Assembly (NCBI GenBank): GCA_050436805.1
Contig: JBNQGE010000023.1
Span: forward strand, 10,606-74,605
From: Candidatus Saccharimonadota bacterium
GTDB lineage: Bacteria; Patescibacteriota; Saccharimonadia; Saccharimonadales; UBA4665
Direction: 5' to 3'
DNA length: 64,000 nucleotides
Shown here: positions 1 to 64,000 of the stretch, piece after piece
Layout: each line of letters starts with the position of its first letter
How positions within the stretch are numbered: position 1 is the stretch's first letter
Program-made: the position numbers and the translations under genes
The notes under the pieces: generated by a model
Seen by the model: the letters and a program-made list of their open reading frames with translations, nothing else
Database searches by the model: none
Told to the model about the DNA's origin: nothing

Positions 1-2
1 GC

Positions 3-260
3 GTTCCATTCATTTACGAATTACAACCCGGCGTTACGTACTGTATTTCGACGTCATTCCCCAACGGCCACTACTCTGTCGACAGCAACTATTTCACGGC
101 ACCAATTACCGTTGGGTCAGTTACTTCGGTTGCCAATGGTAGTTTCTTTTCGAACGCAACTGGCCATATTCCAGACCAAGGCTCTGGCTCGACCAACTAC
201 TGGACGTTCTTTACTTGGGATGAGCCCGATGCCAACTGGACAATTCTCGGTCGATTCTAA
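3..260 (+). CDS. 3' fragment of a hypothetical (probably secreted) protein; 5' end lies outside the window
   Basis: The frame is open from the window edge to TAA at 258-260 (..GHYSVDSNYFTAPITVGSV..NYWTFFTWDEPDANWTILGRF*). A hairpin terminator follows. The ORF is absent from the track only because it has no start codon. Confidence 0.4.
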   Translation, partial: VPFIYELQPGVTYCISTSFPNGHYSVDSNYFTAPITVGSVTSVANGSFFSNATGHIPDQGSGSTNYWTFFTWDEPDANWTILGRF

Positions 261-280
261 TCCGACATTTTCTGTCATAC

Positions 281-315
281 AAAAAGCCTGGGATCAAAGA
301 TGCGCCAGGCTTTTT
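281..315. terminator. Bidirectional intrinsic terminator between convergent genes
   Basis: AAAAAGCCTGG-(13 nt)-CCAGGCTTTTT: a GC stem flanked by an A-run and a T-run. Confidence 0.6.
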
Positions 316-319
316 AGTT

Positions 320-1513
320 TTATCCGGTGTAGTCGGCGTTGTGCCCAACACCATCGCTCGGCCACCAGTATTGGCCGTCGAGGGAAGGGGCATAGTCGGG
401 GTCACCACTCCGAGCCTGCCAGCGGTTCCGACGCCACGTGTTGCCCTTCGCCGTACCTGCCATGGTGCTGTCGTAGTTTGGTGAACACGCCGTATTACCA
501 CCTAGCCCAATACCACTATATGCGCCATTGTTGACGTTAATAATCTCACCTGACGTAATATTGTCGGTTATTGTGCAGTTGGTATTGTTGGCGTCAGTGC
601 CGCCCGACCCGATAGAAAGTTGCAAGCCCCAGCCACTAATATAATTATTGGTGACAACTATGTCGTGATAGGACGTGCCCTGCAGTGCAATGGCATTTGT
701 GTTGCCCATTGAAGCAATGGTATTCTGGTGGATCAGGACATACCCATGGCCACCCGCACTATCGGGACCAATACCATCGTGGTGGAACAGGTTTGGAATG
801 CCTGATGTGCCCCATGGGTCTGCGTAGTCATGTATGTAATTGTTAGTGAAGGTATGGGGGTTGCTGGGGCCAACGTTGCCGCCACCAAACTGACAGCCAC
901 CGCCACAGCCCCACCATTCGCAGTGGTCTACAACAATCTGACCAGTCCCCAATTGGGTTTGGTAGGATGCGTTGGTTAGCGGACCTTCATAGGCATTGGC
1001 ATGACCACCACCATAGCTGACGGCGTTAATGCCAGTGGTGCTAGCCGAGGCACCGCTGACGTATCCCGGAGGAGTTGCGTAGGCCGAGGGTTTCCAGGTG
1101 CAATATTTGAAGGTAACTTTTGTGTTGAGATACATGTAGCAGCACCAGTCGCCCGTGCCGTCACCAAATTCGCATTCGAATAAACATCCTACAAAGGTTA
1201 TGTTGTCGCCACCGGTATAACCAATGCCGATTTTACCCTTAAAATGAGCGTAATAAATAGTCGTCCCACTGGTTGGGCTATAGTCTGTGAAGCCGGTGAA
1301 ACTCGTGCCGATAACCCCACCCGTAAAACTGCCCGGCCAGTTTGGCTCATTTGCATAGCCCGTATTGGTAGAGTCTGGCCAGTAACCCGAGCCGTCATTT
1401 GGACGAAAGTCGAGTGGGTTAGGGACGCCGCCACCTGAAGTATCACCCGCAGCCACGGCACCACGCCGCGCAAGGTGAATTCCGCTCACGCCAGGTCTCC
1501 GGCAAGTACCCAA
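320..1513 (-). CDS. Right-handed beta-helix (pectate-lyase-like) repeat protein; paralog of the C-terminal domain of 2504..5743
   Basis: It shares motifs with the 1079-aa protein: RPNDGS(G/S)YWPD, TFVGCLFE, KPS/VSYATPPG, TNNYIHD, HHDGIGP, NNYISGWG, TWRRN/TWRNN. Confidence 0.6.
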   Translation of the reverse strand: MGTCRRPGVSGIHLARRGAVAAGDTSGGGVPNPLDFRPNDGSGYWPDSTNTGYANEPNWPGSFTGGVIGTSFTGFTDYSPTSGTTIYYAHFKGKIGIGYTGGDNITFVGCLFECEFGDGTGDWCCYMYLNTKVTFKYCTWKPSAYATPPGYVSGASASTTGINAVSYGGGHANAYEGPLTNASYQTQLGTGQIVVDHCEWWGCGGGCQFGGGNVGPSNPHTFTNNYIHDYADPWGTSGIPNLFHHDGIGPDSAGGHGYVLIHQNTIASMGNTNAIALQGTSYHDIVVTNNYISGWGLQLSIGSGGTDANNTNCTITDNITSGEIINVNNGAYSGIGLGGNTACSPNYDSTMAGTAKGNTWRRNRWQARSGDPDYAPSLDGQYWWPSDGVGHNADYTG

Positions 1514-2055
1514 ACATTAATCGCGCGCTGCCGTAAGCTGATTGTGGCGTATTGGCCCGCAGTATTGAGTTTGCCCCCATCGGAAAGCAAGGTCACACCC
1601 ACGCCAGCTGCAATAGTAATTTGGCCCGATCCAAACTGAAAGACTTCGACAACGGTGCCGAGCGCAAAAGCAACGGTGCTATTGGGTGGAATCGTGAACG
1701 TTTGTGCCGAGGCGCTCGTTCCTTCAACACAAGTGCCAGCATCTGCCAGCACAAAGGTGTAGTTGCTGGCCTGAGTTGTTGCAGGGATTGTGGTATTGCC
1801 AGCGGCAACCGCCGCATCAACATAAGATTTATTCGCTACCTGGCTGGAAATTGTCGGTGCTGGAACTATAGGAGACGCGGTGAAGGTCTTGATACCGGCA
1901 ATTACTTCGTCACCAGCTGTATGCGCCAAGTTGGCCAGGGTACCATCGGAGCGAATCTTCAATATACCGTTAGAGCTAGCCTCAACCGACACAAAATCAT
2001 TTAAAATACTACCCCAGTTGCCATCATCACTACCAGGAACAGGAAGTCGCACCAT
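1486..2055 (-). CDS. Hypothetical protein with a tail-fibre-like N-terminus
   Basis: 189-aa ORF. The N-terminal PGSDDGNWGSILNDF motif resembles phage tail-fibre/surface-adhesin N-termini. It overlaps the downstream beta-helix gene by 28 nt, suggesting an operon. Confidence 0.45.
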   Translation of the reverse strand: MVRLPVPGSDDGNWGSILNDFVSVEASSNGILKIRSDGTLANLAHTAGDEVIAGIKTFTASPIVPAPTISSQVANKSYVDAAVAAGNTTIPATTQASNYTFVLADAGTCVEGTSASAQTFTIPPNSTVAFALGTVVEVFQFGSGQITIAAGVGVTLLSDGGKLNTAGQYATISLRQRAINVWVLAGDLA

Positions 2056-2123
2056 CTGTATAACACCAATTACGTTACCTTAAGCTTATGCACTATGGAT
2101 GGGAAATGCAACCACAGAATTAT

Positions 2124-2423
2124 CTAGGGTGAAGCGTACCACGAAAAGTCGCTTAAGCTCGTGGTAATGGTGTAAGCCGATTGGGCTGGGATATCGAGTA
2201 CGTCCCCGGGTTGTAGCGAAAAAGTTTGGTCGGCTACGGCTACCACCGCCGCGCCTTCAGCGCTCCACAGATGCGTTAGAGTGGAGACAGCGGGTACGGA
2301 TTGCGTATCATAACTTTCAAGATGGTGGCGCGTGGCCGTAATTTGCTTGGCCATCAGAAAATCAAGTAGTTCTTCTTCCGCAGATTCGTAGACCCGCGAC
2401 CAGCGATATTTTCTAGGGTTCAT
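2124..2423 (-). CDS. Small cupin-like hypothetical protein
   Basis: 99-aa ORF. The C-terminal beta-rich segment (FSLQPGDVLDIPAQSAYTI) is cupin-like. The assignment is weak. Confidence 0.35.
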   Translation of the reverse strand: MNPRKYRWSRVYESAEEELLDFLMAKQITATRHHLESYDTQSVPAVSTLTHLWSAEGAAVVAVADQTFSLQPGDVLDIPAQSAYTITTSLSDFSWYASP

Positions 2424-2503
2424 GATACCAAGTATGCCATAGCTTGCCCGGTAAGCGCCAATGCAAAAGACCAGTTGGTAGGACTGGTCTTTTGCGGTTT
2501 AGG

Positions 2504-5500
2504 TTAGTTTGTGTAATCGGTTCCGTGGCCTGCATCGTCGGTTGGCCATGCGTACATACCGTTATCGGTAGTGGGGTACGCCTTGTTGTCGTCATTTGCG
2601 CGAGCCTGGATAAGGTTATTGCGCCAGGTAGACCCGTGGCTCATTCCGCCCCAAATGTTTCCATACAAGAAACCGTAGAGTTGGCTCAGCTCAGCCGAGA
2701 ACACGTTACCGGTCACCGTGATGTTCGTAGCATTGTTCTGCGTGCCAAATGCTAACGCATATCCCCATCCAGAGATGTAGTTATTGGTGACGCTGATGTG
2801 ATCGTAAACGCCGCTACCTTGCAAAGCCAAACCGTTGGTATTGCCCAGCGTAGCAATCGTGTTGTGATCTACAATCATCGGACCACCATTGCCCTCGCTT
2901 TGAGGACCGATACCATCGTGATGGTAAACATTGTTAGCATTGTCGGCAGCATCATGAATGTAGTTGTTGGTCCATGTAGAGGGCTGGCCAGGGAAGCCAG
3001 TTACGATTTCCATACCTGCGTTACCCCAGATATCATTGTGGTCCATTGTTGCCACTGATTCTTGCATAGTTGTGGCAATTTGCCATGATTGGTTGAATGG
3101 CGTGCCAGGTGCAGTGTGTGATGAGGACACCGTGCCGTTGTTGCCCGGAGGCGTTGCATACGACACCGGCTTAAAGGTGGTGTAGAGGAATTTGATCTTA
3201 TCTGGAGTGTAGATCTGCACGAGGTTATCGTTAGGGTTTGTTCCTTCGAATAAACATCCCACGAAGGTCAGATTCTTACCAAAGATGCCGACTTTTCCGA
3301 CGAAATGTTTGTAGGAAATCACACTGTTGTCAGGGAAAGTGATGCCCATGTAGTTGTTGGCGCTCATACCTGGCTGCCAGTCAGTCAGCTGACCAGGGTA
3401 TGCAGGGACACCCGTGCCACCGGCGTTGGCAGGAGTATGCTTGTAGCCAGTATTTGAGAAGTCTGGCCAGTAACTCGAGCCATCATTTGGTCGGCTAGAG
3501 ATTGCTGAACCACCAGAAGTAGGAGGCGTAGGTACGGTAATATCTGGAGTCTTTACGGTTGCCGCAAACGACTGTGCTGAAGCATTGCCAGCACCGTCGT
3601 AGGCACTCACTGTGTACGTGTAGGAAGTGCTTGCAGAAACAGTTCCATCACCGAACGAAGTAGTTGTACTGACAGCGATCTTTGATCCGTCACGGTAAAT
3701 GGCGTAACCTGCAACGGCAACGTTATCGGTGCTTGGAGCCCATGTCAGATTAACTTGATTCTCATTAACTGCGGTTGCCAGTAAGCCCGTTGGAACATTT
3801 GGTGCAGTCGTGTCGGCGGGGTTTGGTGTCTTTACGCTCACGGCATTGCTAGCAGGTGAGGTATTGCCCGCAGCATCTTTTGCTTCTATGGTGTAGGTAT
3901 ACGTAGTGTTCGCTACTGCGCTCATGTCGCTATAGGTAGTGCTGGTGGTAGTTGCGATAACGGCGCTATTGCGGAGCACTAAGTAACTAGCGACGGCAAC
4001 GTTATCGGTGCTTGGAGCCCATGTCAGATTAACTTGCGTGGGGCTCTTGGCAGTCGCCGAAAGACCGTTCGGCGCACTCGGTGGCGTCTGGTCAGGGCTC
4101 GTGAGCGTCGAGGCAGCAGTTGTTGAACTAGGCGCACTCATATTTCCGGCAAGGTCGTATGCTTCGACGTAGTAGGAATACGTAGTACTTGAAGCTAAGC
4201 CAGTATCGCTGTAGGTAGTGCCAGTAACGGTGGCTACTTTGATGCCGTTTTGGAAGACAGCATATCCCGTAACTCCAACGTTATCGGTGCTTGCGTTCCA
4301 ACTTAGGTTGATCTGCGTAGAGCTGGTACTGGTTGCCGAAACGTTGGTTGGCACCGAAGGAGCGGTCGTGTCAGTGGTTGGTGGAGGCACAGGAGGACCG
4401 GTCGGCGCTGGCGTTGGTGTCGGAGTCGCAGTAGAAGGCAGAATCTCAATAGCTGCCATATTCCAACGATCACCAGTTGGGGCGGTGTCATTGAGCACTA
4501 CAGATGTGCTGCTGACCGGTGTTGCGGCCGCTTGGCGCTGTACCCAGTAAGTATCACCAACAGAGGCAAGTACCTGATCAACAAGTACTTGGCCCGATCC
4601 AGTCGTTCGTGCTACAGCATGATCGTAGTCGTTACCCGCAGCCCATACCCATGCACCGTTGCGCGTTGTGGTTAGTGATACTTTTGGTGTACCACTGGTA
4701 GCGTTTGCCGCAGCTATCGCACCGTTTGTCGTAACGTCAGCACCCTTGAAGGCCGTAACTACCATCGAACCAGTAAACGAGCCGGACAATGTGGCTTTAA
4801 CTGCAGTCGCAGATAAGTGCGTTGGTGCCACAGCTTGCCAAATTTCGGTCGTACCACCTTGAGCATTGCTTCGCTGGCGCAGTGTCCAGGTTAGCCCACC
4901 ACCAGTGATCGCATTAACGGTAGCACCCTTGGTGGTACTGGGACCATCAGTGGTAACAAATGCTACGAGCAATTCATTACTATCAGAAGTAGCCAACATG
5001 GGCGACGTAATTGTCGTTGACGCCCCGCTTGGGTGCGCTATTACTTGTTGGTCAACGCTCAAACTCGCAACCGTAGGTGGTGTTGGAGTTGGTGAAGGCG
5101 TTGGCGTCGGTGGTGTTGGAGTCTCCGGCTTAAAAACAACATCAACCCAATAGTTGGTCGCTTTCCAGCCATTGGTTGGAAACGCGCTCGCGCCGTAGGA
5201 GTACACACCATCGGAGCCGCTCACGCCATCAGCCAAAGTGTGCAGCGACACATTGCCGATCTGAGTTGTGAGGCCGTTCAGCGTATCTGAATAGTGACCT
5301 GTATTGGTATGGTACGACACGACATATACCGTGTTGGCCGTAATATTCACAGGGCTAGAAAAGGTGGCTTCTTGCCAACCAGTGCTTGACTCGGCCGTAA
5401 AGGTTACACTCGCCAGGCGAGTGCCGGTGCTGGACCAAAGACTACCCGTATGCGTGCCAGTGTTAGCGGCACTCTTGTAAAAGCGCACGCCCGTAATTGT

Positions 5501-5743
5501 GCCGGCGACATCACTTTTAAATTTGAGCCCAAGTTCGACTGCTTGACCGTCAGCTGAATCGATCTGTGCAGGCGTACCCGAACTGGCAAAAAGGCTAACC
5601 GTATCGCTGCTAGCAAAACTGTGCGTCAGTACTACTGCGCCTACAACCGCAAAAACTGCAACGAATACCACCAATGGTATGCGATTTTTTAGTCCAGTTG
5701 CAATAGACGTCCGGCTGAATGATTTACGAGAGAAAAGTGCCAT
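2504..5743 (-). CDS. Large cell-surface protein: N-terminal anchor, DUF4082-like domain, Pro/Thr linkers, 3 fibronectin type III repeats, C-terminal beta-helix domain
   Basis: 1079 aa. Elements in order:
- an N-terminal TM segment;
- a DUF4082-like block (ELGLKFKSDVAGTITGVRFYKSAANTGTHTGSLWS..NYWVDVVF);
- PTPTP linkers;
- three ~90-aa repeats with (L/W)(S/T)W..STDNVGV/AV.GY;
- a beta-helix tail paralogous to 320..1513. Confidence 0.8.
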   Translation of the reverse strand: MALFSRKSFSRTSIATGLKNRIPLVVFVAVFAVVGAVVLTHSFASSDTVSLFASSGTPAQIDSADGQAVELGLKFKSDVAGTITGVRFYKSAANTGTHTGSLWSSTGTRLASVTFTAESSTGWQEATFSSPVNITANTVYVVSYHTNTGHYSDTLNGLTTQIGNVSLHTLADGVSGSDGVYSYGASAFPTNGWKATNYWVDVVFKPETPTPPTPTPSPTPTPPTVASLSVDQQVIAHPSGASTTITSPMLATSDSNELLVAFVTTDGPSTTKGATVNAITGGGLTWTLRQRSNAQGGTTEIWQAVAPTHLSATAVKATLSGSFTGSMVVTAFKGADVTTNGAIAAANATSGTPKVSLTTTRNGAWVWAAGNDYDHAVARTTGSGQVLVDQVLASVGDTYWVQRQAAATPVSSTSVVLNDTAPTGDRWNMAAIEILPSTATPTPTPAPTGPPVPPPTTDTTAPSVPTNVSATSTSSTQINLSWNASTDNVGVTGYAVFQNGIKVATVTGTTYSDTGLASSTTYSYYVEAYDLAGNMSAPSSTTAASTLTSPDQTPPSAPNGLSATAKSPTQVNLTWAPSTDNVAVASYLVLRNSAVIATTTSTTYSDMSAVANTTYTYTIEAKDAAGNTSPASNAVSVKTPNPADTTAPNVPTGLLATAVNENQVNLTWAPSTDNVAVAGYAIYRDGSKIAVSTTTSFGDGTVSASTSYTYTVSAYDGAGNASAQSFAATVKTPDITVPTPPTSGGSAISSRPNDGSSYWPDFSNTGYKHTPANAGGTGVPAYPGQLTDWQPGMSANNYMGITFPDNSVISYKHFVGKVGIFGKNLTFVGCLFEGTNPNDNLVQIYTPDKIKFLYTTFKPVSYATPPGNNGTVSSSHTAPGTPFNQSWQIATTMQESVATMDHNDIWGNAGMEIVTGFPGQPSTWTNNYIHDAADNANNVYHHDGIGPQSEGNGGPMIVDHNTIATLGNTNGLALQGSGVYDHISVTNNYISGWGYALAFGTQNNATNITVTGNVFSAELSQLYGFLYGNIWGGMSHGSTWRNNLIQARANDDNKAYPTTDNGMYAWPTDDAGHGTDYTN

Positions 5744-5744
5744 A

Positions 5745-6113
5745 TTATTTTACCACCCCTATACTGCCATTATGTGTCGGCTGCGTATCATCGTGATAGG
5801 TGATGACACCCGTCTTGGTTGCCGTGTAAACATAGCTTCCGTCGGGCAAAATGGTTTTGGAATGTAAGCCGGGGACACTTGAATCGCTGGGATATGGGTT
5901 GCTAGCCACGGAATGTGGAGCTGAGTCGACATTCTTCCAGACAATTTGTGCCCCAGCCTTAACAACGACAGCATTTGGACTAAACCCACTGGCAGAAATC
6001 TGAATCTCTGTCTGATGGCCCGCAGCTTTGGTCGTAGATTTGTGAATTGCCACAAACCCAATCACGCCGACAACGACGACTAAGACCCCTGATGCAAGGA
6101 ACATTCTCTTCAT
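5745..6113 (-). CDS. Membrane-anchored cupredoxin-like protein
   Basis: N-terminal TM helix, then EIQISASGFSPNAVVVKAGAQIVWKNVDSAPHSV, a plastocyanin/cupredoxin-type pattern. Confidence 0.5.
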   Translation of the reverse strand: MKRMFLASGVLVVVVGVIGFVAIHKSTTKAAGHQTEIQISASGFSPNAVVVKAGAQIVWKNVDSAPHSVASNPYPSDSSVPGLHSKTILPDGSYVYTATKTGVITYHDDTQPTHNGSIGVVK

Positions 6114-6192
6114 ACTATTAAATCCCGCTTAAGCTTTACTTACGAGTATAGGGTACCGCTCGCTTAGCACAAAGGACTTTCTACCATAATGA

Positions 6193-7125
6193 CTATCGAA
6201 ACGCGCAGGCCATGTTCGTAGCCAAGGATCCCAGTGTGCCGCCATCGATAACGAGCGCCTGAGTTACCCAATATTCGTGGCTTGAACCTGTGAGATTCAC
6301 GTCGAATTGCGTATTAATTTCGCTGAGCGTCTCTGCCCGTGACGTAACACCTGTTACCACGCCGAATTGCTGGCCAGCCGCGTTAAGCGCCGGACCACCG
6401 CTGTTGCCAGGAACCGTATGATTTGGTGTATCTGGCTCGATAAGAATCGCAAGTTTATTGTGCTGCGCAACGTATTCAGCAACGGTAGAATTTGAAACAA
6501 ATTTTCCGCCTTTGTAGGTGGTACATCGCGTAGAGGCAATAGCACCAACATCGGGTGTGCCGCTCGCCAGCGGAATTGCAGGAAACGCGTTTCGGGCAGT
6601 ACGACTATTTTTGGCGCGCAGGACGGACACATCGTCACTCGAGCTAACACCTTCGCTCGGCGTGTATTTTGTGCCAGCACCTGCAAGCGGGATAGCAGTA
6701 CCCGTCGCTGAGATCAGATGAGATATAGCCGTATTGCAGTTGATAGGGTGCCCCGGTTCACCCTTAACAGGGTGGCCAGCAGACACAATCCATGAACTGC
6801 TGCCAGCTACAATGCGTTCAGCCGTCGCAGCTACATTTGTAGTAGCTCCTGCAGGCAAAACCTCGATAGTTCCAATATGAGCAGCCGCGATTACGTTTGG
6901 CAGAGAATGTCCCGCAACCGTATCAAGAGCCGTAATACTTATTGGCGCCTTTTTTGCCTGATCTGCAGGAGTGCAGCCCGCAAGCAGCAAGCTCGTGGCG
7001 GCCAGAGCGCCAACACCAATTACGAGTGACTTTTTAGAAACACGTTCACTGACACAACTCGATGGGATAGATTCATGTGTTTTGTTCATAACCGTTACGA
7101 TACACCCGCCCGCTGCATCCGACAA
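6193..7125 (-). CDS. Trypsin-like (S1 family) serine protease, membrane- or lipid-anchored
   Basis: GNSGGP active-site motif, AAH His region, and an N-terminal hydrophobic segment ending in ..LLAGC (lipobox-like). An alternative start is ATG at 7089. Confidence 0.65.
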   Translation of the reverse strand: MSDAAGGCIVTVMNKTHESIPSSCVSERVSKKSLVIGVGALAATSLLLAGCTPADQAKKAPISITALDTVAGHSLPNVIAAAHIGTIEVLPAGATTNVAATAERIVAGSSSWIVSAGHPVKGEPGHPINCNTAISHLISATGTAIPLAGAGTKYTPSEGVSSSDDVSVLRAKNSRTARNAFPAIPLASGTPDVGAIASTRCTTYKGGKFVSNSTVAEYVAQHNKLAILIEPDTPNHTVPGNSGGPALNAAGQQFGVVTGVTSRAETLSEINTQFDVNLTGSSHEYWVTQALVIDGGTLGSLATNMACAFR

Positions 7126-7134
7126 GCACAGGCA

Positions 7135-8184
7135 TTAGGTGTGGGTGGTGCGCAATTTGCGGCGCTGTTCGGCACGATCGATCGCCAGCAGTAAAAGTTG
7201 CGTAATAAGATCAGTGTACGAAATGCCGCTCGCTTCCCACATTTGCGGATACATGCTAAATCTCGTAAAACCAGGAATTGTGTTAATTTCATTAATAATC
7301 ACTTCGCCCTCAGGTGTTACGAAGGTGTCGACGCGCGACATGCCCTCGCAACCCATAACTTTGTACGCCTGGAGCGCCAGCGCCTGTACGCTTCGGGCCA
7401 CGTCGTCGGGTATGTTGGCTGGTATTTCCAGGACGGTATTGTCTTCGTCCTGGTATTTTGCCTCGTAGGTGTAGAAGTTTGCTTTAGGGATAATGCGCCC
7501 CAGACGCGCGGCTTTGGGGGACTCGTTACCGAGCACAGCACACTCAACTTCATCACCTACAATAGCTTTTTCGATAAGTATTTTACGGTCGTATTGGAAT
7601 GCATCGTCGATGGCATGCAACAGATCTTCTTGCCGCTCAACCTTACTGACACCAATGGATGAACCCATGTCTGCGGGCTTAACAAAAAGCGGCAAACCCA
7701 GCGCTTGCACGGTCGCAGCCACGTCGATAGTGGGTCGATCAACGGCAGCGACTGTTATCCAGTCGGCAACTGCGATGCCGGCAGCGCGCAACAGTCGTTT
7801 GGCAATATCCTTGTCCATGTTGGCGGCCGAGCTCATCACCCCACAACCAACGTAGGGAATACCCGCCAGTTCGAGCAGACCTTGCAGGGTACCATCTTCA
7901 CCGAGCGGGCCGTGCAAAATAGGGAAGGCCACATCAATACCTGTCAACAGATCTAAATCAAGATGATTTGGCCGTACCGGCGCGCCATCAAGCATATCCG
8001 GGTCGCTCAAACGATGCCATCCGCCTTGGGCGTCGATGCCGATTAGCACCGCTTCAAAACGATCGACGTCAAGCGCGGCGATAACATTCTTGGCCGACAG
8101 AACTGATATCTCGTGCTCGGCGGATTTACCACCGAACAAAATACCGACGCGAAGTTTGGTAGATTGCTCGTGATCATGTTTCAT
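7135..8184 (-). CDS. ddl: D-alanine--D-alanine ligase
   Basis: 349 aa. Typical Ddl N-terminus (RVGILFGGKSAEHEISVLSA) and ATP-grasp motifs throughout (..EINTIPGFT..). Confidence 0.9.
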   Translation of the reverse strand: MKHDHEQSTKLRVGILFGGKSAEHEISVLSAKNVIAALDVDRFEAVLIGIDAQGGWHRLSDPDMLDGAPVRPNHLDLDLLTGIDVAFPILHGPLGEDGTLQGLLELAGIPYVGCGVMSSAANMDKDIAKRLLRAAGIAVADWITVAAVDRPTIDVAATVQALGLPLFVKPADMGSSIGVSKVERQEDLLHAIDDAFQYDRKILIEKAIVGDEVECAVLGNESPKAARLGRIIPKANFYTYEAKYQDEDNTVLEIPANIPDDVARSVQALALQAYKVMGCEGMSRVDTFVTPEGEVIINEINTIPGFTRFSMYPQMWEASGISYTDLITQLLLLAIDRAEQRRKLRTTHT

Positions 8185-8239
8185 GACTTTAGTGTACGGC
8201 AGAGTGCTACAATTCTAAATCATTATTTAATACCAAGCC

Positions 8240-10069
8240 TTAACCCTCATCGATAAAACCACCACTTTGGTGCGCCCATAACGATGCATACAGGCCTTTG
8301 TGCCGGACGAGCTCTGCGTGTGTGCCGTCTTCGACAATCTGCCCATTATCAAGCACAATAATCCGATCCATTTTTTGAATAGTACTCAGGCGATGAGCGA
8401 TAACAATTGATGTCCGGCTTTTCATTAGTTCGTCGAGGGATGCCTGGATATAGTGCTCGCTCTCGCTGTCCAGGGCGCTGGTGGCCTCATCGAAAATCAG
8501 AATCGGGGCATCTTTGACAATCGCTCGGGCAATCGCCACGCGTTGCCGTTGGCCACCGCTTAGCTTGACACCACGCTCGCCAACTTTAGTGTCCAAGCCT
8601 TCGGGCAGGTTCTGCAATAGCTCACTAATGTGCGCTTTTTGGATAGCGTGCTTGATATTTTTAACGCTAGTTTGTGGCTTGGCGTAGGCAATATTCTCAC
8701 GGATTGACCTATGAAATAAATGAGAATCTTGGGGTACGTACGAAATGGCCTGCCTGAGCGAAGCTTTCGTTACCGTACTGATATCCTGGCCATCGATAGC
8801 AATGGCGCCGCCAGAAATATCTGCAAAACGCAATAGTAGCTGCGTGAGCGTGGTTTTGCCGCCGCCGCTCCGGCCAACAACTCCCACACGCTGACCGGCT
8901 GGAATATGCAGGGTAAGATGATCAAAAATCGGTTCGGCGTCTGGTTCATAGCGATAGGTCACATCTTTGAGGTCGACCACGCCGCCGCGCACAACAAGCT
9001 TTTTGGCAGTTGGCGCATCAAGCACCGTTGGCGCTGCCATAAGTATTTCGCTAATTGGCGCGGCATCCATTAGGGCGCCTTGGTAGGTTTGGACCATCGG
9101 CCCAAGCTCCACCAGCGCTCCGCTCAAACGCTGCAAATACGAAATTGCAAACACGACCAGACCCAAGCTAATCCTTCCGGACACCGCCAGCCATGCCGCG
9201 AGTCCAATGCCCACCACTTGCAACGTATTGATACTCCCAACCAGCTGAACGTAGTGCCGGCCAAACAGACTTATATTACGCTGGGCCGCTTGGCGCCACA
9301 CGTCCTGAACGCGCTCCAGTGATCGCTTTTCATATGCTTCTCCGGCAAATATTTGCACGGCAGCATGATTACTAATAACATCGCCTACGAACCCGTTGAG
9401 CCGATTGCCAGCATCCTTGCGAGCACGCCTGTAAGCCGACCTACTGCGCGAATCACGAAGCGTTTTAAAGGCAATTGCCACTACCATCACCAAAAACATA
9501 GCAGCCAACAACGGCGACTGCACAGCAATTACAAAAATGCCGGCCACCAGTGGCAAAACCAGATTGATGCTCCGCTGAAAAACGTCCTGAACCGTAGCAT
9601 ACCCATTGGTAAAAGCAATGACATTTCCGGTAAGTGATCCGCCCATAGCATTGGCATAGAACGCAGCGCTCTCGTAAAGCAAGCGATGCATAACCGTACT
9701 ACGGAGATAGTTCTGGGTTGGTGAGTCGAGTCGGGCAAAGCCGCGCAAACCAATTGCATTGCTCAAAGTCCCAACTAACACCGTAATTGCCGCTATTATA
9801 AGTGTCGACAGCAAACTACCACCCCAGACTAATGGCTGGCGCATGCCAACGAGGTCGATGGCATGCGCCAACATATAGGGTAGCGCCGTCCCAAAGCACA
9901 ATGCCGTACACGAAAACCCAGCAAGCACCACCAGTGCGGGGCCCTTGTGTTGGCGTACAGCCTTCGCATACTGCTGCATCGTGTATCGCTGCGTCGCCGC
10001 ATCTTTTTGCCCATCCGTAGCACGATGAATTTCTTGTTTTCTTACACCACGCCAAAAACGTACCGCCAT
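8240..10069 (-). CDS. ABC transporter, fused permease/ATPase (MsbA/exporter type)
   Basis: A six-TM N-terminal half followed by Walker A GRSGGGKTT, signature LSGGQRQR and Walker B ILIFDEATSALD. There is no C39 peptidase domain. Confidence 0.85.
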   Translation of the reverse strand: MAVRFWRGVRKQEIHRATDGQKDAATQRYTMQQYAKAVRQHKGPALVVLAGFSCTALCFGTALPYMLAHAIDLVGMRQPLVWGGSLLSTLIIAAITVLVGTLSNAIGLRGFARLDSPTQNYLRSTVMHRLLYESAAFYANAMGGSLTGNVIAFTNGYATVQDVFQRSINLVLPLVAGIFVIAVQSPLLAAMFLVMVVAIAFKTLRDSRSRSAYRRARKDAGNRLNGFVGDVISNHAAVQIFAGEAYEKRSLERVQDVWRQAAQRNISLFGRHYVQLVGSINTLQVVGIGLAAWLAVSGRISLGLVVFAISYLQRLSGALVELGPMVQTYQGALMDAAPISEILMAAPTVLDAPTAKKLVVRGGVVDLKDVTYRYEPDAEPIFDHLTLHIPAGQRVGVVGRSGGGKTTLTQLLLRFADISGGAIAIDGQDISTVTKASLRQAISYVPQDSHLFHRSIRENIAYAKPQTSVKNIKHAIQKAHISELLQNLPEGLDTKVGERGVKLSGGQRQRVAIARAIVKDAPILIFDEATSALDSESEHYIQASLDELMKSRTSIVIAHRLSTIQKMDRIIVLDNGQIVEDGTHAELVRHKGLYASLWAHQSGGFIDEG

Positions 10070-10395
10070 GGCAATCTCCTTTTATTGTTTTGTTGTTTAT
10101 TTTCGTCAAGAGACGATTGATCCAAGCCTCTCACAGCTTGCTTCAATCATAACACTCGTGCCTGGGCGACGCCACCCGCAATTTATTCTTGAAACTTTTT
10201 GAGTTTAACCGGAATATAATAGATATGACGAGTAGGAACCGTGCATCTCACACAAGATAGTGACAGCAGAAGATACCGCTGGCTGACGCAAAAGCTATCG
10301 TCGCTGCGCTCAAAAAATTGTAGAATAGTTACACAGTGCACCCTCGGGGCGCCTAATAACTAATCCGCCCCTCTACAAAAAGGAGTTGGCACTCG

Positions 10396-12429
10396 ATGAG
10401 TAGTCCAGAAGGTTTTGAAACATACACAATCCCAACAAGCCTTCTGGGCGCCCTCGGCGAAGGTGTCGAGCACCAGCAATCATGGGAGCTTTTTCAATCC
10501 ATCGAGGAAGACGCTCGCAAGTACCTCCTTGTCCAGTTCTACAACAAGGTAAAGGAACAGCCAGAAGCCTTTGGCAAAACGTCCCCACTCCACGAATCAT
10601 GGGATGTTCTAATGGAAATGGAACGGGACAAACCGGAAGTAGTTGAGTCCTTGTTAACGAGCCCAGCGACAGGCAGCTGGCTCAGTCACACCCTTCGACG
10701 GCTGCAGGGCGAGAGAAGCGACAGGCAGGCACCATTATGGGCCGACGTTGGATATTTTAACGCGCTCGTGGCCGGATTTGCACATCACAGCGGCATGGAT
10801 TTTACCCTAACCGTACCAACAATTGACGGCAAGGCATTTTTGCCGCAAGTAGGTAGCGCCATGTTGTCAGATCGCTCTTCATACGGCACGGCTACCGTTG
10901 AATCTCGGGATAACGTGCTGCACATTAACAACAGCCGCACATCTCTCGAAATCACGGATACAGCGATGCCCAACACCAATTGGCGGCCTGTCATACGGCA
11001 TGAGAGCCGAGCCAACTTGGCGACAACCTCTAAGGACATTGCGCTTACCGTTACTCTGGACGATGCCGACCCCTACAACACAGCAACACCCTACGAACTA
11101 TCGGCCGAGGAAACAACAGAATGGCACACCATGCTTGATGAAACATGGAACCAGCTGGCCGCAGTCCACCCCCGCTTTGCCGAGGGTCTCAGCCGCCGTT
11201 TGTCCGTTATTGTGCCGTCGGCTCGTCGAAAACAGTTTGAAGCCAGCAGCTCGTCAGCCGACATCAACATCGGGAGTATCGAGATGTCATTGCCAACCAA
11301 CCCGATTGAGGCAGGGGAGATGATCGTCCACGAATCCTGTGGTCATGGCGTGCTAAATAGTGTACTTGGAGCCTTGGAGCTTATCAAAAATCCGCCCACG
11401 CGAGCAGATCAGTATGCACCCTGGCGCGATGACCCAAGGCCCTTAATGGGCCTGCTGCACGGCATTTACTCATTTTCGAGAGTCGTGGATTATTACACAA
11501 CACAACGAAGCCACCTGCCTGACGGTACTCCACGCGCCGACCTTGCCGACTTTGAACGTTTGCTGTGGGGTCAGCAGGTACAGACCGCCGCACATGCCTT
11601 GAGTCGCCGATTAGTCGTTAACGACTCCGCTCGACTTGTCACCAACCCTCTCGATAGGCTCACGGGCATGTACACTCAGGAGGACGGTATTATTACCATG
11701 TCGGCAGACTCCTACTCTAGAACGCGCGGAACTCTCGGGGGCACCCACAGAAATACCTTTCTTGAAGCCATGGATACCCGCGTGAAACAGTATGAGGTAT
11801 TGCCGACAACACACTCAAAAATATCCCCAACAGTTGCAGCACATGTTCGGCTGGCCATCGCAGACCACAAGGCGCTCTGGAATGCATATCACAGAAGACC
11901 CACGCCTGAGGATGTTTCCATGTTTGTCAATGCTTGGACGATGCCCGCTCATGTCGAGATGCCCAAGCTAACAACTATCCGCCCTATATTACAGCCAGAC
12001 CCTAGCGCCTGCCGGCTGAATGCCAGGGCTATACTGGCTCGACACCACATTCTTGATCCAGAGGGTTTTGAACAAGCTTTTCACGAAAGCGAGTCCATGC
12101 GAGATAAAGCTGATCGGGCACTCATCTTGGGTAAGCTATCGACAGCTGAGGCATTATACGAAGGCATGCTCGAAGCGAACCCCCTGGATAAGCCTGCATT
12201 CATTGGCTTAGCATTATCCACGCTGCAAGGCGATCCAGGGTTCGCGGCAAAGGCAATGACTCTGGCAAGTACCGTAATTGACATTCAAGCTAGACTTATA
12301 GACACAACGGGGAGAGCACCTCATTACTCCAAGCTACTGGGATGGCTCCTGGAGCCCAGCATCGAGGTCCAGACAGGTTGGTATGATTACCTGGACTTAA
12401 GTCCTATGAACCCTCGGAACCAGCTTTAA
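10396..12429 (+). CDS. HEXXH-motif-domain protein (FxsC-like / aKG-HExxH peptide-modifying family) with a TPR-like C-terminal tail
   Basis: AAAGGAG SD upstream. The central block ..GEMIVHESCGHGVLNSVL..YAPWRDDPRPLMGLLHGIYSF.. matches my memory of the 'HEXXH motif domain' family (metal motif followed by aPWR.DPRP..GLL.G.Y.F). Here the two His residues are spaced HExxxH. Confidence 0.55.
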   Translation: MSSPEGFETYTIPTSLLGALGEGVEHQQSWELFQSIEEDARKYLLVQFYNKVKEQPEAFGKTSPLHESWDVLMEMERDKPEVVESLLTSPATGSWLSHTLRRLQGERSDRQAPLWADVGYFNALVAGFAHHSGMDFTLTVPTIDGKAFLPQVGSAMLSDRSSYGTATVESRDNVLHINNSRTSLEITDTAMPNTNWRPVIRHESRANLATTSKDIALTVTLDDADPYNTATPYELSAEETTEWHTMLDETWNQLAAVHPRFAEGLSRRLSVIVPSARRKQFEASSSSADINIGSIEMSLPTNPIEAGEMIVHESCGHGVLNSVLGALELIKNPPTRADQYAPWRDDPRPLMGLLHGIYSFSRVVDYYTTQRSHLPDGTPRADLADFERLLWGQQVQTAAHALSRRLVVNDSARLVTNPLDRLTGMYTQEDGIITMSADSYSRTRGTLGGTHRNTFLEAMDTRVKQYEVLPTTHSKISPTVAAHVRLAIADHKALWNAYHRRPTPEDVSMFVNAWTMPAHVEMPKLTTIRPILQPDPSACRLNARAILARHHILDPEGFEQAFHESESMRDKADRALILGKLSTAEALYEGMLEANPLDKPAFIGLALSTLQGDPGFAAKAMTLASTVIDIQARLIDTTGRAPHYSKLLGWLLEPSIEVQTGWYDYLDLSPMNPRNQL

Positions 12430-12634
12430 GAACACTCGGTATAGCATTGATGCGTTCGACACCAGCCATACCAGGCAAGTGGTTGTCGTAGGCGTCCATA
12501 AGTTCTACCATGCTGCCAAGAGGCATGGTAAGTCGAGGGATGGTTGTTTCGGCGGAAACTTCCTCGAGATTTGGCGCTCCACTCTCTACAACTTCATTAT
12601 CTACAGAATAAAGGTTTTCATATACTAAAGACAT
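12404..12634 (-). CDS. 76-aa acidic peptide, candidate precursor peptide (copy 1)
   Basis: TAAGGGGG SD 8 nt upstream of the ATG. It is a paralog of 12677..12910. Its 3' end overlaps the 3' end of the HEXXH gene by 26 nt (convergent). Confidence 0.6.
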   Translation of the reverse strand: MSLVYENLYSVDNEVVESGAPNLEEVSAETTIPRLTMPLGSMVELMDAYDNHLPGMAGVERINAIPSVLKAGSEGS

Positions 12635-12676
12635 GCGCGGTGCCCCCTTAATGTTTCAATTTTAGCGTAACAATCT

Positions 12677-12910
12677 CTATGAGCCACTGGAGCCAGCCTT
12701 ACGGAAACTAGGAGTAGCATTAACCTGCTCAACGCCGTCCATGCCCGGCAAGTGGTTGTCGTAGGCGTCCATAAGTTCTACCATGCTGCCAAGAGGCAAG
12801 CCAAGTCGAGGGATGGTTGTTTCGGTAGCAACAGGTTCAAGCTCTAATGCTCCACTTCCTAGAGCTTCCTCACCTTCCGCAAAATAAAGGTTTTCATACG
12901 CTAAAGACAT
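12677..12910 (-). CDS. 77-aa acidic peptide, candidate precursor peptide (copy 2)
   Basis: I place the start at the internal ATG 12910, preceded by AAGGGGGG, the same SD context as copy 1. About two thirds of residues are identical to copy 1, and the core PLGSMVELMDAYDNHLPGM is invariant. Confidence 0.6.
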   Translation of the reverse strand: MSLAYENLYFAEGEEALGSGALELEPVATETTIPRLGLPLGSMVELMDAYDNHLPGMDGVEQVNATPSFRKAGSSGS

Positions 12911-12938
12911 ACACTGGCACCCCCCCTTAATTGCTTTC

Positions 12939-12947
12939 ATTCTAACA
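12939..12947 (-). promoter_or_regulatory. Possible extended -10 promoter (TGTTAGAAT) for the twin-peptide operon
   Basis: TGnTAGAAT lies about 29 nt upstream of ATG 12910. I see no good -35 element. Confidence 0.35.
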
Positions 12948-13529
12948 TAAGCGTGTTCATACAAACACAACGACATGTCAAAAACCAACGTTCCAACTTT
13001 AGTGATACACTACTAGCATATTTATAAGAACACAATATGAAATACGGACTACCCCCACACGAATCAAATGGTCTTCTAAGGCGCCTCGACGCGATGCCCG
13101 AAGGATTTATCTTGGGACTTCCGGTAACAGAGGACGACATGGTAGTCAGGATCAAAACGCTGCAGCCGTTTCGCTTAGAGCTCCTTCGCTTGCCGAACTA
13201 ACGAGTCCGCAGCGAGCGGAAGAGTCAGCTTCGCTGGTTGTCCCAGATTGGCATATGCTTCCTACCGAAAGTCCGACACGAAGAGTTCCCTGCGAGTTAG
13301 TCCTGCCACAGCAAGAACGATTTGCCGAGTCATTTGATCGACTTATGCAAACGTCCAAGGGTCAGGAATGGTTTCTTGGCGCAGGCTACGAAACCGATAT
13401 TGAAGCCTGCGAAGACAGGGCCAAATTTTTTAGAGTCTACCCGCCAGTTGGTCGTTTTGTGGGAATGAGAGAAGAAATATACCAAGCTTCGTCCATGTAC
13501 GAACTTTTCTTACTCTAGAAGTTGACCAT

Positions 13530-14189
13530 CTAGTCGAAATGGCCCTTTGCCATGGGTGCCGCTTGGGTGGCAACGGTCAGTGCGCCTAATTTGAACTGGA
13601 TTCTTGTGGCACGCAATCGAAACATCTCTTTATGTGCCTTGTGACCAAATCGGGTCGCATCCGACATTCCGCCCTTAGAAAATACCATAAACGGCAGTGA
13701 GAAATCGTCGTCGTCGAATCGCGGAACATCTCCATACGCGGCGGCACGCACTTCGAAATCTGGATGATAATCGATAATTGTGTCGAGTACATGTTGGCGA
13801 TCCGCACGCACCCGATCCTTTGCTGTCGTACCCATGATAAGCGGGAAATACATCGTAAAATTATTCGTAAGCGGGTCAACATCAAAAATCGGATCGTCTT
13901 CCAATTGAGCCGTTACCAACGAATGACGTGAAGACATTTGAGCAATCGCACGATTGGCCACCAAAGCCAAAAGTCCTGGTTGCTGACCATATGATTCATC
14001 AATTTCTTGCAACGCAGCATACTGGTATTCATTAAAAATTGGCAGTGCCAACGGTGGAAGTTCCGTGAATGGAAACATGCGCTGTGTTTGCAGTCGCGCG
14101 TCGCTAAGCCGGACGCTACCTTCGTCGATCGCCGGACGCTCTACAAAAAGGGTTGATACAAGTTGTTGCGAGGGTTGTTCTTCAATCAT
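13530..14189 (-). CDS. Hypothetical protein
   Basis: 219-aa ORF with no motif I recognise. Confidence 0.45.
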   Translation of the reverse strand: MIEEQPSQQLVSTLFVERPAIDEGSVRLSDARLQTQRMFPFTELPPLALPIFNEYQYAALQEIDESYGQQPGLLALVANRAIAQMSSRHSLVTAQLEDDPIFDVDPLTNNFTMYFPLIMGTTAKDRVRADRQHVLDTIIDYHPDFEVRAAAYGDVPRFDDDDFSLPFMVFSKGGMSDATRFGHKAHKEMFRLRATRIQFKLGALTVATQAAPMAKGHFD

Positions 14190-14330
14190 AGTACCGTATG
14201 CCGCCTTTACCTATCTCAAATATAAAGCATTAGCGCATTTCAGGGAAGTAGTCGAGGGTTGCTAGCTCTCACTACCATATTCTTGTTGAATGTGTGCCCC
14301 CTGAGCAAAAGAATGCCCAGGGGGCGGAGA

Positions 14331-14885
14331 CTACGCGGCGAGGCCGAGATGCTGCAGCACCGTAGCCCACGTCAGGACAGGCACGAGACCGTCCGTCGAC
14401 ACGAGTTCCGGCTGCTCCTGCGGGCCGAACAAGTACCGCGTGCCGACATGAGGCATGTGGCGCAGAACGTCGGCGCGGTCATCTGCGAAGTGGGTCAACG
14501 GACCGCCCGGGAGGCTGTCCGCAATCGGACCTTTTTCGTAGCGCTCGCGACAAAAGCGCAGGTTCTCGGGGCGGAAACGTGTCCGTTCGTAGAAGCTGTT
14601 GTGCCCCAGCCACAAGCGGGTTTTGGCGTCCGACTTCACCTTCGAAATGATGAAGACGTTCTGCGGACCGAACGCGCTCGTTATGGCCCTGATGGCCTCG
14701 AACGCTCCAGGCACCGCTGTGGTGCGTAGGAAATTGTCGCTGCGGAACGACGTGTCGGTGTTGTCGTTCTTGATGCGATCAATGATCACACCGCCAACGT
14801 CCAATCCAATGCGTACGTGCACTGTTTCTCCCTTGATCTCTCTGGCGTCCTCAACCAGGATAGCATGGTGGCCGCCGGCGATCAA
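14331..14885 (-). CDS. GC-rich hypothetical protein (weak HAD-like N-terminus)
   Basis: 184 aa. Third codon positions are visibly G/C-rich compared with the neighbours. IGLDVGGVI resembles a HAD motif I only loosely. Confidence 0.45.
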   Translation of the reverse strand: MIAGGHHAILVEDAREIKGETVHVRIGLDVGGVIIDRIKNDNTDTSFRSDNFLRTTAVPGAFEAIRAITSAFGPQNVFIISKVKSDAKTRLWLGHNSFYERTRFRPENLRFCRERYEKGPIADSLPGGPLTHFADDRADVLRHMPHVGTRYLFGPQEQPELVSTDGLVPVLTWATVLQHLGLAA

Positions 14886-14897
14886 AAGAGCCCCAAT

Positions 14898-15326
14898 CTA
14901 CAACGCAACAGAGAGGCCGTTGAGCGCAATGGTGTTGCTTGGCACGAGTATTGTCGTCGCCATGTTCTCAGATGGCGACGTGTTAGTTTCTGTGCCATCC
15001 GCTAGACACAGGATATCACCGCCCAAATGGGCCGTGTCTGCCATCGTAACCGCCGAGGCCTGCGGCATATCTAGTGCTTCGATAGTTTGCGAGTGTTCAG
15101 CCGATAATCCGTACCCGGTACTAAGCGCTATGAGTGCTACCGCGCCAGCACCCTGGCCACGTCGACGACCATTAAGTCGCGATGGCTTGCCCTCGTGACA
15201 TACGTTTCGTGCGTTTGGCTCCAATCTGTCGTAGCCCCTCTGGCCGTACGGTGTGGTTTTTTGTTGGCCCCCATTGGGACCAAACAGCTTGCCCCAAGCC
15301 TTTGCTTCGTCTTTACACTTTGTCAT
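14898..15326 (-). CDS. Hypothetical protein with one predicted TM segment
   Basis: A perfect AGGAGG SD lies 6 nt upstream of the ATG. The gene sits 12 nt upstream of 14331..14885. Confidence 0.5.
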   Translation of the reverse strand: MTKCKDEAKAWGKLFGPNGGQQKTTPYGQRGYDRLEPNARNVCHEGKPSRLNGRRRGQGAGAVALIALSTGYGLSAEHSQTIEALDMPQASAVTMADTAHLGGDILCLADGTETNTSPSENMATTILVPSNTIALNGLSVAL

Positions 15327-15480
15327 GTCAGCCTCCTATTCGTAGAAGTTACGTGTGATCTTCTATGCTCATAGTCTAGGCCGCGGGCAGTAGCGCTGTC
15401 TGTCTCCCAGATCACACTAATACGCGTGTGATTTTGTAGTATTAGCACGAGCGCTTTGTGTGTATAATGCACCATAGAAT

Positions 15481-16389
15481 ATGGCTGCTAACAGAGAAGG
15501 AAATCCTCCTGAGATTGTACCTAGCCCATCTCCCAACGATGTGCGTGTGCGGTCTGTGGCCCAACGTGCCGTGGCAGAAACTACTAACCTTGGGGATGTT
15601 CGAATACCTTTTAATACGCAGTGGGAGATGGAAGATTTCGCGTATCTTGTTGGCATAGATGAAGGCTGGCATAGTCTGACGGATGGCCAAACGCCGAGCC
15701 TCGATGAGATGGAGACCACGGCGGCCCATGAGCGCATCACGAGCATACTTGAACACCCGCTATTCCCGGACCATGTCGTCGGCTACGCGTTTAGCCATCT
15801 CCATTTGAAGGAAGGGTGGGTACGGCCGGGGCAGATACTTAGTCGCCTCTGCGACACCTACTACGCGATACCTTACGCACATTTCACACAGCTCAATGCT
15901 ACGCTCCGCACACTCACGGACCAGGAACGTTTAGAGGGTGCCAAGGGAGCTTACCGAGTCACGGAGCACTGCCGACAAGAAGAATTCTGTCCCGAACTTG
16001 GCGAAGAGTTTTTTGATTGGACAGTAGACCAGCTTAAGCAGCGCGGTGGCCGGGGCAAGCCCAAATACCTTGCCTTGGCGTACTTTGGCGAGACGATCAC
16101 ACCTCACGAATTCTGGGCTGGCATGCAGGCGCTGGGCCAATGGCAACACGCCGGAAGATTCGACTTCTCAAGGCTTGACGGCAAGCTATGTCTGCCGAAC
16201 TACGAAGATCCCAAAAAAACTGCATTTCTCGACCTTCTTGATGGCAAATTGAAACAGCAAGAACCAGGCCACGACCCCATCAAGCTGGAAAAAGCCATGC
16301 GTGCTGCAGGTGTTGTCCGGGGACCTCGGCGACTCAGCAACAGAAATCATTGGATAGGCGGCAGCGAGGAGCCTCGTGAAACCGATTGA
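15481..16389 (+). CDS. Hypothetical protein
   Basis: 302-aa ORF that overlaps the next gene by 14 nt. A TATAAT box lies about 14 nt upstream of the ATG with no SD, so the transcript may be near-leaderless. Confidence 0.5.
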   Translation: MAANREGNPPEIVPSPSPNDVRVRSVAQRAVAETTNLGDVRIPFNTQWEMEDFAYLVGIDEGWHSLTDGQTPSLDEMETTAAHERITSILEHPLFPDHVVGYAFSHLHLKEGWVRPGQILSRLCDTYYAIPYAHFTQLNATLRTLTDQERLEGAKGAYRVTEHCRQEEFCPELGEEFFDWTVDQLKQRGGRGKPKYLALAYFGETITPHEFWAGMQALGQWQHAGRFDFSRLDGKLCLPNYEDPKKTAFLDLLDGKLKQQEPGHDPIKLEKAMRAAGVVRGPRRLSNRNHWIGGSEEPRETD

Positions 16390-17962
16390 GCTCCGGCCCA
16401 TTGAGAACGTTGATCCCCGTGCAGAGTCTGGGATCGACGCTACAAATATTTCCTTGCTATTTGAAGAGCTCGGCCAGCAATCCACACCAGAAAGAACTAC
16501 CCTTGTAACCGTGGAAGACATGCAGAGTGGCATCGTGCCAACAGAAATGCTCCCCACCTCAATGTCTGCCCAGCGCGACCAGACTCCGCCAGTAAAAATC
16601 ATCGGTGATAACACGCTCGAAATAGGCGGACAAAAGGTAACGTTAGGACGCTCCGAGCTTCGTGTTTTTAATCTTCTCCTACTCAATCCAGAGGACTCTG
16701 TGCATTGCGGCAGTGTTTGCGAGAATCTAGAAGTTAGCAAAAGAGTGGCCCTGGTAGCGTTAAACGGCGTTACCACTAAGTGCAACCTGGAAGATGTCGA
16801 ACCTATCATTCTCCGAGGCTATCAGCCACCGCAGCGTCAGCGAATAGTTTACCAGCTCAATCCAGAACAATCGTTCGTAGATGAGCGCCTCAAATTTGGC
16901 ACCGAGCGCAGAGACATCCTGAGCGCCATGTGCAAAAAATATGCGGACGACCCTCGTGTCTTGGCAGGGCTACAGGATTTTGTACCTGCTGGACTATCAG
17001 TTGCTGATTTGCCATCTTACCGTTTGTATCGAAGACAGAAGGCTGCCATCCCCCGGATATCCGAAGCAGAACAGGCTTTATCAGTACGTCAACTTGATGA
17101 GGTCATCGAATGCGTTCTGCAGCAGCGCGATAGCGAAGATCAACACATTCGTGCAGTGATCGCCGCTAACAAGCTCTGCTTTTCGATGCTGGGGCTTGCC
17201 GATTACATTACAAACAAGTTTGTTAGTCGGATGAACACCGGTACGTGGAACGACCTTTACGGATCAACTGACGACATTCTCCAGTCGGCAAACATTGCAC
17301 TCATTGAAGCAATATATACCTACGAATCGACAAAGGGATCATCGCTGGTGGGTTTTGTGGGTACGGACATCGATTTTGCGCTCCGGCATGGGCGCCTTAG
17401 GGAACGACGACATGCTGACGGTATGACAAGACTAGAACTAGAAAAACACATCGGCGAACTCGTTTCCCGGGAAGCCGCAAAGGACGATACACTTCCGATG
17501 CCCGTATTAAAGTCGCGCCGGAAGCATCTCGACGAGGATCTCGAAGCGTCTTTGCACGACCACATGGACAAAAGTCTCTACATTGATGGTCTCGATACAG
17601 TTATTAGCGAAACTACCGCCCGACGACTTAGTAAAATTATTTTTAGGTCAACTATGCTTCGTCCTATAGAAAAATTTGCCCTGAGTATGATGTTTGGCGT
17701 ATATGATCCAGCGTTCGCAGGAACACTATTCACCGTTCAGGAGAACGGCAAGACGTTTGTGTATGACGAGCATCTTGAGCAAAACCTTATTTTCCGGGAA
17801 GGCATATCTCCATGGTTGTTTTGTCGGTATTTCGGCATCAGCCAAGCCGACGCAGAAGTGATCCAAGCCGATGCGTTGGAAAAAGCACGCAATACTGTGG
17901 TTTCAACGCTCTCAGACTACGAAGAAGGCCAAAGGTGGGCAGACTGGATGTGGCAAGCTTAA
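16376..17962 (+). CDS. Sigma-70-family-like protein with a long N-terminal extension containing a winged-helix-like segment
   Basis: Region-2-like SANIALIEAIYTYESTKGSSLVGFVGTDIDFALRH and region-4-like RPIEKFALSMMFG...YFGISQADAEVIQADALEKAR. The N-terminal VTLGRSELRVFNLLLLNPEDSV resembles an OmpR-type wHTH. Confidence 0.5.
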   Translation: MKPIELRPIENVDPRAESGIDATNISLLFEELGQQSTPERTTLVTVEDMQSGIVPTEMLPTSMSAQRDQTPPVKIIGDNTLEIGGQKVTLGRSELRVFNLLLLNPEDSVHCGSVCENLEVSKRVALVALNGVTTKCNLEDVEPIILRGYQPPQRQRIVYQLNPEQSFVDERLKFGTERRDILSAMCKKYADDPRVLAGLQDFVPAGLSVADLPSYRLYRRQKAAIPRISEAEQALSVRQLDEVIECVLQQRDSEDQHIRAVIAANKLCFSMLGLADYITNKFVSRMNTGTWNDLYGSTDDILQSANIALIEAIYTYESTKGSSLVGFVGTDIDFALRHGRLRERRHADGMTRLELEKHIGELVSREAAKDDTLPMPVLKSRRKHLDEDLEASLHDHMDKSLYIDGLDTVISETTARRLSKIIFRSTMLRPIEKFALSMMFGVYDPAFAGTLFTVQENGKTFVYDEHLEQNLIFREGISPWLFCRYFGISQADAEVIQADALEKARNTVVSTLSDYEEGQRWADWMWQA

Positions 17963-18330
17963 GCCGTCCAGCCTTTGCACAAAATATACGCCACAATAAG
18001 AACCACGCTCAGGCCACCATCCCAACCGATGATGGTGCTCGTGCCCGTAATAGTCTTGTCGTGCATCATAAGTAGTGCAGTCACCGTGAGCGCAAGCTTA
18101 TTAAATATGGTGATCTCCCATAGTCCCCGATAATTTTTGGGCCGCAGGGCAAGCAGAGCGAACAGTGCTGCAAATACAAAGTAGCCATAGCAATTCCATA
18201 CATATGCCATTTTTGTCGCATGACTCGCAGTATGGACATCGCTCATTGCAGTAATCCCCGAGGCGAATGCAGCGATAGCCGCCAGCCACATAAGTATTTT
18301 TACGATCAGGAGAGAAGTGTTTTTATTCAT
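17959..18330 (-). CDS. Small integral membrane protein (4 TM)
   Basis: 123-aa hydrophobic ORF. Confidence 0.5.
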   Translation of the reverse strand: MNKNTSLLIVKILMWLAAIAAFASGITAMSDVHTASHATKMAYVWNCYGYFVFAALFALLALRPKNYRGLWEITIFNKLALTVTALLMMHDKTITGTSTIIGWDGGLSVVLIVAYILCKGWTA

Positions 18331-18437
18331 TAGCTTAGTTTAGCAATTCTTTGGCTGTTTTTAAATCAGGTAGTGGATTTATCTCTTAAAAGTGCTTTTA
18401 TGGCAAAGTTAGGGTATAATATAAAAATCCCAAAGCG

Positions 18438-19508
18438 GTGACGAGCGTTATGCTGTTTGACCTAGTAGACACACTACAAAAGAAACGGCGACTTTTATTT
18501 GTCGTGGCGTTTATCAGTATCGATTTTTGGCTCCTAACATTCTTCTGCCAAGTACTGCAAACACACCGTTCGAACATTGCCGCTCATATACATACTTCCG
18601 AACTTGCGCTGACTCAAGTTCAATATCAAAACGGCGCGCTCACAAGCGGCACCATCACCGATAGTATGGGCCACCTTGTTACCGTTTTAGAAATTAGGGT
18701 CTTGCGCACCACGGTGTCGAGTGCAGATGGCATCACCAAAGCCGAGCATGGCCTACAGCTTGGTGCCCGAACGACGCTCCATGCCATAAACACTGGAGCC
18801 GTCGCTACGGTCCATGCGGTCGGGTATGGCATTGGATTTACATTGCGCACGATTGGTCAAATCATCCTATTTATTTGGCGCGTGGTGACATTCCCCTTTG
18901 TGGCAATCGGGCACGGAGTAGAGCATGTGTTCGGAGCTACAAGTAGCAGCCTAGCTTCTGTTATTCAGCCAAAGAATACGGCGAACGTGCCGGTCATCAC
19001 GCCCGAGCAAGCCCAGCAAGCTACGTTAATTCAGAAAGATACGCTTGCCGTTACACCGGTCAAACCCACCGGGTCGGGCGGCGCCTGCGATAGTGGGGCA
19101 GGTAACGGCGGCTATCCTGTAGATTGGTGCAATGCACGTATGGATACGATGCAGACGGTTTCTTACAGTAGCGATCACATCAACCGCGAGTGCACATCGT
19201 ATGCTTATTGGTATTTCACAACCATCGAAGGCCACACCAATTTTTACGTTACGGGCAACGCCAACCGCTGGGCGCGCACCTCAAATTATCCAGCGCACGC
19301 CGCGCCAGCAGTCGGTGGTATTGCTGTAGAAACCGGCGGATACTACGGCCATGTCGCTATCGTGCAGGCATTGCCGGGCCAAACGTACGATGGCAAAGTC
19401 GTGCCCGATGGCTACGTGCTTGTCAGTGAAATGAACTACGACTGGCAAGGTCACTTCCGTTATTCGTACAGCCCACTCAGTAAGTTTTCGTCATACATTT
19501 ACCCATAA
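18438..19508 (+). CDS. Membrane-anchored CHAP-domain peptidoglycan hydrolase/amidase
   Basis: The C-terminal ..NRECTSYAYWYF..GGYYGHVAIVQAL.. pattern gives the CHAP Cys/His residues. The N-terminus has TM segments. Confidence 0.7.
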   Translation: MTSVMLFDLVDTLQKKRRLLFVVAFISIDFWLLTFFCQVLQTHRSNIAAHIHTSELALTQVQYQNGALTSGTITDSMGHLVTVLEIRVLRTTVSSADGITKAEHGLQLGARTTLHAINTGAVATVHAVGYGIGFTLRTIGQIILFIWRVVTFPFVAIGHGVEHVFGATSSSLASVIQPKNTANVPVITPEQAQQATLIQKDTLAVTPVKPTGSGGACDSGAGNGGYPVDWCNARMDTMQTVSYSSDHINRECTSYAYWYFTTIEGHTNFYVTGNANRWARTSNYPAHAAPAVGGIAVETGGYYGHVAIVQALPGQTYDGKVVPDGYVLVSEMNYDWQGHFRYSYSPLSKFSSYIYP

Positions 19509-19515
19509 AATCATC

Positions 19516-20130
19516 CTAAAACACTACAGTAGACAAGTGAGCCTGCATAGTCGCCACGTACAGAGGATCTGCAACATCATGGCCAACATCCAAGACAGTT
19601 GTTAATTGGGCATGCGGCAATATTCTTTCGGCTTCTTCACTACGAAAGGCGAGTTCAGCCCTCTCATCGTAACCGACAAATAGCTGGACATTGCAACTAA
19701 TATGTTTGGCGATTTCCGCAAACACCATCTGTTTGTAGCCCTCAAGCTGGCGAGCCGAATAACCAGCTGCAAGCAATTCATTAGTAAAGCTCGTGGAGGC
19801 TAGGTCTTCTTGGAAAAAGGGCGAAAGCGAAGCCAATACCAAACCCGTAGGCTGGCGGTCTTCAACCTGCCGGGCGGCAACTAGCAGGGCTGCCACAGCC
19901 CCAAATGAAAACCCGCCCAAGATAACCTGGCTCGTGTCTGGATACTCCTCGTAGGCAGCCTCTAGTTGCCTAGCAACACCGTCGGCGGTCGGTGCCTTCA
20001 CCGTCCAATCAATGTCTACGAAGCGGGCGGTATAGCCAATATCCTCAAGGGCATTAAGCACATCTCCGTAGGGCCGACTCGTTAGTCCCTCGTTACGACC
20101 TGGCGCAAATAAAATTGTTTTCTTTTCCAT
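19516..20130 (-). CDS. Alpha/beta hydrolase
   Basis: GFSFGA nucleophile elbow (GxSxG). I place the start at ATG 20130 (MEKKTILFAPG). Confidence 0.6.
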   Translation of the reverse strand: MEKKTILFAPGRNEGLTSRPYGDVLNALEDIGYTARFVDIDWTVKAPTADGVARQLEAAYEEYPDTSQVILGGFSFGAVAALLVAARQVEDRQPTGLVLASLSPFFQEDLASTSFTNELLAAGYSARQLEGYKQMVFAEIAKHISCNVQLFVGYDERAELAFRSEEAERILPHAQLTTVLDVGHDVADPLYVATMQAHLSTVVF

Positions 20131-20222
20131 AGCGATATTGTAACATTCGTGCAATAATCCCAGCTGGCCACATAAAACAGCATAGTATCTTAGTGGTAGA
20201 GTGGCATAATAGAGTCTAGTTT

Positions 20223-20900
20223 ATGTCACAAATGCATCATCACCGTCTTTCCAATAATCCGTACATCGATCGCGTATGGGCAACACAGAATGTCACCGAC
20301 GGCATATATCTGGCTACACCTGATGGATCGTGGGATATTATTGTCCTCATTCAGGCAGATGGCTCGCGGGGCGTCATGCTTGCCGGACAAGCCACCGAGC
20401 CCATGAACGTTCCTTATCAGGCCGACACAAGTTCAGTTGTGATTTCGTTCGCTGCCGGTACCTTTTTGCCAGCATATCCCGGCAAAAGGATGCTCAACCT
20501 CGCACAAATGCTGCCGTGCCCGGATGCTAATCACTTTACGCTAGCGGGCGCAACGTTTGCGATACCAACCTTCGAAACTGCCGAAGAGCTCGCTGAGGCC
20601 ATGGTTGATCAAGGTTTGCTTAAGGTAGATGCGGTGGTTGCTGCTATTCTACAAGGCGACACCAAGGCGCTATCCGACCGTGTCAAACAACGGCATTTTC
20701 TAGAGGTAACTGGCCTAACTCGCAAATCACTCGAACAGATCCGGCGTGCCCAAGAAGCAGTTCGACAGCTACAAGCAGGCAAACGGCCGGTTGACGTTGC
20801 TATGGATGCCGGCTTTGCAGACCAGGCACATCTTTCTAAATCCCTCAGGAAAATCATGCACAAAAAACCATCCGATGTGAACGAAATTCATAAACTGTAG
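20223..20900 (+). CDS. AraC-family transcriptional regulator
   Basis: C-terminal HTH ..VAMDAGFADQAHLSKSLRKIMHKKPSD. Confidence 0.65.
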   Translation: MSQMHHHRLSNNPYIDRVWATQNVTDGIYLATPDGSWDIIVLIQADGSRGVMLAGQATEPMNVPYQADTSSVVISFAAGTFLPAYPGKRMLNLAQMLPCPDANHFTLAGATFAIPTFETAEELAEAMVDQGLLKVDAVVAAILQGDTKALSDRVKQRHFLEVTGLTRKSLEQIRRAQEAVRQLQAGKRPVDVAMDAGFADQAHLSKSLRKIMHKKPSDVNEIHKL

Positions 20901-20975
20901 GTTGTCGCTTTTGTACAAAACATAGCCTGCAACAACTGGTTAAATAGTGGTACTACCACATAAAGAGGAGCCATC

Positions 20976-21344
20976 ATGGAAATGAAACTCGAACTAGTAC
21001 CAGTACCCGTAAGCGACACCGACCGCGCCAAAGACTTTTATGTCAACAAAGTAGGTTTTAATGCCGACCACGACCACAAAGTCAAACCAGGTCTGCGCTT
21101 TGTGCAATTAACACCTCCGGGTTCAGCCTGTTCAATTGTAATTGGCGACGGCACAACCGAAATGAAACCAGGCACACAAAAGAGCTTACAGATGGTTGTT
21201 AAAGATGTACGAGCACTTCGTGAGGAGCTTATGGGCCGAGGCGTTGAAACGAGCGAGGTTCAAGATATGCCTTGGGGGAGATTCGTTTACTTTAGCGATC
21301 CCGACGGTAACACCTGGGCCCTTCAGCAAATTGTCCACCAATAA
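20976..21344 (+). CDS. VOC/glyoxalase-bleomycin-resistance family protein
   Basis: 122 aa with VPVSDTDRAKDFYVNKVGF..FSDPDGNTWALQQ. GAGGAG SD. Confidence 0.75.
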   Translation: MEMKLELVPVPVSDTDRAKDFYVNKVGFNADHDHKVKPGLRFVQLTPPGSACSIVIGDGTTEMKPGTQKSLQMVVKDVRALREELMGRGVETSEVQDMPWGRFVYFSDPDGNTWALQQIVHQ

Positions 21345-21435
21345 TTAGCTGTTTTACCATCTTCGTAGCGCGTTGACAAGCTTTGACGCGCTACGTTATA
21401 GTGGAGTTCATATACGAGCAGCCTGCGCGATAACT

Positions 21436-21984
21436 ATGATTACCATATTTTTTGAATCCCACTCCACAACCAAAGACAACGAAGCCGGAACGGCAGCCGG
21501 CTGGTATGATGTAGAACTTTCCGATCTTGGCAGGAGCCAAGCCAAGGAAATGGGATCACGCTATAAAGGTCAGTCGTTTGATGCGATATTTTGCTCCGAT
21601 TTGCAGCGTTCCTATAAAACCGCGCAGCTGGCGTTTGGCAACAAATATCCGATCATCCAGGATGTGCGGTTGCGGGAATGCAACTACGGCGATCTGAACC
21701 GTGCTCCCAAAGAAAACATTGAGGCTATGAAGGCTGACGCTGTTGAAATACCATTTCCACACGGCGAAAGCTACCGCGATACATCAGCTCGTATGAAAGC
21801 TTTTTTGGAAGATCTGCGCAAAAGCTACGACGGCAAGACAGTGATGATCATTGGTCATCGAGCCACACAATACGGTCTGGAAGAACACATTACAGGCATC
21901 GAACTTGCAGACGTTGTGACTGCTCCATGGCAGTGGCAGCCAGGCTGGAAATACGAACTGCAGGGTGGCGAATCCGCTCGGTGA
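21436..21984 (+). CDS. Histidine phosphatase (PGAM-like) family protein
   Basis: The start is placed at MITIFFESHSTT.. Family-typical motifs: LSDLGRSQA, SDLQRS, GHRAT. Confidence 0.6.
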   Translation: MITIFFESHSTTKDNEAGTAAGWYDVELSDLGRSQAKEMGSRYKGQSFDAIFCSDLQRSYKTAQLAFGNKYPIIQDVRLRECNYGDLNRAPKENIEAMKADAVEIPFPHGESYRDTSARMKAFLEDLRKSYDGKTVMIIGHRATQYGLEEHITGIELADVVTAPWQWQPGWKYELQGGESAR

Positions 21985-21985
21985 A

Positions 21986-22777
21986 CTAAGGGGCCAAAGG
22001 CGAGGGATATTCCCCTATATTTACGGGGTCGATGGCGCAAAATAGTGCCGTAGAGTGCTCTGAGCAGCCTAGGGTTGAGCCATCATGCATGGCATACGCT
22101 ACTGGTGCGTTAAGAATTGCTTCAATGTAATCTTCAGTCGGTGCTGCAAGCTTAAGCCAGTATACTTTCATGGAGCTGGGATCAGGGTGAGTTTCCATAA
22201 AACGTGCTCGCTCAGACCTTTGCGCGCCGCCAACGCTGTCTCTGTTGAATTCGGGCACAATTTGATGCCACCGCTCTCCTGGACCCATGTTGCCGATGAG
22301 CAATGATGCATCGGGATTTTCACGCGTGTCGATATGGCAGCCGACTTTCGCGGGGAGACCTGTTAGCTGGTTAATTTCCTGGAGATTTACGGAGACCGTC
22401 AACTGGTTTGCGTCATCCAGCCGACTCGTCATATATAACCCTCTGATGCCTGGAACGATTTCTTGATAGGGCTTATGCTCATCGAAACTACTCAGTGGCT
22501 CCTTGTTGCATTCTTCCAATAAGCGCGCACCGAGAATACGAGGCAGACGAACAAGCTGCATCGTCCTTTTGGTGTCGGTGCTGGCAGTTATGCCATCAAG
22601 CTCTTCGCTAGTTGCCAGGCGCGGTAGGGTAGCGGGTACGATAACTCGCGCGATATCTGACGCCAAGTAGCCTTGGCGTTCTGCCTCGGTAGGCTCCAAT
22701 ATTGTCAGCCCCGACGACACCATACAACGTTCTCGGAGCGCGTCACGATTTGTGCAGTGAATACCTATCTGCGCCAT
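21986..22777 (-). CDS. Hypothetical protein
   Basis: 263-aa ORF, apparently in an operon with the upstream Nudix gene. Confidence 0.45.
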   Translation of the reverse strand: MAQIGIHCTNRDALRERCMVSSGLTILEPTEAERQGYLASDIARVIVPATLPRLATSEELDGITASTDTKRTMQLVRLPRILGARLLEECNKEPLSSFDEHKPYQEIVPGIRGLYMTSRLDDANQLTVSVNLQEINQLTGLPAKVGCHIDTRENPDASLLIGNMGPGERWHQIVPEFNRDSVGGAQRSERARFMETHPDPSSMKVYWLKLAAPTEDYIEAILNAPVAYAMHDGSTLGCSEHSTALFCAIDPVNIGEYPSPLAP

Positions 22778-22793
22778 AGTTTACCCATATTAG

Positions 22794-23243
22794 CTAGCGC
22801 GAAACAATCTTTGTTGGCCTACCATTTGCTTGCTTGGTGAGATTTTCTGTACTCAAGAATTCAGGCAAGACTCGTCTGCCATCTGCAGGATTTATGAACT
22901 CGATCTCCTCAATTTCTGTCTCGCCGTGAGTTGTCTTGGCCAAGTCGATATCTAAGTAATCTTCGCTATTTGTGATATGAAAGAAAAACTCTAGGTGGTC
23001 TATTTCACCGTGAGTAAACTGCTGGACGTACAAAAGATCACCAACATGCGCCTCAACGCCTGTTTCCTCGAGCATTTCACGCTTCACGCCATCCAATAGC
23101 GATTCGCCATCGTCCAAGCCACCGCCAGGCAAGCACCAGTAGCTATTGTCTTGTTCTAGATGGGCTTTGTATTTTTTGAGTCGCACACATAAAAGCCTAC
23201 CCTCGTGCAATACAATGCCGCGTACTGAAATTCGTCGAGCCAT
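22794..23243 (-). CDS. Nudix hydrolase
   Basis: Complete Nudix box GGGLDDGESLLDGVKREMLEETGV. Confidence 0.8.
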   Translation of the reverse strand: MARRISVRGIVLHEGRLLCVRLKKYKAHLEQDNSYWCLPGGGLDDGESLLDGVKREMLEETGVEAHVGDLLYVQQFTHGEIDHLEFFFHITNSEDYLDIDLAKTTHGETEIEEIEFINPADGRRVLPEFLSTENLTKQANGRPTKIVSR

Positions 23244-23453
23244 CAGAGCACTCCTATTGTTTAGTTAGCAAAATTATACCAGATACTCCCGGTCAGTTAG
23301 GTAAATCGTTGGTAACGTTATTGGGAATATATGTCGCTAAGGTAAGATCCGTCCCCATCGTAGAGTCAACCATAGAAAAAAATCGGGCAATGCTATCTCT
23401 GGTCATCGTAGGGCTTGAACAAATATTGCATTATTGTATAATATAGTTTAATT

Positions 23454-24308
23454 ATGTACGAGCCGCCGTTTGAACAGATTGCCGCCAGCAATTTCATGCC
23501 TTTTATTCCCGTACAGGAAGAGATCGGCAATGCCGAGAAAGTATACGAACTGAGCGATCCCGCTCGGTCAATAGTTCGAGTGTTTACAGCCAGCCAAGCC
23601 TACAAATTGCTAACTCCAGATGAACGACACGACGAAATCGAACGATGCATTGCATACTCCCGTGAGATTACCGATGACATGACAAGGCTGAAAAACCAGT
23701 ATGACATCAAAACGCCCGGCATAGCCTTTGCAATCGGTGCGCCCAGCGATATGCCCGGTGCAGTGACATTGTATGCAAACGTAGAACGCGTGCACGGAGA
23801 ATCGCTGCCCACGGCCCTCGACAATCACGCAGTCCCGGATGAGATATACGATCACTATTTGGTAAGCCAGGCGCGCTATGCCATGGATTGCATAAAGACA
23901 GGTAGTCCTTGCCGGTTTGATATCATAGGTCGCGAAGTTCAGTACGTCTATGGCCACGTGTCACCACATGCCGCGTCCGATGAAATCTATCTGGTCGATG
24001 TTGGTGACATGGCCAAGGAGATGCCTGCAGCCGAGCTGATACTTAAATCCGGTAGGCGCTCACGGGATGGCGTTCGGAAACCTCCGTATTCTCCGCTACG
24101 TTCGGTTATAAATAATGCCGTGTACGCTACCGCCAAGCAGCTCGACAAACGGGAGAGCGAAGGCTACCAACTACCCGTTGCCTCCGAGGTAATCGCGCAG
24201 GCACGCACCGATTTGCTCCAACTATGGCCAAATCTTGTCCAGCCCCTCGAAGATAGATATAACTCCAGTCAGCAATCCGACCCTCGTTTCCATTATCCAG
24301 TTCGGTAA
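23454..24308 (+). CDS. Hypothetical protein
   Basis: 284-aa ORF with no motif I recognise. Confidence 0.45.
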   Translation: MYEPPFEQIAASNFMPFIPVQEEIGNAEKVYELSDPARSIVRVFTASQAYKLLTPDERHDEIERCIAYSREITDDMTRLKNQYDIKTPGIAFAIGAPSDMPGAVTLYANVERVHGESLPTALDNHAVPDEIYDHYLVSQARYAMDCIKTGSPCRFDIIGREVQYVYGHVSPHAASDEIYLVDVGDMAKEMPAAELILKSGRRSRDGVRKPPYSPLRSVINNAVYATAKQLDKRESEGYQLPVASEVIAQARTDLLQLWPNLVQPLEDRYNSSQQSDPRFHYPVR

Positions 24309-24416
24309 GAAACTTCGTAACACACAATACACATACTATGTGTTACGATTATTATTACAAAAAATGTGGGAAATTATTGAAGCCAACCTAATTAAAGATA
24401 CTACCGAGGAACATAC

Positions 24417-25049
24417 ATGGCACGGGTACTAATTGAAGGCAGCAGCACTGCTTACGGTTTATGGGGTGGTGTTGGTGGCGGCTGGGCAGATCGGCTCAAA
24501 GTTGACTTGCTTACAAATCCAGATCGCAACCAATACGCAACAGTAATTAATCTGGCAACACCGTTGCGAGAAGTTGGCGTTATCGAAGAAACACTTCCTC
24601 AAAATGCACGTACCTATGCGGGCCGTAGTTTAGCACGTATAGGCATTTTTATGCTGGGTACGAATGAGTCAAGAAAGATACATGGTCGGCACTCTGTGCC
24701 TCCCGAAGACTTTAGGCGATCCGTGGGAAGAATTTCCGCTATTAGCCATACCTTTGGCTATACGCCAATTTTTCTAGGCATGCCACCAATCGATGAGGCT
24801 CGAACCCTGCATCTTAATTCCCGCTATACAGAAGAAGCTCGCGTACTTTACCAGGGTATTGTGCAAGAAGTAGCTGCTCAAAACAACGACATATACATTG
24901 ACATTGAATCAGGTTTGGCGCAACGTTTTCCTAACCAAGACACCATACTAGATAAAGACGGGATGCACGTCAACGATATCGGACATGCTGCAATTTATGA
25001 AATGGTCACGCCCATCGTGACCAATACGCTTACTCAGTTCCGCAGCTAG
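24417..25049 (+). CDS. SGNH/GDSL-like hydrolase
   Basis: An N-terminal G-S-S block (IEGSSTAYG) and a C-terminal DGMHVNDIGH (DxxH). Confidence 0.55.
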   Translation: MARVLIEGSSTAYGLWGGVGGGWADRLKVDLLTNPDRNQYATVINLATPLREVGVIEETLPQNARTYAGRSLARIGIFMLGTNESRKIHGRHSVPPEDFRRSVGRISAISHTFGYTPIFLGMPPIDEARTLHLNSRYTEEARVLYQGIVQEVAAQNNDIYIDIESGLAQRFPNQDTILDKDGMHVNDIGHAAIYEMVTPIVTNTLTQFRS

Positions 25050-25077
25050 CTCTTGGAGCATCCACTGCGCTCTGTCA

Positions 25078-25105
25078 TTGACAAATTGGCAAGTTTCCTT
25101 ACAAT
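25078..25105 (+). promoter_or_regulatory. Sigma70-type promoter of leader A
   Basis: TTGACA (25078-83), 16-nt spacer, TACAAT (25100-05). Confidence 0.55.
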
Positions 25106-25111
25106 ATATGA

Positions 25112-25355
25112 CATAGTCATGGTATAAAGCGTTAGAGTTCCAGTCACGATGGAACGAGCTGAGCGTCAAAATACGCTACGGAATCTAAACCGTAAAATAC
25201 AGTAGCCGTTGTCGCAGGAAACTGTGGAGCCGGTACCAAGAGCCTCTGAACGGTAACGTTCACTGGAATAAGGATGGGACCGCGGAAGGTCTTTTTTATT
25301 GCCTTTCGTTCCTTAGTAATCACTACATTAATGCATAATTAATACTAAGGATACT
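25112..25355 (+). promoter_or_regulatory. T-box riboswitch leader A: translational (SD-sequestering) type, predicted tRNA-His specific
   Basis: - Short Stem I: GUUCCA-[GUCACGA]-UGGAAC (25137-55), with CAC in the terminal loop.
- T-box core: AAGGA / 7-nt bulge UGGGACC / GCGGAAGG (25270-89), pairing with CCUUUCGU/UCCUU (25302-14).
- Alternative helix: UCCUUAGUA (25310-18) with UACUAAGGA (25343-51), which buries the SD 4 nt before ATG 25356.
- Support: covariation with leader B. Confidence 0.7.
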
Positions 25356-26030
25356 ATGGAAAATTATCTTACTTCTCGTAAAATTCTCACGTATGATGAC
25401 CTAAAAGCTCCCGAGTCTGGCACGAGTTCAGAGCCGCTTGTCGATGTTCGAACATATGACCCGCGAATTGTGGCGCAATACATCAAGGACGACATGCGCA
25501 AATATACCGGTGATCAGATTTACGTGCGAGATACACTTGCACAAAAGCTCGGTAACGTTAGTGCTGAACTTGCTGCATCAAATTTACGTCTTAAGGTTGT
25601 GTATGGCTATCGACACCCCGAGGTGCAGCAAGCATATTTCTCAAAACGACAAACAGAGATCCTTACCGAATTTCCCGATCTTTCGGGTGACGACTTAGAG
25701 CGATACACACACAACTTTGTTGCCGTTCCTGATGTAGCTGGCCACCCGGCAGGTGCAGCTGTGGATCTCACGATTATCGACATGTCCGGTGATGACCTAG
25801 ACATGGGAACGGGTATCGCCGACTACAGTGATCCGCAGCTCATTCGCACCTTTGATTCGCGCCTTTCTAATCAACAGCAAAATAATCGTTTAGTTCTGCA
25901 CGATCTGATGATAGACCAAGGCTTTGCACCATTTTATGGAGAATGGTGGCACTTTTCGTATGGCGACCGAGAATGGGCAGCCTTTAACCATAAAAAAACA
26001 GCACGTTACTGTGCTGTCGAATTAACGTAG
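25356..26030 (+). CDS. M15-family D-Ala-D-Ala dipeptidase-like (VanX/DdpX-like) metallopeptidase
   Basis: YGYRHPEVQQ.., ..VPDVAGHPAGAAVDLTI.. (SxHxxGxAxD-like) and ..GEWWHFSYGD. Confidence 0.7.
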   Translation: MENYLTSRKILTYDDLKAPESGTSSEPLVDVRTYDPRIVAQYIKDDMRKYTGDQIYVRDTLAQKLGNVSAELAASNLRLKVVYGYRHPEVQQAYFSKRQTEILTEFPDLSGDDLERYTHNFVAVPDVAGHPAGAAVDLTIIDMSGDDLDMGTGIADYSDPQLIRTFDSRLSNQQQNNRLVLHDLMIDQGFAPFYGEWWHFSYGDREWAAFNHKKTARYCAVELT

Positions 26031-26039
26031 TAAGGTCAG

Positions 26040-26083
26040 GTGGAGGCTACTCGGTAAGTGCTTGTAGCACGAGTAGCCTCCAC
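26040..26083. terminator. Perfect 14-bp hairpin between convergent genes (no U-tract)
   Basis: GTGGAGGCTACTCG-(16 nt)-CGAGTAGCCTCCAC. Confidence 0.45.
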
Positions 26084-26117
26084 ATGGCGAAAGGTTAGCG
26101 GTGTCCTGCGGGACGGA

Positions 26118-26711
26118 TCAGGACGGAAGCTGGGTAAGCGCGTCGGCGATGTCACCGAAGAGGTAGACCCGCTGTGTGCTCTCGGACCCATTGACGACCA
26201 CCTGGTCGGTGTCGCCCACGTTCTGTAGCTCGGGGATCTCCTGGGCACCGATCTTGCGGTACAGGTGGATCGAGTTCGAACCCATCGCGGCAGTACGGAA
26301 CGCGTAGTGCATGTCGCCGCGATGGCAGATGGTGAGCATCCGATGGCGGACCAGCTCGTAGGCGATACCACGACCGCGATGGGTGTTAATCACGCCCAGC
26401 TCAGACATGTACCAGGTCTTCTGCAGGTCTCCGGTGTAGTGCTCCGAATCGCTGAGAAACCTCTGCACCTCGTCCGGCGCCTTGAGAACAGGCAGGGCGC
26501 AGCCGAAGCCGACGACCTTTTCGTTCTCGATTGCCAGGATGACGATGCCGTCCTCGACGTGAGGGTGCCAGACGTGGTCAAGCACGTCGTCGTCGCTGTA
26601 CTGCTCGTTGTAGGGTGGACCGCCGAAAGCCTCCTGGTAGGCCCGAATGAAGCCGAGGCGGTCACTGGGAAGGGTGGTTTCGTCGCTGAGAACAGGCAGA
26701 TACCTGGTCAA
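26118..26711 (-). CDS. GNAT-family N-acetyltransferase (GC-rich)
   Basis: The acetyl-CoA motif-A region ..LGVINTHRGRGIAYELV.. is present. The gene overlaps the upstream gene by 4 nt. Confidence 0.65.
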   Translation of the reverse strand: MTRYLPVLSDETTLPSDRLGFIRAYQEAFGGPPYNEQYSDDDVLDHVWHPHVEDGIVILAIENEKVVGFGCALPVLKAPDEVQRFLSDSEHYTGDLQKTWYMSELGVINTHRGRGIAYELVRHRMLTICHRGDMHYAFRTAAMGSNSIHLYRKIGAQEIPELQNVGDTDQVVVNGSESTQRVYLFGDIADALTQLPS

Positions 26712-27466
26712 CGTACGACCTCCATTTCGCTCTGCAGGACGACAACGTCGTCACTGATGGTTGCCTTGATGGACTTGCCGGTGGGCTGGACGATGGATTG
26801 CACGCCCGTAACACGACCAACAGCGATGGTTCCAGACCCACACGATTCTTCGTAGAAGAACGTGTCGATGGCGCGGACCCAGACGACCGGGTGCATCCTG
26901 ATAGAATCACCTACGCGTTCGAACCACACCACGCCGACAGCATCGCGCGTGTCAAGGCTGAACTGCGTCATGATGTCACGGTGAGCAGTCTTGTACGTCG
27001 ACGGGTCAGACGGGAAGTCACCTTCGATCACGACGTGCACAATGCCGCCGAGGTCGACGATGTCAGCCAGCTGACCGTTTACGAGCGTGACGTGCTCGAC
27101 GTCAGTCGGCATGCCCGGGAATTCGCAGCGAACGTCGTAGAACTTGGCGTTCTGCTTGGCGACGACAGCGTGAACCACACCTTCGAAACCCGAGACCGTG
27201 AACGACAGATCGTTCAGGCCAAAGTGCTCCGAAAAAAGCAGTGCGGCAGCGCGCGTGGCGTTGCCACAGAACTCGCCACCGGCCATCTCGAAGTGGTGGT
27301 CGTTCAGGACCAGAAAGCCTGCCTGTTCGGCACCGTCCCGTTCCATGCTCTCGCCAAGCGCCTTGCCATCGTGCTCGTACTGAGCGCGGGGCAGGGGTTC
27401 TTCGATGATGCGGATGGCTGTTCCGTTACCACCTGCGGCGGTAACCAACGTGTCATGTGGGCTCAC
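26708..27466 (-). CDS. DapF-family (PLP-independent, two-Cys) amino-acid epimerase/racemase-like protein (GC-rich)
   Basis: GGNGT near the N-terminus, then MAGGEFCGNATR and EESCGSGT. These positions match the two catalytic Cys motifs of diaminopimelate-epimerase-fold enzymes. Confidence 0.5.
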   Translation of the reverse strand: MSPHDTLVTAAGGNGTAIRIIEEPLPRAQYEHDGKALGESMERDGAEQAGFLVLNDHHFEMAGGEFCGNATRAAALLFSEHFGLNDLSFTVSGFEGVVHAVVAKQNAKFYDVRCEFPGMPTDVEHVTLVNGQLADIVDLGGIVHVVIEGDFPSDPSTYKTAHRDIMTQFSLDTRDAVGVVWFERVGDSIRMHPVVWVRAIDTFFYEESCGSGTIAVGRVTGVQSIVQPTGKSIKATISDDVVVLQSEMEVVR

Positions 27467-27751
27467 GATCGTGCTCCTAACTTTTTTGTCTTGATTTGGC
27501 TAACCTAGCCGCCGTAATTTTAGCATGGATGTCAATGCATACACAAGCATAGGGGTTTTCCAAAATACTGCCCAGCTTACGCTCATTTTATAATTCCTAT
27601 AAGTATATACTAATGGCATATCTGCGCTATTGTAATTGTCGTAAATTTGACTTATACCCATTTTAATTTATAATTTCGCGCATGGTTCATTGAGTCAACC
27701 GACTCAGTACATTGAGAACCATAGCAGATTGAGAGAGGAACAAACACAGTC

Positions 27752-29071
27752 ATGGCACAGGTACAGGCCCGCACCGCGAGTGGACTCGTAGAGTACACCC
27801 CTGCGGAACAGCTCGAATTCAACCGCCTCATGGAGATCATCCGTGAGGTCTACGAACGATACGGCTTCGCGCCGATCGACACCACGGTGCTTGAACTGTC
27901 CGAGGTGCTCCTTGCCAAGGACGCCGGCGAGACGAGCAAAGAGGTCTACCGCTTCCAGCGGAACAACGACCCCGAAGGCACCGACTTCACGATGCGCTTC
28001 GACCTCACCGTACCCCTGGCACGCTACGTCGCGCAGAACGAATCCAAGCTGGTCTTCCCGTTCAGCCGTTACGCCTTCGGCAAGGTCTACCGTGCAGAAC
28101 GCGCACAGGCCGGTAGGTTCAGGGAGTTCTGGCAATGCGACATCGACACCATCGGCAGCGACAGTCCGATGACCGATGCACAGTTCCCGGCGGTCATCAA
28201 CGAGATCTTCGAACGCTTCGGCTTCGGTGAGTTCACCATCCGTCTGAACAACCGCATGGTTCTCAACGGGTTCTTCGAAGGCATCGGCCTCAAAGACTCG
28301 GCAGCCAACGTGCTCCGAGTCGTCGACAAGATGGAGAAGATCTCGCAAGACGAGTTCGTCGATGAGCTGCAGAGGCTCGGCCTCAACGACAAGCAGGTGG
28401 ACCAGGTCCTCAACTTCACCGCGATCAGCGGTGATAACGACGAGGTCCTCGCCCAGCTGGAAGGCCTGAGCATCAGCAACGGTACTCTCACCGAGGGCAT
28501 CGCCAAGCTCAAGAGCGTCATCCAAGCCCTGCGCGTGATGGAGGTACCCGAGCGTCGGTTCAAGATCGACCTAAAGATAGCCCGAGGGCTGGACTACTAC
28601 ACGGGTACCGTGTACGAGACCGTGCTCAACGACTACCCGCAGGTCGGCAGCGTCTGCTCCGGCGGCCGCTACGACGATCTGGCAGGCCTGTACACCAAGA
28701 CCAGCCTGCCCGGCGTCGGCATCTCCATCGGCCTGACGCGCCTGTTCTACGCGCTCAGCAAGCTCGGCGTCATCAAGGCCGAGGCTCAGTCTCCGGCGCG
28801 CGTGATGGTCATGCCATTCAGCGCCGAGCAGTTCGACGTGGCGCTCAACGTTGCCGCGACGGTTCGCAAGGCCGGTATCAACACCGTGTTCTACGGTGAA
28901 CCGGGCAAGGTACAGAAGAAGATGCGCTACGCCGACAAGATGGGATTCACCTACGTGGTCCAGATCGGAGCACGCGAAGCCGAGAACGGCGAGGCAACCA
29001 TCAAGGACATGGCCAATGGTGGAGTCACCACAATCGCCCTCGGCGACCTGGTGGAGTTCATCTCCAAGTAA
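27752..29071 (+). CDS. hisS: Histidine--tRNA ligase
   Basis: Class II motifs (..KVYRAERAQAGRFREFWQCDID.., RGLDYYTG, SGGRYDDL) plus a C-terminal anticodon-binding domain. Codon usage is markedly GC3-rich. Confidence 0.9.
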   Translation: MAQVQARTASGLVEYTPAEQLEFNRLMEIIREVYERYGFAPIDTTVLELSEVLLAKDAGETSKEVYRFQRNNDPEGTDFTMRFDLTVPLARYVAQNESKLVFPFSRYAFGKVYRAERAQAGRFREFWQCDIDTIGSDSPMTDAQFPAVINEIFERFGFGEFTIRLNNRMVLNGFFEGIGLKDSAANVLRVVDKMEKISQDEFVDELQRLGLNDKQVDQVLNFTAISGDNDEVLAQLEGLSISNGTLTEGIAKLKSVIQALRVMEVPERRFKIDLKIARGLDYYTGTVYETVLNDYPQVGSVCSGGRYDDLAGLYTKTSLPGVGISIGLTRLFYALSKLGVIKAEAQSPARVMVMPFSAEQFDVALNVAATVRKAGINTVFYGEPGKVQKKMRYADKMGFTYVVQIGAREAENGEATIKDMANGGVTTIALGDLVEFISK

Positions 29072-29111
29072 CACTCGTTCGTCACGAAAGTGACACCATC
29101 TCCACTCTGCG

Positions 29112-29161
29112 CTCGGGAAGGGTGACATGATGCAGCAATGCGTCACACATTCCTTCCCGAG
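29112..29161. terminator. Long hairpin between convergent hisS and the HAD gene
   Basis: CTCGGGAAGG...CCTTCCCGAG (10 bp) enclosing an inner GTGAC/GTCAC helix. Confidence 0.45.
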
Positions 29162-29162
29162 T

Positions 29163-30065
29163 TCAGACAGTCTTATTTTGCCCCTCACTAAGAGGGGCAT
29201 TTTTTATACGTCCTAAATAGTCTGCAAAATCACGCGGCTCAACACGGTCAATGTGTGCCGGGAAGATGCTTGCATCCACGTTAGGGTTGCGGACTACTAC
29301 CGCCTTGATCCCCTCAATACTAAGCATGCCTAGGTCTGGTAGACTATCGCCGCCTACCAATATTGCTTCGCGGCGCAAACCGAGTATCGAAGCGATGCGC
29401 AATACGGCGGCACTTTTGTCAGCATTGGCTGGCAAAAAATCCAAGGTCTTAGTACCCGAAAAGCGGGTCACATGAGTCGTAAGTGACACGTCTTTTGTGA
29501 CTGGAGTATCTGTGTTTCGAAACTTAACCGCAACCATGCCTGGCTGCGCGTCTTCTATAGCACGAGCAAGCGAGTTGATAGGCCCGCACCGTGTTATGCC
29601 AGCCTCCGTGTTTTGTGACTGGTTCCCATGCTGTGAGGAAGATGGAAACCACAAGGTGCGTGGCTGTGCAGGATATTGACCATAAAAAGCAACGCGCAAA
29701 AAGGGCAGATCACTAATAAGTGACATGAGCTCAGTTTGTTCATGTAAGCTCAACGCCGTATGGTGAACGCTTTTATAGCACGATGCATCAGTGTAGTCGG
29801 TGCTTGTCACAAGCTGAGTCCCGTACTCAAGCCCTACCGGAAGTCCAGCACTCGGCACAAGCTCAGGATTTTTGCGAACTACATCTTGGTATAGGCCAAC
29901 GCCCCGAGCAGTTACTTCCGTAAAAGAAAATCGACGATGTTCGGGGTCGAGCACGTATGAAAGTCCGTCATGCAGGACGTGAGTGCCTGAGGCAACTAGT
30001 GTTCTATCAATATCAAAAAATGCAGCCTCAACGTCGGGCATACTCTGTAATTCTTTTTCTGTCAT
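29163..30065 (-). CDS. HAD-superfamily (Cof-like) phosphatase
   Basis: Motif I FFDIDRTLV and motif IV GGDSLPDLGM. Confidence 0.6.
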   Translation of the reverse strand: MTEKELQSMPDVEAAFFDIDRTLVASGTHVLHDGLSYVLDPEHRRFSFTEVTARGVGLYQDVVRKNPELVPSAGLPVGLEYGTQLVTSTDYTDASCYKSVHHTALSLHEQTELMSLISDLPFLRVAFYGQYPAQPRTLWFPSSSQHGNQSQNTEAGITRCGPINSLARAIEDAQPGMVAVKFRNTDTPVTKDVSLTTHVTRFSGTKTLDFLPANADKSAAVLRIASILGLRREAILVGGDSLPDLGMLSIEGIKAVVVRNPNVDASIFPAHIDRVEPRDFADYLGRIKNAPLSEGQNKTV

Positions 30066-30109
30066 ATGTAAGATTCTCGCTTAAAAATGCCCAAAACACA
30101 ATGTAGCTG

Positions 30110-30139
30110 TTGACAATGTCGGTGGAAGTTTCCTAGAAT
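30110..30139 (+). promoter_or_regulatory. Sigma70-type promoter of leader B
   Basis: TTGACA (30110-15), 18-nt spacer, TAGAAT (30134-39). Confidence 0.5.
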
Positions 30140-30145
30140 TAGTGT

Positions 30146-30375
30146 AAAGCGTTAGAGTTCCGGTCACGACGGAGCAAGCTGAGTGTCAAAATGCACTACG
30201 GAAACTAAACCGTAAAATACAGTAGCCGAAATCGCGTTTACGTAGAGCCGGTGCCGAGAGCCCACAGTCAGTAATGGCTATGGGAATAAGGATGGGACCG
30301 CGGAAGGTCTTTTTTATTGCCTTTCGTTCCTTAGATACTATTTTACTAATTTTTTAGTGTATCTAAGGAGTTCTT
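30146..30375 (+). promoter_or_regulatory. T-box riboswitch leader B: translational type, predicted tRNA-His specific
   Basis: - Stem I: GUUCCG-[GUCACGA]-CGGAGC (30157-75).
- T-box core: AAGGA/UGGGACC/GCGGAAGG (30288-307) with CCUUUCGU/UCCUU (30320-32).
- Sequestrator: UCCUUAGAUAC (30328-38) with GUAUCUAAGGA (30359-69), upstream of ATG 30376. Confidence 0.7.
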
Positions 30376-31053
30376 ATGACACGCGAGACCCGTCCTCTCT
30401 GGCCCGAAGCTACTGAAGACATGCAAAATGCTGCTGAACTATTTGAACAGTTTAAGCGTACAAAAACAAAAATTGCTATTCAAAAAGATGGCGAACTAAC
30501 TGACGTCTCTCGGGCTATTCTTGCCGACGTTTTTGATATCGTTGTACCAGCCAAAGATCCCAAGGATCGTCGACTGGTCTCTGTCTCAGAAGACGGTGAA
30601 TACGGTTTTGTATACGCCCGTAACAAGGGCATCTGCGAACTAGTCGCAAACGGCGCCGTGGATTTGGCGGTTGTAGGTACCGATAGATTAATCGAAGATC
30701 AAGCCGAAGACCGTGTGGATATTGTGGCATCCTACAAAGATGCATACTCCTGGCCGCTTGTGCTGGCGACACCCATAGGCAGTGGTATCGAAACGCCTCA
30801 GCAGATACGGCGCATAGCGACACAGTACCCAGTCATTACCCAGCGCTATTTTGAGACCATGGGGATAGAAGAGATCGACATTATTCAGACTGTCGGCGGC
30901 ACCGAATTATATCCGTACCTTGACTATAATGGACCCATCGACGCTGTTGTTGACATGTCAGTAAGCGGCCAATCGCTGGCCGCCCACAACCTAACTCCAT
31001 GGACGCCAATTATTGGTGACGTTTATCCGGTGCTTATCCAGGCTCAGAAGTAA
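30376..31053 (+). CDS. hisG: ATP phosphoribosyltransferase, short (HisG-S) form
   Basis: 225 aa. KIAIQKDGEL, GAVDLAVVGTDRLIE, RIATQYPVITQRYFE and GGTELYP..DAVVDMSVSGQSLAAHNL align with HisG blocks as I remember them (for example the Thermotoga enzyme). Confidence 0.65.
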   Translation: MTRETRPLWPEATEDMQNAAELFEQFKRTKTKIAIQKDGELTDVSRAILADVFDIVVPAKDPKDRRLVSVSEDGEYGFVYARNKGICELVANGAVDLAVVGTDRLIEDQAEDRVDIVASYKDAYSWPLVLATPIGSGIETPQQIRRIATQYPVITQRYFETMGIEEIDIIQTVGGTELYPYLDYNGPIDAVVDMSVSGQSLAAHNLTPWTPIIGDVYPVLIQAQK

Positions 31054-31055
31054 AA

Positions 31056-31907
31056 TTAGGCTAAACCAGTAAGCCTAGCCAACAGATCATTCCTAGCTTG
31101 TTCTTTAAAGATAACTTTTCCGGAATCAGGATCAGCCGTAAGTACCTGATACTCCTTGTTGAGTGCAGGCAGGCAAGGTGTCTTCTGGCCGTCTTCGGCA
31201 CTCACATAGGAACGATAGTCGGTGTACGCGGACACGTCCGCCATATAAACAACGCGCATCAAATCCAGGTATCGATCTTGATATTTCTCTGGAGTAAACT
31301 GCTTAAGCTGATCAATTTCTGCCTGCGCGACAGACTCTTCAATGCCTTTGTAACCTTTCAGCGCGCCCCCTAAAATGTCGTGGCTCAATAGCAATCGGAT
31401 CGTTTGCTTGTCGTCGGCGTCAAGCGTCGTTTCAGCAATCGAGGCCAAAAGATTATCCACGACAGCTGCATTATAGGGTGACTGTTCGCGACGATTACCA
31501 CAATGTGCAATACACAATGACTTGCCCATATCCTGTAGCAGCAAAGTGGTGCGAAGTAGTTTTCTATCCTGAGGATCGGGATAGACATCAGCGTAATCGG
31601 CCTCGAAACCATTAAGCACTGCCTGCGTGTGCTCATGCAGGCGATAGCTTTCACGAACGCCTGTCTTGCCGCCGAGCATGTGGGCGATTACAGGGACAGT
31701 CTGTGCCATAGCGCTCACCGTCTGGTAGGAGTCGAGGGGTGTGGGAGCCTCAAAGGATTGCACGAGTGCGTCAAAGCTTCCGTCCTGCACAAGCAGTTCG
31801 CCTTTTGCTAATGACCGCAGCACTCCCTCGGCAAATTCTCGTGACAAATCATCTTCAATGATTAGGTTTGGGTTAGCAACATTGTTGCGAGTAGGTTCAA
31901 ATTCCAT
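31056..31907 (-). CDS. Hypothetical protein with a degenerate HD-domain signature
   Basis: ..YRLHEHTQAV...LLLQDMGKSL.. follows the HD pattern H...(H->Q)D. It is the last gene of a 3-gene operon. Confidence 0.45.
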   Translation of the reverse strand: MEFEPTRNNVANPNLIIEDDLSREFAEGVLRSLAKGELLVQDGSFDALVQSFEAPTPLDSYQTVSAMAQTVPVIAHMLGGKTGVRESYRLHEHTQAVLNGFEADYADVYPDPQDRKLLRTTLLLQDMGKSLCIAHCGNRREQSPYNAAVVDNLLASIAETTLDADDKQTIRLLLSHDILGGALKGYKGIEESVAQAEIDQLKQFTPEKYQDRYLDLMRVVYMADVSAYTDYRSYVSAEDGQKTPCLPALNKEYQVLTADPDSGKVIFKEQARNDLLARLTGLA

Positions 31908-33109
31908 TAATGGTCCTCTAGGTAGCTCGGTAATGATTCGTGTTCGATGTAGTGCCGAAGATCGCTTTCAACGATTGCCAAGTTGCCTGTTGGCAGAATT
32001 CGCTGCTTGTAATCTTTGTAGGTAGCCTCATCAAAGTGACGCTGAGCGATACGGGAAGTGCGGTCAGCGAGTGCCATATCGCCAGCCTGACGAGCAGACT
32101 CAGAGTAGGCATGTAAAGCCATCGTGCCGTAGAGACGTAGGCTCAGGCTATCCTCCTGTATGACAAGCCGTTCATGCTGGGCTACAAAAGTATCTGGCTG
32201 TTTGAGAATTTCCTTGTGGTCATACGCAAACTGGCCACGTGTCACGCCACTTGTAATCGCATTTCGTGGTGCCAACGTCAGCATACCCTGCAAATAAGAC
32301 ACCATGTAGTCTGTTTGTTCTTTTGTAGGCACTATAGATTGCTGCACCAACTCGCGTACAGGCATGGGTGTTGCCCCAACCTGGTTCACGATATCATCAG
32401 GAGAACTGATAGGATAAAATTGGCCGTGCCGCATCAGATATTTAGGGATCGAAAGTGGTTCAATAACTTCTTCGAACTCACGGGAAGGGAAGTCGCTCGT
32501 AGAGCCGCCAGGCTCATCCTGGCAATAGTATATTCCAGCTAATCCGTCCATTTTGACATTAATTTCGTTGTAAAGACGTCGTGCCTGCAACGCATGCGCC
32601 ATTTGTTCGGATGGTCGCACACCTTCAAAGCGTGATGAAAATTGCGAGAATATTTTTCCTTGTTTGACGCTTGTAGTCGCATCGTAGGGATACGCCGTTT
32701 GAACTGTGCCTGCCCCTACCACTATGCCCCAGTTACCGTACAAGTTGTCACTACTGTCTCCTGCGGTAATACTCGATGCGCAGACGATCTGCAGTGGACG
32801 TAGCAAAATATCAAAGATACGAACACCCTTGAAAGATCGTGCATTTAAAGGTCTAAACGGCCCTAAATTACCATACGCACGCACTGCACTTACTAGTGCA
32901 ACATCATGGTCTTCGGCAATAGATTGGACATCAAATGCTCGAGTATCTTCGTCACTGTACGTTTGCATCTGTGCGTAAAAACTAGCCTCCAGCTGCTGCG
33001 CTTCATCGGGATGCTGCAGCTGATTAGCTTGCTCGCGCAGCGCTGTAACGCCATCTATAAAATAGGTGTTTGCGTATGACTCAAGCGGCTCTCTATTCAT
33101 ATACTTCAT
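31907..33109 (-). CDS. Hypothetical protein (400 aa)
   Basis: Long ORF whose boundaries overlap both neighbouring genes, indicating translational coupling. Confidence 0.5.
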   Translation of the reverse strand: MKYMNREPLESYANTYFIDGVTALREQANQLQHPDEAQQLEASFYAQMQTYSDEDTRAFDVQSIAEDHDVALVSAVRAYGNLGPFRPLNARSFKGVRIFDILLRPLQIVCASSITAGDSSDNLYGNWGIVVGAGTVQTAYPYDATTSVKQGKIFSQFSSRFEGVRPSEQMAHALQARRLYNEINVKMDGLAGIYYCQDEPGGSTSDFPSREFEEVIEPLSIPKYLMRHGQFYPISSPDDIVNQVGATPMPVRELVQQSIVPTKEQTDYMVSYLQGMLTLAPRNAITSGVTRGQFAYDHKEILKQPDTFVAQHERLVIQEDSLSLRLYGTMALHAYSESARQAGDMALADRTSRIAQRHFDEATYKDYKQRILPTGNLAIVESDLRHYIEHESLPSYLEDH

Positions 33110-34301
33110 CCTTTATTATTCTTTCTATTGCATCGATAGGCCCAGAAGCCAATGGGTAGCGAATGGTGTTTAGGTCCTGCTTATCGCGCGCCGGGTAGAA
33201 CACACGTGCGATACCGTTGAGTACCGACAAGTCACCCCACTGGATTCCCGCTCCACGAGCTTTTTCCAAGCTTGTCCAAAATGTATGTGCTGTTGTAGTT
33301 GCATACTCGAAAAGTTTGCGCCTAAAACTAGGCGTCATCTCATCTTCTGTTATATCTACTTGCCAGGGGTAGTTGCCCGTAATAGCATCGACGGACACCG
33401 CAACGTTAACCGCAAAGCGTCCTACGCTAAAGGCATACGTGGGAGCGCCCACCATTGTCTCAACACCAGGATGGCGCCACCCGATAGCTCGCCCACCGAG
33501 CGTGGGGATCATATCCGTTTGGTCGATACATTTTGCCGGTGCACTATTAAAGCGCATCGCAGCGATTGCATTAATATTCGCTTCTCGGAAGTTCTCCGCA
33601 CCAGACTGGTTTAAGGCACCGAGAATGACTGACAGACCATTATAGTCTCGGCCTCGTACATTGGCGTTGCCAAACGTATTTATAATACTCTTGCCGCTGT
33701 TTGCATAGCCATCAACTAATGCAACATCAATAGGAGCAAGCTGCTGGTGCGCACCAATCATACTCTTGATTTCCGCCATCTGCCGAGCGAGGGGTTTTCC
33801 AGCACCATTGTGTACGCTGACCTTTTGGACAAATCTATTTACATAATCACGGTCATTGCACTCCAAGTCTATAAACGGCCTATTAACATCTACGAGCGAC
33901 ACCCGCGACTCTTGGTATACATAATCAGCGTGTTGCTGGGAGGCAATGATCGGATCGAGCGATATGATAAAGGGCATACGTTCTTGATAAAACGAGTGCT
34001 GTTTAAACCGTTGGATGCTTTTATGGACATCTGCACGAACACGGCGTGCATCGACTAGCACCACAGGCTTCTCGTAATGCTCTTCGAGAAGGCCCCGAAG
34101 CTCTCCATTATTCTCACCGTACCAATCCTCAAACTCGTGTGGTCTCTCAATGCCAAAAGCATTAGCTATAAGTTGATGGCGCAAGGGTACGTCAGCTTGT
34201 ACGCATATAGTCGAGCTATCTATCACCGGATAAGATACGGTCTCTGGCTCAGATTCTAGGCTCATTATGGGTTTCTCAATTTCGTTTATGCTTTTACACA
34301 T
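33093..34301 (-). CDS. Hypothetical protein (402 aa)
   Basis: Long ORF. IDVALVDGYANSGKSI only loosely resembles a PRPP-binding loop, so I make no functional call. Confidence 0.5.
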   Translation of the reverse strand: MCKSINEIEKPIMSLESEPETVSYPVIDSSTICVQADVPLRHQLIANAFGIERPHEFEDWYGENNGELRGLLEEHYEKPVVLVDARRVRADVHKSIQRFKQHSFYQERMPFIISLDPIIASQQHADYVYQESRVSLVDVNRPFIDLECNDRDYVNRFVQKVSVHNGAGKPLARQMAEIKSMIGAHQQLAPIDVALVDGYANSGKSIINTFGNANVRGRDYNGLSVILGALNQSGAENFREANINAIAAMRFNSAPAKCIDQTDMIPTLGGRAIGWRHPGVETMVGAPTYAFSVGRFAVNVAVSVDAITGNYPWQVDITEDEMTPSFRRKLFEYATTTAHTFWTSLEKARGAGIQWGDLSVLNGIARVFYPARDKQDLNTIRYPLASGPIDAIERIIKDEVYE

Positions 34302-34429
34302 AGTGTGTGTAGATCAAAATTTTGCCATAAACATTGGCATAAGTCCAGTGGAATCTTGCCGTGGTGCAATCCACATCGTAACGAGTGCTGGGCTTTTTCC
34401 GACGTCGAATAGCGCACTTGGCACCTCAA

Positions 34430-34600
34430 CCCTGCAGTGACCACAAAACGTGCCGCTGATACTTTTGCTTGCATTGGTTCTCGTCCTCCGTCAGCCGAAC
34501 AAAAAGAAGTGTCCGAGCAGTTGCTGCCTGGGCGCTTCTTTGTTAGTCCTGTCTGGATCTACGTTCGAATTTGTAGTAGAGGTCAATCCTCTACAGAGGT
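34430..34600. repeat. Junction module copy 'a' (degenerate): conserved spacer, long hairpin and family-1 site
   Basis: Homologous to 42100-42250. The hairpin AAAAAGAAGTGTCCGAGCAG-TTG-CTGCCTGGGCGCTTCTTT is at 34501-42. The site is TGTTAGTCCTGTCTGGATCTACGTTCGAATTTGTAGTAGAGG. Confidence 0.65.
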
Positions 34601-34609
34601 AAAGTATTG

Positions 34610-35020
34610 TTACTTCAAATAGCCAAGTTTTTGGAACAGGATTCGAGATGGAGGAACAATATCGTACGACGGCAGATCTTCGGGTTCGACCCATTCAATC
34701 TTTTCAATTCCTTCGGCAGGTTGGATTGCACCGCTCACGTATTCGCACTCAACGTCCAGATAAACAAAGAATTTCTCGATGCCGTCAAGGTCGTTCTTAA
34801 CTTCTGTATCCCAGGATATTTTGTTTTTGATAGCTACGTGTACACCGGACTTCGCGAGCACTTCGTCAATGATGGCCTGGTCAGGGTCAGCGCTGGAGGT
34901 AGCTTCGGCACCAAATATGTACCATGTTTCTTTGTAGGGCGGAGAGCCAGCAGGCTTTTTGCGCATTAAAATTGCACCATCTTTTTTCACGACGCCGACA
35001 ATAAGTACTTTTGTTTGCAT
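34610..35020 (-). CDS. Nudix-fold protein with a degenerate Nudix box
   Basis: 136 aa. ..FGAEATSSADPDQAIIDEVLAKSGV.. occupies the Nudix-box position but lacks several of the Glu residues. Confidence 0.55.
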   Translation of the reverse strand: MQTKVLIVGVVKKDGAILMRKKPAGSPPYKETWYIFGAEATSSADPDQAIIDEVLAKSGVHVAIKNKISWDTEVKNDLDGIEKFFVYLDVECEYVSGAIQPAEGIEKIEWVEPEDLPSYDIVPPSRILFQKLGYLK

Positions 35021-35077
35021 AGTGCAAGTATACCAGATACTTCGGACCAGCCAGGTAAAGTGCGTTATTATAAGAGG

Positions 35078-35410
35078 ATGAATTTCACTCGAGTCAAAAT
35101 CACCACCACTGTTCCCTTAGAAAATGCGGATGCCGTGCGCCACGCCCTTGGCGAAGCTGGAGCTGGTGTCATCGGCAATTACAGTTTTTGTAGCTTTTCG
35201 GTGATTGGTAAGGGCTGGTTCATGCCTAATGAAGATGCAAATCCCCATATTGGTTCAGCAAATGTGCTCGAAGCAGTTGAAGAAGAAAGAGTTGAGGTTG
35301 TTTGTGATCGCAAAAACGCCAAGCAAGTAATAGTTGCACTAAAAGCGGCACATTCGTACGAGGAAGTTATTGTAGACATCACGCCACTTATCGACGAGGA
35401 TCAATTGTGA
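35078..35410 (+). CDS. Stand-alone NIF3/YqfO-type PII-like insert-domain protein
   Basis: ..AGAGVIGNYSFCSFSVIGKGWFMPNEDANPHIG..RVEVVC...ALKAAHSYEEVIVDITPL matches the insert domain of NIF3-family proteins. The start is placed at ATG 35078. Confidence 0.6.
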   Translation: MNFTRVKITTTVPLENADAVRHALGEAGAGVIGNYSFCSFSVIGKGWFMPNEDANPHIGSANVLEAVEEERVEVVCDRKNAKQVIVALKAAHSYEEVIVDITPLIDEDQL

Positions 35411-35465
35411 AAAATGTCCTAATTTTGAGCACAGCGATTGGCTTGCCGGGAGACGTGGCGAGGTC

Positions 35466-36092
35466 GTGAAGGATCAAGACAAGACCAGGGCTGCCTACGA
35501 CAACGTTGTTGAGCTATATGCTTCAATGTTTGCGAATCGGCTAGAGACACAGCCATTTTCACGAGCCATGCTCAATACTTTTACCGAGCTAGTACATGGA
35601 AATGGAAACCTGCGAGTAGCTGATGTTGGGTGCGGACCCGGAGATCTAACGGCCCTGCTGCGTGAGCTGGGGTTGGATGCGTTTGGACTTGACCTCTCGC
35701 CGGGCATGGTTGAGCATGCTCGGCGGGCCAATCCAACGTTGCAATTTGAGGAGGCACGAATGGAGGCTCTACCAGTCGAGAGTGGTACGCTCGGCGGTAT
35801 ACTAGCTCATTATTCAATGATTCATACCCATCCCGAAGAGCTGCCTGCGATATTCACCGAACAAGCACGTGTCTTGGCGCCAGGAGGGCTCATCTTGGTT
35901 TCGTTCTTCGGGACCGATCGAGCCGAGCCGGTTCAATTCGATCACAAGGTAGCGCCCGCCTATAGCTGGCCGATTGATCAGCTCGTCAAGTTACTGACTG
36001 ATGCTGGGCTCGTTACCTTTGCTCGACTGATCCATGATCCAGATTCTGAGCGAGGATTTCTTGATGCTCATGTGCTAGCCCGGCTCAGGTAG
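35466..36092 (+). CDS. Class I SAM-dependent methyltransferase
   Basis: Motif I VADVGCGPGDL. GTG start. Confidence 0.7.
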   Translation: MKDQDKTRAAYDNVVELYASMFANRLETQPFSRAMLNTFTELVHGNGNLRVADVGCGPGDLTALLRELGLDAFGLDLSPGMVEHARRANPTLQFEEARMEALPVESGTLGGILAHYSMIHTHPEELPAIFTEQARVLAPGGLILVSFFGTDRAEPVQFDHKVAPAYSWPIDQLVKLLTDAGLVTFARLIHDPDSERGFLDAHVLARLR

Positions 36093-36186
36093 TTTGAACT
36101 TTGTAGCTAATGACTATGCAAAAGCCCTCAGTCTCATCAGTGTGTGATGAATGTGACCGAGGGCGTCAGCACCGTGCAGCGAGACC

Positions 36187-36633
36187 TCAGATGAGGCCGC
36201 GGAGATACTGGAAGAAGAGCTGACCCGGGCCACGATTCCACAGGATGACAGCCTGGATGGTGACGCAGACGTCAGCGGGAAGGCCATTGGCCCGATGGAA
36301 GAAGCCACGGAGGTCGACGCTGCTGGCCGGCCTTGTGTTTGGGATGTACACCTGGATGAGGTAGGGCTGGTTCCGGTTGATCGAGGGGGTGACCTCCTCC
36401 ATGACTCGAAGAGAGTCAAAGAGTCGGTTGCCGAACTTAGTCGTAGGGCCGCCACCCAGATCGGGGCTGACGCGTCCGAAGACACCCTGTCGCTTGACCG
36501 CCATCGGCAGTCCCACGATGAAATGTGTACCGTCATCGTGGACTTCGGCAGACATCACCTGGAAGTTGGAGTTGCCGTCGCACAACTGCTGTCTTGCTTC
36601 TTCTCGCAGCATTGCTTGGGTGCTGGTTTTCAT
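36187..36633 (-). CDS. GC-rich hypothetical protein
   Basis: The start is placed at ATG 36633 (MKTSTQAML..), with GGAG 9 nt upstream. The fold is not recognisable. Confidence 0.45.
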   Translation of the reverse strand: MKTSTQAMLREEARQQLCDGNSNFQVMSAEVHDDGTHFIVGLPMAVKRQGVFGRVSPDLGGGPTTKFGNRLFDSLRVMEEVTPSINRNQPYLIQVYIPNTRPASSVDLRGFFHRANGLPADVCVTIQAVILWNRGPGQLFFQYLRGLI

Positions 36634-36745
36634 GGTTGTACTCCAAAGTCGGAGGAACATGACAACAATATTTATACCATATAATTAACATATCATCAAA
36701 TATACTAGAAAAGGTACGTTGCCCACACTCGGAAAAATGAAATAG

Positions 36746-36814
36746 TCCAAGCAGCAACTGCTCGGACGCTTCTTTTGACAGTCTGCCTGAACTAAGTTCG
36801 AATTTTATGTCATC
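36746..36814. repeat. Junction module copy 'b': 5'-truncated hairpin plus family-1 site
   Basis: TCCAAGCAGCAACTGCTCGGACGCTTCTTTTGACAGTCTGCCTGAACTAAGTTCGAATTTTATG is nearly identical to 42178-42240. Confidence 0.75.
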
Positions 36815-37268
36815 TGCTATACAGGCCAGCCAGCTTGGCCGAAGTAATAATGTACGTTTGAATTGCCGCCTCAATGGTCGCTCGAGGTGCAGTAGCAGCC
36901 AAATCCAACATCCTGTCCAGTGCGTATAGCTCAAAAATGTAGCGATGCATACCTGTTCCTTTTGGGGGCATAGGACGGATATAGTTTGTTTTCTTCATGT
37001 CATTCATTCCTATAATGGCGCCCTGGGGAATGGCGCCTTCGGCGATGGTAGCAGTATTGGAGTGAATATTCCACACAGCCCAATGGAGGAAATCTTTCTT
37101 CCTAGCGTCAGGATCGTGCATAAGTAGCACAAGGCTAGCCGTTCCCTCGGGTACATCGTTAATAATAAGTGGAGGGTTTTGATTCTTACCCGTAAAACCA
37201 TAGGGCTCAGGAATCTGACTCATATTAGTAAAAACAGGACTCGTAAGCTTCATTGTGCTCCTTTTCAT
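36810..37268 (-). CDS. YbhB/YbcL (PEBP/Raf-kinase-inhibitor-like) family protein
   Basis: LVLLMHDPDA, HWAVWNI and GMHRYIFELYALD. Confidence 0.75.
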   Translation of the reverse strand: MKRSTMKLTSPVFTNMSQIPEPYGFTGKNQNPPLIINDVPEGTASLVLLMHDPDARKKDFLHWAVWNIHSNTATIAEGAIPQGAIIGMNDMKKTNYIRPMPPKGTGMHRYIFELYALDRMLDLAATAPRATIEAAIQTYIITSAKLAGLYSR

Positions 37269-37439
37269 ATCTCTACTCTAGAGTAATCTTGAATTTATTT
37301 CACATTGTAAAAACATCTACAAGGTAGGGCGATAATTTTAGATATTCAGATAATAGGGGACATAGCGTACGGACAACCCAGAGTGGTACCATAGGCCTTA
37401 AGGCGAAGAAGAAATCATGCAAAACAAGGAGGTACTGTA

Positions 37440-37970
37440 ATGACGCAGTCTAATCTCTCATGCGAGACACAGCAACTATGTGCGATTGCCGCGACCGGGC
37501 AATATCTCTTTCACGGAACGAACCTTGAGTACCCTGTGCTATATTCATCGATACCTCATTGGAATTATGAGGGCAACACCTACCCGGATAGTGACATTCC
37601 GGTTGTCTGCGCCATGGACAAGCCTCTCGTGCCTACCTTTATGGGGCTCATCGCGGTAACCAACGCACGTCCATGTCGATCTCTTACGAACGAATTGGGC
37701 GGTAAGGATTTCGCCGTGCCTACTCGTAGCCGTGAGTCTTTGGAGCAAGCCGTGGGCTTTGTGGCGATACTCTCTCGTGATCTATTTGAGCTTGTCGAAG
37801 ACATCGAAGTACCAGCAGGTTACTCTGGTCCTCGCCCTGGGGGCAGGCGAGCGGAGTGGCGTAGTTATGCGGGGAGCTTGGAGCCGGTTGGTTACGTATC
37901 TGTTACGTTCGATGACTTTTTGGGACTTCTGTCAACTGCGCCCGAGTCGACTTTTAGGTTCATGGATTAA
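37440..37970 (+). CDS. Hypothetical protein
   Basis: 176-aa ORF with a GGAGG SD upstream. Confidence 0.5.
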   Translation: MTQSNLSCETQQLCAIAATGQYLFHGTNLEYPVLYSSIPHWNYEGNTYPDSDIPVVCAMDKPLVPTFMGLIAVTNARPCRSLTNELGGKDFAVPTRSRESLEQAVGFVAILSRDLFELVEDIEVPAGYSGPRPGGRRAEWRSYAGSLEPVGYVSVTFDDFLGLLSTAPESTFRFMD

Positions 37971-38424
37971 TGCCCATCTTCTTAATTCGGTAGTTGGTAA
38001 ACGTACCCTGTCTAATCGAGCGACCAATCTCGCGTACCACTTTTGGTTTATCACTTTGCATGCGTACGATAAAGGCCTCACTGGCAAGAGAATCTGCATC
38101 GTGCTCGAGGCCCCATAGTGTCAACTCTATGAGCATTGGGATGAGTTGCTCGCCTTTTTCTGTGACAGTATAGATGTATTGGTTCCTTAGTGTGAGGTCA
38201 CGCCGTTTCTCAATAATACCTTGCTGTTCTAGCTTTTTGAGCCGATCACTGAGCACATTAGTCGCTGCTTTTTCCTGTGGCGTGAAGTCACTGAAGCGGG
38301 TACGGTGATAAAAAATAATGTCACGCAAAATGAGTAATGACCATTTGTCACCAAAAACATCCAGCGCAAAACTGATCGGACAGCTGGACCTACGCTTAGA
38401 TCTATTTTCATCGATTTCCTGCAT
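37960..38424 (-). CDS. HxlR-family transcriptional regulator
   Basis: CPISFALDVFGDKWSLLILRDI. Confidence 0.75.
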   Translation of the reverse strand: MQEIDENRSKRRSSCPISFALDVFGDKWSLLILRDIIFYHRTRFSDFTPQEKAATNVLSDRLKKLEQQGIIEKRRDLTLRNQYIYTVTEKGEQLIPMLIELTLWGLEHDADSLASEAFIVRMQSDKPKVVREIGRSIRQGTFTNYRIKKMGINP

Positions 38425-38503
38425 CTCAGCATCTTAACATCCTTGTCTTTTGCAAGCAACCTGTCTATACTCCGAAGTGACTATAAAAAGCAAAGGGTGA
38501 AAA

Positions 38504-38923
38504 ATGAGCATACATATTGATTGGGTCGCGGTTGTTGTAGCGCTAGTGGCGAGTATGGTTCTGGCAAAGACTTGGTTCACGCCAAAGGCATTCGGTGGTC
38601 CATGGCGAAAGTATACGGGCATTACTTCGGCAGATTCCAAAAAAGCCGGGAAGCGACCGATTATATTGACGCTGTTTGCAAACATCCTAACAATAGTAGC
38701 GCTTGCCGCCACGATTAATATAAGCGCTGTGTTCTTCCAAAATAACTCTGTTTGGCTCTCTTCGGCTGTTGGCCTTGCCTCCTGGCTAGCCTTTTCAGCA
38801 ACAACGCTTGCCACTCATAACGCCTTTGAACAGAAGCCGCAAAGATTAACCCTCATTAATAATGGATACCAGTTCGTCCTATTTCTAGCCACGTCAGTAA
38901 TCATTGGTTGGTTTGGCGCATAA
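38504..38923 (+). CDS. DUF1761-like membrane protein
   Basis: Four TM segments and an N-terminus ..WVAVVVALVASMVLAKTWFTPKAFGGPW. Confidence 0.55.
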   Translation: MSIHIDWVAVVVALVASMVLAKTWFTPKAFGGPWRKYTGITSADSKKAGKRPIILTLFANILTIVALAATINISAVFFQNNSVWLSSAVGLASWLAFSATTLATHNAFEQKPQRLTLINNGYQFVLFLATSVIIGWFGA

Positions 38924-38924
38924 G

Positions 38925-39254
38925 ATGGCCTACAATGAACCGCGAACTGAGCAAGTGCGTATCTTGCTTGCAAATATCCCTAACGTTACAGAGAAGAAAA
39001 TGTTTGGCAGCGTAGGCTTCATGGTCGATGGCAAGTTATGCCTAGGTGTGGGCGACCATGCCGACCATAACATGATGGTGCGCATCGGCATTGAAAAGTA
39101 CGGAGAAGCGCTGCAGCACCCTGGCGCATCGCCTGCAGTAATGCGAGGACGAGAACAACCGGGCTATGTGTTTCTGACTAACGAGGCAATTCAAACTCAA
39201 AATGATTTAGAGTACTGGGTAGATTTGGCCTTGGAATATAACAGGAGTTTGTAG
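38925..39254 (+). CDS. TfoX/Sxy N-terminal-domain protein
   Basis: ..VTEKKMFGSVGFMVDGKLCLGV.. The start is placed at ATG 38925, directly after the upstream stop. Confidence 0.55.
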   Translation: MAYNEPRTEQVRILLANIPNVTEKKMFGSVGFMVDGKLCLGVGDHADHNMMVRIGIEKYGEALQHPGASPAVMRGREQPGYVFLTNEAIQTQNDLEYWVDLALEYNRSL

Positions 39255-39321
39255 ATATGGCTCACCAATTGCATAACGTAGTTTTCGGGCTAGGCGATGA
39301 TGGAAATGGTATGATAACACC

Positions 39322-39609
39322 ATGATTATGACTATTATCCTCAGTTTCCTGGCAGGTGCCTGGTTTGGAAACGGCATACCGCATTTTGTGCGAGGCATCA
39401 CCAGACAAAACTATCCTTCAATGTTAGGCAACAAACCTATTCCTAACCTTATTGCTGGATGGATGGCCCTAGCAACAACACCACTATGGTTATATTGGTC
39501 GCAGGCAGCTAGCTATCCGGTACAGGCATGGGTTGCGGGTGCCTTCGGAGTTCTTGCTATTGGTTTATTCCATGCTGGCCCTGGTGCATTTGGTAAGCAA
39601 GATAAGTAG
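39322..39609 (+). CDS. Small membrane protein
   Basis: 95-aa ORF with 3 hydrophobic segments. Confidence 0.45.
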   Translation: MIMTIILSFLAGAWFGNGIPHFVRGITRQNYPSMLGNKPIPNLIAGWMALATTPLWLYWSQAASYPVQAWVAGAFGVLAIGLFHAGPGAFGKQDK

Positions 39610-39634
39610 AGTAAATTAACGCATAAGAGGGTCT

Positions 39635-40066
39635 ATGTCAGATTACGTTCAACCAACTCATAAGTTTGTAGCAGTTTTGAACAAAAAGATTCCCGAAGGT
39701 CGCTTAATGAACGCCTTAGCTCATGCTACTGCCGGTTTAAGCGCCACGTACCCCGAAGTTGCCGCAATGCGCTTTGATAATTACGAGGATAAATCAGGCA
39801 ACATACATCAAAGCATATCTGACAACCCATTCATTATTCTCCGTGCTGATAACTCCAACAAATTGCGGGCGCTGCGTCAGCAACTCGTCGAGCAGGACAT
39901 CTGCTTCACTGATTTTGTAGATACGATGACAGAAGGCACATACACTGAGCAGCAGGAACGTACCAAGAATACGAACGAAGAAGACCTAGAATACTTTGCC
40001 GTTGTTATGTTTGGTGAAAATGAAGTACTCAATGTGCTCAATAAGAAGTTTTCTCTCTGGCACTAG
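39635..40066 (+). CDS. DUF2000-like protein
   Basis: 143 aa. The call rests on general resemblance from memory, and there is an AGAGGG SD. Confidence 0.45.
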   Translation: MSDYVQPTHKFVAVLNKKIPEGRLMNALAHATAGLSATYPEVAAMRFDNYEDKSGNIHQSISDNPFIILRADNSNKLRALRQQLVEQDICFTDFVDTMTEGTYTEQQERTKNTNEEDLEYFAVVMFGENEVLNVLNKKFSLWH

Positions 40067-40142
40067 CCTACTAGTGAAGAGATGAGAAAATTTGGCCTGA
40101 AACTTCTGTCGCAATATCAGTATCTAGGATATAGTGAGTCTT

Positions 40143-40902
40143 TTAAGGTTTTTCTGGCAACTCAAACTCAGCCCAGCAGAGGTAGTGGTCAGACTGTGTC
40201 TGCACAATGTTCGAATCTGTAAGCCGCCATTCTGGGCTATACAATATATGGTCAGGATGGGTACCATGGCTTAGTTGATATATTCGGCAACGCGTCCTTC
40301 AGGCTAAACTTCTCGAGTAGAAGCGGGAATGCATTTGATAAGTCATGTTGATTGAAGTCAGCTGGAAATAATAATGGACGGCTTAACGCGCCCGCAAGAA
40401 GAGTGTCTATACCGTGACCCAGATCTTTTCCCAAGCCCGTATCGTATTGTAGGCCAAAAGCACCGAGCGGCTCGGTGTGTATATTTGCAACTGTAAAGCT
40501 ATTGAATGTTACGACCTGTGCGTAGCGGTCATAGGGCGGAACAACCTTACCACTATGTTGAAATTTTAACTCAAAAGTTGGATGAGGTAGCAAAAGTGAC
40601 TGCTCAGTCGTAAACGGTATTCTGGAAATTATAGCGGTGGTGAGCATATACGTTGAATCAATATGGGACGGGCAGCCAGGTGATTCGGCAACATAAGACA
40701 TATCTAACGAGTTTGCTAGGAGCTCTGCAAGACTATTGTGCGAATTGGCATGCGATTCCTGCAGGCACACAATATCTAGTTGCAATGTCTGCAATTGTTC
40801 CGCAAAATAATCGAGTTCTTCTTGCGTACCATAATCAAATCGCTCCATAGAGAGCATTTTGCGTGCTCCTGCGATATTCCATGTGCCAACACGTATTTTC
40901 AT
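40143..40902 (-). pseudogene. Endonuclease/exonuclease/phosphatase (EEP) family gene, frameshifted near the 3' end
   Basis: The ORF 40252..40902 ends ..STKPWYPS*. The +1 frame continues HPDHILYSPEWRLTDSNIVQTQSDHYLCWAEFELPEKP* and carries the catalytic C-terminal (S)DH motif. Confidence 0.65.
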
Positions 40903-40956
40903 TCCTCAATAATACTACAAAATGCCATACCTTTTCGGTTAGAACTTCCGAGGAGC

Positions 40957-40988
40957 CTCTCAGGGCTAAGTTCGAACTTTGAGAGAGG
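40957..40988. repeat. Site copy 'c': near-perfect palindrome around AAGTTCGAAC
   Basis: CCTCTCAgggctAAGTTCGAACTTTGAGAGAGG. Confidence 0.6.
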
Positions 40989-41027
40989 AGGCCTAGGAAA
41001 AATAGCCGGTGATGCTATAATAAATGC

Positions 41028-41129
41028 ATGGCACAGGCAACAAAATCTCCTACACCAAAAGTTAAAGACTGGACTAAGAAGTTCGTAAAGAAATACAGCC
41101 CAGCTTTAAAAGAGTTGTCTAAAAAATAA
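41028..41129 (+). CDS. 33-aa ORF, possible antitoxin partner of Doc
   Basis: MAQATKSPTPKVKDWTKKFVKKYSPALKELSKK* ends 2 nt before the Doc start. The ORF is not in the supplied track and I have no homology evidence for it. Confidence 0.3.
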   Translation: MAQATKSPTPKVKDWTKKFVKKYSPALKELSKK

Positions 41130-41131
41130 TC

Positions 41132-41540
41132 ATGTTCGGCGGCGATCCAGAAGAAGACCTTCGGATTCTTTGCTATATTCATGATGCAATTATCGATGAG
41201 AGTGGTGGCTCCAAGGGTTTTCATAACGAGCACTTAGTTCGTTCTGCATTAGCTCGGCCAAATCATAGCGCGTTTGGCAAAGATGCCTACACCGACCTTT
41301 TTACAAAAGCAGCAGCCTTGCTCGATTCAATCGCCAATAATCACGGCTTTCGTGATGGTAATAAACGCTACTGTGATGGCGGCGGCCGTATTGTTTTTAC
41401 ACTTGCATGATATTACGGTGCAGTTTACCAACCAAGAATATGAGGAAGTCATGTTGCACGTGGTGAATGATAAGCCACCGGTTGAGGAAATCAAAGGCTG
41501 GCTCATCCAACACTCTGACAATAAAGAGAGTAGCCGATGA
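41132..41540 (+). pseudogene. doc: Doc (death-on-curing, Fic-fold) toxin gene with a 1-nt frameshift
   Basis: The Fic motif HGFRDGNKR is followed by a frame change at ~41369. Skipping one T restores ..DGNKRTVMAAAVLFLHLHDITV...EEIKGWLIQHS. Confidence 0.65.
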
Positions 41541-41848
41541 GGCGCAAGAAGCGCGTAATGCTACTCTTGTTTTCTTTAGTATCTGTCTCCGTTGTCGGTC
41601 TGTTCATTTGTAACCGTGACACTAGAAAATTTGTGCAGCCCACAGGAAACCTAGTCATGGGGAGCGATACGCAACTAGCAAAAAAGGTGGCTGCATATGC
41701 AGCTCATTATTTAAACTTCACCTCATGTAATGCAACTGTGTATGGCCACGATGGTACATATATTTATGCGCATACATCCTGCAGTAGCTACAGCTCCAGT
41801 TCGGCAAATATCGGGTTGCGTACAATTTCAAGACACAGCAGGTTCTAA
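41537..41848 (+). CDS. Membrane-anchored hypothetical protein
   Basis: 103 aa with an N-terminal TM segment. It overlaps the end of Doc by 4 nt. Confidence 0.45.
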   Translation: MRRKKRVMLLLFSLVSVSVVGLFICNRDTRKFVQPTGNLVMGSDTQLAKKVAAYAAHYLNFTSCNATVYGHDGTYIYAHTSCSSYSSSSANIGLRTISRHSRF

Positions 41849-41952
41849 AAGTAATCCTTGTGGGTGATGACAACCAAAATCCCAGCCCCAACGAGATACT
41901 GCCAAGCAAAATAGTCAAAGTGATACCTGTGTCTGATTATTAGATACGCAGC

Positions 41953-42097
41953 ATAAGTTCGATCTTTGCATGTTTGGGGTGGTGACCAGGCTCGAACCCA
42001 AATCAACACGGTGGAATAGAAAGACCCGAGTCATTTCTGGCTCGGGCTTTGAGGCGTGACCTCCGTTATTCTAGGCTGGCAGGGGAGACAGGACTCG
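41953..42097. repeat. Left ~145-bp direct repeat: family-2 site, tRNA-His-like 3' fragment, small hairpin and 21-nt tRNA-Trp 3' fragment
   Basis: It aligns with 53279-53423 at roughly 75-80% identity by eye. TGGCAGGGGAGACAGGACTCG (42077-97) is identical to the 3' end of tRNA-Trp (53403-23). TGGGGTGGTGACCAGGCTCGAACC is at 41975-98. Confidence 0.8.
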
Positions 42098-42250
42098 CCG
42101 CCGTGTGACTGCAAACGTGCCACTGGCACTTTTGCTTATATTCGTCCTCGTCCTGTGCCAGCCAATAAAAAGAAGCGCCCAAGCAGCAACTGCTCGGACG
42201 CTTCTTTTGGCAGTCCTTCAAGAACTAAGTTCGAACTTATGACAGAGGTG
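42098..42250. repeat. Junction module copy 'e': spacer, long hairpin (42167-42208) and family-1 site (42208-42250)
   Basis: AAAAAGAAGCGCCCAAGCAGCAACTGCTCGGACGCTTCTTTT followed by TGGCAGTCCTTCAAGAACTAAGTTCGAACTTATGACAGAGGTG. Confidence 0.8.
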
Positions 42251-42263
42251 TATACTTTAGAAT

Positions 42264-42935
42264 ATGGTCAAATATCCGGAATATAGCAAAGAACTCACGC
42301 AGCTTTTGAGTGAAGACCAAGAAGTCTGGAAATCTTTCTGGCGTGATAATTTTGATAGACAGAATACATCCGAGTTCCACAAGGAATTTGAAAAGGTGCG
42401 AGCCGAGCAGCAAGGTCAGTCAAAACGAATGTTGGAAATTCTGCGTCAAGTCGATAGGCCTACGTTGACTAACATCGGTGCCGATGCAGCACAAGCCGTG
42501 TCAATTCTGGCGCTGCATGATTCACTTGATGTATTACGTTCAGTGCTCGATATTTTTATAGACTGCTATGAGAAAGACAAGACAGACGCATACTGCCAGG
42601 CGATTCCGTCGATGACAGATAGAGTAAGGATTTTGGAGCGCAAACCTCAAGTGTTCGGTACACAGTGGGAACTCGATGAGCATAATTATCCATTTCTACC
42701 GACAGTTGAGGATTTTGAACATGTTAATGAGCGGCGTGAAGCATATGGCATAGAGCCGCTGCGGTGGCCAAAGTCGCTCGCCATTCCAGAAGATCGACAA
42801 CCCTGGCTCAAAAAGCCGTTGTCCGGATCAGTTATGCGCGATATTACTGACAAAGAATTCCAGCAAAAATATCAGAGCTATCTAGCCAATCCTAATCGTT
42901 CGAAAAGTGAAATTGAAGGTGGCGTTAACTTATAG
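42264..42935 (+). CDS. Hypothetical protein
   Basis: 223-aa ORF with no motif I recognise. Confidence 0.5.
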   Translation: MVKYPEYSKELTQLLSEDQEVWKSFWRDNFDRQNTSEFHKEFEKVRAEQQGQSKRMLEILRQVDRPTLTNIGADAAQAVSILALHDSLDVLRSVLDIFIDCYEKDKTDAYCQAIPSMTDRVRILERKPQVFGTQWELDEHNYPFLPTVEDFEHVNERREAYGIEPLRWPKSLAIPEDRQPWLKKPLSGSVMRDITDKEFQQKYQSYLANPNRSKSEIEGGVNL

Positions 42936-43336
42936 TCACTAAGTTTGTTTATGGGCACCCATTCCAATGTGGCAAGATCATCTGTCGGCTGCAGCTTTAT
43001 GTCTTTCGCCTCCACTAATAGGTCAACACGATAAACATTGAACTTCATATTGCAAAGTACGTGTTCGCCGGTCTCCTTGAGTGTCTTTTCGGTTTGGCCA
43101 GAGCCTTGGTCGTCAGCCAGAGCCACACTGGCGCCAGAAATATCAATGCCGACTTCTTCTAAAATCTCGCGTTGCAGAGCAATTTCTTTTGTCTCGTCTT
43201 TTTCGACACCACCGCCCGGGATGTGCCAACAATCAACATACACACCACCACTTTTGGGATCTTTCATACCCATAAGTAGCTTGCCGTCTTTGGAAAAGAT
43301 GAGCGCAGATACGATTTCGCGGTCGATTGTTTTCAT
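42878..43336 (-). CDS. Nudix hydrolase
   Basis: Nudix box GGGVEKDETKEIALQREILEEVGI. The start is placed at ATG 43336 (MKTIDRE..), 4 nt after the upstream stop. Confidence 0.8.
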   Translation of the reverse strand: MKTIDREIVSALIFSKDGKLLMGMKDPKSGGVYVDCWHIPGGGVEKDETKEIALQREILEEVGIDISGASVALADDQGSGQTEKTLKETGEHVLCNMKFNVYRVDLLVEAKDIKLQPTDDLATLEWVPINKLSDYKLTPPSISLFERLGLAR

Positions 43337-43340
43337 GGCT

Positions 43341-43835
43341 TTATGATACAGGTTTGTACTCCTCAACAAATGCCTGGCCATATGCTACATCAAGTTGTAG
43401 CGTTAATTCTTTAGGCTCCCCTCGCACGATTGGAAGCATTGATCGTATTGGTCCCCAGTGAGTTACAACGGCCACGGAATCATAGCCGAGAGTAGCAACA
43501 TGCGCTAAGGCCGAGCGCAATCGCTCTTCCATTTGCTGCCAGGATTCGCCGTTTGGCGGCACAGAAGTATACCTTTCTTCGGTGGTAAGTTTCTCGAGTT
43601 CGGCAGCAATTTGTGGCCATTCCCAATCAGACCAATCGCCAAAATTTCGCTCTTCAAGACCTTGTTGAGCAATACTTGGCGCATTTAAGGCAAGCGATAG
43701 GGCTTCTGCTGCAAATACTGCACGAGATTGTGTGGAATGAACGACAGCTCGCACCTCTTCATTACGACACGTTCCAATAACATGAGCAAGCTGCTCTTGG
43801 CCATTTGGGCTTAGTGCATCTTCATCACCGGGCAA
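43341..43835 (-). CDS. Histidine phosphatase family protein lacking a canonical start for its catalytic N-terminus
   Basis: The in-frame upstream sequence encodes (I)KLVIIRHPETNREAGLPGDED.., which carries the RH catalytic motif. It begins at ATC 43884, preceded by GAGGAG. No ATG, GTG or TTG lies before ATG 43835. Confidence 0.55.
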   Translation of the reverse strand: MPGDEDALSPNGQEQLAHVIGTCRNEEVRAVVHSTQSRAVFAAEALSLALNAPSIAQQGLEERNFGDWSDWEWPQIAAELEKLTTEERYTSVPPNGESWQQMEERLRSALAHVATLGYDSVAVVTHWGPIRSMLPIVRGEPKELTLQLDVAYGQAFVEEYKPVS

Positions 43836-43878
43836 ACCGGCTTCTCTGTTAGTTTCGGGGTGACGAATTATTACAAGT

Positions 43879-44124
43879 TTGATAGCTGGCTCCTCGTCGC
43901 ATTTAGTAAACAGGCGTATTCAGTTAATTATACCAGTTTTCACCTTAGAAGTTCGAACATCGCATATTTGGGAGGGTGACATTATAGCGCTAGAACCCGA
44001 GAGGATAGAGTCCTTGCGGCTCATCCTTGAAAGTGAACAGGATAGATCTGTCACCTATGACGAAGCATTAGAGATAGGGCGATCACTAGTACGCTTCTTC
44101 AAGGCTCTCGCCGAAGAATCGTAG
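43879..44124 (+). CDS. Small ORF upstream of the recombinase (possible accessory or directionality factor); true start uncertain
   Basis: The most plausible product is the ~47 C-terminal residues (..IIALEPERIESLRLILESEQDRSVTYDEALEIGRSLVRFFKALAEES), preceded by GGGAGGG and an ATT codon. The longer ORF runs through repeat 'f'. Confidence 0.3.
   Translation: MIAGSSSHLVNRRIQLIIPVFTLEVRTSHIWEGDIIALEPERIESLRLILESEQDRSVTYDEALEIGRSLVRFFKALAEES
43943..43995. repeat. Site copy 'f' (family 2) immediately upstream of the recombinase module
   Basis: AAGTTCGAACATCGCATATTTGGGAGGGTGAC..CTAGAACCC parallels AAGTTCGATCTTTGCATGTTTGGGGTGGTGAC..CTCGAACCC at 41955-41998. Confidence 0.6.
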
Positions 44125-44181
44125 AGCAGTCCACTCAGGTGCGCTCATACCTAACATACAATAATTACAAAGGAGAGAAGG

Positions 44182-45771
44182 ATGGGGCAAACTAACGCTG
44201 TCATACTTGCGCGCGTATCCAGTAAGGCGCAGGAAGATGAAGGATACTCACTTGATTCACAAGTGAAGTTGCTTACAGGCTACTGTCAAACAAAAGGGTT
44301 CAAAGTCGTTAAAGTCTTCAAGATTGCTGAAACAGCGTCAAAGCAGCAAAGCCGTAAGGTTTTCACTGAAATGTTGCATTACATCTCAAAGAACGATATC
44401 TACCACCTAGCGGTCGAGAAGACTGATCGATTTACGCGTAATATGCGGGATGCTGTCGCAATTGACGATTGGCTAGAACAAGATGAGGAACGACGCTTGC
44501 ATGCCGTCAAAGAAAATCTACTTGTTCATAAGAATGCTAAATCTGACGTTAAGTTTATGTGGAACATTCACTTATCAGTTGCCAAGAAGTACACGGACAA
44601 CCTACGTGAAGAGGCTATGAAAGGATGGGCTGAAAAGCTTGCACAAGGTTGGCTGCCAGCACCTCCGCCACCAGGATACATTACAGTCACTCGAAGTGGT
44701 AAGCGCATCCATATCATTGATAAGGCTACTGTTAGTATTATGCGTAAAGTATTCCGAATCTATCTTGAGCCTAACCACTCAATACTCACAATTACAGAGT
44801 TCATGAAAAACAACGGTGTAGTCACACGTAAGGGGCGGCCATGTGGCAAAAGCTATGTCCACAAAATATTGAGTAATCCATTTTATATTGGTGTTAACCA
44901 TTTCGATGGCAAGGACTATCCAGGTGCGCAAGAACCGCTTATTAGCAAAGAACTATTTAACGCGGTACAAAAGAAATTGCATAACAAGCAGCCAATACTA
45001 CGAGCGCGCCATAACCCGGTACTTAAAAACATCATCCGCTGCCAAAATTGCGGCGCAGCCGTTACTTGGGAGCGTCACAAAGAACGCTATTATGGTGCAT
45101 GCCAGCGCAAACAACCGACATGCAAGGGATTAAAGTTCCTGCGTGAAGATCGTGCCGAGGAGCTAGTTATGGAGACACTCAAAAAGTTTGTAAGCCCGTC
45201 GCAGGAGATCATTGCCTGGACGAGCGAGGCAATCCGAGCAGAGTCACAAAACGATATTCAATACTACGAGCAGACTGCCGCGCTTATCAACAGCAAGCTT
45301 AGTCGCATCGATCTCATGGATGAAACGTTATACGACGACAAGTTGGCTGGTGACATCACCAAAGAACGCTACGAAGCCAAACACGAGCGGCTCTCGAGCG
45401 AGAAGGCTAGTTTGCTCGATCAACTAGGCAAGCTCGAGGAACAACAAAAATCAGACTTTGAAGGCGGTCTAACGATACTAGAACTATCCCAAAAAGCCGC
45501 AGAAATATACGCAAGCAAGGTTCCAGAACAAAAACGCGTGATAATAACCGAACTCTTCGAAAAACTAACATCGAACGGCGACGCTTTGTCTGTTACGTAC
45601 ACAAAACTCACGAATGCAATCGCCCAAAAGACAGCAGAAACGGTTCAATTCTTGGAAGGACAGAAAATGACTAACCGAACTTTTGAAAAAGCCTTCGCTA
45701 CATCTGTTAGCGAAGGCAATTCCGAGATTATAAATCAATTATGTCCAATATGGCAGTCCTGTCTGAACTAA
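44182..45771 (+). CDS. Large serine recombinase (integrase)
   Basis: N-terminal resolvase domain (AVILARVSSKAQEDEGYSLDSQ), a recombinase domain, the Cys cluster CQNCG..CQRKQPTC and a coiled-coil tail. AGGAGAG SD. The stop codon TAA 45769-71 lies inside repeat 'g'. Confidence 0.85.
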   Translation: MGQTNAVILARVSSKAQEDEGYSLDSQVKLLTGYCQTKGFKVVKVFKIAETASKQQSRKVFTEMLHYISKNDIYHLAVEKTDRFTRNMRDAVAIDDWLEQDEERRLHAVKENLLVHKNAKSDVKFMWNIHLSVAKKYTDNLREEAMKGWAEKLAQGWLPAPPPPGYITVTRSGKRIHIIDKATVSIMRKVFRIYLEPNHSILTITEFMKNNGVVTRKGRPCGKSYVHKILSNPFYIGVNHFDGKDYPGAQEPLISKELFNAVQKKLHNKQPILRARHNPVLKNIIRCQNCGAAVTWERHKERYYGACQRKQPTCKGLKFLREDRAEELVMETLKKFVSPSQEIIAWTSEAIRAESQNDIQYYEQTAALINSKLSRIDLMDETLYDDKLAGDITKERYEAKHERLSSEKASLLDQLGKLEEQQKSDFEGGLTILELSQKAAEIYASKVPEQKRVIITELFEKLTSNGDALSVTYTKLTNAIAQKTAETVQFLEGQKMTNRTFEKAFATSVSEGNSEIINQLCPIWQSCLN

Positions 45772-45793
45772 GTTCAAACTTTTAACAGAGGTG
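45751..45793. repeat. Site copy 'g' (family 1), overlapping the recombinase 3' end
   Basis: TGGCAGTCCTGTCTGAACTAAGTTCAAACTTTTAACAGAGGTG. Confidence 0.75.
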
Positions 45794-45804
45794 ATTGGTA
45801 GAAT

Positions 45805-46541
45805 TTAATCACTAATATTTACTTGGGCTAAAATGGGCAGATGATCCGAATAAATAGTCTTCAATATCTCGGACTTCACTACTTTTACGTCGGGCGTGGA
45901 GAAGATATAATCTAGACGCCAGTTCAGTTCAGTCTCCTCAAAGCCATGTACGAAAATGGCTTTGTTGTCCACGTATTTTCTGACATAGCTGGTCCGGCAT
46001 TTCTAAGGATGGCTGACACTTTATTGACGGTCGTTGAGTCTGGAGCGGCATTTAGATCGCCTGTAAAGGTGAAGTTCTGCTGCTTCGTTCTGAGGATTGC
46101 AGTAAGCTTATCAGCTTCCTGCTCTTTGCGTGGGGTACTCGCAAACCTATCCGTGTATGACATGTGGGTTGTACCGACCGTAAGTTGGTGGGTGTCATCA
46201 ATTTGCAGTGTTACTTCGACGTAGCTGCGGTACTCATCGTCAAAGCCGTTGGTGCCGATAGGCTCGTTAATATACTGGAAGCTCTTGCTCACCAAGGGGA
46301 ATCTCGTGAAAATAGCGTTTGCCTGCACCCAGGAATTACCCGGCAAAGGCATACCTTGGCCATAGTACCGATAACCAAGGGCTCGGGCAATATGTTCGAT
46401 AGTGTCAGGCTCAGTCTCTTGATAGCCCTGGGTGAGTTCCTGCAAACAGATGATGTCTGCAGGGCATGCCTTCAGGAACGCCGCAATGTTCTGGATGTCT
46501 TCTTTATACCAGACGTTCCATTGGAGAATACTTACTTGCAT
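45805..46541 (-). pseudogene. Second EEP-family gene, frameshifted near the 3' end
   Basis: The ORF 45924..46541 ends ..TKPFSYMALRRLN*. The -1 frame continues HGFEETELNWRLDYIFSTPDVKVVKSEILKTIYSDHLPILAQVNISD* and carries the catalytic SDH motif. Confidence 0.65.
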
Positions 46542-46931
46542 CTAGTTTTTGAATCCTTGAATTTCCCGTAGCAGCTCACGGACATCTTGTAACGGCTCAT
46601 GCTTTAATATGACCGGCTTGTATTCCTCAAGAGTCTCGGTGAGCTCATCTTCTGTCATCGCAATGTAAAATTTATGTTCGCCATCTTTGAGTTCAGGCCT
46701 GAATACTGTGAATGAGCCACAGAGTCCATTCGCTCGAGAACCCACAAAGAAATCAAGTTCCACACCATCTTCGCCTGTGAAGCCCGGTAAATAGCCATAT
46801 TCTGAAGCAAAGGTCACACCTTTAAGCGGATAATCGCTCGCGCTCCCAAAATCTTTGTAATCACCACGCTGCATTTCGATAAAAATAGTATCGAGCGGCG
46901 CAGGCAGGGAAGTTAGAGCAGTACTTTTCAT
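46542..46931 (-). CDS. Inorganic-pyrophosphatase-like small protein
   Basis: EYGYLPGFTGEDGVELDFFVG resembles the family I PPase motif (YGYI..T..DGDPLDVLV). Confidence 0.45.
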   Translation of the reverse strand: MKSTALTSLPAPLDTIFIEMQRGDYKDFGSASDYPLKGVTFASEYGYLPGFTGEDGVELDFFVGSRANGLCGSFTVFRPELKDGEHKFYIAMTEDELTETLEEYKPVILKHEPLQDVRELLREIQGFKN

Positions 46932-46967
46932 ATGCCACTAGTGTAACAGCTAGGGTATACTTTGAAT

Positions 46968-47348
46968 ATGAACCAGACTACAGTTACGGGATTTCGGCTC
47001 AAGCTTTATCCGAAAGATTTCGCGAAAGCTCGAGCCTTCTATGAGCAAACACTTGGTTTTGTAGTTATCAATGAATGGGACCGAGGCGAGCACGATCGTG
47101 GTGTTATGCTACAAGTTGGACCAGCAATTATTGAACTGCTAACACCCGAGACAAACTACACACCGGTAGCTGGTGCTGATCTCTCACTGGAAGTGCCTGA
47201 CGTTCGTGCATTGTGGCAAGATTTGAAAGACAGAACAGATGTTGTGTTTGTGCTGCGTGATAACGACTGGGGCGATAGCTCGTTTTGTGTCAATGATCCA
47301 GAACGATTTGAGATTACATTTTTCACCCCACAAGAGCAACAAAAATAA
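46968..47348 (+). CDS. VOC/glyoxalase family protein
   Basis: ..LYPKDFAKARAFYEQTLGF..; ..DPERFEITFF. Confidence 0.65.
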   Translation: MNQTTVTGFRLKLYPKDFAKARAFYEQTLGFVVINEWDRGEHDRGVMLQVGPAIIELLTPETNYTPVAGADLSLEVPDVRALWQDLKDRTDVVFVLRDNDWGDSSFCVNDPERFEITFFTPQEQQK

Positions 47349-47365
47349 CCGGTAAGGACTACGTC

Positions 47366-47848
47366 ATGGAACACCCCGTTCACCAGCAAATCACCGATAT
47401 ACTTCGCGAGCACAATTACTGGTTCGAGGAATTTCAACATGAAGCTGTGCGTACCAGCGAAGAAGCTGCCGAGATCCGGGACGGCTATACATTACAACAA
47501 GGTGCCAAAGCTCTGATCGTGAGAATAAAAATCCCTAGCGAAGGCAAAAAGTTCGTCATGCTTGTCATGCCCGCAGACCAGAAATTTGACAACGTGAAAG
47601 CCAAGCAAGTACTGGGAGCAAAGGACATTCGCTTTGCGACGGAAGATGAAGTTGCAGAAATCACGCACGGTGTAAAACCCGGCGGCGTACCACCATTTGG
47701 GAATCTGTTCGGGCTTGAAGTAATCAGCGACAAAACTCTATACGACAACGAAAAGATCGTATTTAATGCTGGGCGGACAAGCTCTATTGGTATGAAGTCG
47801 GCAGATTATAGAATACTCGGGCGGCCGATTATTGCTGAGATTGTATAA
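47366..47848 (+). CDS. YbaK/EbsC/ProX-type aminoacyl-tRNA deacylase-domain protein
   Basis: ..KALIVRIK..; ..GVKPGGVPPFGNLFGLEV. Confidence 0.6.
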   Translation: MEHPVHQQITDILREHNYWFEEFQHEAVRTSEEAAEIRDGYTLQQGAKALIVRIKIPSEGKKFVMLVMPADQKFDNVKAKQVLGAKDIRFATEDEVAEITHGVKPGGVPPFGNLFGLEVISDKTLYDNEKIVFNAGRTSSIGMKSADYRILGRPIIAEIV

Positions 47849-48253
47849 ATGGATGCTGAAGCCACCTGGTACCGAGTAAGCACCAAGGCTGTCGTCATTA
47901 AAGCCAGCAAGCTATTGTTTGTCAAAGAAGGTACCGATCTTTGGGATCTGCCAGGTGGCGGGCTTGAACATAACGAAACCACAGTTGAAGGCTTAGCTCG
48001 TGAAGTACAGGAAGAGCTTGGTGTGCATGTCAAGACTAATAGTGACTTGCCGATCTTTGTTTGGAAGACCTACGATGAGGCGAATAAACGGCCGATCATC
48101 GTCCTGGGTTATAAAGTCGAATTAGCTTCAGAAGATTTTGTGCTGCAAGAGCCAGTTCGTGATATTGCCTTTATTGATCCAGCTGCACTGACCACAAATG
48201 ATTTTGAACCGTACGTCCGTGACTTTTATCGCAACATCCTAAAACTGGTATAG
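47849..48253 (+). CDS. Nudix hydrolase
   Basis: GGGLEHNETTVEGLAREVQEELGV. The start abuts the upstream stop. Confidence 0.8.
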   Translation: MDAEATWYRVSTKAVVIKASKLLFVKEGTDLWDLPGGGLEHNETTVEGLAREVQEELGVHVKTNSDLPIFVWKTYDEANKRPIIVLGYKVELASEDFVLQEPVRDIAFIDPAALTTNDFEPYVRDFYRNILKLV

Positions 48254-48261
48254 TAGGTAGC

Positions 48262-48735
48262 ATGACCCACGAAGCCTACATGCGCGAAGCAATAAAGATC
48301 GCCAAAGAAACAGAGGCCCAAGGCGGTGCGGCAATCGGTGCGATACTCGTGAAAGATGGAGAGATCATCGCCGTAGGCCATAGCCTTCCTGGGCTTACCT
48401 TTGACGCGACAGCACACGGTGAAACAACTGCCATACGGGCAGCATGTCAGAATCTTAAAACAATTAACCTCGATGGTTGCATGCTCTACTCAACGCTTGA
48501 ATCATGCGGTATGTGTTTGAGTGCCGCAGTCTGGAGTAATCTCAGCGCATGTTATTTCGGCGCTTATGCTAGCGACGTGCCGGAGAACCACTACGAGCTG
48601 AAGGACTACGGCGCCGAAAAACTCGCACCACAAACACAACGTTGGGATGGCACGCCTGTTCAAGTTACGGGTGGTATTTTGCGTGAGAAATGCAAGGCGT
48701 TGCTCGAGGGATATAAAGATTGGACGAAACAATGA
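48262..48735 (+). CDS. Cytidine/deoxycytidylate-type nucleoside deaminase (TadA/guanine-deaminase-like)
   Basis: H(G)E zinc motif ([12 protein letters not shown]) and ..[10 protein letters not shown]. Confidence 0.65.
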
Positions 48736-49279
48736 AAAACGCCATAATTCTCCACGGCACGATGGGATCGCCCGAAGGCAACTGGTTCCAATGGCTTAAG
48801 TCTGAACTGGAAGGCAAAGGTTTTACCGTCTGGTTGCCACACAGCTCCCTCATCCCGAGCAACCATCACTTCGCGCTGAAGCAGATTTTGTGCACATCAA
48901 CTGTCCATTTCCAATCAACGAAGAGACACTTATCATCGGCCATTCAAGTGGCGCCATTCTTGCGCTCATCCTGGCCCAAGAAAACGTAACTCCAATCGGT
49001 AAGATTGTGGCCGTTTCGGTATTTCACGATAACTCACTCAATTGGGATGCAAATGCTCGACTATTCGATGTTATGTTTGACTGGCAAAAGATCAAAGACC
49101 ACGTTCAGGACTTAACTTTTGTTCATTCTGATGACGATCCATATGTACCACTTAGCCAAGCTCAATACGTGGCCGATCACTGTGGCGCTCGGCTCATCAT
49201 GATTCCCGGCCAGGGCCATTTCAACCTTGAGAAAAGTAAAGAATACTTAGCGTTTCCAAGGCTACTGGAGCTCCTGTGA
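48732..49279 (+). pseudogene. RBBP9/YdeN-type alpha/beta serine hydrolase, frameshifted
   Basis: The N-terminus [34 protein letters not shown] is in one frame. [38 protein letters not shown].. continues in another frame, and the shift is near 48835-48845. Confidence 0.6.
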
Positions 49280-49380
49280 AAGTCATCATGTACCCAGCCA
49301 TCGACGGTTTCATTGCTATTAATGTTTACAATGATACTAGCTTTCAAAAGTTGGTTGAAATATTTAAAGTAAAAGGTAAC

Positions 49381-49728
49381 TTAATCGCCTAGGCCGTAAT
49401 AACCTTCAACGGGTTGAATATTTATAGTGTGGATATCTAGATTGCACGGATTAAGTTCTTGGGCAATTTCTTCCCCCACTGCTTGCGTCGAAGGCGCGCG
49501 ATAACCCTTAGTAGGCGTGATTATGAATGCCGTGCCTTCCTCGTCTTGGCGCGTCACTGCGACATCTTCTGCTAGGACTAACGTGTTAAATTCTCTCTCA
49601 CTTCTAGTGGTAAGCCTTTTAACTAATCCATCTAACGCAATCATGGGGAGCGGTGGTTGAATTTCTACAGCATATTCTCGTACATCCGCGTCTGGACTAA
49701 GTTCAGCAACATAAACATTGTAATTCAT
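49381..49728 (-). CDS. Hypothetical protein
   Basis: 115-aa ORF. Confidence 0.45.
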   Translation of the reverse strand: MNYNVYVAELSPDADVREYAVEIQPPLPMIALDGLVKRLTTRSEREFNTLVLAEDVAVTRQDEEGTAFIITPTKGYRAPSTQAVGEEIAQELNPCNLDIHTINIQPVEGYYGLGD

Positions 49729-49787
49729 AAAAATTATTATAACATATAGCTAATTAAAGATACGTCGTCAGTCGACGGGCGAGGTAT

Positions 49788-49826
49788 TTAGTCCTCCGGT
49801 AACTACGTCGAACTTTTAACAGGAGT
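49788..49826. repeat. Site copy 'h' (degenerate family 1)
   Basis: TTAGTCCTCCGGTAACTACGTCGAACTTTTAACAGGAGT. Confidence 0.55.
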
Positions 49827-49833
49827 ATTTCAC

Positions 49834-50583
49834 TCAGGCTTTCTTCGCCAGAAAAATCATTTCGTGGTCATCATTTGCGAACGGCTTAGAGGCCCAGTCA
49901 CCGTAGACATACTCAAACATAAACCCGGCATCCTGCAAAGTTTCAGTTATTTCTTCTTTGGTGCGGAAGCGAAGTTCATTGGCAGAGATTAACTCCTTGC
50001 CGGCGCCCTTAAAGTGGTAGTGAAGTTCATACACTGCTCGACAGCCATCGTAATTGAGGTTTTCTGGCCACCATTCAACGGGGCCAAGCGGCGTCTGCGG
50101 TATTTGGCCCGTGTACGATTTTGTTGGCCAATCCGCAAAAGGCCGCACGAGCGGGTTGCGACTCTCGAAAACCAAATAACCGCCAGGCTTAAGCGCACGA
50201 TACATACTTCGTAAGGCCTGCTGCCATATGTCATCATCCAAAAAGAACTGAGCAACATGTCCAGCCATAATAACAAGGTCTGCCTGCATGTCAGTCCGTA
50301 ATGCCTCTGCGCTACCAGCTATCCATTCAGCCTCATTGCCGTACTTTTTCTTAGCCTGTTTGAGCATTTCAGGCGCAGGTTCAATGCCGATAACCTCGTG
50401 GCCTTTTTTGACTAACTCGTTGCTGAGCAATCCTGTACCGCAACCAAGATCAATAACTTTTTCGATGTTAAGCTCATCGGCAAGGCTGAGATAAAAATCA
50501 ACGTAGCTGCTAATTGGATTAACGGCATCATAAATTGTGACAAGCATAGGGTCAGTAAATTCAGTGTAATTTTGAGTGGGCAT
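49834..50583 (-). CDS. Class I SAM-dependent methyltransferase
   Basis: VIDLGCGTGLLS. Confidence 0.75.
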   Translation of the reverse strand: MPTQNYTEFTDPMLVTIYDAVNPISSYVDFYLSLADELNIEKVIDLGCGTGLLSNELVKKGHEVIGIEPAPEMLKQAKKKYGNEAEWIAGSAEALRTDMQADLVIMAGHVAQFFLDDDIWQQALRSMYRALKPGGYLVFESRNPLVRPFADWPTKSYTGQIPQTPLGPVEWWPENLNYDGCRAVYELHYHFKGAGKELISANELRFRTKEEITETLQDAGFMFEYVYGDWASKPFANDDHEMIFLAKKA

Positions 50584-50587
50584 ATGA

Positions 50588-50989
50588 TTAATCAGCCCAC
50601 TTTATAGTTGCGTCACGGTCAAATAAGATTTTAATAGTATGCTCTTTCTTGCTAAAGACAAAGTTGCGGCTATGCTCCTGTAAATCCAGCTCGATCACTT
50701 GCTCTTCAGGAAAACCACGCAGGTGGAATGTGTGTTTTTGGAGCTTAGGATCAGTAGAGTAGATGCCTCGGGATTTCTCCCAGTCAATTGCTCCAACTTT
50801 GAGAAGGGTATTGCGAAACGCGTCGATACACTGCACAAAAGCCCCATCTTCAATGTCTAGCCATACATCAATGTCAGAATGTTCATTGTTGCGTCCCGTT
50901 GCCCACGAGCCTTCCAGCCACATCGCATGTATTTCGGGGATAGTCTGAACATCGGGTAGAATCTTCTGGATTATATCGAACAGTGTCAT
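50588..50989 (-). CDS. Nucleotidyltransferase-domain protein (ANT/Lnu-like minimal NTase)
   Basis: GSWATGRNNEHSDIDVWL (GS-x9-11-DxD). Confidence 0.7.
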   Translation of the reverse strand: MTLFDIIQKILPDVQTIPEIHAMWLEGSWATGRNNEHSDIDVWLDIEDGAFVQCIDAFRNTLLKVGAIDWEKSRGIYSTDPKLQKHTFHLRGFPEEQVIELDLQEHSRNFVFSKKEHTIKILFDRDATIKWAD

Positions 50990-51011
50990 GTTTACATGAT
51001 AACAGATCGAG

Positions 51012-51530
51012 TTAGCTAGTGCTGGGTGTCTTCAAATTGACGGTTTTTCTAATAAACGTCACGCTTTGCTCGACTGAATTGGTTTCGGGAATGGTAAATT
51101 CAAAGTCATAGCCCAATGATTCCACCGGCTGATACCATTCGCGCATTTGCTCAGCACTAAAAGCATGGCGCAGTTCACGTGTTTGGTGTCGACGTGCAGT
51201 TTCTTCAAATGAGACATCAAAGTTAAAAATAAAGTTATCCTGCGGATGATACTTTGCAAGAATTTGCGCCAAATAGTTCCGGTTCCGCTCGTGGGCGAAG
51301 AAAATACTATCCCAAATAACGTCAAAATCATGATCAAGGCAATACTTCACATTAAGCGCCATTAAGTCGCCGAGCGCTTCGCCATATTGGCCCTTAGGGA
51401 AGAGCATATGTTCACGGTAATAGTCACCGGCAATGATGGCCGTTTTGCGAGTGGTGTCTTTGACAAGCTCGCGCGCGACGGTGCTTTTGCCGGAACCAGA
51501 ATTGCCACGCAGAATAATGAGCTTAGACAT
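51012..51530 (-). CDS. P-loop kinase (AAA_33/zeta-toxin-like small-molecule kinase fold)
   Basis: Walker A LRGNSGSGKST. Confidence 0.65.
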   Translation of the reverse strand: MSKLIILRGNSGSGKSTVARELVKDTTRKTAIIAGDYYREHMLFPKGQYGEALGDLMALNVKYCLDHDFDVIWDSIFFAHERNRNYLAQILAKYHPQDNFIFNFDVSFEETARRHQTRELRHAFSAEQMREWYQPVESLGYDFEFTIPETNSVEQSVTFIRKTVNLKTPSTS

Positions 51531-51555
51531 GGCACTATAGTAGCATTTCCGAAGT

Positions 51556-51723
51556 AAAAGTTCGAACGTTGCACATCTGGTGGAGAGACAGGGCTCGAAC
51601 TTGATTTTACAGAGGCGGAATAGAAAAATCCGAGCAGTTGATGACTCGGATTTTGAGGTCTGACCTCTGTCATTCTAACTTGGCAGTCCTTCAAGAACTA
51701 AGTTCAAACCTGTAACAGAGGTG
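51556..51723. repeat. Composite junction 'i-j': family-2 site, foreign tRNA-like 3' fragment, small hairpin, then TGGCAG fused directly to a family-1 site
   Basis: AAAAGTTCGAACGTTGCACATCTGGTGGAGAGACAGGGCTCGAAC..CCGAGcagttgatgaCTCGG..CTTGGCAGTCCTTCAAGAACTAAGTTCAAACCTGTAACAGAGGTG. Confidence 0.75.
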
Positions 51724-51730
51724 CTATATG

Positions 51731-52540
51731 CTAAGCACTTCGAATAATTTCGGCTACGGTCGCGTAGAAACCAGCCGGATTGTCAGTCATGAGCGCATGG
51801 CCGCTACGTGCTACCTCATAAGTAACAGAGCTTTCAAGTTTCGGCACAACATCTTTCTTGCGTTTGCCATTGGCACTATATATGTACGCTTTGTGCGGCA
51901 AGGCAGTGAATAGAGGCAAAAGCTTTTTGCTATCAGACCATGCAACCAAGGATTGGATACTTCGATATAGGCCCAATGGACCTGCTTCACTAAACCATCG
52001 CGCCCACGGCCGCATACTCCGCCTCGGATGATACCGTAAAAGAGTTACGAGGAGCGGCAGCGTAACGAGTTTGAATAGCCAGAAGGGTCGATGAGCTATC
52101 GCACGCGCATCCGCACCACTGCCGTTAGGCGCCAGGTTACTCTCGGCATTAATAAATATGGCGAGATTCTTAATCAAAGGTACGGCCAGGAGTCCGATGC
52201 TTCCGCCCATACTGTGTCCTACCAAGTAAACCTTTTTTGCTTTAAGTGAGTTAACTGCCAAAGCGACAATATTTGCTTGGTCGAGCAAATCATATGAGAA
52301 ATCGTCCGGCTTTTCTGATGCGCCAAAGCCCAGTAAGTCGATAGTGCAGATACTGTATTCTTTCAGTGCATCTGCTGTGAATGATTCGGCAAAGCACTCT
52401 TTGCCGCCGCCCCAACCGTGCAAGAAAACCACAAGACTATCTGTATGCGTATTGTGGCGTAACTTTGTAGAAAGCGTGTAGCTTCTGCCCTCATGCGTTA
52501 CGTGTAATTCAAGTATACGACTTTCCATACTCTCCATCAT
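51731..52540 (-). CDS. Alpha/beta hydrolase
   Basis: GHSMGG nucleophile elbow and HGWGG. Confidence 0.75.
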   Translation of the reverse strand: MMESMESRILELHVTHEGRSYTLSTKLRHNTHTDSLVVFLHGWGGGKECFAESFTADALKEYSICTIDLLGFGASEKPDDFSYDLLDQANIVALAVNSLKAKKVYLVGHSMGGSIGLLAVPLIKNLAIFINAESNLAPNGSGADARAIAHRPFWLFKLVTLPLLVTLLRYHPRRSMRPWARWFSEAGPLGLYRSIQSLVAWSDSKKLLPLFTALPHKAYIYSANGKRKKDVVPKLESSVTYEVARSGHALMTDNPAGFYATVAEIIRSA

Positions 52541-52597
52541 ACCAGTAATACTTGTCTCGGCTACCGAGGAAGAGGCTTGATAAATAATAAATGAAGT

Positions 52598-52849
52598 CTA
52601 TTCAATTCCTGTATAGTGACAGTACTTCTTGAATTCTGTTTGGTCAGCCGGTTCTAGACCTGCATGTTTACCATCCAAGTTATAGTAAAACCCTTGCTTT
52701 GCCTTAATGGGCTGCGTGCATTGGTAAATAAAGAGCTGCTTATCTTCATAGGTGGTAAGCTTCTGCTGGGCGCGGGCATAGGATATTAGGATACCGATTA
52801 GTGATAGGCTCGTTGCGGCTATTACCGTAATAATTATTCGCCTGGCCAT
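52598..52849 (-). CDS. Small single-TM protein
   Basis: The start is placed at ATG 52849 (MARRIIITVIAATSLSLIGILI..). Confidence 0.4.
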   Translation of the reverse strand: MARRIIITVIAATSLSLIGILISYARAQQKLTTYEDKQLFIYQCTQPIKAKQGFYYNLDGKHAGLEPADQTEFKKYCHYTGIE

Positions 52850-53259
52850 TTGGCTTCTACGTGCTGAGTTAAAGTCTCGACTAGCCTCTGCATATTTGGC
52901 GGCAATTGCAAGTTGGACATTTCTTGCAGACTGAAGAAGCGTAGCTCTTGGCATTCGTCAGATGCAGTAAAATCAAGGCTCTTCAGCTCAATCTGGTAAA
53001 TGATATTTGCAATATAAACATTACTGGATGCCTTGTGTGCTGTAACAAAGTACTTTGGCTCAGGCCAGACTTTTGTCACAGTCAGATCAGTCTCTTCCTG
53101 GACTTCACGTTTGAGGCAGGCGATCGGATCTTCGCCGTGATCAAGGCCGCCGCCAAGCATATCCCATGTTCCGTCGCTTTCACGGGCCAGCAAGACGCGA
53201 TCTTGATCGTCGATGACGATTCCCTTGACACTGACACGGTAGTAGCAGGCTTCATTCAT
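52834..53259 (-). CDS. Nudix hydrolase
   Basis: GGGLDHGEDPIACLKREVQEETDL. The start is placed at ATG 53259, because the longer ORF runs into the direct repeat. Confidence 0.8.
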   Translation of the reverse strand: MNEACYYRVSVKGIVIDDQDRVLLARESDGTWDMLGGGLDHGEDPIACLKREVQEETDLTVTKVWPEPKYFVTAHKASSNVYIANIIYQIELKSLDFTASDECQELRFFSLQEMSNLQLPPNMQRLVETLTQHVEAKWPGE

Positions 53260-53278
53260 GCATACATGATAACAGATT

Positions 53279-53402
53279 GGGTTTGAACTTTGCATGTTTG
53301 GGGTGGTGACTAGGCTCGAACCAGATTCTACAGGGGTGGGAATAGAAAAATCCGAGGTTGTTACAACTCGGGTTTTGAGGTTTGACATCTGTTATTTCTT
53401 CG
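53279..53402. repeat. Right direct repeat: family-2 site, tRNA-His-like 3' fragment (53299-53322) and small hairpin, abutting tRNA-Trp
   Basis: See 41953..42097. The hairpin AAAAATCCGAG-gttgttacaa-CTCGGGTTTT probably also terminates tRNA-Trp transcription. Confidence 0.8.
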
Positions 53403-53478
53403 TGGCAGGGGAGACAGGACTCGAACCTGCGACACTCGGTTTTGGAGACCGATGCTCTACCAACTGAGCTACACCCCT
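53403..53478 (-). tRNA. trnW: tRNA-Trp (anticodon CCA), CCA end encoded
   Basis: Manual cloverleaf:
- acceptor AGGGGUG/CUCCCCU (one U-U mismatch);
- D arm GCUC-AGUUGGUA-GAGC;
- anticodon arm UCGGU-CUCCAAA-ACCGA;
- T arm GCAGG-UUCGAGU-CCUGU;
- discriminator G73 followed by CCA. Confidence 0.85.
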
Positions 53479-53637
53479 TTATGGTCGGTTGCAAGCGCCG
53501 GAGCGTACACAACAACAAAGACATAATACGACAAACGGATCAAATTGTCACCTCTAATACGCGGCAATAGTAGCAGCAAACTGTTGTGCTTCGTGCAACT
53601 TTGGCATATGATCCAAGTAGATAACAGGACAACACCT

Positions 53638-54537
53638 ATGGCCAATGAGAATCGAGAGACGAATCGGGCTGTTTGGAAATACGTAGCCATTGGGGCAGGC
53701 TGCGTTGTGCTTGGAGCCGCTGTACTTGTGGGGATGAAATTACACGCAAAACCCAATACCCACCCCAAAACTACTCAGCAACAATCGATCAACATTGGCA
53801 TCCCCATTAACGATAGCCCTGGGTTTAGCTCGATGCAGGACGGGCAGCGCAACGGGTTTGACATCGACCTGGCCAACTATATTGCCGATGCGCTCGGCAA
53901 CCACCCGAATTTTGTGCCCATTACGGTTGATTCTCGCGAGCAAGAACTCAAACAAAAGTATATCGATCTCGCGATTAGCACCTATTCGATTACCGACAAA
54001 CGCATTGGCGAAGGCGTCATTTTTGCCGGACCGTATCTGCGCACCGACCAAGGAATTTTGGTGTCGCAGGATGACAACAGCATGAACAGTATTGACGACT
54101 TGGCAGGCAAAACCGTGTGCGTGACGAAAGGGTCTACCTCGGCCGACAAGCTTGATGCGCTCGAAAAAACAATTCCGGCCATAAGCTTGGAGCGCGACAC
54201 GTTTACCCAGTGCCTTGATGACCTAAAAAATCCGGAGACAAACGTGTCGGCCCTCACCAACGACACCGTAATTTTGCAAGGCCAGGCACACGCCAACAGT
54301 TCGCTCAAAGTGCTGCCGGGCATTATTGTTCCGGGCACGTACGAAAAATACGGCGTCGGCCTGTCGAAGGACAACATGGGTTTGTGCCACCAGGTTGCGA
54401 CCATCCTCAAAAGCTTCGTGAATACCCAGTGGAACGCAGCGTTCACGGCCAACATTCAAACTGACACCAACCAAAACGTTAGCGCGCTCAAACCGGATCC
54501 CAGCACCATCGACACGGAATCATGTAGGACAGATTAG
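53638..54537 (+). CDS. Amino-acid ABC transporter substrate-binding protein (family 3), membrane-anchored
   Basis: ..GFDIDLANYIADALG..; the start is placed at ATG 53638 (MANENRE..), followed by a TM segment. Confidence 0.7.
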   Translation: MANENRETNRAVWKYVAIGAGCVVLGAAVLVGMKLHAKPNTHPKTTQQQSINIGIPINDSPGFSSMQDGQRNGFDIDLANYIADALGNHPNFVPITVDSREQELKQKYIDLAISTYSITDKRIGEGVIFAGPYLRTDQGILVSQDDNSMNSIDDLAGKTVCVTKGSTSADKLDALEKTIPAISLERDTFTQCLDDLKNPETNVSALTNDTVILQGQAHANSSLKVLPGIIVPGTYEKYGVGLSKDNMGLCHQVATILKSFVNTQWNAAFTANIQTDTNQNVSALKPDPSTIDTESCRTD

Positions 54538-54545
54538 GAGATTGC

Positions 54546-55289
54546 ATGCCAAAATCACATCACACATCGTCCAACTACATAAAGAATTATCTCAAAAAGA
54601 GGCAGCTGGCTATCGTGGTTGGGTTATGCCTGGGTTCGGTGCTGTACTTGGGTGTTTTTCTGGACAAGTTAGGGCAGGCCGGCGACCATCACGCGCAAAT
54701 ATGGGGCTTAGTTGTTGCCGTTTTGAGTCTTTTGGCCAGCATTGTCCCCGGCGTTCAGCGATTGCTGCAGCCGCCCCAATCAGCTGGCAAATCAGAAGCC
54801 AAGCCAGACGCAGCCAGCGCCAAAGATGAACCCACCCTTACGTTTGCACCACGATACGTTGTGACAGGTATTGCAGTAGGCCTTCTAGCGTTCCTGGCAC
54901 CGTTAGCCATTACCAGAATCTCGTTTAACCATTGGCAAACCTACACCGTTACACAGCAACTTCAGCTCCACAATAACGACACCATGAAGGACGGCAACAA
55001 GGCCTCAGTTGTGTTGCCACCCACCAAACATCACCGCCTCGCGATTACCTACAAACTTACGAGTCTGATCGACACGGGCTCATGCGTAGCGCCGGCCAAA
55101 CTCAATGTCACACCAACGTACAATGGCAATGACGGGCCGACGCTAGCGCCGATTCAGAGTGACACAAAACAAATCATCACCGTCAGTGGGCTGAATACAA
55201 CCGAACGCTTGACGGTTTTACTGGATCTCTCAGAAGAGCCAACATGTGTTGTGAAACTTGATGTCAGCAACGCCTATTACTACCAGTAA
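54546..55289 (+). CDS. Membrane protein, hypothetical
   Basis: 247 aa with three TM segments. Confidence 0.5.
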   Translation: MPKSHHTSSNYIKNYLKKRQLAIVVGLCLGSVLYLGVFLDKLGQAGDHHAQIWGLVVAVLSLLASIVPGVQRLLQPPQSAGKSEAKPDAASAKDEPTLTFAPRYVVTGIAVGLLAFLAPLAITRISFNHWQTYTVTQQLQLHNNDTMKDGNKASVVLPPTKHHRLAITYKLTSLIDTGSCVAPAKLNVTPTYNGNDGPTLAPIQSDTKQIITVSGLNTTERLTVLLDLSEEPTCVVKLDVSNAYYYQ

Positions 55290-55360
55290 ATACGGGATGG
55301 TCACGCAAATATCCTGCAGGTGCTTTTCCTTTTGCCGATAATCTGGCATACTTATAGTTA

Positions 55361-56020
55361 ATGTCCAAGGTTATCCCTACAAAGCCACTGCTAATTACGC
55401 TCTACGGATTCCCGGGAGCAGGTAAAACCTATTTCGCCAGGCAGCTGTGCGAACACCTCCAAGCAGCCCACATTCAGGGTGATCGCATTCGCGGTGAACT
55501 CTTCGAAAACCCCCAATACGACAAAGACGAAAACCAAGTTATTGCGCAACTCATGGATTACATGACCGGTGAATTCCTGAGCGCCGGTATTAGCGTTGTG
55601 TATGACACCAATGCGCTGCGCGTAAGCCAGCGTCGTCAATTGCGCGAAACCGCTCGCAAGGCTCACGCCCAAAACTTGCTTATTTGGCTCCAGATTGACC
55701 ACGAAAGCGCCATGGCACGCGTAACCAAGCGTGATCGCCGCCGCAGCGACGACAAATTCGCTATGCCTCTCGACAAAAACACGTTCGACCGCATCGCCGG
55801 TGGCATGCAAAACCCGCAAAACGAAGAGTATATCGTGATCAGCGGCAAGCACACCTTCAACACACAGCTTAGTGCATTTATGAAGCGCTTGCGCGAGCTC
55901 AACCTCGCCAGCCAAATGCAAACTGGTAGCAAATTGATCAAACCAGGCCTAGTTAATCTCGTACCAAATCCCACAGCCGGGCGCGTCGACATGAGCCGCC
56001 GAAACATTATTATCCGTTAA
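55361..56020 (+). CDS. P-loop ATPase/kinase (AAA_33-like)
   Basis: Walker A GFPGAGKTY. Confidence 0.6.
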   Translation: MSKVIPTKPLLITLYGFPGAGKTYFARQLCEHLQAAHIQGDRIRGELFENPQYDKDENQVIAQLMDYMTGEFLSAGISVVYDTNALRVSQRRQLRETARKAHAQNLLIWLQIDHESAMARVTKRDRRRSDDKFAMPLDKNTFDRIAGGMQNPQNEEYIVISGKHTFNTQLSAFMKRLRELNLASQMQTGSKLIKPGLVNLVPNPTAGRVDMSRRNIIIR

Positions 56021-56024
56021 TTTC

Positions 56025-56747
56025 ATGGCCGTCAAACAGATTACCATTCCCGAGATTGGCCAGGTAACTATGTACAAACGACGCGGGAATCGCAGCCTGC
56101 GTTTGAGCGTTGCCGCCGATGGTGAAGTGCGCGTTTCGTTGCCATATTGGGTACCGTATAAGGCTGCTGAGGAATTCGTGAAGGGCAAAGCTCGCTGGAT
56201 CGCCAACAACAAACACGTAAACCCAGATCCGATTGCACACGGGCAATACATTGGCAAAAATCATCGCATTTATTTTACGGCCGAAGAAGGTCGCACGACC
56301 GTTTCGACACGCGTATACAATACCGAAATTTATGTCATGCACCCGCTGCGGATTGATCCGACCGATTCCAAAGTACAGTCGCGGGCCCATGCGGCGGGTA
56401 TTCGCGCGCTCAAGCAAGAAGCCGAGCGATTATTGCCCGACCGTCTCAACCAGCTGGCCACCGAGCACTTTTTCTCGTATAAAAATGTCGGGGTCAAGCA
56501 GCTTAAGAGCCGATGGGGCAGCTGTAGCTCACAAAAGGAAATTACCCTTAATTTATTCTTAATGCAATTGCCATGGCATCTTATCGACTACGTTTTACTG
56601 CACGAATTGACACACACCAAAGTGATGCGTCATGGGCCACCGTTTTGGGCCGAGCTCGAGGAACATCTACCTAATGCACGCGAGCTGCGGCAGGAAATTA
56701 ATACCTACCAGCCAGTTCTTACACCACGAGCCCTAACTATGGCATAA
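56025..56747 (+). CDS. YgjP-like (DUF45/M48-type) metal-dependent hydrolase
   Basis: HELTHTKVMRHGPPFW. Confidence 0.7.
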   Translation: MAVKQITIPEIGQVTMYKRRGNRSLRLSVAADGEVRVSLPYWVPYKAAEEFVKGKARWIANNKHVNPDPIAHGQYIGKNHRIYFTAEEGRTTVSTRVYNTEIYVMHPLRIDPTDSKVQSRAHAAGIRALKQEAERLLPDRLNQLATEHFFSYKNVGVKQLKSRWGSCSSQKEITLNLFLMQLPWHLIDYVLLHELTHTKVMRHGPPFWAELEEHLPNARELRQEINTYQPVLTPRALTMA

Positions 56748-56757
56748 TGAAAGCATC

Positions 56758-57894
56758 ATGATAAAACTCCCTCGCCGCCGCACCAAAAGACCCGATGTCG
56801 AACACGAACGCCTGACAAGTTTGATCAACAGCATGGCCGATGGCGTTATTGCCGTCGACGGCATGATGCACATTGTCATATACAATGGTGCGGCACTCGA
56901 TGTGCTGGATGTGAACAGTTCTATCAAGGACAAGCCGCTCACAAGCGTGCTCAAGCTGTACGACAAGAACAACCAGGAAATTAACGTCACCGAACTGGTA
57001 GAAGCCGCCACAACCGCAACCTCTCGGCGCGATTTATTGCTGCACTACAAAGACGGCAGCAACGCTAATTTATATTTGAGTGTAGCGCCCGTGCATCTCG
57101 GCTATGGCCGGCAAGGGCAACGCGGATACGTGCTACTGGTTCGTGATATCACCCGCGAAAAGTCATTAGAGGAAGAACGTGATGAGTTTATAAGTGTAGT
57201 CAGTCACGAGCTGCGCACACCAATTGCTATTTCGGAGGGCAATATCAGCAACGCCCAATTCATCGCCGACAAAACTGGCGACATCGAACAGATCAAAGCC
57301 GCCCTACAACAATCACACGAGCAAATTTTATTCCTGGCGAGCATGGTCAACGACCTGGCGACATTGTCCCGCGCCGAACGCGGCAAACTTAACGTCGACA
57401 TTGTACCAATTGATATCCCTGCACTGGTAGCCGACATCGTCAAGAGCTATGGCGCTGACGCCACCACCAAGGGACTCGAGCTCAAAACACAGGTCGCCGA
57501 GACAATCACACCATTATTTTCCAGCCAATTGTACGTCCGCGAAATCCTGCAGAACTTCGTAACCAACGCCATTAAATATACCGAGAAGGGTTCCGTTACC
57601 ATTGCCGCTGAGGCCACCGATAAGGGTACCAAATTTATGGTCAGCGACACCGGTATCGGTATTAGTAAAAGTGACCAAGAAAAAGTCTTCGACAAATTTT
57701 TCCGTTCCGAAGATTACCGTACACGCAGACATAACGGCACCGGTCTTGGCTTGTACATAACACTCAAACTCGCCCGATTGTTGCACGCCGAAATCGACGT
57801 CAAGAGCCAGATCGACAAAGGATCAACCTTCACCATTTTTATTCCGAACTTGGCCGTTTCGGATGCGACCGCCAAACCGTCCAAGCAAGCCTAG
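56758..57894 (+). CDS. Sensor histidine kinase (PAS-like N-terminus, HisKA and HATPase_c domains)
   Basis: H-box SHELRTPI, N-box NAIKYT, and the G-boxes DTGIGI and GTGLGL. No response regulator is adjacent. Confidence 0.85.
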   Translation: MIKLPRRRTKRPDVEHERLTSLINSMADGVIAVDGMMHIVIYNGAALDVLDVNSSIKDKPLTSVLKLYDKNNQEINVTELVEAATTATSRRDLLLHYKDGSNANLYLSVAPVHLGYGRQGQRGYVLLVRDITREKSLEEERDEFISVVSHELRTPIAISEGNISNAQFIADKTGDIEQIKAALQQSHEQILFLASMVNDLATLSRAERGKLNVDIVPIDIPALVADIVKSYGADATTKGLELKTQVAETITPLFSSQLYVREILQNFVTNAIKYTEKGSVTIAAEATDKGTKFMVSDTGIGISKSDQEKVFDKFFRSEDYRTRRHNGTGLGLYITLKLARLLHAEIDVKSQIDKGSTFTIFIPNLAVSDATAKPSKQA

Positions 57895-59429
57895 CGCTTA
57901 GTAGCCTCAGGCAAGTGGGGATAAGTGTGCATCACGGGCACGCACACGTTGCGGCCCTTCCAGTCAACTTCCGAAAATTCGTATTGCCACATCGAGCGGT
58001 GCAATAAAACAAAGTCAGTCATCGCGACAAATGGCAGGGCGATTAGTGCAAACATCCAGTAATTGATACGCGTGCTAATTGCCATTTCCTCGTACGATAT
58101 GATCAGTAGCACGGAGGCAGCAATGGCCAGCCAAACCGTCCAATGACTAACCGGCAACCACCATCCACCGATGGCAAGCACAAACGGCAGTACCAAAAAT
58201 CCAAGCTCAAATAGGCTCAAAACATAGACCATTTCTGGGCGACGATGCAACTGCGGATAGCGCATGCGCAGGGCTGTATTGCGCTGATCTTCCGGTGATT
58301 TGATACTCTCGATGCCAAGCATGTTGTCGCTCTGGATAAAACTGTAGGCATCGTGTGTAATGAGCTGGCGCGCAAAATATGCCTCGGGCACAATAGCTCG
58401 CGTGACAGCCGCAAAACCACCGGTACGCTTGAGCGCATCAGCGTTTACAATCCAGCAGCTACTCAGGACGGCAGGGCGGTTGAACAAACGACGGGGCGGA
58501 ACCAGTTCCCACCAGTACCGCATAGCCTGAACCAGAGCAAATCGCCCCGTAACACGATCGGCGCGGCGCGGCAAAACGCTAATCATCTGCTTGTTACGCT
58601 CCAACATGACGATCACTAGTTTGCGGATAGCGTCTGGCTCAAACCGCACATCAACACCACAAAACAAGATCAGTTCACCGCTCGCTTCACGCGCCAGCTG
58701 ATCGTACGCCTGGTTTTTGGCGAGCCAGGTTTCGCGGGGTTCGTCACCTTGCAAAAAACGCACGCCATCGTGTGCAAAGCTGCGGATAATTTCTGGTGTG
58801 TGTTTATCTTGGGAACAATCATCCAAGACCAAGATTTCAAACTTTGGATAATCACTGGCGATGATACTCGCCAGGCAAGCCTGCAAATCTTCGGTTTCGT
58901 TGCGTGCTGGAATTGCAATCGAGATCGAAGGCAACTGCACATCCGAAAAATGTTTTGTACTAGCAGTCGGCATCGTACGCCGTAACCGACGAGTTGTAGA
59001 GGCCACCAGGACGCAGGCCACAAGCAACTGTGCAGCCGAAATCCCAACCCAAAGCAATCGTCGATTGCCGTTGTGCATGTGCCACAGCCACCATACTACA
59101 GCTACCAAACCCTGGAACATGATAAGCACAAAACTCGTCGTTCGCGTTGCATTGCGCAAGTACGCCTCGTGCATCCGGCCCTTGACGATACGCACCGCGT
59201 TGAATATGCGGTAGATGCCAGCGAGCCCGATCAGGAAACTCGCCGTATTTGGATGCCACATCACAATTGCGCCGCAAGCAAAAGCTGTTAAAAGCACGTT
59301 AAAGAAGACCAAGAAGTGACGGATGCGCCACATAAACGTACCGAGGTGAGTTGCAACATCCAGAATCAGTCCGAGACAGAAGGCGATAAGCACAAGGTTC
59401 ATGCTCTTATCATACAGGAGCGGCGGCAC
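57891..59429 (-). CDS. Integral-membrane family 2 glycosyltransferase
   Basis: ..SIAIPARNE..LVLDDCSQD.. flanked by multiple TM segments. Confidence 0.75.
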   Translation of the reverse strand: MPPLLYDKSMNLVLIAFCLGLILDVATHLGTFMWRIRHFLVFFNVLLTAFACGAIVMWHPNTASFLIGLAGIYRIFNAVRIVKGRMHEAYLRNATRTTSFVLIMFQGLVAVVWWLWHMHNGNRRLLWVGISAAQLLVACVLVASTTRRLRRTMPTASTKHFSDVQLPSISIAIPARNETEDLQACLASIIASDYPKFEILVLDDCSQDKHTPEIIRSFAHDGVRFLQGDEPRETWLAKNQAYDQLAREASGELILFCGVDVRFEPDAIRKLVIVMLERNKQMISVLPRRADRVTGRFALVQAMRYWWELVPPRRLFNRPAVLSSCWIVNADALKRTGGFAAVTRAIVPEAYFARQLITHDAYSFIQSDNMLGIESIKSPEDQRNTALRMRYPQLHRRPEMVYVLSLFELGFLVLPFVLAIGGWWLPVSHWTVWLAIAASVLLIISYEEMAISTRINYWMFALIALPFVAMTDFVLLHRSMWQYEFSEVDWKGRNVCVPVMHTYPHLPEATKR

Positions 59430-59444
59430 GCCGCCCAGCCGTTA

Positions 59445-60287
59445 TTAGGCGGTAGGCGTGATAAAATTGCGACCAGGCAAATGCACCCCGGCGATAGCTC
59501 GCTTTGCCTCGGTAAAACTCTTTGACCACACGTAGCCCTCTTGGTGTCGAACTGGATGCTCAGCGTTTAAAATGGTTACCTGCGGCGTGTGCTCGTTGTG
59601 CTCGTCGATGGTAATGAGCTGCCTATGGCGCAAGCCGCTCAGGAACTTCGGGCGTACACTATCATCTTCTGAATCGAAATCATCTTGTTCGAACACCAGC
59701 TCATACTGCCAGCTGAATCCAGCCGAACCCAACTCTTTGGCCAGGGCAAGATCGTACGGGTCATCTATATCCTTAAGATCGTACCAAATCGACGCACCAG
59801 CATCCATCTGATAATCTTCACCAGCGTACAGTCCCTGCGATGTTATCCACGTAGCCAGCGGTGCGCTACGGACCGCAGCGATAGCTGCTAGCTCCTGCGC
59901 CAGGGCCTCACTACTCAGCAGACCCTTGCCGGCCTGGAACACACATTGATCCATTCTATCTTCAAGAAATGCGGGCTGAAGTACCGTCAAAAATGTTTCG
60001 TACACGTCGTGTGGTATCTCCAAAGAATCAGCGCGCACCCACGGCTCATATATATTACAAATCAGCGCGCTGGCATCACATTTTTCAATCGCCCCAACAG
60101 CAAGCGCGCCGAGAGTCAGTGGGATAAGCTTGGCCTCGATCTCTTTGCGTAAGTCATGATCAGGGTCTCCGGATGGATCGGCCACGCAGTAGAACGCTTC
60201 GTCTTCGCCGTCTCGACAAAATGCTACTGGAAGGGCTTCAATCACATACATTGCTGCTATCATATAGTAAGTAGGCGTCCTGGGCAA
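59445..60287 (-). CDS. Hypothetical acidic protein
   Basis: 280-aa ORF. Confidence 0.45.
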   Translation of the reverse strand: MPRTPTYYMIAAMYVIEALPVAFCRDGEDEAFYCVADPSGDPDHDLRKEIEAKLIPLTLGALAVGAIEKCDASALICNIYEPWVRADSLEIPHDVYETFLTVLQPAFLEDRMDQCVFQAGKGLLSSEALAQELAAIAAVRSAPLATWITSQGLYAGEDYQMDAGASIWYDLKDIDDPYDLALAKELGSAGFSWQYELVFEQDDFDSEDDSVRPKFLSGLRHRQLITIDEHNEHTPQVTILNAEHPVRHQEGYVWSKSFTEAKRAIAGVHLPGRNFITPTA

Positions 60288-60390
60288 AACATTCGATTGA
60301 CATTCTTATATATATAGCCTATGCTTGACATATCGGAGCCTACTGTAATAAGTAGGCTTTTTTAGATGAGAGAATCCGAGGAGGATCAGA

Positions 60391-60786
60391 GTGGCTGAAA
60401 CAAATCAAAAACCCAAGCGCCGGATTCGAAAAATCGAAACCGTCCGCGAGACAACCGTTAAAACTACTGAAGCAGCAGAAAAAACTAGCAAAGGTCGCCA
60501 AATATGGCACGGCTTTACTGCTCCCGCTCGCGCAATCGGACGGGGAATTGCCAAAGTTGCCCACGGATTAGCTCGGTTCAAGGTGTTCCGTATCATCGGT
60601 CGCATTTTGTTACCGCGTTATTTCCGCAATAGTTGGAAGGAACTTCGCCAAGTAACCTGGTTAACGTTCAAGCAATCTCGTCAACTCACTATGGCTGTCG
60701 TGATGTTTGCGGTTATCTTCGGTGTACTCGTTGCGTTGCTCGACTTTGGACTCGATAAAATATTTAAACAGGTGCTAATCAAATAA
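60391..60786 (+). CDS. secE: Preprotein translocase subunit SecE (long N-terminal extension)
   Basis: GTG start after GAGGAGG. The C-terminal TM segment has the ..ELRQVTW.. motif, and nusG follows directly. Confidence 0.75.
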   Translation: MAETNQKPKRRIRKIETVRETTVKTTEAAEKTSKGRQIWHGFTAPARAIGRGIAKVAHGLARFKVFRIIGRILLPRYFRNSWKELRQVTWLTFKQSRQLTMAVVMFAVIFGVLVALLDFGLDKIFKQVLIK

Positions 60787-61328
60787 TGAACAAGCGATAT
60801 GACGCGACCAAACAATGGTACGCAATCCACACATACAGTGGTTACGAAGAAAAAGTAGCCGAATCAATCCGCCAGCGTGCAGATTCTTTGGACATGAAGG
60901 ACAAAATCTTCCAGGTCTTGGTTCCTAAAGAAAAAATGATCGAGATCAAGAACGGCAAGCGCCGTGTCGTCGAAAAGCGCATCTTCCAGGGCTACGTATT
61001 GGTTGAAATCAAGATGTCAGAAGACGCTTGGTACATCGTACGCAACACTCCTGGTGTTACTGGCTTCGTGGGCTCTGGTACCGAGCCAACTCCTATCGGC
61101 GTTGATGAAATCGAAAAGATTCAGAAACGCATGGGCCTCGAACAGCCTAAGCACAAGATCGACTTCCGTTTGGGTGATGTTGTGAACATTATCGATGGTC
61201 CATTCAAGGGCTTCGACGGCGCTATCAACGAAATCGACTCTCAAAAGGGCAAGCTCAAAGTCTTGGTCAACATGTTTGGCCGCGAAACTCCTGTGGAGCT
61301 CGACAGCCTGCAGGTCAAGCGCGTCTAA
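60786..61328 (+). CDS. nusG: Transcription termination/antitermination factor NusG
   Basis: NGN domain (WYAIHTYSGYE) and KOW domain (GDVVNIIDGPFKGFDGAI). Confidence 0.9.
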   Translation: MNKRYDATKQWYAIHTYSGYEEKVAESIRQRADSLDMKDKIFQVLVPKEKMIEIKNGKRRVVEKRIFQGYVLVEIKMSEDAWYIVRNTPGVTGFVGSGTEPTPIGVDEIEKIQKRMGLEQPKHKIDFRLGDVVNIIDGPFKGFDGAINEIDSQKGKLKVLVNMFGRETPVELDSLQVKRV

Positions 61329-61344
61329 TTTTTACTCTTTTATT

Positions 61345-61374
61345 AAAAACAGCACTCCGAACGGTGCTGTTTTT
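61345..61374 (+). terminator. Intrinsic terminator after nusG
   Basis: AAAAACAGCAC-tccgaacg-GTGCTGTTTTT. Confidence 0.7.
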
Positions 61375-61489
61375 AATTTTCCCGTTTCGCCCTTTTTAGG
61401 CTCATCGGAATGATTACACAATCATTGACGGGGGTCGAGGGGACGGAGATCTTTAAAAGATAGTTCTCCGTCCCGAGGAGTGGTGCTGG

Positions 61490-61960
61490 TCAGCGAAGGT
61501 AGCTGTAGGCCATAATGGCGTCAGCGTGATCTCTTTCGAGGGGGCCATCTGGGTCAGCTTCACTGCGGTGTAGCATAACACCCTCCTGGTCCGTCGCGGA
61601 CTCAGCAGTATGTTCAGCAGGCCGAGTCCTAACGTAAAAGTACATGCCTTGTGTAGCGGGAACGCCCAAGACTTCGGCAACCTTTGCGTCCACCTCGAGG
61701 ATAAGTCGGCCGAACTGATTCATGTCGACGATCATAGCACTGAAGAGAGCGTCGTTGATCACAACCTCCATCTTGGGGTAGTCGGTCACCTCCAGATCGA
61801 TGTCATGGTCGCGCCAGCATCCATAGAAGTAGGTGCTGAACTCCTGGAAGAGCGTGCTGAGATCGATGCGGTCGATGATGACCTCGGCCTCGATGAACTG
61901 GATGGCTCCTTCGAAGACGAAACCCTCCGGCAATTGCAACGTGAATGACATGGGTGCCAC
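61490..61960 (-). CDS. GC-rich hypothetical acidic protein inserted between nusG and rplK
   Basis: 156-aa ORF on the opposite strand whose composition is visibly GC-richer than its flanks. Confidence 0.5.
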   Translation of the reverse strand: MAPMSFTLQLPEGFVFEGAIQFIEAEVIIDRIDLSTLFQEFSTYFYGCWRDHDIDLEVTDYPKMEVVINDALFSAMIVDMNQFGRLILEVDAKVAEVLGVPATQGMYFYVRTRPAEHTAESATDQEGVMLHRSEADPDGPLERDHADAIMAYSYLR

Positions 61961-62146
61961 ACTCCTGTGTCTCGACGGATGAGAATACTATCTCAGTTAT
62001 ATACTATATAATGTTTAACCGCTATGTACAATTAATTAGTAGACATACTCCATTAAACACCGTATAATGGACCTCGTTACGCACATGCGACCCGAGTCGC
62101 TTCAACTAGCTCGGTCGCGTATGACAAATCTATAAGGAATAAACCA

Positions 62147-62575
62147 ATGGCAAAAGCTGTAAAAGCAAATGTAAAGATGAAACTTCCCGCTGGCCGCGCA
62201 AGTGCAGCTCCTCCAGTAGGTAGCGTTTTGGGTCAGCACGGTGTAAACATGATGGACTTCATCAACCCGTTCAACGACCAAACCAAGGACCTCAACGGTG
62301 CGATGGTAACTGTTCACGTAACTATTTACGATGACCGAACGATGTCCTTCCACGTTGTTGGCGCACCAACTGATGATCTGATTCGTGCCGAACTTGGCAT
62401 CAAAAAGGGTTCAGGCAAGCCTAACTCCGAAAAGATCGAAAAGAAATTGACCGACGCCCAGCTGACCAAAATCGCTGAAGCTAAGGCCAAAGACATGAAC
62501 ACCGAAGATATCCCAGCCGTCAAAAAGATGGTTGCCGGTACCGCACGCTCAATGGGCGTCGAAATCGAAGCCTAA
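62147..62575 (+). CDS. rplK: 50S ribosomal protein L11
   Basis: ..KLPAGRASAAPPVGSVLGQHGVNMMDF.. Confidence 0.92.
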   Translation: MAKAVKANVKMKLPAGRASAAPPVGSVLGQHGVNMMDFINPFNDQTKDLNGAMVTVHVTIYDDRTMSFHVVGAPTDDLIRAELGIKKGSGKPNSEKIEKKLTDAQLTKIAEAKAKDMNTEDIPAVKKMVAGTARSMGVEIEA

Positions 62576-62592
62576 ACCACTTCACTTCTAGA

Positions 62593-62621
62593 GGCGAGTT
62601 CTGGAAACAGGACTCGCTTTT
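62593..62621 (+). terminator. Intrinsic terminator/attenuator between rplK and rplA
   Basis: GCGAGT-(12 nt)-ACTCGC followed by TTTTT. A TATAAT box follows at 62641-46. Confidence 0.55.
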
Positions 62622-62713
62622 TATATACGTCAAAATAGTGTATAATAACAGATATCATAACTAATTTGTGGGAGACGTTTAGGGCGTCGCATGCACCACG
62701 AAAGGATTCAACC

Positions 62714-63610
62714 ATGGCAAAAGAAGACGCCAAGAAGCCAATCGAAGAAGTAGTTGAAGCTGCTGACTTGGTTGTAGAAGCAACTCCAGAAACAGAAAAG
62801 GCTACCGCCAAGGCCGGCAAGCGCAGCACAAAAGCAATCGCTGAAGCCGAAGAAAAACAAGCCAAAGAAGAGCGTAAAGCTGAAGCTGCAGAAGCTGAGG
62901 ACAAGCCTGTTCAACGCGCAAACCCAACTCGTTCACGTTTGGAACGCCAGGGCAAAAACTTCCGAAAGAGCGCTGAACAAGTTGAAAAAGACAAGAAGTA
63001 CGCCCTAGTACCTGCTCTTGAACTTGCAACCAAGACAAACCCAACCAAGTTTGACGCAACCGTAGAAATTCACATCAACCTCAACGTTGACCCACGTCAC
63101 GCTGACCAGAACATTCGCGACAACCTCGTATTGCCAGCTGGTACCGGTCGCACTGTACGTGTTGCCGTCTTTGCTGACGAAAACGCCGAAGGTGCCGACA
63201 TCAGCGGTGTAGAAGAACTCACCAAGCAGCTCGATAAGGGCCAGATGAACTTCGACATCTTGATCGCTACTCCTGCAAACATGCCAAAGCTCGGTAAGTA
63301 CGCTCGCGCATTAGGTCCACGCGGTCTTATGCCAAACCCAAAGAGTGGTACCGTTACTACCGACGTCGCCAAGGCCCTTAAAGAAGCCAAGGCTGGTCGC
63401 GTTGAATACCGCGTTGACAGCACCGGTATCGTACACATGGGCATTGGTAAAGTTTCTTTCGGCGCAGCCAAGCTTGAAGAAAACGCTCGTGCCGTGCTTG
63501 CAAGCATCCGTGGCAACAAGCCAAACTCTGTTAAGGGTAACTACATCAAGGGCATCCACCTTGCAACAGCAATGGGCCCTTCGATCACTGTTGACGTCAA
63601 CGAAGCCTAA
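62714..63610 (+). CDS. rplA: 50S ribosomal protein L1 with a ~75-aa Lys/Glu/Ala-rich N-terminal extension
   Basis: The L1 core runs from ..KKYALVPALELA.. to ..GPSITVDVNEA. The start is placed at ATG 62714, after AAAGGA. Confidence 0.88.
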   Translation: MAKEDAKKPIEEVVEAADLVVEATPETEKATAKAGKRSTKAIAEAEEKQAKEERKAEAAEAEDKPVQRANPTRSRLERQGKNFRKSAEQVEKDKKYALVPALELATKTNPTKFDATVEIHINLNVDPRHADQNIRDNLVLPAGTGRTVRVAVFADENAEGADISGVEELTKQLDKGQMNFDILIATPANMPKLGKYARALGPRGLMPNPKSGTVTTDVAKALKEAKAGRVEYRVDSTGIVHMGIGKVSFGAAKLEENARAVLASIRGNKPNSVKGNYIKGIHLATAMGPSITVDVNEA

Positions 63611-63637
63611 AACACTTCCGCGGGGTATCAGCACAGC

Positions 63638-63667
63638 AAAAGACCGCACGCCATGTGCGGTCTTTTT
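63638..63667 (+). terminator. Intrinsic terminator after rplA
   Basis: AAAAGACCGCAC-gccat-GTGCGGTCTTTTT. Confidence 0.75.
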
Positions 63668-63731
63668 GGTAGACAAAACCACACTCGGCCAGGTGTGTTG
63701 CAATGTTGCGACAATATCCTATACTTGAACA

Positions 63732-64000
63732 ATGACCGAAACATTAATTACCCTACCACTCGATAGCCTCACTCGTGAATATCCCGTTATTACACCCGAG
63801 GAGCTCCAAGATTCCTGGCAAGCTTATACTGGTCGATTCGACAAGCCCCATACTACCGCCGAATTGCTTGGAGCCGCATACATGCCACAAGAACAGCCAA
63901 AGGCGTTCGTATCGATCGACCTGTGCGAAGTTGTGCGCCACACCTGCGCTAGCTTGTGGGCACTCGAGCAACCTTTTGGAACTCCAATAGCCAACGTTCA
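63732..64000 (+). CDS. 5' fragment of a hypothetical protein; continues beyond the window
   Basis: The frame stays open from ATG 63732 to the window end (MTETLITLPLDSLTREYPVITPEELQDSW..). Confidence 0.4.
   Translation, partial: MTETLITLPLDSLTREYPVITPEELQDSWQAYTGRFDKPHTTAELLGAAYMPQEQPKAFVSIDLCEVVRHTCASLWALEQPFGTPIANV

Follow-up and report, generated by a model that had tools for sequence, protein, structure and literature searches.

Enzymes of the aKG-HExxH family bind iron through an HExxH motif; in RiPP precursors their hydroxylation targets are His, Asp, Phe, Gln and Pro (PMC13060819; PMC12636437). Two members from Pseudomonas, PflC and PosC, both hydroxylate Gln and cleave off, by oxidation, a conserved C-terminal ARMD tail; this cleavage needs a small first residue, Ala or Gly, in the recognised tail (PMC12636437). 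In 2020, Kaur, Burroughs, Iyer and Aravind described actinobacterial 'peptide-processing systems' with predicted peptide cleavage by an 'MPTase', and proposed that NB-ARC/TPR (AP-ATPase) proteins sense such peptides in conflict and cell-death systems (PMC7159879). A longer variant of the metal motif, HEXXGH, is metal-competent in M49 DPP III, a zincin-type family that also has HEXXH orthologs (PMC5805324).

The locus described here lies in a window of 64,000 nucleotides (the whole stretch of DNA that was analysed) and joins one enzyme gene to two small genes converging on it from the opposite strand. We read it, with slightly more confidence than doubt, as a minimal two-component RiPP-type module of the FxsA or 'peptide-processing' type. 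It comprises, with one neighbouring gene, the following features.

8240..10069, minus strand: MsbA-like ABC exporter with ABC_membrane and ABC_tran domains, below cutoff on every equivalog model
10396..12429, plus strand: divergent aKG-HExxH-type peptide oxygenase of 677 aa, with an N-terminal catalytic domain (~500 residues) and a C-terminal TPR-like domain
11329..11346, plus strand: predicted metal-binding motif HESCGH, residues 312-317 (H312-E313-S-C-G316-H317)
11416..11442, plus strand: family-invariant APWRDDPRP block, residues 341-349, invariant in alignment A1
12013..12360, plus strand: C-terminal TPR-like helical-repeat domain, ~residues 540-655
12404..12429: convergent 3'-3' overlap of 26 nt that the enzyme gene shares with peptide gene 1
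12404..12634, minus strand: precursor-like peptide 1, 76 aa (ORF with Shine-Dalgarno site; NCBI P0055), with an acidic N-terminus, the leader-like motif TIPRLTMPLGSMVEL and the tail AGSEGS-COOH
12407..12424, minus strand: invariant C-terminal tail A-G-S-E-G-S of peptide 1, antisense to the last codons of the enzyme
12643..12650, minus strand: Shine-Dalgarno-like TAAGGGGG of peptide 1, read from the sequence
12677..12910, minus strand: precursor-like peptide 2, 77 aa (ORF; NCBI P0056), paralog of peptide 1 with the tail AGSSGS-COOH
12680..12697, minus strand: invariant C-terminal tail A-G-S-S-G-S of peptide 2, from the peptide alignments
12921..12929, minus strand: Shine-Dalgarno-like TAAGGGGGG of peptide 2, read from the sequence

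The enzyme gene is preceded by a Shine-Dalgarno site, AAAGGAG, and its product is identical in sequence to an NCBI protein from a metagenome-assembled genome (MAG), 'aKG-HExxH-type peptide beta-hydroxylase [Candidatus Saccharibacteria bacterium]'. Membership in this peptide-tailoring family, as the original prediction had it, is borne out by the TIGR04267 profile, which matches residues 247-404 at 107.7 bits (cutoff 40; E 6.4e-31), by the PDB relatives that HMMER finds from an enzyme profile (SjiH, 22nu/22ob, E 9e-87; ChlH, 8s5f), and by the predicted fold. Foldseek searches with an AF2 model of the enzyme (pLDDT 82.3, pTM 0.84) return SjiH 22ob (E 2.7e-16, TM 0.80) and ChlH 8s5f (E 6e-6, TM 0.68; both TM scores target-normalised), and by this model the enzyme shares the aKG-HExxH fold of ChlH (8s5f). 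In the HMMER alignments PWRxDxRP is common to the enzyme and the crystallised SjiH and ChlH; the segment GLLHGIYSF follows at residues 352-360. The distance from the metal motif to APWRDDPRP, initially put at ~35 residues, measures ~29. Towards the C-terminus, stacked helices are predicted at pLDDT 90-98 over residues 543-652 of the AF2 model, and over enzyme profile positions ~520-590 the PDB matches are consensus and designed TPR proteins; this TPR-like domain is a possible candidate for a peptide-binding module. A Pfam scan of the enzyme gave no match of any kind, to Peptidase_M49 or to other peptidase families.

The metal motif sets the enzyme apart within its family. HESCGH reads as HE-x-x-G-H, with one residue inserted relative to HExxH and the histidines at i and i+5 rather than i+4, and it sits in a confidently predicted helix (residues 303-329 of the AF2 model). 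This longer spacing, already remarked on from the sequence, proves to be a real, clade-fixed character and no one-off: HE-x-x-G-H is fixed in all 12 clade sequences, whereas HExxH is found in ~155 other, mostly actinobacterial, homolog loci. Apart from the 11 clade loci, the variant was seen in P0072 and P0073 and nowhere else. Across 25 homologs H312, E313 and H317 never vary, and within the clade the same holds for G316 (alignment A1). The clade is small and monophyletic, with 12 known sequences and just 7 representatives among 1.84 billion; Saccharibacteria MAGs are the source of at least two of its sequences. Since the enzyme lacks the canonical HExxH spacing, we file it as a variant and not as a typical aKG-HExxH member. 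Our reading supposes that the HE-x-x-G-H site still binds Fe(II) and aKG; the altered His spacing, right in the metal site, counts against that reading.

The two tandem paralogous small genes predicted opposite the enzyme strand are present at 76 and 77 aa, and PGAP called both; NCBI annotates peptide 1 as a hypothetical protein. The two peptides are 70% identical. A dN/dS of 0.19/0.63 = 0.30 between them indicates that both small convergent genes are real genes under purifying selection. Their Shine-Dalgarno contexts, at first called identical, are not so; they are similar, with a common TAAGGGGG core, and nearly all orthologous peptides have Shine-Dalgarno-like sequences upstream. Peptide 2 can also be read as a longer TTG-initiated ORF extending to 12988, but its start appears to be the ATG, which has the Shine-Dalgarno site and agrees with the 77-aa NCBI call. 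Neither window peptide matches any NCBIfam or Pfam family model (NCBIfam to E<=10). AF2 gives a low-confidence prediction for peptide 1, in which most of the chain is disordered and residues 40-51 form a single helix.

Two elements are conserved across the orthologous peptides: a leader-like hydrophobic motif in mid-peptide, P-I/L-x-x-L-x-x-L/V-x-L-x-x-L/I, and a C-terminal tail, [A/G]-G-S-x-G-S-COOH, which is the sole invariant stretch. The tail is found in 13/13 aligned clade peptides (2 from the window and 11 others) and in 17/17 of the matches returned by a GSxGS-COOH peptide profile search of 5.8 billion proteins; a regular expression for the tail, run over 162 loci and the window, finds elsewhere just a handful of spurious ORFs. 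The central segment rich in Asp, Asn and His, taken in the original prediction to be invariant, is indeed identical in the two window paralogs, but across orthologs it is mostly a lineage-specific insertion. Because dS is very low there (0.11, against ~0.8 elsewhere), the central invariance of the paralogs looks like gene conversion and would constitute no evidence for a core. Aligned by hhalign, the 13 clade peptides and 80 actinobacterial peptides give a weak match (probability 42%, P 2.6e-4), with the mid motif of the clade paired to the actinobacterial LVDLxxVSLxxLR.

A search for homologs of the peptides, with a check of their co-occurrence with the enzyme, recovered the convergent layout in 11/11 clade loci examined, where the 3' end of the enzyme gene faces one peptide gene or two encoding the same C-terminal tail. 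The 26-nt overlap reported for the window is exact. Enzyme and peptide genes overlap in 7/11 clade loci (by 26 nt in the window and L164, 32 nt in L165, L167 and L168, and 4 nt in L002 and L166) and are separated by gaps of 1-88 nt in L001, L169, L003 and L163. The reverse search gave a corresponding result: in L169 and L171, peptides picked out by profile alone adjoin a homolog of the enzyme. Other neighbour genes differ among the 11 clade loci. No Radical_SAM match was obtained in the window ORFs scanned between positions 320 and 26030 or among the genes called in the other 10 clade loci, no AP-ATPase (NB-ARC)-TPR or vWA-MoxR (VMAP) genes occur among the window neighbours or in those 10 loci, and neither a leader protease nor an exporter is conserved in the 11. 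As the small genes always accompany the enzyme clade, the minimal enzyme-plus-precursor system envisaged from the sequence remains the best reading, with no radical-SAM or other partner kept across the clade loci. The MsbA-like gene that had been proposed to export the product is confirmed as a gene and carries no peptidase domain, but it adjoins the module in 1/11 clade loci (one other has an unrelated ABC-2 pair). A role as dedicated exporter thus has no comparative support, and the gene probably lies outside the module. Promoter, terminator or RNA-structure signals bearing on a coupling of expression were not found.

Beyond the clade, nearly all members of the enzyme family are actinobacterial. 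A simple regular expression finds a leader-bearing peptide adjacent to the enzyme in ~86/157 non-clade, mostly actinobacterial, homolog loci, and where a homolog is actinobacterial, its peptide partner shows the same architecture and is encoded co-directionally. The tail class of the peptide follows the enzyme's nearest neighbour in 68/73 cases (permutation mean 26, max 40), a correspondence confounded by species relatedness. Beside most of the enzyme's actinobacterial relatives stand peptides with x-R-x-D tails resembling ARMD, and one peptide so tailed weakly matches the PosA-type Os1348 model; FxSxx-tailed actinobacterial neighbours match TIGR04268 at 40-42 bits (cutoff 28). The GSxGS-COOH tail is also seen in a Streptomyces-type subset (L064, L113, L139 and L171), in the form [A/G]G[S/T]xGS-COOH. 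Within this subset L064 encodes a 1280-aa NB-ARC + TPR protein, and L171 the TPR part of a partial partner gene. For P0067, an actinobacterial GSxGS peptide, the sole match is a weak precomputed one to PF27839. A phage-like element of 69% GC (L170) encodes a protein with the tail but no accompanying enzyme.

Probably, the 677-aa enzyme and the small peptides form an enzyme-substrate pair. The enzyme would be a non-haem-iron oxygenase fused to a TPR-like domain, with HE-x-x-G-H on its metal helix, and its substrates two acidic, intrinsically disordered peptides supplied by convergent genes. Docking of the leader-like motif by the enzyme would bring the peptide's C-terminal region to the iron centre. 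There, a side chain in or near the tail might be hydroxylated; or else, by analogy with the removal of ARMD by PflC/PosC, the Ala or Gly that starts the tail might be alpha-hydroxylated and the tail lost, leaving a C-terminal amide. The window tail contains no residue of any type proven to be beta-hydroxylated in the family (His, Asp, Phe, Gln, Pro, Asn). We regard oxidative chemistry as reasonably likely, and put the odds at about even that the tail region is where the enzyme acts.

A hydrolytic enzyme is the alternative with regard to chemistry: a zincin-type metallopeptidase clipping the tail or the leader of the peptide, with HE-x-x-G-H acting as the HEXXGH zinc site of DPP III, whose M49 zinc motif has the identical pattern. 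The aKG-HExxH fold has been described as zincin-like, PflC hydrolyses truncated substrates at its same site (PMC12636437), and peptide cleavage by the FxsC-like 'MPTase' was what Kaur et al. 2020 originally predicted (PMC7159879). All family members characterised to date are nevertheless Fe/aKG oxygenases, the clade retains the family-specific PWRDDPRP block, and the Pfam scan of the enzyme returned neither Peptidase_M49 nor any other peptidase, so that hydrolysis appears unlikely. With regard to the site, the original prediction implied that Asp, Asn or His of the central segment ELMDAYDNHLPGM is beta-hydroxylated, the tail serving only for recognition or as a follower. ChlH is proven to act on Asp and His, and in a PosA variant Asn is hydroxylated (PMC12636437); the segment, moreover, is the same in both window paralogs and forms the peptide's sole predicted helix, at low confidence. 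We find this reading unlikely, given that the segment is largely a lineage-specific insertion, unconserved in the 11 other clade peptides, that the paralog identity at a dS of 0.11 fits gene conversion, and that the segment's flank falls, in the alignment, on the actinobacterial peptides' leader motif. That the small ORFs are no substrates at all, but regulatory elements, antisense by-products of the enzyme 3' region, or a partner or inhibitor, with the true substrate elsewhere, is very improbable despite a convergent overlapping layout atypical for RiPP precursors and peptides recognised by no family model, because the peptide genes are under purifying selection, the tail is invariant at the protein level while the overlapping C-terminus of the enzyme is unconserved and disordered, 4 clade loci have no overlap, and the peptides beside actinobacterial homologs are co-directional yet alike in architecture.

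Under the preferred reading, an enzyme paired with its peptide substrates, the module is a rare and pared-down form of a system known elsewhere almost solely from actinobacteria. Saccharibacteria are obligate epibionts of Actinomycetota, and to our knowledge the peptide-modification systems of these ultra-small bacteria are barely described. The phylum that Saccharibacteria parasitise has such a system too, and the module is therefore a candidate for host interaction. The Saccharibacteria-type loci consist of enzyme and peptide only, with no receptor. It is conceivable, if very improbable, that the epibiont (perhaps phages too) makes a processed GSxGS peptide that mimics or jams the peptide signal of its host, an end to which the HE-x-x-G-H site may adjust the chemistry. 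Should HE-x-x-G-H bind iron and turn over, the recently recognised aKG-HExxH fold would tolerate the hexapeptide variant of DPP III, and the clade would provide a natural experiment on how ligand spacing relates to hydroxylation, alpha-oxidation with cleavage, or hydrolysis. The clade peptides are an unannotated precursor type missed by standard peptide models, and precursor genes that converge on and overlap the enzyme gene could be missed by co-directional genome-mining heuristics.

The enzyme family, the logic of an enzyme with a small peptide, and the GenBank name of the enzyme were already known. Among the described systems, M49 DPP III shares with the window enzyme the hexapeptide HE-x-x-G-H, in a family that mixes penta- and hexapeptide variants (PMC5805324). 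The two enzymes are unrelated, as judged by the lack of a Pfam M49 match and by Foldseek, whose top hits are SjiH and ChlH and whose structural matches include no DPP III; the likeness is an analogy, and a precedent for metal binding only.

FxsA/FxsC and the systems of Kaur et al. combine, like the window, an HExxH 'MPTase' with a small, fast-diverging peptide bearing a conserved C-terminal motif (PMC7159879). A leader-like element, L-x-D-L-x-x-V-S-L-x-x-L, may be common to FxsA-type and window peptides, the match being weak. The window peptides, in contrast to FxsA, have no TIGR04268 match and end in AGSEGS or AGSSGS rather than F-x-S-x-x-COOH. Missing from the window and from the other 10 clade loci are the radical-SAM/SPASM partner (FxsB) of the FxsA system and also the NB-ARC/AP-ATPase-TPR or VMAP genes, the latter being found in L064 and L171. 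The window peptide gene is convergent and overlapping, whereas the FxsA/Kaur-type peptide gene lies upstream and co-directional. GSxGS is not one of the three tail motifs (FxSxx, RxD and acidic) spelled out in the passage describing these systems, which gives no motif for the fourth, FtsH-associated type (PMC7159879).

PflC and PosC belong to the same family as the window enzyme, and their precursors likewise have an invariant short C-terminal tail with a small first residue; they are leader-dependent, as is proposed for the window enzyme. The window differs in its tail, [A/G]GSxGS instead of ARMD, in having no Gln run, and in lacking the MNIO-nitroreductase, GNAT and transporter partners. As its tail differs from ARMD/xRxD, the analogy with PflC extends to position and residue size only.

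ChlH (ChlBH), SjiH, BpmH and PesO (TIGR04267 / IPR026337) provide the remaining comparison. Unlike the ChlH/SjiH-type enzymes, the window enzyme has HE-x-x-G-H in place of HExxH and a Saccharibacteria-type host. ChlH depends on a pre-installed cyclophane (PMC12636437), whereas the window module has no cyclophane-forming partner, and its enzyme therefore cannot depend on one. As a relative of these enzymes, the window enzyme scores above the curated cutoff of the family HMM and has the family fold in its model, the H/E/H residues and PWRxDxRP, and its gene, like theirs, stands beside one for a small precursor-like peptide.

The predicted gene layout, in which a gene for a large enzyme meets two small paralogous genes on the opposite strand, is borne out by the list of ORFs and by the DNA itself when read directly. 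The relevant features of the window are:

8240..10069, upstream of the enzyme gene and divergent from it: MsbA-like ABC gene
10396..12429, plus strand: enzyme gene, 677-aa ORF with the ribosome-binding site AAAGGAG
Enzyme residues 312-317: HESCGH motif
Enzyme residues 341-349: APWRDDPRP
12404..12634, minus strand: peptide gene 1, 76 aa
12677..12910, minus strand: peptide gene 2, 77 aa
18438-19508, 21373-21984 and 25356-26030: CHAP-domain, histidine-phosphatase (His_Phos_1) and M15 D-Ala-D-Ala peptidase genes

Both peptide genes are preceded by a Shine-Dalgarno sequence of the TAAGGGGG type, the two peptides share 70% identity, and the 3' ends of the enzyme gene and peptide gene 1 overlap by exactly 26 nt. 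Beyond the peptide genes, positions 13530-17962 hold four successive ORFs that match no family in Pfam, NCBIfam or PADLOC, two of them on the minus strand (219 and 184 aa) and two on the plus strand (302 and 528 aa); the 528-aa product bears only a very weak likeness to sigma-factor region 2 (E 0.003-0.1). At 2504-5743 on the minus strand lies the gene for a probable large surface or adhesion protein of 1079 aa, in which DUF4082 is combined with three fibronectin-III domains and a beta-sheet domain of the RGI-lyase-like kind.

A Pfam scan of the 677-aa enzyme returned no match. The NCBIfam model TIGR04267, 'aKG-HExxH-type peptide beta-hydroxylase', recognises it with 107.7 bits, where the curated cutoff is 40, and its identity is already annotated, since a GenBank protein of identical sequence from a Candidatus Saccharibacteria MAG (P0001) bears the name of this model. 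A profile of 25 homologs matches the solved structures of SjiH (22nu/22ob, E 9e-87) and of the HExxH domain of ChlBH (8s5f), while the enzyme's C-terminal portion matches TPR proteins. The AlphaFold2 model of the enzyme is confident (pLDDT 82.3, pTM 0.84), with SjiH (TM 0.80 on target) and ChlH (TM 0.68) as top structural matches; a literature search on SjiH found no publication. Members of the family are Fe(II)/alpha-ketoglutarate oxygenases that hold the iron by HExxH; in ribosomal peptides, the residues that they hydroxylate are His, Asp, Phe, Gln or Pro (PMC12636437, PMC13060819). Two of them, PflC and PosC, additionally strip a conserved C-terminal ARMD tail by oxidation, a cleavage that requires a small residue at the first position of the tail (PMC12636437, PMC13060819).

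The metal motif of the enzyme is a variant confined to a small clade. In the alignment, the clade relatives P0002-P0010 (34-40% identity) carry HE-Y/S-C/S/G-G-H throughout, and the homologs beyond the clade (~30% identity, nearly all actinobacterial) carry HExxH. Across every locus fetched, a six-frame census restricts HE-x-x-G-H to the 11 clade loci and finds HExxH in about 155 others, with 'HESQHH' counted as canonical HExxH followed by an extra His and not as HExxxH. According to an exhaustive HMMER search over 1.84 billion representatives, the family has about 3,000 members; only seven representatives score in the clade range of 751-914 bits, the next best reaching 333 bits, and two newly found clade representatives display the motifs HEYCGH and HEYGGH. 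The insertion of one residue need not abolish metal binding, judging by the precedent of M49 dipeptidyl peptidase III, which has HEXXGH as its zinc site in a family that also includes HEXXH orthologs (PMC5805324).

A neighbour-joining tree recovers the clade as monophyletic. Its loci have a GC content of 47-52%, against about 70% in the actinobacterial loci, and two of its members are labelled Saccharibacteria or Saccharimonadales. Along the window itself GC is uneven, at 0.56-0.57 in 26001-30000 and 0.44-0.47 in 38001-52000 around a mean of 0.50. Loose synteny is seen in several clade loci (the window, L001, L164 and L166), where CHAP-domain, His_Phos_1 and M15 D-Ala-D-Ala peptidase genes recur no more than a few kb from the module, which suggests that the clade hosts are related organisms. 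A recent transfer from actinobacterial enzymes of the GSxGS type was rejected as the origin of the clade, as these enzymes are not its nearest neighbours in the tree, although a distance-based and midpoint-rooted tree is weak evidence on this point.

The small genes are real and accompany the clade enzymes at every locus examined. On all 11 clade contigs fetched, one or two of them converge on the 3' end of the enzyme gene, with two copies in the window, L003 and L163. The 13 peptides have in common an acidic N-terminus, a central hydrophobic motif and an invariant [A/G]-G-S-x-G-S-COOH tail, and dN/dS between the window paralogs is 0.30. A word-based homolog search with peptide 1 returned itself and its paralog and nothing else, and no Pfam or NCBIfam family model matches the window peptides; further homologs were reached solely by neighbourhood analysis followed by profile search. 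The peptide profile has 17 matches among 5.8 billion proteins, and the tail stands at the end of all 17. Peptides found by this profile, independently of the enzyme, adjoin a convergent enzyme homolog with HEYCGH at L169 and a co-directional one with HEFRH at L171. The low-confidence AlphaFold2 model of the peptide alone (pLDDT 53) hints at disorder.

Near the enzyme, no radical-SAM enzyme, protease or transporter is conserved across the 11 clade loci, and all other neighbours vary by locus. This comparative evidence upholds the proposal of an atypical HEXXH enzyme and its precursor peptides as a minimal system. The MsbA-like ABC gene, originally suggested to export the product, is rejected as a dedicated exporter, for it is not conserved beside the module in the other clade loci. 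It forms a row with ddl and a gene for a protease, which makes a housekeeping role more likely. A PADLOC search of the enzyme and its neighbours gave generic ABC matches only, with no link to a defence system.

The convergent overlap of the two genes is conserved, an arrangement unusual for precursor genes. The overlap measures 4, 26 or 32 nt in 7 of the 11 clade loci, and a gap of 1-88 nt separates the genes in the rest. In the window (12404-12429), the enzyme C-terminus ...SPMNPRNQL is encoded antisense to the invariant tail of peptide 1; the model shows disorder for the last enzyme residues (pLDDT below 50). Clade enzymes with the 32-nt overlap have similar ...S-x-x-x-x-PG-x ends (C-termini of P0006, P0009, P0010 and P0073 compared), a similarity that the peptide tail on the opposite strand apparently dictates. 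We found no sequence signal for an effect of the overlap on expression: sigma-70 promoter and terminator counts in 10000-13600 did not exceed the shuffled expectation, with none near the peptide genes, Rfam gave one chance lncRNA match in 9800-13700 (22 bits, cutoff 48), and RNA folds over the convergent junction displayed no special structure (z-scores -1.1 and +0.76).

Chemistry at or beside the tail is favoured because the tail is the sole invariant stretch of the peptides and because its first residue is Ala or Gly. Most likely, the central leader-like motif would be recognised by the enzyme, possibly with the involvement of the TPR-like domain, and this recognition would carry the peptide's C-terminal region to the metal centre, where it would be oxidised. 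The most specific proposal is a PflC-like alpha-oxidation that would remove the tail and leave an amide; a side-chain hydroxylation just upstream of the tail is equally possible. Hydroxylation of the central segment is a viable alternative, and the original prediction stressed that the Asp/Asn/His-rich segment is invariant. In the peptide alignment, however, this segment is mostly a lineage-specific insertion beside the leader-like motif, and the DNA of the two window genes is near-identical there (12460-12550, codons 28-57 in both), with dS of 0.11, where the N-terminal third has about 0.8 and the C-terminal third is saturated. With almost no synonymous divergence, the central identity is not read as a conserved core, and the low dS points to gene conversion or to a constraint at the nucleotide level. 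A hydrolytic action of the enzyme is likewise viable, set against the oxidative chemistry of its family.

The actinobacterial homologs are about 620 aa long and share the TPR-like C-terminus of the window enzyme, usually with a co-directional gene for a peptide of about 60-90 aa upstream. Their peptides have the leader 'E-S-x-L-V-D-L-x-G-V-S-L-x-x-L-R', to which the clade central motif aligns weakly in profile-profile comparison (probability 42%, P 2.6e-4), and short conserved tails: x-R-x-D predominates (SRFD, QRLD, GRAD), with some FxSxx, GGSxGS in three loci and several other types besides. The FxSxx-tailed peptides score above the cutoff of TIGR04268 ('FxSxx-COOH cyclophane-containing RiPP peptide'), and those with GRAD and QRLD match it below threshold via the leader. 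Streptomyces '...NPAERFD' peptides weakly match the PosA-type Os1348 NHLP model NF038399 (E 0.054). In 68 of 73 cases the tail class agrees with that of the enzyme's nearest neighbour, where permutations gave a mean of 26; this fits co-evolution of enzyme and tail, with a contribution of shared ancestry.

A peptide of the epibiont could, speculatively, mimic a signal of its actinobacterial host. A hint in this direction comes from L170 (JGI 3300044977 Ga0454591_0000017; 69% GC), a locus that looks phage-like and encodes a tail-bearing protein of 122 aa (P0071, L170:6001-6369) with no HExxH enzyme within 6 kb. The C-terminal 53 residues of P0071 are 38% identical to actinobacterial GSxGS-tailed peptides (WLPNLTNLPLGEL...TTAGSSGS-COOH), and its gene belongs to a series of small co-directional ORFs accompanied by DnaB and a T4-type RNA ligase (PHROG match). 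P0071 could represent a mimic or decoy of the peptide carried by a phage.

The enzyme family, its pairing with small peptides and the GenBank annotation of the protein are already known. New are the HE-x-x-G-H variant, fixed in the sequences compared, a putative and unannotated GSxGS-COOH precursor type, the convergent, overlapping gene layout kept across the clade, and the occurrence of the reduced pair in Saccharibacteria-type genomes that lack the partners seen in actinobacteria. The actinobacterial pairing was described by Kaur et al. (PMC7159879) as a 'peptide-processing system', in which a zincin-like peptidase goes with a peptide that diverges rapidly and has a conserved C-terminal motif; in their survey it was often coupled to conflict systems of the AP-ATPase/TPR or VMAP kind. 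Two actinobacterial GSxGS loci are consistent with such coupling: L064 encodes a 1280-aa NB-ARC and TPR protein, and L171 has a partial partner gene of which the TPR part alone is seen. No partner of this type was found among the window neighbours or in the other clade loci. Among the peptides upstream of enzyme genes at L006-L162, additional tails were observed: G-x-N-S-COOH, long ones ending in HVV, LIG or RIG, PLITC ends and QR(G/E/P). The available text of Kaur et al. (2020) spells out three tail motifs, FxSxx, RxD and acidic, and gives none for the FtsH-associated type; these loci display more types than those three.

Follow-up and report, generated by a model that had tools for sequence, protein, structure and literature searches.

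The leader of the gene for a VanX-like M15 dipeptidase in Candidatus Saccharimonadota (Saccharibacteria, TM7) DNA is most probably (we put the chance at roughly 87%) a T-box riboswitch for tRNA-His that acts on the initiation of translation. It lies in a 64,000-nucleotide stretch, called the window below. The leader is placed among the T-boxes because it aligns over the full length of the Rfam T-box model and because covariation is found in Stem I, Stem II, the IIA/B pseudoknot, Stem III and helix A2. Judged by its sequence, the leader family would be a T-box variant not described before: Stem I is ultrashort, Stem II has 5 bp and lacks an S-turn, and a further hairpin is present.

Organization of the M15 leader

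The leader and its gene are composed of the following elements.

25078-25105, plus strand: sigma-70-like promoter, TTGACA-16 nt-TACAAT, 11 of 12 consensus matches
25128-25160, plus strand: ultrashort Stem I, with base helix AGC/GCU, K-turn-like GA motif and 6-bp upper helix
25143-25149, plus strand: terminal loop GUCACGA, capping the Stem I upper helix GUUCCA/UGGAAC
25145-25147, plus strand: specifier CAC, followed by the purine G at 25148
25162-25177, plus strand: minimal Stem II, 5 bp (AGCGU/ACGCU) with A-rich loop CAAAAU, without S-turn
25179-25203, plus strand: Stem IIA (CGG/CCG) with F-box-like CCGUAAA and pseudoknot IIB
25206-25233, plus strand: extra element, a CCG/CGG junction helix around the small hairpin GCAG-GAAA-CUGU; not in the Rfam consensus
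25238-25268, plus strand: purine string AAGAG (RRRxG), Stem III (25243-25266, GUAA loop), then AA
25270-25314, plus strand: discriminator (anti-sequestrator), with A1, 7-nt bulge, A2 and U-rich A2 loop
25270-25274 / 25310-25314, plus strand: helix A1, AAGGA / UCCUU
25275-25281, plus strand: T-box bulge UGGGACC, with N = G at 25278
25282-25289 / 25302-25309, plus strand: helix A2, GCGGAAGG / CCUUUCGU
25310-25318 : 25343-25351, plus strand: sequestrator hairpin, UCCUUAGUA : UACUAAGGA, which competes with A1
25356-26030, plus strand: cytoplasmic M15 (VanX-like) zinc dipeptidase, 224 aa, Pfam PF01427

The TTGAC box of the promoter lines up in nearly all related leaders in the alignment. Stem I, described in the initial annotation as ultrashort with GUCACGA as its terminal loop, was found in that form, and its upper helix covaries: compensatory changes occur in all six pairs, while GUCACG is invariant. 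The K-turn-like motif below it combines a GUUA bulge with G-A / G-A pairs, and the G and A of the form AGC-GUUA-GA ... GA-GCU are invariant among the relatives. Stem II shows compensatory changes in five of five pairs, with 97-99% of cells paired, and the AAA of its loop is invariant in alignment A3. Pseudoknot IIB is formed between 25184-25187 and 25200-25203 and is weak in the M15 copy (2 bp); in the relatives this helix (helix 5) has compensatory changes in four of four pairs, e.g. GCUA/UAGC and GCAG/CUGC. The extra junction hairpin is an insertion in the Rfam alignment, and its helices (6 and 7) are supported by covariation. All six pairs of upper Stem III covary.

The decision element of the T-box, for which the annotation had named A1, the bulge UGGGACC and A2, is present at the positions given there. 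A G-U wobble (25282 with 25309) closes the base of A2. Four hallmarks of the T-box discriminator have been described, namely the A2-base G-U wobble, the UGGNACC bulge, RRRxG before Stem III and AA after it (PMC7583486), and the window leader carries all four.

Match to the Rfam T-box model and covariation among relatives

An Infernal search with the Rfam T-box model RF00230, named in the initial annotation as a check, aligned the model over its full length (positions 1-219) to about 25123-25316, with an E value of 2.5e-4 in a 501-nt search and 0.032 in the whole window. The score of 27.7 bits is below the gathering score of 93 bits, as it is, by far, for both copies of the leader in the window. 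At the gathering threshold the window yields a tRNA-Trp only, and the T-box surfaces in E-value mode; relatives score 42-46 bits against RF00230 or are not reported. Only two parts of the model are deleted in the alignment, distal Stem I and the loop of Stem II. In it 76 model positions are reduced to 9 nt, and the specifier loop of 7 nt caps the hairpin. The distal Stem I platform, in which an AG bulge and distal loop stack on the tRNA elbow, is absent from the M15 leader, and its Stem II, reduced to 5 bp, carries no S-turn sequence. Two points count against the T-box reading: neither the distal Stem I that binds the elbow nor the S-turn of Stem II is there, and the RF00230 score stands at 27.7 bits against a gathering score of 93. 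Truncated Stem I variants without Stem II have been described to bind tRNA poorly (PMC7583486).

Related genomes and metagenomes contain the same leader at about 140 more sites. In 15 protein-anchored relatives, 93.8% of alignment cells were paired compared with 36-46% with slid partners, 27 pairs were changed on both sides, and none of 500 shuffles equalled the observed percentage paired, the number of both-side changes or the covariation score. In 80 distinct metagenome sequences, the corresponding values were 95.4% against 31-44% for slid controls, with compensatory changes in 33 of 45 pairs. With a covariance model built from the 15 relatives (R1), scores of 215 and 208.5 bits were obtained for the two copies in the window.

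The low RF00230 score (27.7 bits, whole-window E about 0.03) is what might be expected if the resemblance to a T-box arose by chance, or if this were a structured leader with a ligand other than tRNA. We give this explanation next to no credence, since there are two window copies and roughly 140 relatives, among which each helix of the T-box model has undergone compensatory change, the T-box bulge and G-U wobble count as invariant (the wobble is kept in 15 of 15 and in 65 of 69 sequences), and the bulge covaries with the tRNA discriminator base. The covariation refutes it.

Iterated nhmmer searches with 32 leaders returned no more members at other M15 loci of Patescibacteria, Chlamydiae or delta-proteobacteria, and M15 genes at most 45% identical to the window protein were without leader and without module (the neighboring genes described below). 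R1 added one unrelated T-box only, in L028, with a UGGU bulge and a longer Stem I upstream of a YbdK-like ligase. We found no literature report on T-boxes in Saccharibacteria, Patescibacteria, the candidate phyla radiation or TM7.

Specificity for histidine

The initial annotation took CAC as a His specifier, and this reading is supported. The protein-anchored set has CAC-then-G without exception, on a stem that covaries, with GUUCC/GGAAC, CCGGA/UCCGG, GCGGA/UCCGC and others found around the invariant GUCACG, and the targets are his-linked. The L024 loop is UUCACGC, which removes the GUC reading. The further proposal that the bulge G faces C73 of tRNA-His agrees with the related loci: N is complementary to base 73 in 13 of the 13 loci that hold both, as G/C73 in 12 and as U/A73 in one (L024, where the bulge is UGGU and the tRNA has A73). 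There is no tRNA-His gene in the 64-kb window, and the N/73 match rests on these related loci. A tRNA-His with a GUG anticodon and C73 is present in the Saccharibacteria-named loci L013, L029 and L037, as well as in the metagenome contig L140, whose tRNA-His is closely like that of L037. C73 of tRNA-His normally pairs with G-1, and this pair would need to open, or would compete with the bulge.

The loop also contains the triplets ACG (Thr), GUC (Val), UCA (Ser) and CGA (Arg), any of which would give the T-box another specificity; this is very unlikely. ACG, followed by A, does stand on the 3′ side of the loop, where the specifier of a long Stem I is usually found, and the Saccharibacteria tRNA-Thr(CGU) of L029 has U73, which could wobble with the bulge G. 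However, ACG is followed by A, C or U whereas CAC is followed by an invariant purine, the L024 loop has UUC in place of GUC, base 73 is G or A in those Ser, Val and Arg tRNAs that were seen, and N covaries with base 73 of tRNA-His (U/A73 in L024). The named targets are hisG, hisS, tRNA-His and His-linked genes; a few genes downstream of related leaders remain unnamed, and there is no Thr, Val, Ser or Arg gene among those named.

Predicted sequestration of the Shine-Dalgarno sequence

The sequestrator covers the SD AAGGA (25347-25351), 4 nt upstream of the ATG at 25356. The mutually exclusive helix described in the initial annotation, in which the 3′ strand of A1 sequesters the SD, was recovered. 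Folding of 15 leaders, 13 of which came from the window or from records labelled Saccharibacteria, gave a helix over the SD every time, with compensatory changes. The ON fold is predicted at -11.8 kcal/mol, and the minimum free energy (MFE) OFF fold at -23.3 kcal/mol for the M15 leader and -30.6 kcal/mol for the hisG leader, the second copy in the window. The window copies have no U-tract 3′ of the SD-sequestering hairpin. With the SD paired to the 3′ strand of A1 and no U-tract behind it, control of the window copies is probably translational. The initial annotation had also held that there is no canonical U-tract terminator and that the U-run lies in the A2 loop; this is confirmed, though a simple scan marks a terminator-like site at 25276-25293 plus TTTTATTGCC. 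The relatives L044, L097 and L137 carry a U-tract after the sequestrator, indicating transcriptional use of the same core.

The terminator-like site could mean that the T-box acts wholly or partly by transcription attenuation, with GGGACC-GCGGAA-GGUCUU (25276-25293) and the following UUUUAUU as an intrinsic terminator whose formation would be prevented by a tRNA 3′ end bound to UGGG. The consensus scan calls this internal hairpin terminator-like, its stem GGGACC/GGUCUU is predicted at -7.1 to -8.4 kcal/mol, 59 of 67 distinct relatives have GGGACC..GGUYY with at least four U behind it, and L044, L097 and L137, from other lineages, are clearly transcriptional. On the other hand, the stem has six pairs only, two of them G-U in the window, and the motif is absent from several M15-controlling leaders (L004, L005, L006 and L024). 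L097 has the motif plus a separate canonical terminator, so the internal motif is not needed for termination there. The A1/A2 sensor is still unmade when the hairpin is transcribed, and charging could therefore not be read; in the MFE fold the U-run pairs with AAUAAGGA, which suggests that it helps the OFF state. We consider attenuation in the window copies unlikely.

Under translational control by tRNA-His, the Stem I terminal loop, G-U-CAC-G-A and so like an anticodon loop, would present the His codon CAC to the GUG anticodon, with the K-turn, the 5-bp A-rich-loop Stem II, the IIA/B pseudoknot and the extra hairpin making up the rest of the decoding module. The 3′ C73-C-C-A of uncharged tRNA-His is predicted to pair with the bulge UGGG and to stack on A1. 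This pairing would stabilize the A1/A2 anti-sequestrator, leaving the SD free and allowing the dipeptidase to be translated. With the tRNA charged or absent, the more stable fold, in which the A1 3′ strand pairs with the SD region (25310-25318 with 25343-25351), would block translation. The sequence elements, the covariation, the regulon and the match of N to base 73 are shown by the analysis; that the RNA binds tRNA, senses whether it is aminoacylated and passes this on to translation is inferred. A second copy 5 kb away would place hisG under the same control.

The second leader and the histidine-linked genes

The window contains a paralogous leader and a set of histidine-linked genes around the dipeptidase.

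26118-26711, minus strand: GNAT acetyltransferase-family gene, conserved module member
26708-27466, minus strand: histidine-racemase-like gene (DapF-fold, two-Cys), conserved module member
27752-29071, plus strand: hisS, histidine-tRNA ligase; TIGR00442 390 bits against a cut-off of 287
30110-30375, plus strand: paralogous His T-box leader, upstream of hisG
30110-30139, plus strand: promoter of the hisG leader, TTGACA-18-TAGAAT
about 30143-30334, plus strand: core of the hisG leader, with loop GUCACGA and bulge UGGGACC
30327-30370, plus strand: sequestrator of the hisG leader, covering the SD AAGGAG (30365-30370)
30376-31053, plus strand: hisG, short-form ATP phosphoribosyltransferase; TIGR00070 94.7 bits against a cut-off of 75.75

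The core of the hisG leader scores 27.7 bits against RF00230, equal to the M15 copy. Searches of the whole window with RF00230 and R1 gave no T-box besides these two, hence none in front of hisS or the operon of racemase-like and GNAT genes. A role of the hisS product as a HisZ-like partner of the short HisG was considered and rejected as the primary reading, as the gene passes the hisS equivalog cut-off and not that of hisZ. No literature was found linking Saccharibacteria with ATP phosphoribosyltransferase.

The M15 protein matches PF01427 with 56.3 bits (cut-off 27), and its best PDB match is VanX (1r44). Residues H130, D137, E196, H199 and R86 are invariant among 23 homologues. The protein falls below the NCBIfam equivalog cut-offs for VanX (42.6 against 320 bits) and DdpX (66.8 against 176 bits). 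It resembles VanX/DdpX (MEROPS M15D) in its PF01427 domain, the H-x6-D and E-x2-H zinc/catalytic motifs, the conserved Arg, the cytoplasmic location and the size of about 200-225 aa, but its context is one of histidine (racemase-like gene, hisS, tRNA-His, hisG) rather than of vancomycin resistance or ddp transport. The racemase-like protein is likewise below the NCBIfam cut-offs, both for HisR (74.6 against 400 bits) and for CntK (51.3 against 300 bits); its best PDB match is the histidine racemase of F. nucleatum (9cr6, E 1e-13), and it contains both Cys motifs, GEFCGNA and ESCGSGT.

The module of M15, GNAT and histidine-racemase-like genes is conserved across Patescibacteria and adjoins hisS and/or tRNA-His. 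T-box targets in the relatives comprise M15, hisG in long and short forms, hisS, racemase-like, LOG-like, M20 and AstE/AspA genes, and in some lineages the tRNA-His gene itself lies directly behind the T-box. The histidine link that the initial annotation drew for the M15 gene agrees with this neighborhood and with the sharing of the T-box by the M20 and AstE/AspA amidohydrolases. The T-box most likely turns on translation of the dipeptidase and other histidine-linked genes in histidine shortage. Induction of the hydrolases would then, though this is a weaker claim, free histidine from dipeptides or acylated forms. Their substrates may contain D-His, an idea based on the VanX-type enzyme and the adjacent histidine-racemase-like gene.

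Comparison with known T-boxes

Sherwood, Grundy and Henkin reportedly described in 2015 a translational T-box of actinobacterial ileS genes with a short or "ultrashort" Stem I. Like this class II type, the window leaders have no elbow-binding distal Stem I and carry the specifier in or near the terminal loop, above a K-turn. Shared as well are the IIA/B pseudoknot, the Stem III purine string, UGGNACC and the G-U at the A2 base, as is the OFF state, with the A1 3′ strand on the SD and no terminator. They differ in host (Saccharibacteria/Patescibacteria instead of Actinobacteria), in specifier (CAC/His instead of AUC/Ile) and in targets, which are a dipeptidase, hisG and similar genes instead of an aminoacyl-tRNA synthetase. 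The 5-bp Stem II with its CAAAAU loop stands in place of the long S-turn Stem II that docks on the codon-anticodon duplex, an extra junction hairpin of about 28 nt separates the F-box from Stem III, a conserved GGUCYY-U-run is found in the A2 loop, and sister lineages use this core with true terminators too. The ileS-type architecture proposed initially therefore holds for the truncated Stem I and the sequestration of the SD, and fails for the missing S-turn Stem II and the extra hairpin. Structures of the M. tuberculosis and N. farcinica ileS T-boxes have been reviewed (PMC7583486).

The glyQS T-box, with a long Stem I and no Stem II, indicates that one tRNA-body-binding module is dispensable; the long Stem I platform is kept there, whereas platform and S-turn are both gone here. 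Comparative genomics of Firmicutes His T-boxes, found in hisS and histidine biosynthesis and transport leaders, was reportedly carried out by Vitreschak et al. in 2008. The window leaders share with these CAC, tRNA-His as ligand and his targets (hisS, hisG-containing operons), while in the Firmicutes His T-boxes Stem I is long and includes an AG bulge and a distal loop, control is exerted by terminating transcription, and the Rfam threshold is exceeded. No Firmicutes His T-box is known to us to act on a gene for an M15 dipeptidase or for a tRNA.

Implications for Saccharibacteria

Saccharibacteria are ultra-small, parasitic, amino-acid-auxotrophic epibionts and include the human oral TM7. Taken jointly, the leaders and genes tentatively suggest an undescribed minimal class of His T-box combined with a histidine-scavenging system and tRNA-His autoregulation, a reading to which we give slightly less than even odds. 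It would make the class widespread in Saccharibacteria and other Patescibacteria, with a decoding module cut down to the anticodon-loop-like specifier hairpin, the 5-bp Stem II with its A-rich loop and a novel junction hairpin, and with the tRNA recognized without either known body-binding module. The regulon would consist of the VanX-like D-dipeptidase, a histidine racemase, GNAT, M20 and AspA hydrolases and an orphan hisG. Where the T-box lies directly before the tRNA-His gene, in some lineages, the riboswitch would therefore control the synthesis of its own ligand.

In the searchable literature, T-boxes are on record for Firmicutes, for Actinobacteria and for a few further phyla, and not for the candidate phyla radiation. 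The TBDB is said to have applied its translational model in Actinobacteria only, and this family, being far below the Rfam threshold, would be missed by annotation pipelines that rely on Rfam. A natural T-box without the Stem I platform and the S-turn tests ideas on the minimum for mRNA-tRNA recognition, and could serve as a compact part for engineered tRNA sensors. For the organisms themselves, the regulon offers a sequence-based handle on how Saccharibacteria, the human oral TM7 among them, detect a shortage of histidine and react to it, and gives a testable histidine-linked role to a conserved, uncharacterized module of M15 dipeptidase, GNAT and histidine-racemase-like protein.

Leader elements and match to the T-box family

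We read the leader of the M15 peptidase gene as a translational tRNA-His T-box, with a probability of about 0.87; the T-box described in the initial annotation is real and its interpretation was correct overall. All the elements that had been named lie within 25078-25358, where A1 and A2 are the helices of the T-box discriminator (anti-sequestrator) and SD is the Shine-Dalgarno sequence:

25078-25105, plus strand: near-consensus promoter TTGACA-16-TACAAT (consensus scan)
25143-25149, plus strand: 7-nt loop GUCACGA of the hairpin GUUCCA/UGGAAC (sequence)
25270-25274 / 25310-25314, plus strand: helix A1, AAGGA/UCCUU (sequence)
25275-25281, plus strand: 7-nt T-box bulge UGGGACC (sequence)
25282-25289 / 25302-25309, plus strand: helix A2, GCGGAAGG/CCUUUCGU (sequence)
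25310-25318 : 25343-25351, plus strand: alternative helix UCCUUAGUA:UACUAAGGA, over the SD (sequence)
25347-25351, plus strand: SD AAGGA, 4 nt 5' of the ATG at 25356

The Infernal search proposed as a check gave a full-length alignment in E-value mode, with RF00230 positions 1-219 (the full model) on 25123-25316, at a score of 27.7 bits that falls below the gathering score of 93 (E = 2.5e-4 for a 501-nt search, 0.032 for the whole window). At Rfam gathering thresholds no T-box was returned, and the whole window yielded a tRNA-Trp only. In the alignment the distal Stem I is deleted (76 model positions against 9 nt), the Stem II loop is shortened and ~32 nt are inserted between the F-box and Stem III. 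Relatives scored 42-46 bits or gave no reported match, and the whole family stays below the gathering score. A separate Rfam match at 61379-61434 (minus strand) is to Hammerhead type III, at 38.3 versus 48.5 bits (below threshold, E 1e-4). It falls within the 3' part of ORF 61490-61960 on the same strand, immediately ahead of a terminator hairpin. With CCGAUGAG in place of CUGAUGAG as its core (U4 to C), it may be spurious or an inactive ribozyme.

The whole-window scan located a second T-box at 30143-30334, with an RF00230 score equal to that of the first. The two copies are 82% identical and have the loop GUCACGA and the bulge in common; compensatory changes separate them in Stems I, II and III and in the sequestrator. 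The 225-aa ORF 3' of the second leader is hisG (NCBIfam equivalog, 94.7 bits versus a cut-off of 75.75).

Structure and covariation

A protein-anchored genome scan, with the M15 protein rather than the RNA as query, returned 73 loci. In 20 of these, nhmmer searches with both window leaders detected the leader, at 30 places in all; the 20 comprise L044 and 19 Saccharibacteria-type loci, oral TM7 (HOT-348, Nanosynbacter) among them. When the T-box architecture was mapped onto an alignment of 15 distinct leaders from this set, standard pairs filled 93.8% of cells, versus 36-46% with the 3' partners slid by 1-3 columns, and both sides had changed in 27 of 49 pairs. None of 500 column shuffles reached the observed percentage paired, both-sides-changed count or covariation score, and one in 500 reached the count of further pair types. 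Covariation extends over upper Stem I (6/6 pairs), Stem II (5/5), the IIB pseudoknot (4/4), the extra hairpin, upper Stem III (6/6) and A2; no variation occurs in A1, in IIA or at the base of Stem I.

The covariance model derived from these 15 leaders scores the M15 and hisG leaders at 215 and 208.5 bits. A metagenome scan, its query pattern taken from the decoding module, added 120 loci, the first 100 of which contain 108 matches to the model. In the model-fitted alignment of 80 distinct sequences, 95.4% of cells are paired (31-44% when slid), with compensatory change in 33 of 45 pairs. All the features by which the discriminator is defined (PMC7583486) are there in the leader family, nearly invariant: the 7-nt UGGNACC bulge, a G-U wobble pair at the A2 base, RRRxG before Stem III and AA after it. 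The leader is a T-box, with tRNA binding and switching predicted from its sequence.

Specificity for tRNA-His

The CAC specifier proposed for the leader is borne out by the relatives. Among the protein-anchored leaders the loop core is always GUCACG over a variable closing stem, with the sole exception of L024, whose loop UUCACGC keeps CAC and loses GUC. The layout is that of an anticodon loop (N-U-CAC-G-N), and the purine after CAC is invariant, as in T-box specifiers in general. The strongest test of specificity is the variable base N of the UGGNACC bulge against tRNA base 73: the two are complementary in all 13 loci that hold both the leader and a tRNA-His gene. The predicted pairing of G with C73 was found in 12 of these, and the remaining locus shows a matched switch to U/A73 (L024, the only leader with UGGU). 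The 64-kb window contains no tRNA-His gene; in the Saccharibacteria-named records L013, L029 and L037 tRNA-His has a GUG anticodon and C73, as does that of L140, an unlabelled metagenome contig, which closely resembles that of L037.

Were another triplet of the loop read, threonine would be the rival left, tRNA-Thr(CGU) having U73, whereas the tRNAs for the remaining readable triplets have G73 or A73; this very weak alternative is contradicted by the regulon, the controlled genes being histidine genes. The invariant CAC and purine, the base 73 complementarity and the downstream genes together make the leader almost certainly a tRNA-His T-box.

Identity elements of tRNA-His vary among the loci: the genomic -1 position is C, not G, in L013 (8218-8290), and base 73 is U in L027 (9266-9342) and L041 (4291-4364) and A in L031 (15972-16046) and L024. 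The UGGA bulge of three leaders (L157, L164, L173) may match U73 lineages. The L024 contig (JAITJY010000236.1), labelled a Bifidobacteriaceae MAG, carries a full Patescibacteria-type module (T-box, M15, LOG-like, GNAT, racemase-like, hisS, tRNA-His) and is therefore probably mis-binned.

Proposed switch mechanism

Sequestration of the SD by the 3' strand of A1 was recovered in all 15 leaders folded, in which UUCCUU and 2-6 further bases pair with the SD region, and the helix is maintained by compensatory changes (UCCUUAGUA/UACUAAGGA, UCCUUAGAUAC/GUAUCUAAGGA, UUCCUUGGG/CCUGAGGA and others). The canonical ON fold of the window leaders, with A1 and A2 formed and the SD free, has an energy of -11.8 kcal/mol; the unconstrained MFE fold of the same segment contains the sequestrator and lies well below this, at -23.3 (M15 leader) and -30.6 kcal/mol (hisG leader), so the default state is OFF. 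A ligand would be needed to stabilise ON over OFF, as in known T-boxes. Neither window copy has a U-tract 3' of the sequestrator, hence translation initiation is the most likely read-out, and we consider it very probable that the window copy acts on translation. Canonical U-run terminators follow the same core in sister lineages (L044, L097, L122, L137).

Two further segments lie inside the discriminators:

25276-25300: GGGACC...GGUCYY hairpin followed by a U-run, M15 leader (terminator-like in consensus scan)
30296-30318: the same element, hisG leader

Of 67 distinct relatives, 59 have an A2 loop that opens with GGUCYY and then a U-run, and relatives with a separate terminator are among these. 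Pairing of GGUCYY with the bulge GGGACC would give a hairpin of 6 bp (-7 to -8 kcal/mol). A transcriptional role as an early terminator, in line with the consensus scan call, is a minor alternative. In the MFE fold of the M15 leader the U-run pairs with AAUAAGGA, which would lock both A1 strands in separate hairpins in the OFF state, and we read the element as a putative helper of that state.

Comparison with known T-boxes

The closest architecture is that of the actinobacterial translational ileS T-boxes with truncated Stem I, to which the leader had been likened. The likeness holds for the truncated Stem I and the translational mode, but Stem II is only 5 bp long, has a conserved loop, CAAAAU, and lacks the S-turn, an extra junction hairpin is present (25206-25233), and phylum, amino acid and target genes differ. 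Truncated Stem I variants without Stem II barely bind tRNA (PMC7583486), which lends interest to how the leader would hold its tRNA, perhaps through minor-groove contacts by the invariant Stem II loop adenines. The TBDB translational model was run on Actinobacteria and on class I matches with truncated Stem I only (PMC7778990). The literature searched, whose coverage is incomplete, contained no report of T-boxes in Saccharibacteria, Patescibacteria, CPR or TM7.

Regulon

In the protein-anchored set the genes directly 3' of the leader are M15, hisG (short or long form), hisG-M15, or a LOG-like gene followed by M15; the L044 leader directly precedes racemase-GNAT-M15. Oral TM7 have two convergent leaders, one predicted to govern M15 and the other, on the opposite strand, hisG-racemase-GNAT. 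By BLAST comparison, the downstream genes of the metagenome scan are hisG long (36), M15 (29), LOG-like (11), hisG short (5), hisS (3), racemase-like (2) and others (13, including M20 peptidases and AstE/AspA-type deacylases).

The window hisG (30376-31053) is the short form; oral TM7 have the long form with a regulatory C-terminal domain (e.g., L017:12433-13314, minus strand), in an operon with racemase-like and GNAT genes. These organisms are reported to lack amino-acid biosynthesis, and hisG under putative T-box control has no other his biosynthesis genes nearby in the window or the oral TM7 loci; its product is an apparently orphan ATP phosphoribosyltransferase.

A putative transcriptional His T-box (canonical terminator and U-run) lies directly 5' of a tRNA-His gene in the metagenome contigs L097, L081, L114, L141 and L162, with more distant cases in L096, L120, L127, L167 and L170; L097 has the T-box at 178-365, a terminator to ~397, tRNA-His at 407-480 and an M20 peptidase from 530. 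We know of no description of a T-box controlling the gene of its own ligand. The decoding module alone (GUCACGA hairpin, Stem II, IIA/B), with a plain hairpin terminator plus U-run after it and no UGGNACC discriminator, occurs in L156 (3362-3617, tRNA-His gene immediately 3'), L102 (126-236), L145 (530-640, minus strand) and L179; these elements may be degenerate T-boxes or a variant sensing the anticodon only. L028, labelled Gammaproteobacteria and carrying an M15-racemase pair, has a different T-box (6394-6622, minus strand; UGGU bulge, longer Stem I, 39.7 bits with our model) upstream of YbdK-like carboxylate-amine ligase and AstE/AspA-like genes.

The M15 enzyme and its neighbourhood

The regulated gene encodes a 224-aa M15 peptidase (PF01427, 56.3 bits) with the VanX zinc and catalytic motifs kept, no obvious signal peptide, scores far below both NCBIfam VanX/DdpX equivalog cut-offs, and >1,100 homologues, mostly in Saccharibacteria and Patescibacteria. 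NCBI assigns an identical protein to a Candidatus Saccharibacteria MAG. Between the window leaders lie a GNAT gene, a racemase-like gene and a bona fide hisS; the racemase-like, DapF-fold product best matches histidine racemases (NCBIfam HisR and CntK, both below cut-off; PDB 9cr6, E 1e-13). The segment 26001-30000 with these genes has a G+C of 0.56-0.57 versus 0.47-0.49 around it, and many long antisense ORFs.

M15 adjoins a racemase-like gene in 37 of 73 protein-anchored loci, most of them also GNAT-adjacent and often with hisS nearby, and tRNA-His accounts for 11 of 51 tRNA genes within 10 kb of M15 (25 of 85 over all loci). The histidine context is absent from homologues of <=45% identity (Chlamydiae, delta-proteobacteria, others). 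The context of M15 is histidine-specific. In many classes of Patescibacteria (labels Saccharibacteria, Parcubacteria, Komeilibacteria, Taylorbacteria) the M15-GNAT-racemase-like module (window 25356-29071; L003-L047) shows linkage to hisS and/or tRNA-His, with or without the T-box; in L027 tRNA-His precedes M15 by 59 nt, and in L041 and L046 it closely follows M15.

The leader belongs to a large family of minimal His T-boxes, apparently undescribed so far, that is found in Saccharibacteria and related Patescibacteria. The proposal that M15 releases histidine from dipeptides or conjugates gains support from the three zinc amidohydrolase families (M15, M20, AstE/AspA) found under the same T-box, and the VanX-type fold and racemase-like neighbour point to a D-His-containing substrate. 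We give about even odds that, in histidine shortage, the enzyme would free the amino acid from such a conjugate.

Follow-up and report, generated by a model that had tools for sequence, protein, structure and literature searches.

A predicted tRNA-His-sensing translational T-box leader upstream of a short-form hisG in Saccharibacteria

The hisG locus and its paralogous leaders

The window, the 64-kb stretch of DNA analysed as a whole, carries a short-form hisG gene behind its own promoter and a structured leader (leader B), preceded by a hisS gene and by a paralogous leader unit (A) in front of an M15 peptidase gene. The main features are as follows.

25078..25355 (+): unit A, with promoter (25078-25105), T-box leader A (25123-25316) and sequestrator (25310-25351)
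25356..26030 (+): M15 (VanX/DdpX-like) peptidase gene behind leader A (Pfam Peptidase_M15, 56.3 bits)
27752..29071 (+): hisS, histidyl-tRNA synthetase (TIGR00442, 390 bits vs. 286.75)
30110..30139 (+): leader B promoter, TTGACA (30110-30115), 18-nt spacer, TAGAAT (30134-30139); sigma-70-type, 11/12 consensus
30143..30334 (+): leader B, a His T-box spanning the K-turn-like base through the A1 3' strand (Rfam, family covariance model and covariation)
30376..31053 (+): hisG, divergent short-form ATP phosphoribosyltransferase of 225 aa (Pfam, TIGR00070, AlphaFold/Foldseek)

Both leaders were found at the coordinates given in the original prediction, and its positions map exactly onto the columns of our alignment. 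The leader A promoter (TTGACA-16-TACAAT, 25078-25105) is likewise of the sigma-70 type with an 11/12 match to consensus, and the predicted transcription start of leader B is the conserved AAAGCG at the leader 5' end. The proposal that the two leaders are paralogous, His-specific T-boxes is supported by the T-box core GGATGGGACCGCG, which occurs exactly twice in the 64-kb window vs. 0.06 copies expected by chance, and by the Rfam T-box model, which matches both. The sequestrators also read as described, with 9 bp in A (UCCUUAGUA at 25310-25318 with UACUAAGGA at 25343-25351) and 11 bp in B. Leader A governs the M15 (VanX-like) peptidase gene and not hisS, which has its own promoter (27647-27674), carries no T-box and lies within a 59-62% GC block. 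It is a bona fide hisS, since the hisZ model scores it below cutoff.

No T-box was reported when the window was scanned with Rfam at the gathering threshold (score 93 for the T-box family, RF00230). In a permissive scan leaders A and B give T-box matches that are weak yet specific, at 27.7 bits (E = 0.0029), and leader B is missed by routine annotation because this score falls so far below the threshold. A covariance model of the family itself scores leader B at 212.7 bits and gives 135-219 bits to four leaders outside the model-building set. This clean recovery makes a survey across CPR genomes possible. A metagenome scan with AAGGATGGNACCGCG returned 80 loci, only two of which (L043 and L059) belong to the leader B class, nearly all of the others being fortuitous matches within GC-rich coding sequence or T-boxes of the ordinary Firmicutes type; the scan of genome contigs gave six loci only.

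Covariation support for the leader B structure

Leader B is a genuine T-box leader, and its structure is strongly supported by covariation. Its parts are listed below.

30148..30180 (+): Stem I module (alignment-mapped coordinates)
30148-30150 with 30178-30180 (+): Stem I base helix, AGC/GCU
30155-30156 with 30176-30177 (+): GA/AA K-turn-like motif
30157-30161 with 30171-30175 (+): Stem I, 5 bp, compensatory changes in 4/5 pairs
30162-30170 (+): terminal specifier loop GGUCACGAC, His codon CAC at 30165-30167
30182..30197 (+): miniature Stem II, 5 bp (30182-30186 with 30193-30197) and conserved CAAAAU loop, 5/5 pairs compensatory
30198..30223 (+): Stem IIA/B pseudoknot; IIA ACGG/CCGU, 30198-30201 with 30210-30213; loop 30204-30207 with 30220-30223
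30225..30252 (+): extra hairpin H4 between pseudoknot and Stem III, outer helix GCCG/CGGU, inner helix UCGCG/CGU.GA
30261..30284 (+): Stem III, GUAA loop at 30271-30274, 9/9 pairs compensatory
30288..30332 (+): discriminator (anti-sequestrator), -14.8 kcal/mol
30288-30292 with 30328-30332 (+): helix A1, AAGGA with UCCUU
30293-30299 (+): T-box bulge UGGGACC, invariant among leaders
30300-30308 with 30319-30327 (+): extended helix A2 with U-rich loop
30327..30370 (+): SD sequestrator hairpin, UCCUUAGAUAC (30328-30338) with GUAUCUAAGGA (30359-30369), -17.0 kcal/mol, z = -6.2

The fold was tested on a MAFFT alignment of 18 related leaders, and also on an earlier version with 14. In the 18-leader alignment 96.2% of the cells are paired vs. 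32-43% when the partners are slid, and 27 of the 53 pairs show compensatory changes vs. 3-9 with slid partners; none of 500 shuffles matched the observed value on all five measures. The specifier CAC and the following G are invariant (18/18 leaders), as are the AAAU bases of the Stem II loop. All four pseudoknot pairs covary (ACU/AGU, GCU/AGC, GUC/GAC, ACC/GGU), and the IIA strand of leader B carries an F-box-like CCGUAA. The K-turn layout AGC-NNNN-GA...RA-GCU fits at the base of Stem I and the Rfam alignment agrees with it; this assignment is made from sequence only and the tandem G.A pairs are putative. H4, which lies outside the canonical T-box plan, is mostly invariant, with both-sided change in 2/9 pairs (A5 columns 90/146 in one sequence, and 101/134, GC to AU, in two sequences). 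Because helix A1 and most of helix A2 are invariant across the leaders, covariation is neutral there and speaks neither for nor against them. RNAalifold had joined GGGA to UCCU, and the CC of alignment columns 123-124 to the GG of AAGGA; the canonical layout of A1 and bulge, no less invariant, was adopted instead.

The differences between leaders A and B had been put forward as covariation that attests the structures, and this argument was borne out and had in fact been undercounted. The C-G to U-A change between 25164/25175 and 30184/30195 truly covaries (UA 9, CG 8 and GC 1 among the 18 leaders), and further compensatory A-versus-B differences are found at columns 101/109, 136/149, 137/148, 138/147 and 140/145 (hairpin 4 and Stem III), most of the differences falling in Stem III. 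The A-U to G-C change between 25142/25150 and 30162/30170, which had been counted as a Stem I pair, does not hold: it is a loop-closing position and no conserved pair, with a standard pair in six of the 18 leaders and A.C or C.C in the remaining 12.

Predicted tRNA-His recognition and switching

At a related locus (L011) the gene adjoining hisG is a tRNA-His gene with anticodon GUG, G-1, C73 and encoded CCA. The CAC specifier matches this anticodon and the UGGG of the bulge is complementary to C73-C-C-A; as C73 is paired with G-1 in tRNA-His, that pair must open for the bulge pairing to form. From the predicted structure and this sequence match we infer that leader B binds tRNA-His. The switch would turn on UCCUU, which is common to helix A1 and the sequestrator hairpin. 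The two folds are mutually exclusive, the sequestrator is the more stable (-17.0 vs. -14.8 kcal/mol), and it is present in the minimum-energy fold of the full-length leader. The expected control by SD sequestration agrees with this predicted hairpin, which masks the SD (AAGGAG, 30365-30370) with the energy and z-score given above.

Leader B is probably a tRNA-His-sensing translational T-box riboswitch of the ultrashort-Stem-I type that gates a catalytically competent HisG as part of a histidine-starvation regulon. In such a mechanism transcription would begin just downstream of the near-consensus promoter, and the 5' half of the leader would display CAC in the terminal loop of the 5-bp Stem I on its K-turn-like base, followed by the 5-bp mini Stem II and then the Stem IIA/B pseudoknot. 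In the default fold UCCUUAG would pair with the SD region and block initiation of hisG. Uncharged tRNA-His (GUG, C73) would bind the CAC loop while its 3' CCCA paired with the UGGG of the bulge; this pairing would stabilise the anti-sequestrator (A1 plus A2), which would capture UCCUU and free the SD, so that HisG would be translated only upon a fall in tRNA-His charging. Transcription attenuation, as the main or an additional mode of control, was considered as well: a GGGACC/GGUCY hairpin followed by U5-7 inside A2 could act as a pause site or terminator unless the tRNA 3' end occupies UGGG. Both leaders score for this element in a terminator scan (25276-25293 in A, 30294-30311 in B), its hairpin folds at -7.4 to -8.1 kcal/mol, and the U-run is kept in 18/18 leaders despite its 'loop' position. 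However, the stem is short and weak, the same scan gives nine such sites vs. 5.9 expected by chance, all bases of the element are invariant and hence offer no covariation test, and A2 insertions are typical of translational T-boxes. Nearly every related leader masks its SD or start codon, and we consider attenuation unlikely.

T-boxes count as characteristic of Firmicutes and Actinobacteria, although some occur in Chloroflexi and Deinococcus-Thermus. Those of the translational type are almost all Ile-specific, and the kind with an ultrashort Stem I is known almost only from actinobacterial ileS; our literature search found no report linking T-boxes or hisG to Saccharibacteria or Patescibacteria. 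In Firmicutes, His T-boxes precede hisS and his operons (for example Lactococcus hisZG..., RF00230) and are long-Stem-I transcriptional attenuators with intrinsic terminators that score above the Rfam gathering threshold. They share with the leader B class the effector (uncharged tRNA-His, as predicted for leader B), the logic and the hisS and hisG-led targets, whereas leader B scores 27.7 bits vs. 93 and masks an SD.

The known elements closest to leader B are the actinobacterial ileS translational T-boxes of M. tuberculosis, N. farcinica and M. smegmatis (the 'ultrashort/intermediate Stem I' class, Sherwood et al., 2015). In both, the specifier sits in the terminal loop capping a short Stem I, no elbow platform is present, and the Stem IIA/B pseudoknot carries an F-box, which reads CCGUCA in N. 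farcinica (PMC7583486). Both also have a Stem III, an extended A2 separated from A1 by a UGGN bulge, and a sequestrator of the SD in place of a terminator. The K-turn at the base of Stem I in the ileS class has a putative, K-turn-like counterpart in leader B. Leader B differs in being His-specific (CAC/UGGG) and from Saccharibacteria (CPR), while the ileS class is Ile-specific and actinobacterial; in its Stem II, a 5-bp hairpin closed by a CAAAAU loop where the ileS class has a ~70-nt domain with an S-turn; in its extra conserved hairpin before Stem III; and in the targets of its class (hisG, hisS and M15 peptidase genes vs. ileS). An elbow-binding distal platform is absent from leader B, where Stem I consists of 5 bp with a terminal loop, and most translational T-boxes likewise lack one. 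Other Stem II-bearing T-boxes reinforce the codon-anticodon pairing through an S-turn, and leader B has none, its 16-nt Stem II hairpin containing no AGUA/GAA-type internal loop. With a 5-bp Stem I, a 5-bp Stem II and a pseudoknot, leader B is among the most compact decoding modules described, and if the proposed function is true it would offer a minimal system for studying how a T-box holds an anticodon without elbow contact or S-turn. In Corynebacterium glutamicum, which belongs to the phylum hosting Saccharibacteria, a His T-box-like element with tRNA-His-dependent SD sequestration has been proposed in the hisDCB 5' UTR. That element lacks Stems II and III, its T-box sequence is poorly conserved and reviewers doubt its status (PMC3896937); leader B, unlike it, has every core T-box feature.

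HisG, its regulon and the histidine pathway

The regulated gene had been called a short-form HisG, and protein family and fold evidence agree: the product scores 76.3 bits with Pfam HisG PF01634 (cutoff 25.5) and 94.7 with TIGR00070 (cutoff 75.75), its AlphaFold model (pLDDT 88) has the two catalytic domains and no C-terminal regulatory domain, and the top 50 of 50 Foldseek matches in the PDB are ATP-PRTs. A non-catalytic periplasmic-binding-fold protein, named beforehand as the outcome that would overturn the assignment, is excluded by the TIGR00070 score and the Foldseek matches. With the HisG_S of the HisG_S-HisZ hetero-octamer (P. arcticus, A. baumannii, L. lactis and T. maritima) the window HisG shares fold and length class (TM 0.7-0.78 to HisG_S chains), the PRPP loop, the Arg56 equivalent (R or K in 17/19 sequences) and the GxD...E, ATxYP and GxTE motifs. 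It differs in its low identity (25-30%), an extra N-terminal helix, the lack of a nearby hisZ, the linked full-length hisS and its constant position behind a T-box. The equivalent of P. arcticus Arg32, which together with Arg56 makes up the two leaving-group arginines, is never Arg in this subfamily (E/A/S/G); its position is placed partly on what we take to be the P. arcticus HisG_S sequence. The catalytic columns are conserved and the motifs are those of a normal ATP-PRT. HisG is probably a catalytically competent enzyme of a divergent subfamily found in Saccharibacteria. The earlier statement that short HisG normally requires HisZ was too strong: HisG_S of P. arcticus is active alone, merely slower (PMC9734150).

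As had been noted, hisZ and the other his genes are absent from the 64-kb window, as judged by Pfam on ~60 ORFs and by tblastn searches using His proteins from E. coli and from CPR bacteria, and no HisZ-like (HisRS) paralog was detected there. The description of hisG as an orphan stands for the window, where it is the sole his gene, and fails for other relatives, which place pathway genes beside the same T-box-hisG unit. These are hisD plus a histidinol-phosphatase gene in L006, hisD alone in L141 and L142, and hisE in L143; pathway genes thus adjoin hisG at 4/15 loci, and 11/15 neighbourhoods hold no other his gene. A 169-aa protein at L006 was considered as the IGPD half of HisB and rejected, as Pfam identifies it as the HAD (histidinol-phosphatase) half.

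The leader class also reaches beyond hisG. The M15 peptidase gene is the second member of the His T-box regulon: it lies behind such a leader in the window, L008, L043 and, in degenerate form, L017, and is co-operonic with hisG behind a single T-box in L141, while in L059 a His T-box lies upstream of hisS. Together hisG, hisS and the M15 peptidase gene form the regulon of the His T-box class, a probable histidine-starvation response. T-box control of hisG would mean a dedicated response to histidine starvation in a supposedly non-biosynthetic bacterium with an ultra-small genome, and soil and rhizosphere Saccharibacteria keep this predicted tRNA-His-gated regulon though they are described as unable to make amino acids. 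In CPR bacteria hisD, hisC and histidinol-phosphatase are widely kept. If the reading is true, histidine limitation would be a physiological signal in the epibiotic lifestyle, and partial or shared pathways become testable.

For the role of HisG itself we lean, at somewhat under even confidence, to a fragmentary route: HisG would make PR-ATP as the gated entry into a histidine pathway that is patchily retained in CPR bacteria and completed in this lineage by genes lying beyond the window, by enzymes that go unrecognised or through exchange with the host. The fate of the product is here only a supposition. The ordinary case, in which the remaining pathway is scattered elsewhere in the genome and the T-box gates the first committed step as in Firmicutes his operons, is possible but doubtful. 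It is favoured by the pathway genes that adjoin the same HisG subfamily in relatives and by the his operons of other CPR genomes (hisGE-hisD-hisC-HolPase-hisI or hisS-hisD-hisC-HolPase); the strong purifying selection on HisG and its histidine-starvation control are likewise expected of a biosynthetic gene. Against it stand the window and the 11 neighbourhoods without another his gene, and the absence of hisA, hisF, hisH and IGPD from every CPR locus examined. Among the best 120 HisD matches, moreover, no CPR-type HisD could be tied to the 1.09 and 1.13 Mb contigs that bear close HisG homologs, and according to genome surveys no Saccharibacteria, whatever their genome size, possess complete modules for making amino acids (PMC11659515, PMC12592800).

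A non-biosynthetic role is the main alternative to the fragmentary route. HisG could act with the linked HisRS, as with a proto-HisZ, to modulate charging or to sense histidine. Alternatively, its PR-ATP could feed SLOG/LOG, PRTase-like, PfkB and HAD enzymes encoded nearby, which would convert it into a starvation signal or use it to recycle ribose phosphate. The gene neighbourhood is compatible with such a role, and the strong hisG-hisS linkage with the HisRS partnership: hisS lies within 10 kb of hisG in 12/15 loci and shares an operon with it in group 2 (order hisG...hisS), L017 and L143, an SLOG gene directly follows hisG in seven loci, a LOG-like gene precedes hisD in three, and the unknowns flanking hisS (unk298, unk313 and unk353) give only sub-threshold PRTase matches in Pfam/NCBIfam. 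Three conserved genes that converge on hisG (31056-34301) have no match in the same databases. The divergence of the subfamily, with its replaced Arg32 equivalent and extra N-terminal helix, and the strong constraint despite the missing pathway point the same way. However, the complex and the alternative product are conjecture, the catalytic motifs are normal, hisE beside hisG in L143 and hisD in three loci indicate the canonical route in at least some lineages, and the nucleoside and ribose genes read equally well as PRPP supply for a normal HisG; we find a new role rather doubtful. Its fuller form appears unlikely, namely that short-form HisG is kept under tight tRNA-His control and strong selection in bacteria no longer making histidine and works outside biosynthesis, through a HisRS complex (a living analogue of the ancestral HisRS/HisZ-HisG partnership) or through PR-ATP, from which SLOG/LOG, PRTase-like, kinase and phosphatase enzymes encoded nearby would derive a starvation signal or recycle ribose phosphate.

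The idea that hisG is decaying after the loss of its pathway, with the T-box a fossil, is very improbable, and a pseudogene or relic is effectively refuted by the selection and conservation data. It could appeal to the patchy his gene content among relatives and to the degenerate L017 M15 leader, which lacks Stem III and the T-box bulge and shows that such leaders can decay. On the other side, purifying selection on hisG is strong. An intact ORF is seen in 59 homologs, the catalytic columns are invariant, and with a dN of 0.065 vs. L008 at saturated synonymous sites HisG is the most conserved of 10 neighbouring genes and has the lowest dN among them. The T-box, with its compensatory changes, is intact at 15/15 related hisG loci.

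The histidine T-box leader of hisG

The window derives from a metagenome-assembled genome of Candidatus Saccharibacteria (TM7, CPR/Patescibacteria). A gap of 310 bp separates a HAD phosphatase gene from hisG and holds leader B; a paralogous unit with leader A is found about 5 kb upstream. At the Rfam gathering threshold the whole window yields only a tRNA and no T-box; with permissive settings the Rfam T-box model matches both leaders end to end at 27.7 bits (threshold 93), most of the model's Stem I being deleted in both alignments. The T-box core GGATGGGACCGCG occurs twice in the window versus 0.06 expected by chance. The features of both units are as follows.

Features of the two leader units (window positions)
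25078-25105, plus strand: promoter of unit A, TTGACA-16-TACAAT
25123-25316, plus strand: leader A
25356-26030, plus strand: M15 (VanX/DdpX-like) peptidase gene, which is the gene downstream of leader A (not hisS)
27752-29071, plus strand: hisS, with its own promoter and without a T-box
29163-30065, minus strand: HAD phosphatase gene, divergent from hisG
30110-30139, plus strand: near-consensus promoter TTGACA-18-TAGAAT, followed by leader B of ~230 nt
Leader B, base helix: AGC/GCU with a GA...AA motif, K-turn-like
30157-30161 with 30171-30175, plus strand: Stem I, 5 bp
30162-30170, plus strand: Stem I terminal loop GGUCACGAC, with CAC at 30165-30167
30182-30197, plus strand: mini Stem II, 5 bp, with an invariant A-rich loop
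30198-30223, plus strand: Stem IIA (ACGG/CCGU) and IIA/B pseudoknot, in which the IIA loop pairs downstream
30225-30252, plus strand: extra conserved hairpin
30261-30284, plus strand: Stem III with GUAA loop
Leader B, helix A1: AAGGA/UCCUU
30293-30299, plus strand: T-box bulge UGGGACC, 7 nt
Leader B, helix A2: 9 bp with a U-rich loop
30328-30338 with 30359-30369, plus strand: Shine-Dalgarno (SD) sequestrator, UCCUUAGAUAC with GUAUCUAAGGA
30365-30370, plus strand: SD AAGGAG, overlapping the GUAUCUAAGGA arm, 5 nt ahead of the ATG at 30376
30376-31053, plus strand: hisG, short-form ATP phosphoribosyltransferase

The leader is present at all 15 distinct loci that have a HisG homolog and upstream DNA, namely the window and the metagenome loci of relatives L002, L004-L008, L011, L014-L017, and L141-L143. 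A MAFFT alignment of 14 leaders, later 18 (the four added ones stood outside the building of the search model), was scored against an explicit structure. In the 18 leaders, 96.2% of the cells hold standard pairs versus 32-43% when the partners are slid, both sides change at 27 of 53 pairs versus 3-9, and none of 500 shuffles equaled the observed value on any of five measures. Covariation was observed at 4 of 5 pairs in Stem I, 5 of 5 in mini Stem II, 4 of 4 in the pseudoknot, and 9 of 9 in Stem III; no variation occurs in helix A1 or in most of A2, where covariation is thus uninformative. The CCGUAA of Stem IIA matches the T-box F-box, which is CCGUCA in N. farcinica (PMC7583486).

The original prediction had read several differences between leaders A and B as compensatory. 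This holds for the Stem II pair (25164/25175 versus 30184/30195), which is UA in nine, CG in eight, and GC in one of the 18 leaders, and the sequestrators of the two leaders are also as first described, each built from a different sequence. In Stem I, the pair at 25142/25150 (30162/30170 in leader B) closes the loop; its bases can pair in the standard way in just six of the 18 leaders and are A.C or C.C in the others, so it cannot count as conserved; where it does form, the loop is the 7-nt, anticodon-loop-like GUCACGA. Further compensatory changes between A and B were found at four pairs of Stem III and in the extra hairpin (hairpin 4, alignment columns 101/109), so that the internal evidence exceeds what had been stated. 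The divergence of A-type and B-type leaders predates the split of the window and L008 lineages.

The sequestrator has a predicted energy of -17.0 kcal/mol (z = -6.2), against -14.8 kcal/mol for the anti-sequestrator, and it forms when the full-length leader is folded to minimum energy; the relatives have corresponding hairpins that cover the SD or the start codon. A GGGACC/GGUCU hairpin followed by U6 (25276-25299 and 30294-30317) uses the T-box bulge and lies inside helix A2. The hairpin (GGGACC/GGUCY) and its U-run were flagged by a terminator scan and are kept in 18/18 leaders; they may act as an additional pause site or terminator, which pairing of the tRNA 3' end would relieve.

Specificity, regulon, and proposed mechanism

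The CAC triplet and the next G are invariant in 18/18 leaders. A tRNA-His(GUG) gene is located at L011 8706-8782, 1.2 kb upstream of the T-box-hisG and within a histidine gene island; it has the anticodon GUG, an encoded G-1, discriminator C73, and an encoded CCA. The specifier CAC and the variable base of UGGN (G, in UGGG) therefore both fit tRNA-His. Translational T-boxes have a short or "ultrashort" Stem I without the elbow-binding platform, carry the specifier in a hairpin loop, and frequently have insertions in A2, and the class is essentially Ile-specific and actinobacterial (PMC7583486; TBDB preprint; PMC3896937). Leader B shares the layout of short Stem I, loop specifier, and A2, but it differs in its histidine specificity, its phylum (Saccharibacteria), its additional hairpin, and a Stem II of only 16 nt without an S-turn, whose invariant A-rich loop may stand in for the purines of an S-turn. 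Our literature search found no report of T-boxes in Saccharibacteria or Patescibacteria. The sequence evidence argues that leader B is a real His-specific translational T-box, and it is a novel structural variant in a phylum for which we found no T-box reports.

T-boxes of this class also stand before the M15 peptidase gene in the window, L008, and L043, a hisG-M15 operon in L141, and a short ORF followed by hisS in L059. The bistable 3' region, the codon and discriminator fit, this regulon, and the established T-box mechanism (PMC7583486) together point to gating of HisG translation by uncharged tRNA-His; by analogy, HisG would be translated only when uncharged tRNA-His builds up. In L017, M15 is preceded by a degenerate T-box copy (5664-5798) that shows no difference from the L017 hisG leader over its first ~90 nt. 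An internal deletion then removed Stem III and the T-box bulge and left an SD-masking hairpin; this argues for recent duplication and decay of a leader.

The hisG loci fall into two main groups. In group 1 (window, L004, L008, L016, L017) the T-box-hisG is solitary, with M15, GNAT, CntK-like (histidine-racemase family), and hisS genes nearby; in group 2 (L005, L006, L007, L011, L014, L143) the order T-box-hisG-SLOG-(PfkB)-HAD-(PRTase-like unknown)-hisS runs on one strand, and its hisS product shares only 33-38% identity with its group-1 counterpart. Linkage of hisG to hisS was seen at 12 of 15 loci, a histidine/phenylalanine ammonia-lyase family gene lies near six hisG loci, and L015, the most distant relative, has an inosine-uridine nucleoside hydrolase gene after hisG. 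The enzymes handling ribose and nucleotides to which hisG is also linked may supply ribose-5-phosphate/PRPP to HisG or dispose of the AICAR by-product; either function would matter to a purine auxotroph spending one scavenged purine ring per histidine made.

In the window (25356-27466) the T-box-controlled M15 gene adjoins the GNAT and CntK_N-family racemase-like genes on the opposite strand. This trio recurs in L004, L008, L016, and L017, M15 and the CntK-like gene also in L043, and in L141 M15 shares an operon with hisG, which suggests histidine salvage from D-His or His-containing dipeptides. The block at 26000-29100 (GNAT, CntK-like gene, hisS) has 59-62% GC versus 45-50% in its flanks, and its pS to L008 of 0.39-0.42 is about half that of its neighbors (0.70-0.82). 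It is probably a horizontally acquired segment, and its T-box-free hisS may have displaced an ancestral T-box-controlled hisS of the group-2 type.

Convergent with hisG, the minus strand at 31056-34301 encodes three soluble proteins of 283, 400, and 402 aa with no match in Pfam or NCBIfam. All three are kept beside hisG in L008 and L011, and L007 and L016 share the 400/402-aa pair. A PRPP-loop-like VALVDGYANSGKS occurs in the 402-aa protein, and an HD-like HEHT...LLLQDMGK in the one of 283 aa.

The HisG enzyme

The original assignment of the downstream gene to short-form HisG was confirmed. Its product is identical to the NCBI entry [quoted passage not shown], scores 76.3 bits against PF01634 and 94.7 against the TIGR00070 equivalog (cutoff 75.75), and has 58 homologs (41-89% identity) in soil, rhizosphere, and other metagenomes, all those bearing a name being labeled Saccharibacteria or Saccharimonadales. 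An AlphaFold model built from the family alignment (pLDDT 88) reaches TM 0.7-0.78 against short-form chains from P. arcticus and A. baumannii and against the C. jejuni core; it lacks the C-terminal regulatory domain and has an additional N-terminal helix (residues 13-28). Every PDB sequence match and all of the best 50 Foldseek hits are ATP phosphoribosyltransferases, and with the TIGR00070 score above its cutoff we rejected a non-catalytic binding protein.

Among 19 family members, the conserved columns include QKxG, R82-N-K, GxD...E, ATQYP, GxTE, and the PRPP loop D...D..(T/S)G.(S/T)L. Arg32 and Arg56 of P. arcticus HisG are reported to be important for catalysis (PMC9734150). The Arg56 equivalent is R or K in 17 of the 19, and the putative Arg32 equivalent is never arginine (E in 13, A in 4, S in 1, G in 1). 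M. tuberculosis HisG, which is active, has Ala at this position. Between the window and L008, HisG is 89% identical with pS 0.77 (synonymous sites saturated) and dN 0.065, the lowest among ten neighboring genes; with the catalytic columns kept, hisG as a relic was also rejected. Family, fold, conserved-column, and selection data thus indicate that HisG is under constraint and very probably works as an enzyme. With the HisG::HisE fusion from a CPR his operon of canonical appearance it shares only 26% identity, and it therefore represents a distinct subfamily.

Other his genes and the fate of PR-ATP

In the window, Pfam searches of ~60 ORFs and tblastn with E. coli HisGDCBHAFI detected only hisG; tblastn with CPR-derived HisE, HisI, HisC, HisD, histidinol-phosphatase (HolPase), LOG, and HAL found nothing beyond it, and the window has no HisRS paralog as a possible HisZ. 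No further canonical his gene was found in 11 of the 15 hisG neighborhoods (20 kb each). In the other four, L006 carries LOG-like-hisD-HAD divergent from T-box-hisG, its HAD sharing 55% identity with the half of E. coli HisB that is the histidinol-phosphatase; L141 and L142 carry LOG-hisD; and L143 has a 109-aa PRA-PH (hisE) 2 kb upstream. The orphan status originally proposed for hisG therefore holds in the window, probably holds in its lineage, and fails for the HisG subfamily.

The nearest relatives of the L006-type HisD are overwhelmingly from CPR (Saccharimonadales, Moranbacteria, Peregrinibacteria, Gracilibacteria). Members of this histidinol dehydrogenase clade occur widely across CPR/Patescibacteria, in many cases accompanied by hisC and a HAD histidinol-phosphatase and in one case by hisG::hisE and hisI as well; two loci found via HisD have hisS-hisD-hisC-HolPase (L139) and hisG::hisE-hisD-hisC-HolPase-hisI (L140). 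Partial histidine pathways seem to be common in CPR bacteria. In none of the examined loci did we see hisA, hisF, hisH, or the IGPD part of hisB.

As a whole-genome proxy, we compared the HisG and HisD match lists via longest-contig values, using the best 120 HisD relatives per query. The lists overlap only in three contigs of short or medium length, on which both genes had been located before, and neither HisD query has any of the long HisG contigs (1,087,535; 1,130,810; 669,327; 556,572; 529,808; 420,030; and 320,271 nt) among its 120 best relatives. Two genome surveys describe Saccharibacteria as without amino-acid biosynthesis modules irrespective of genome size (PMC11659515, PMC12592800). 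Together with the gene content of the window and its relatives, these results make a complete canonical histidine pathway in the lineage unlikely, and we rank such a pathway elsewhere in the genome third among the possible fates of PR-ATP. We rank first a fragmentary pathway completed elsewhere, by unrecognized enzymes, or with the host, and second a non-biosynthetic role, possibly together with HisRS.

Four NUDIX hydrolase genes in the regions 21373-23243, 42878-43835, 47849-48253, and 52834-53388 give the 64 kb an unusually dense nucleotide-pyrophosphatase content; one overlaps a His_Phos_1 (histidine-phosphatase-superfamily) gene and another lies ~0.8 kb from a second His_Phos_1 gene. A tRNA-Trp(CCA) gene (53403-53478, minus strand) is followed by genes for a family-3 solute-binding protein of the polar amino-acid ABC type (53545-54537, plus strand) and a 247-aa protein without a Pfam match (plus strand, region to 55289), a possible amino-acid uptake system without a T-box. 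A large serine recombinase gene (44182-45771) may mark a mobile element. The minus strand at 2504-5743 encodes a 1079-aa protein that combines DUF4082 with three fibronectin-III repeats and a beta-sheet domain resembling RGI lyase; it is a probable surface protein or adhesin of the epibiont.
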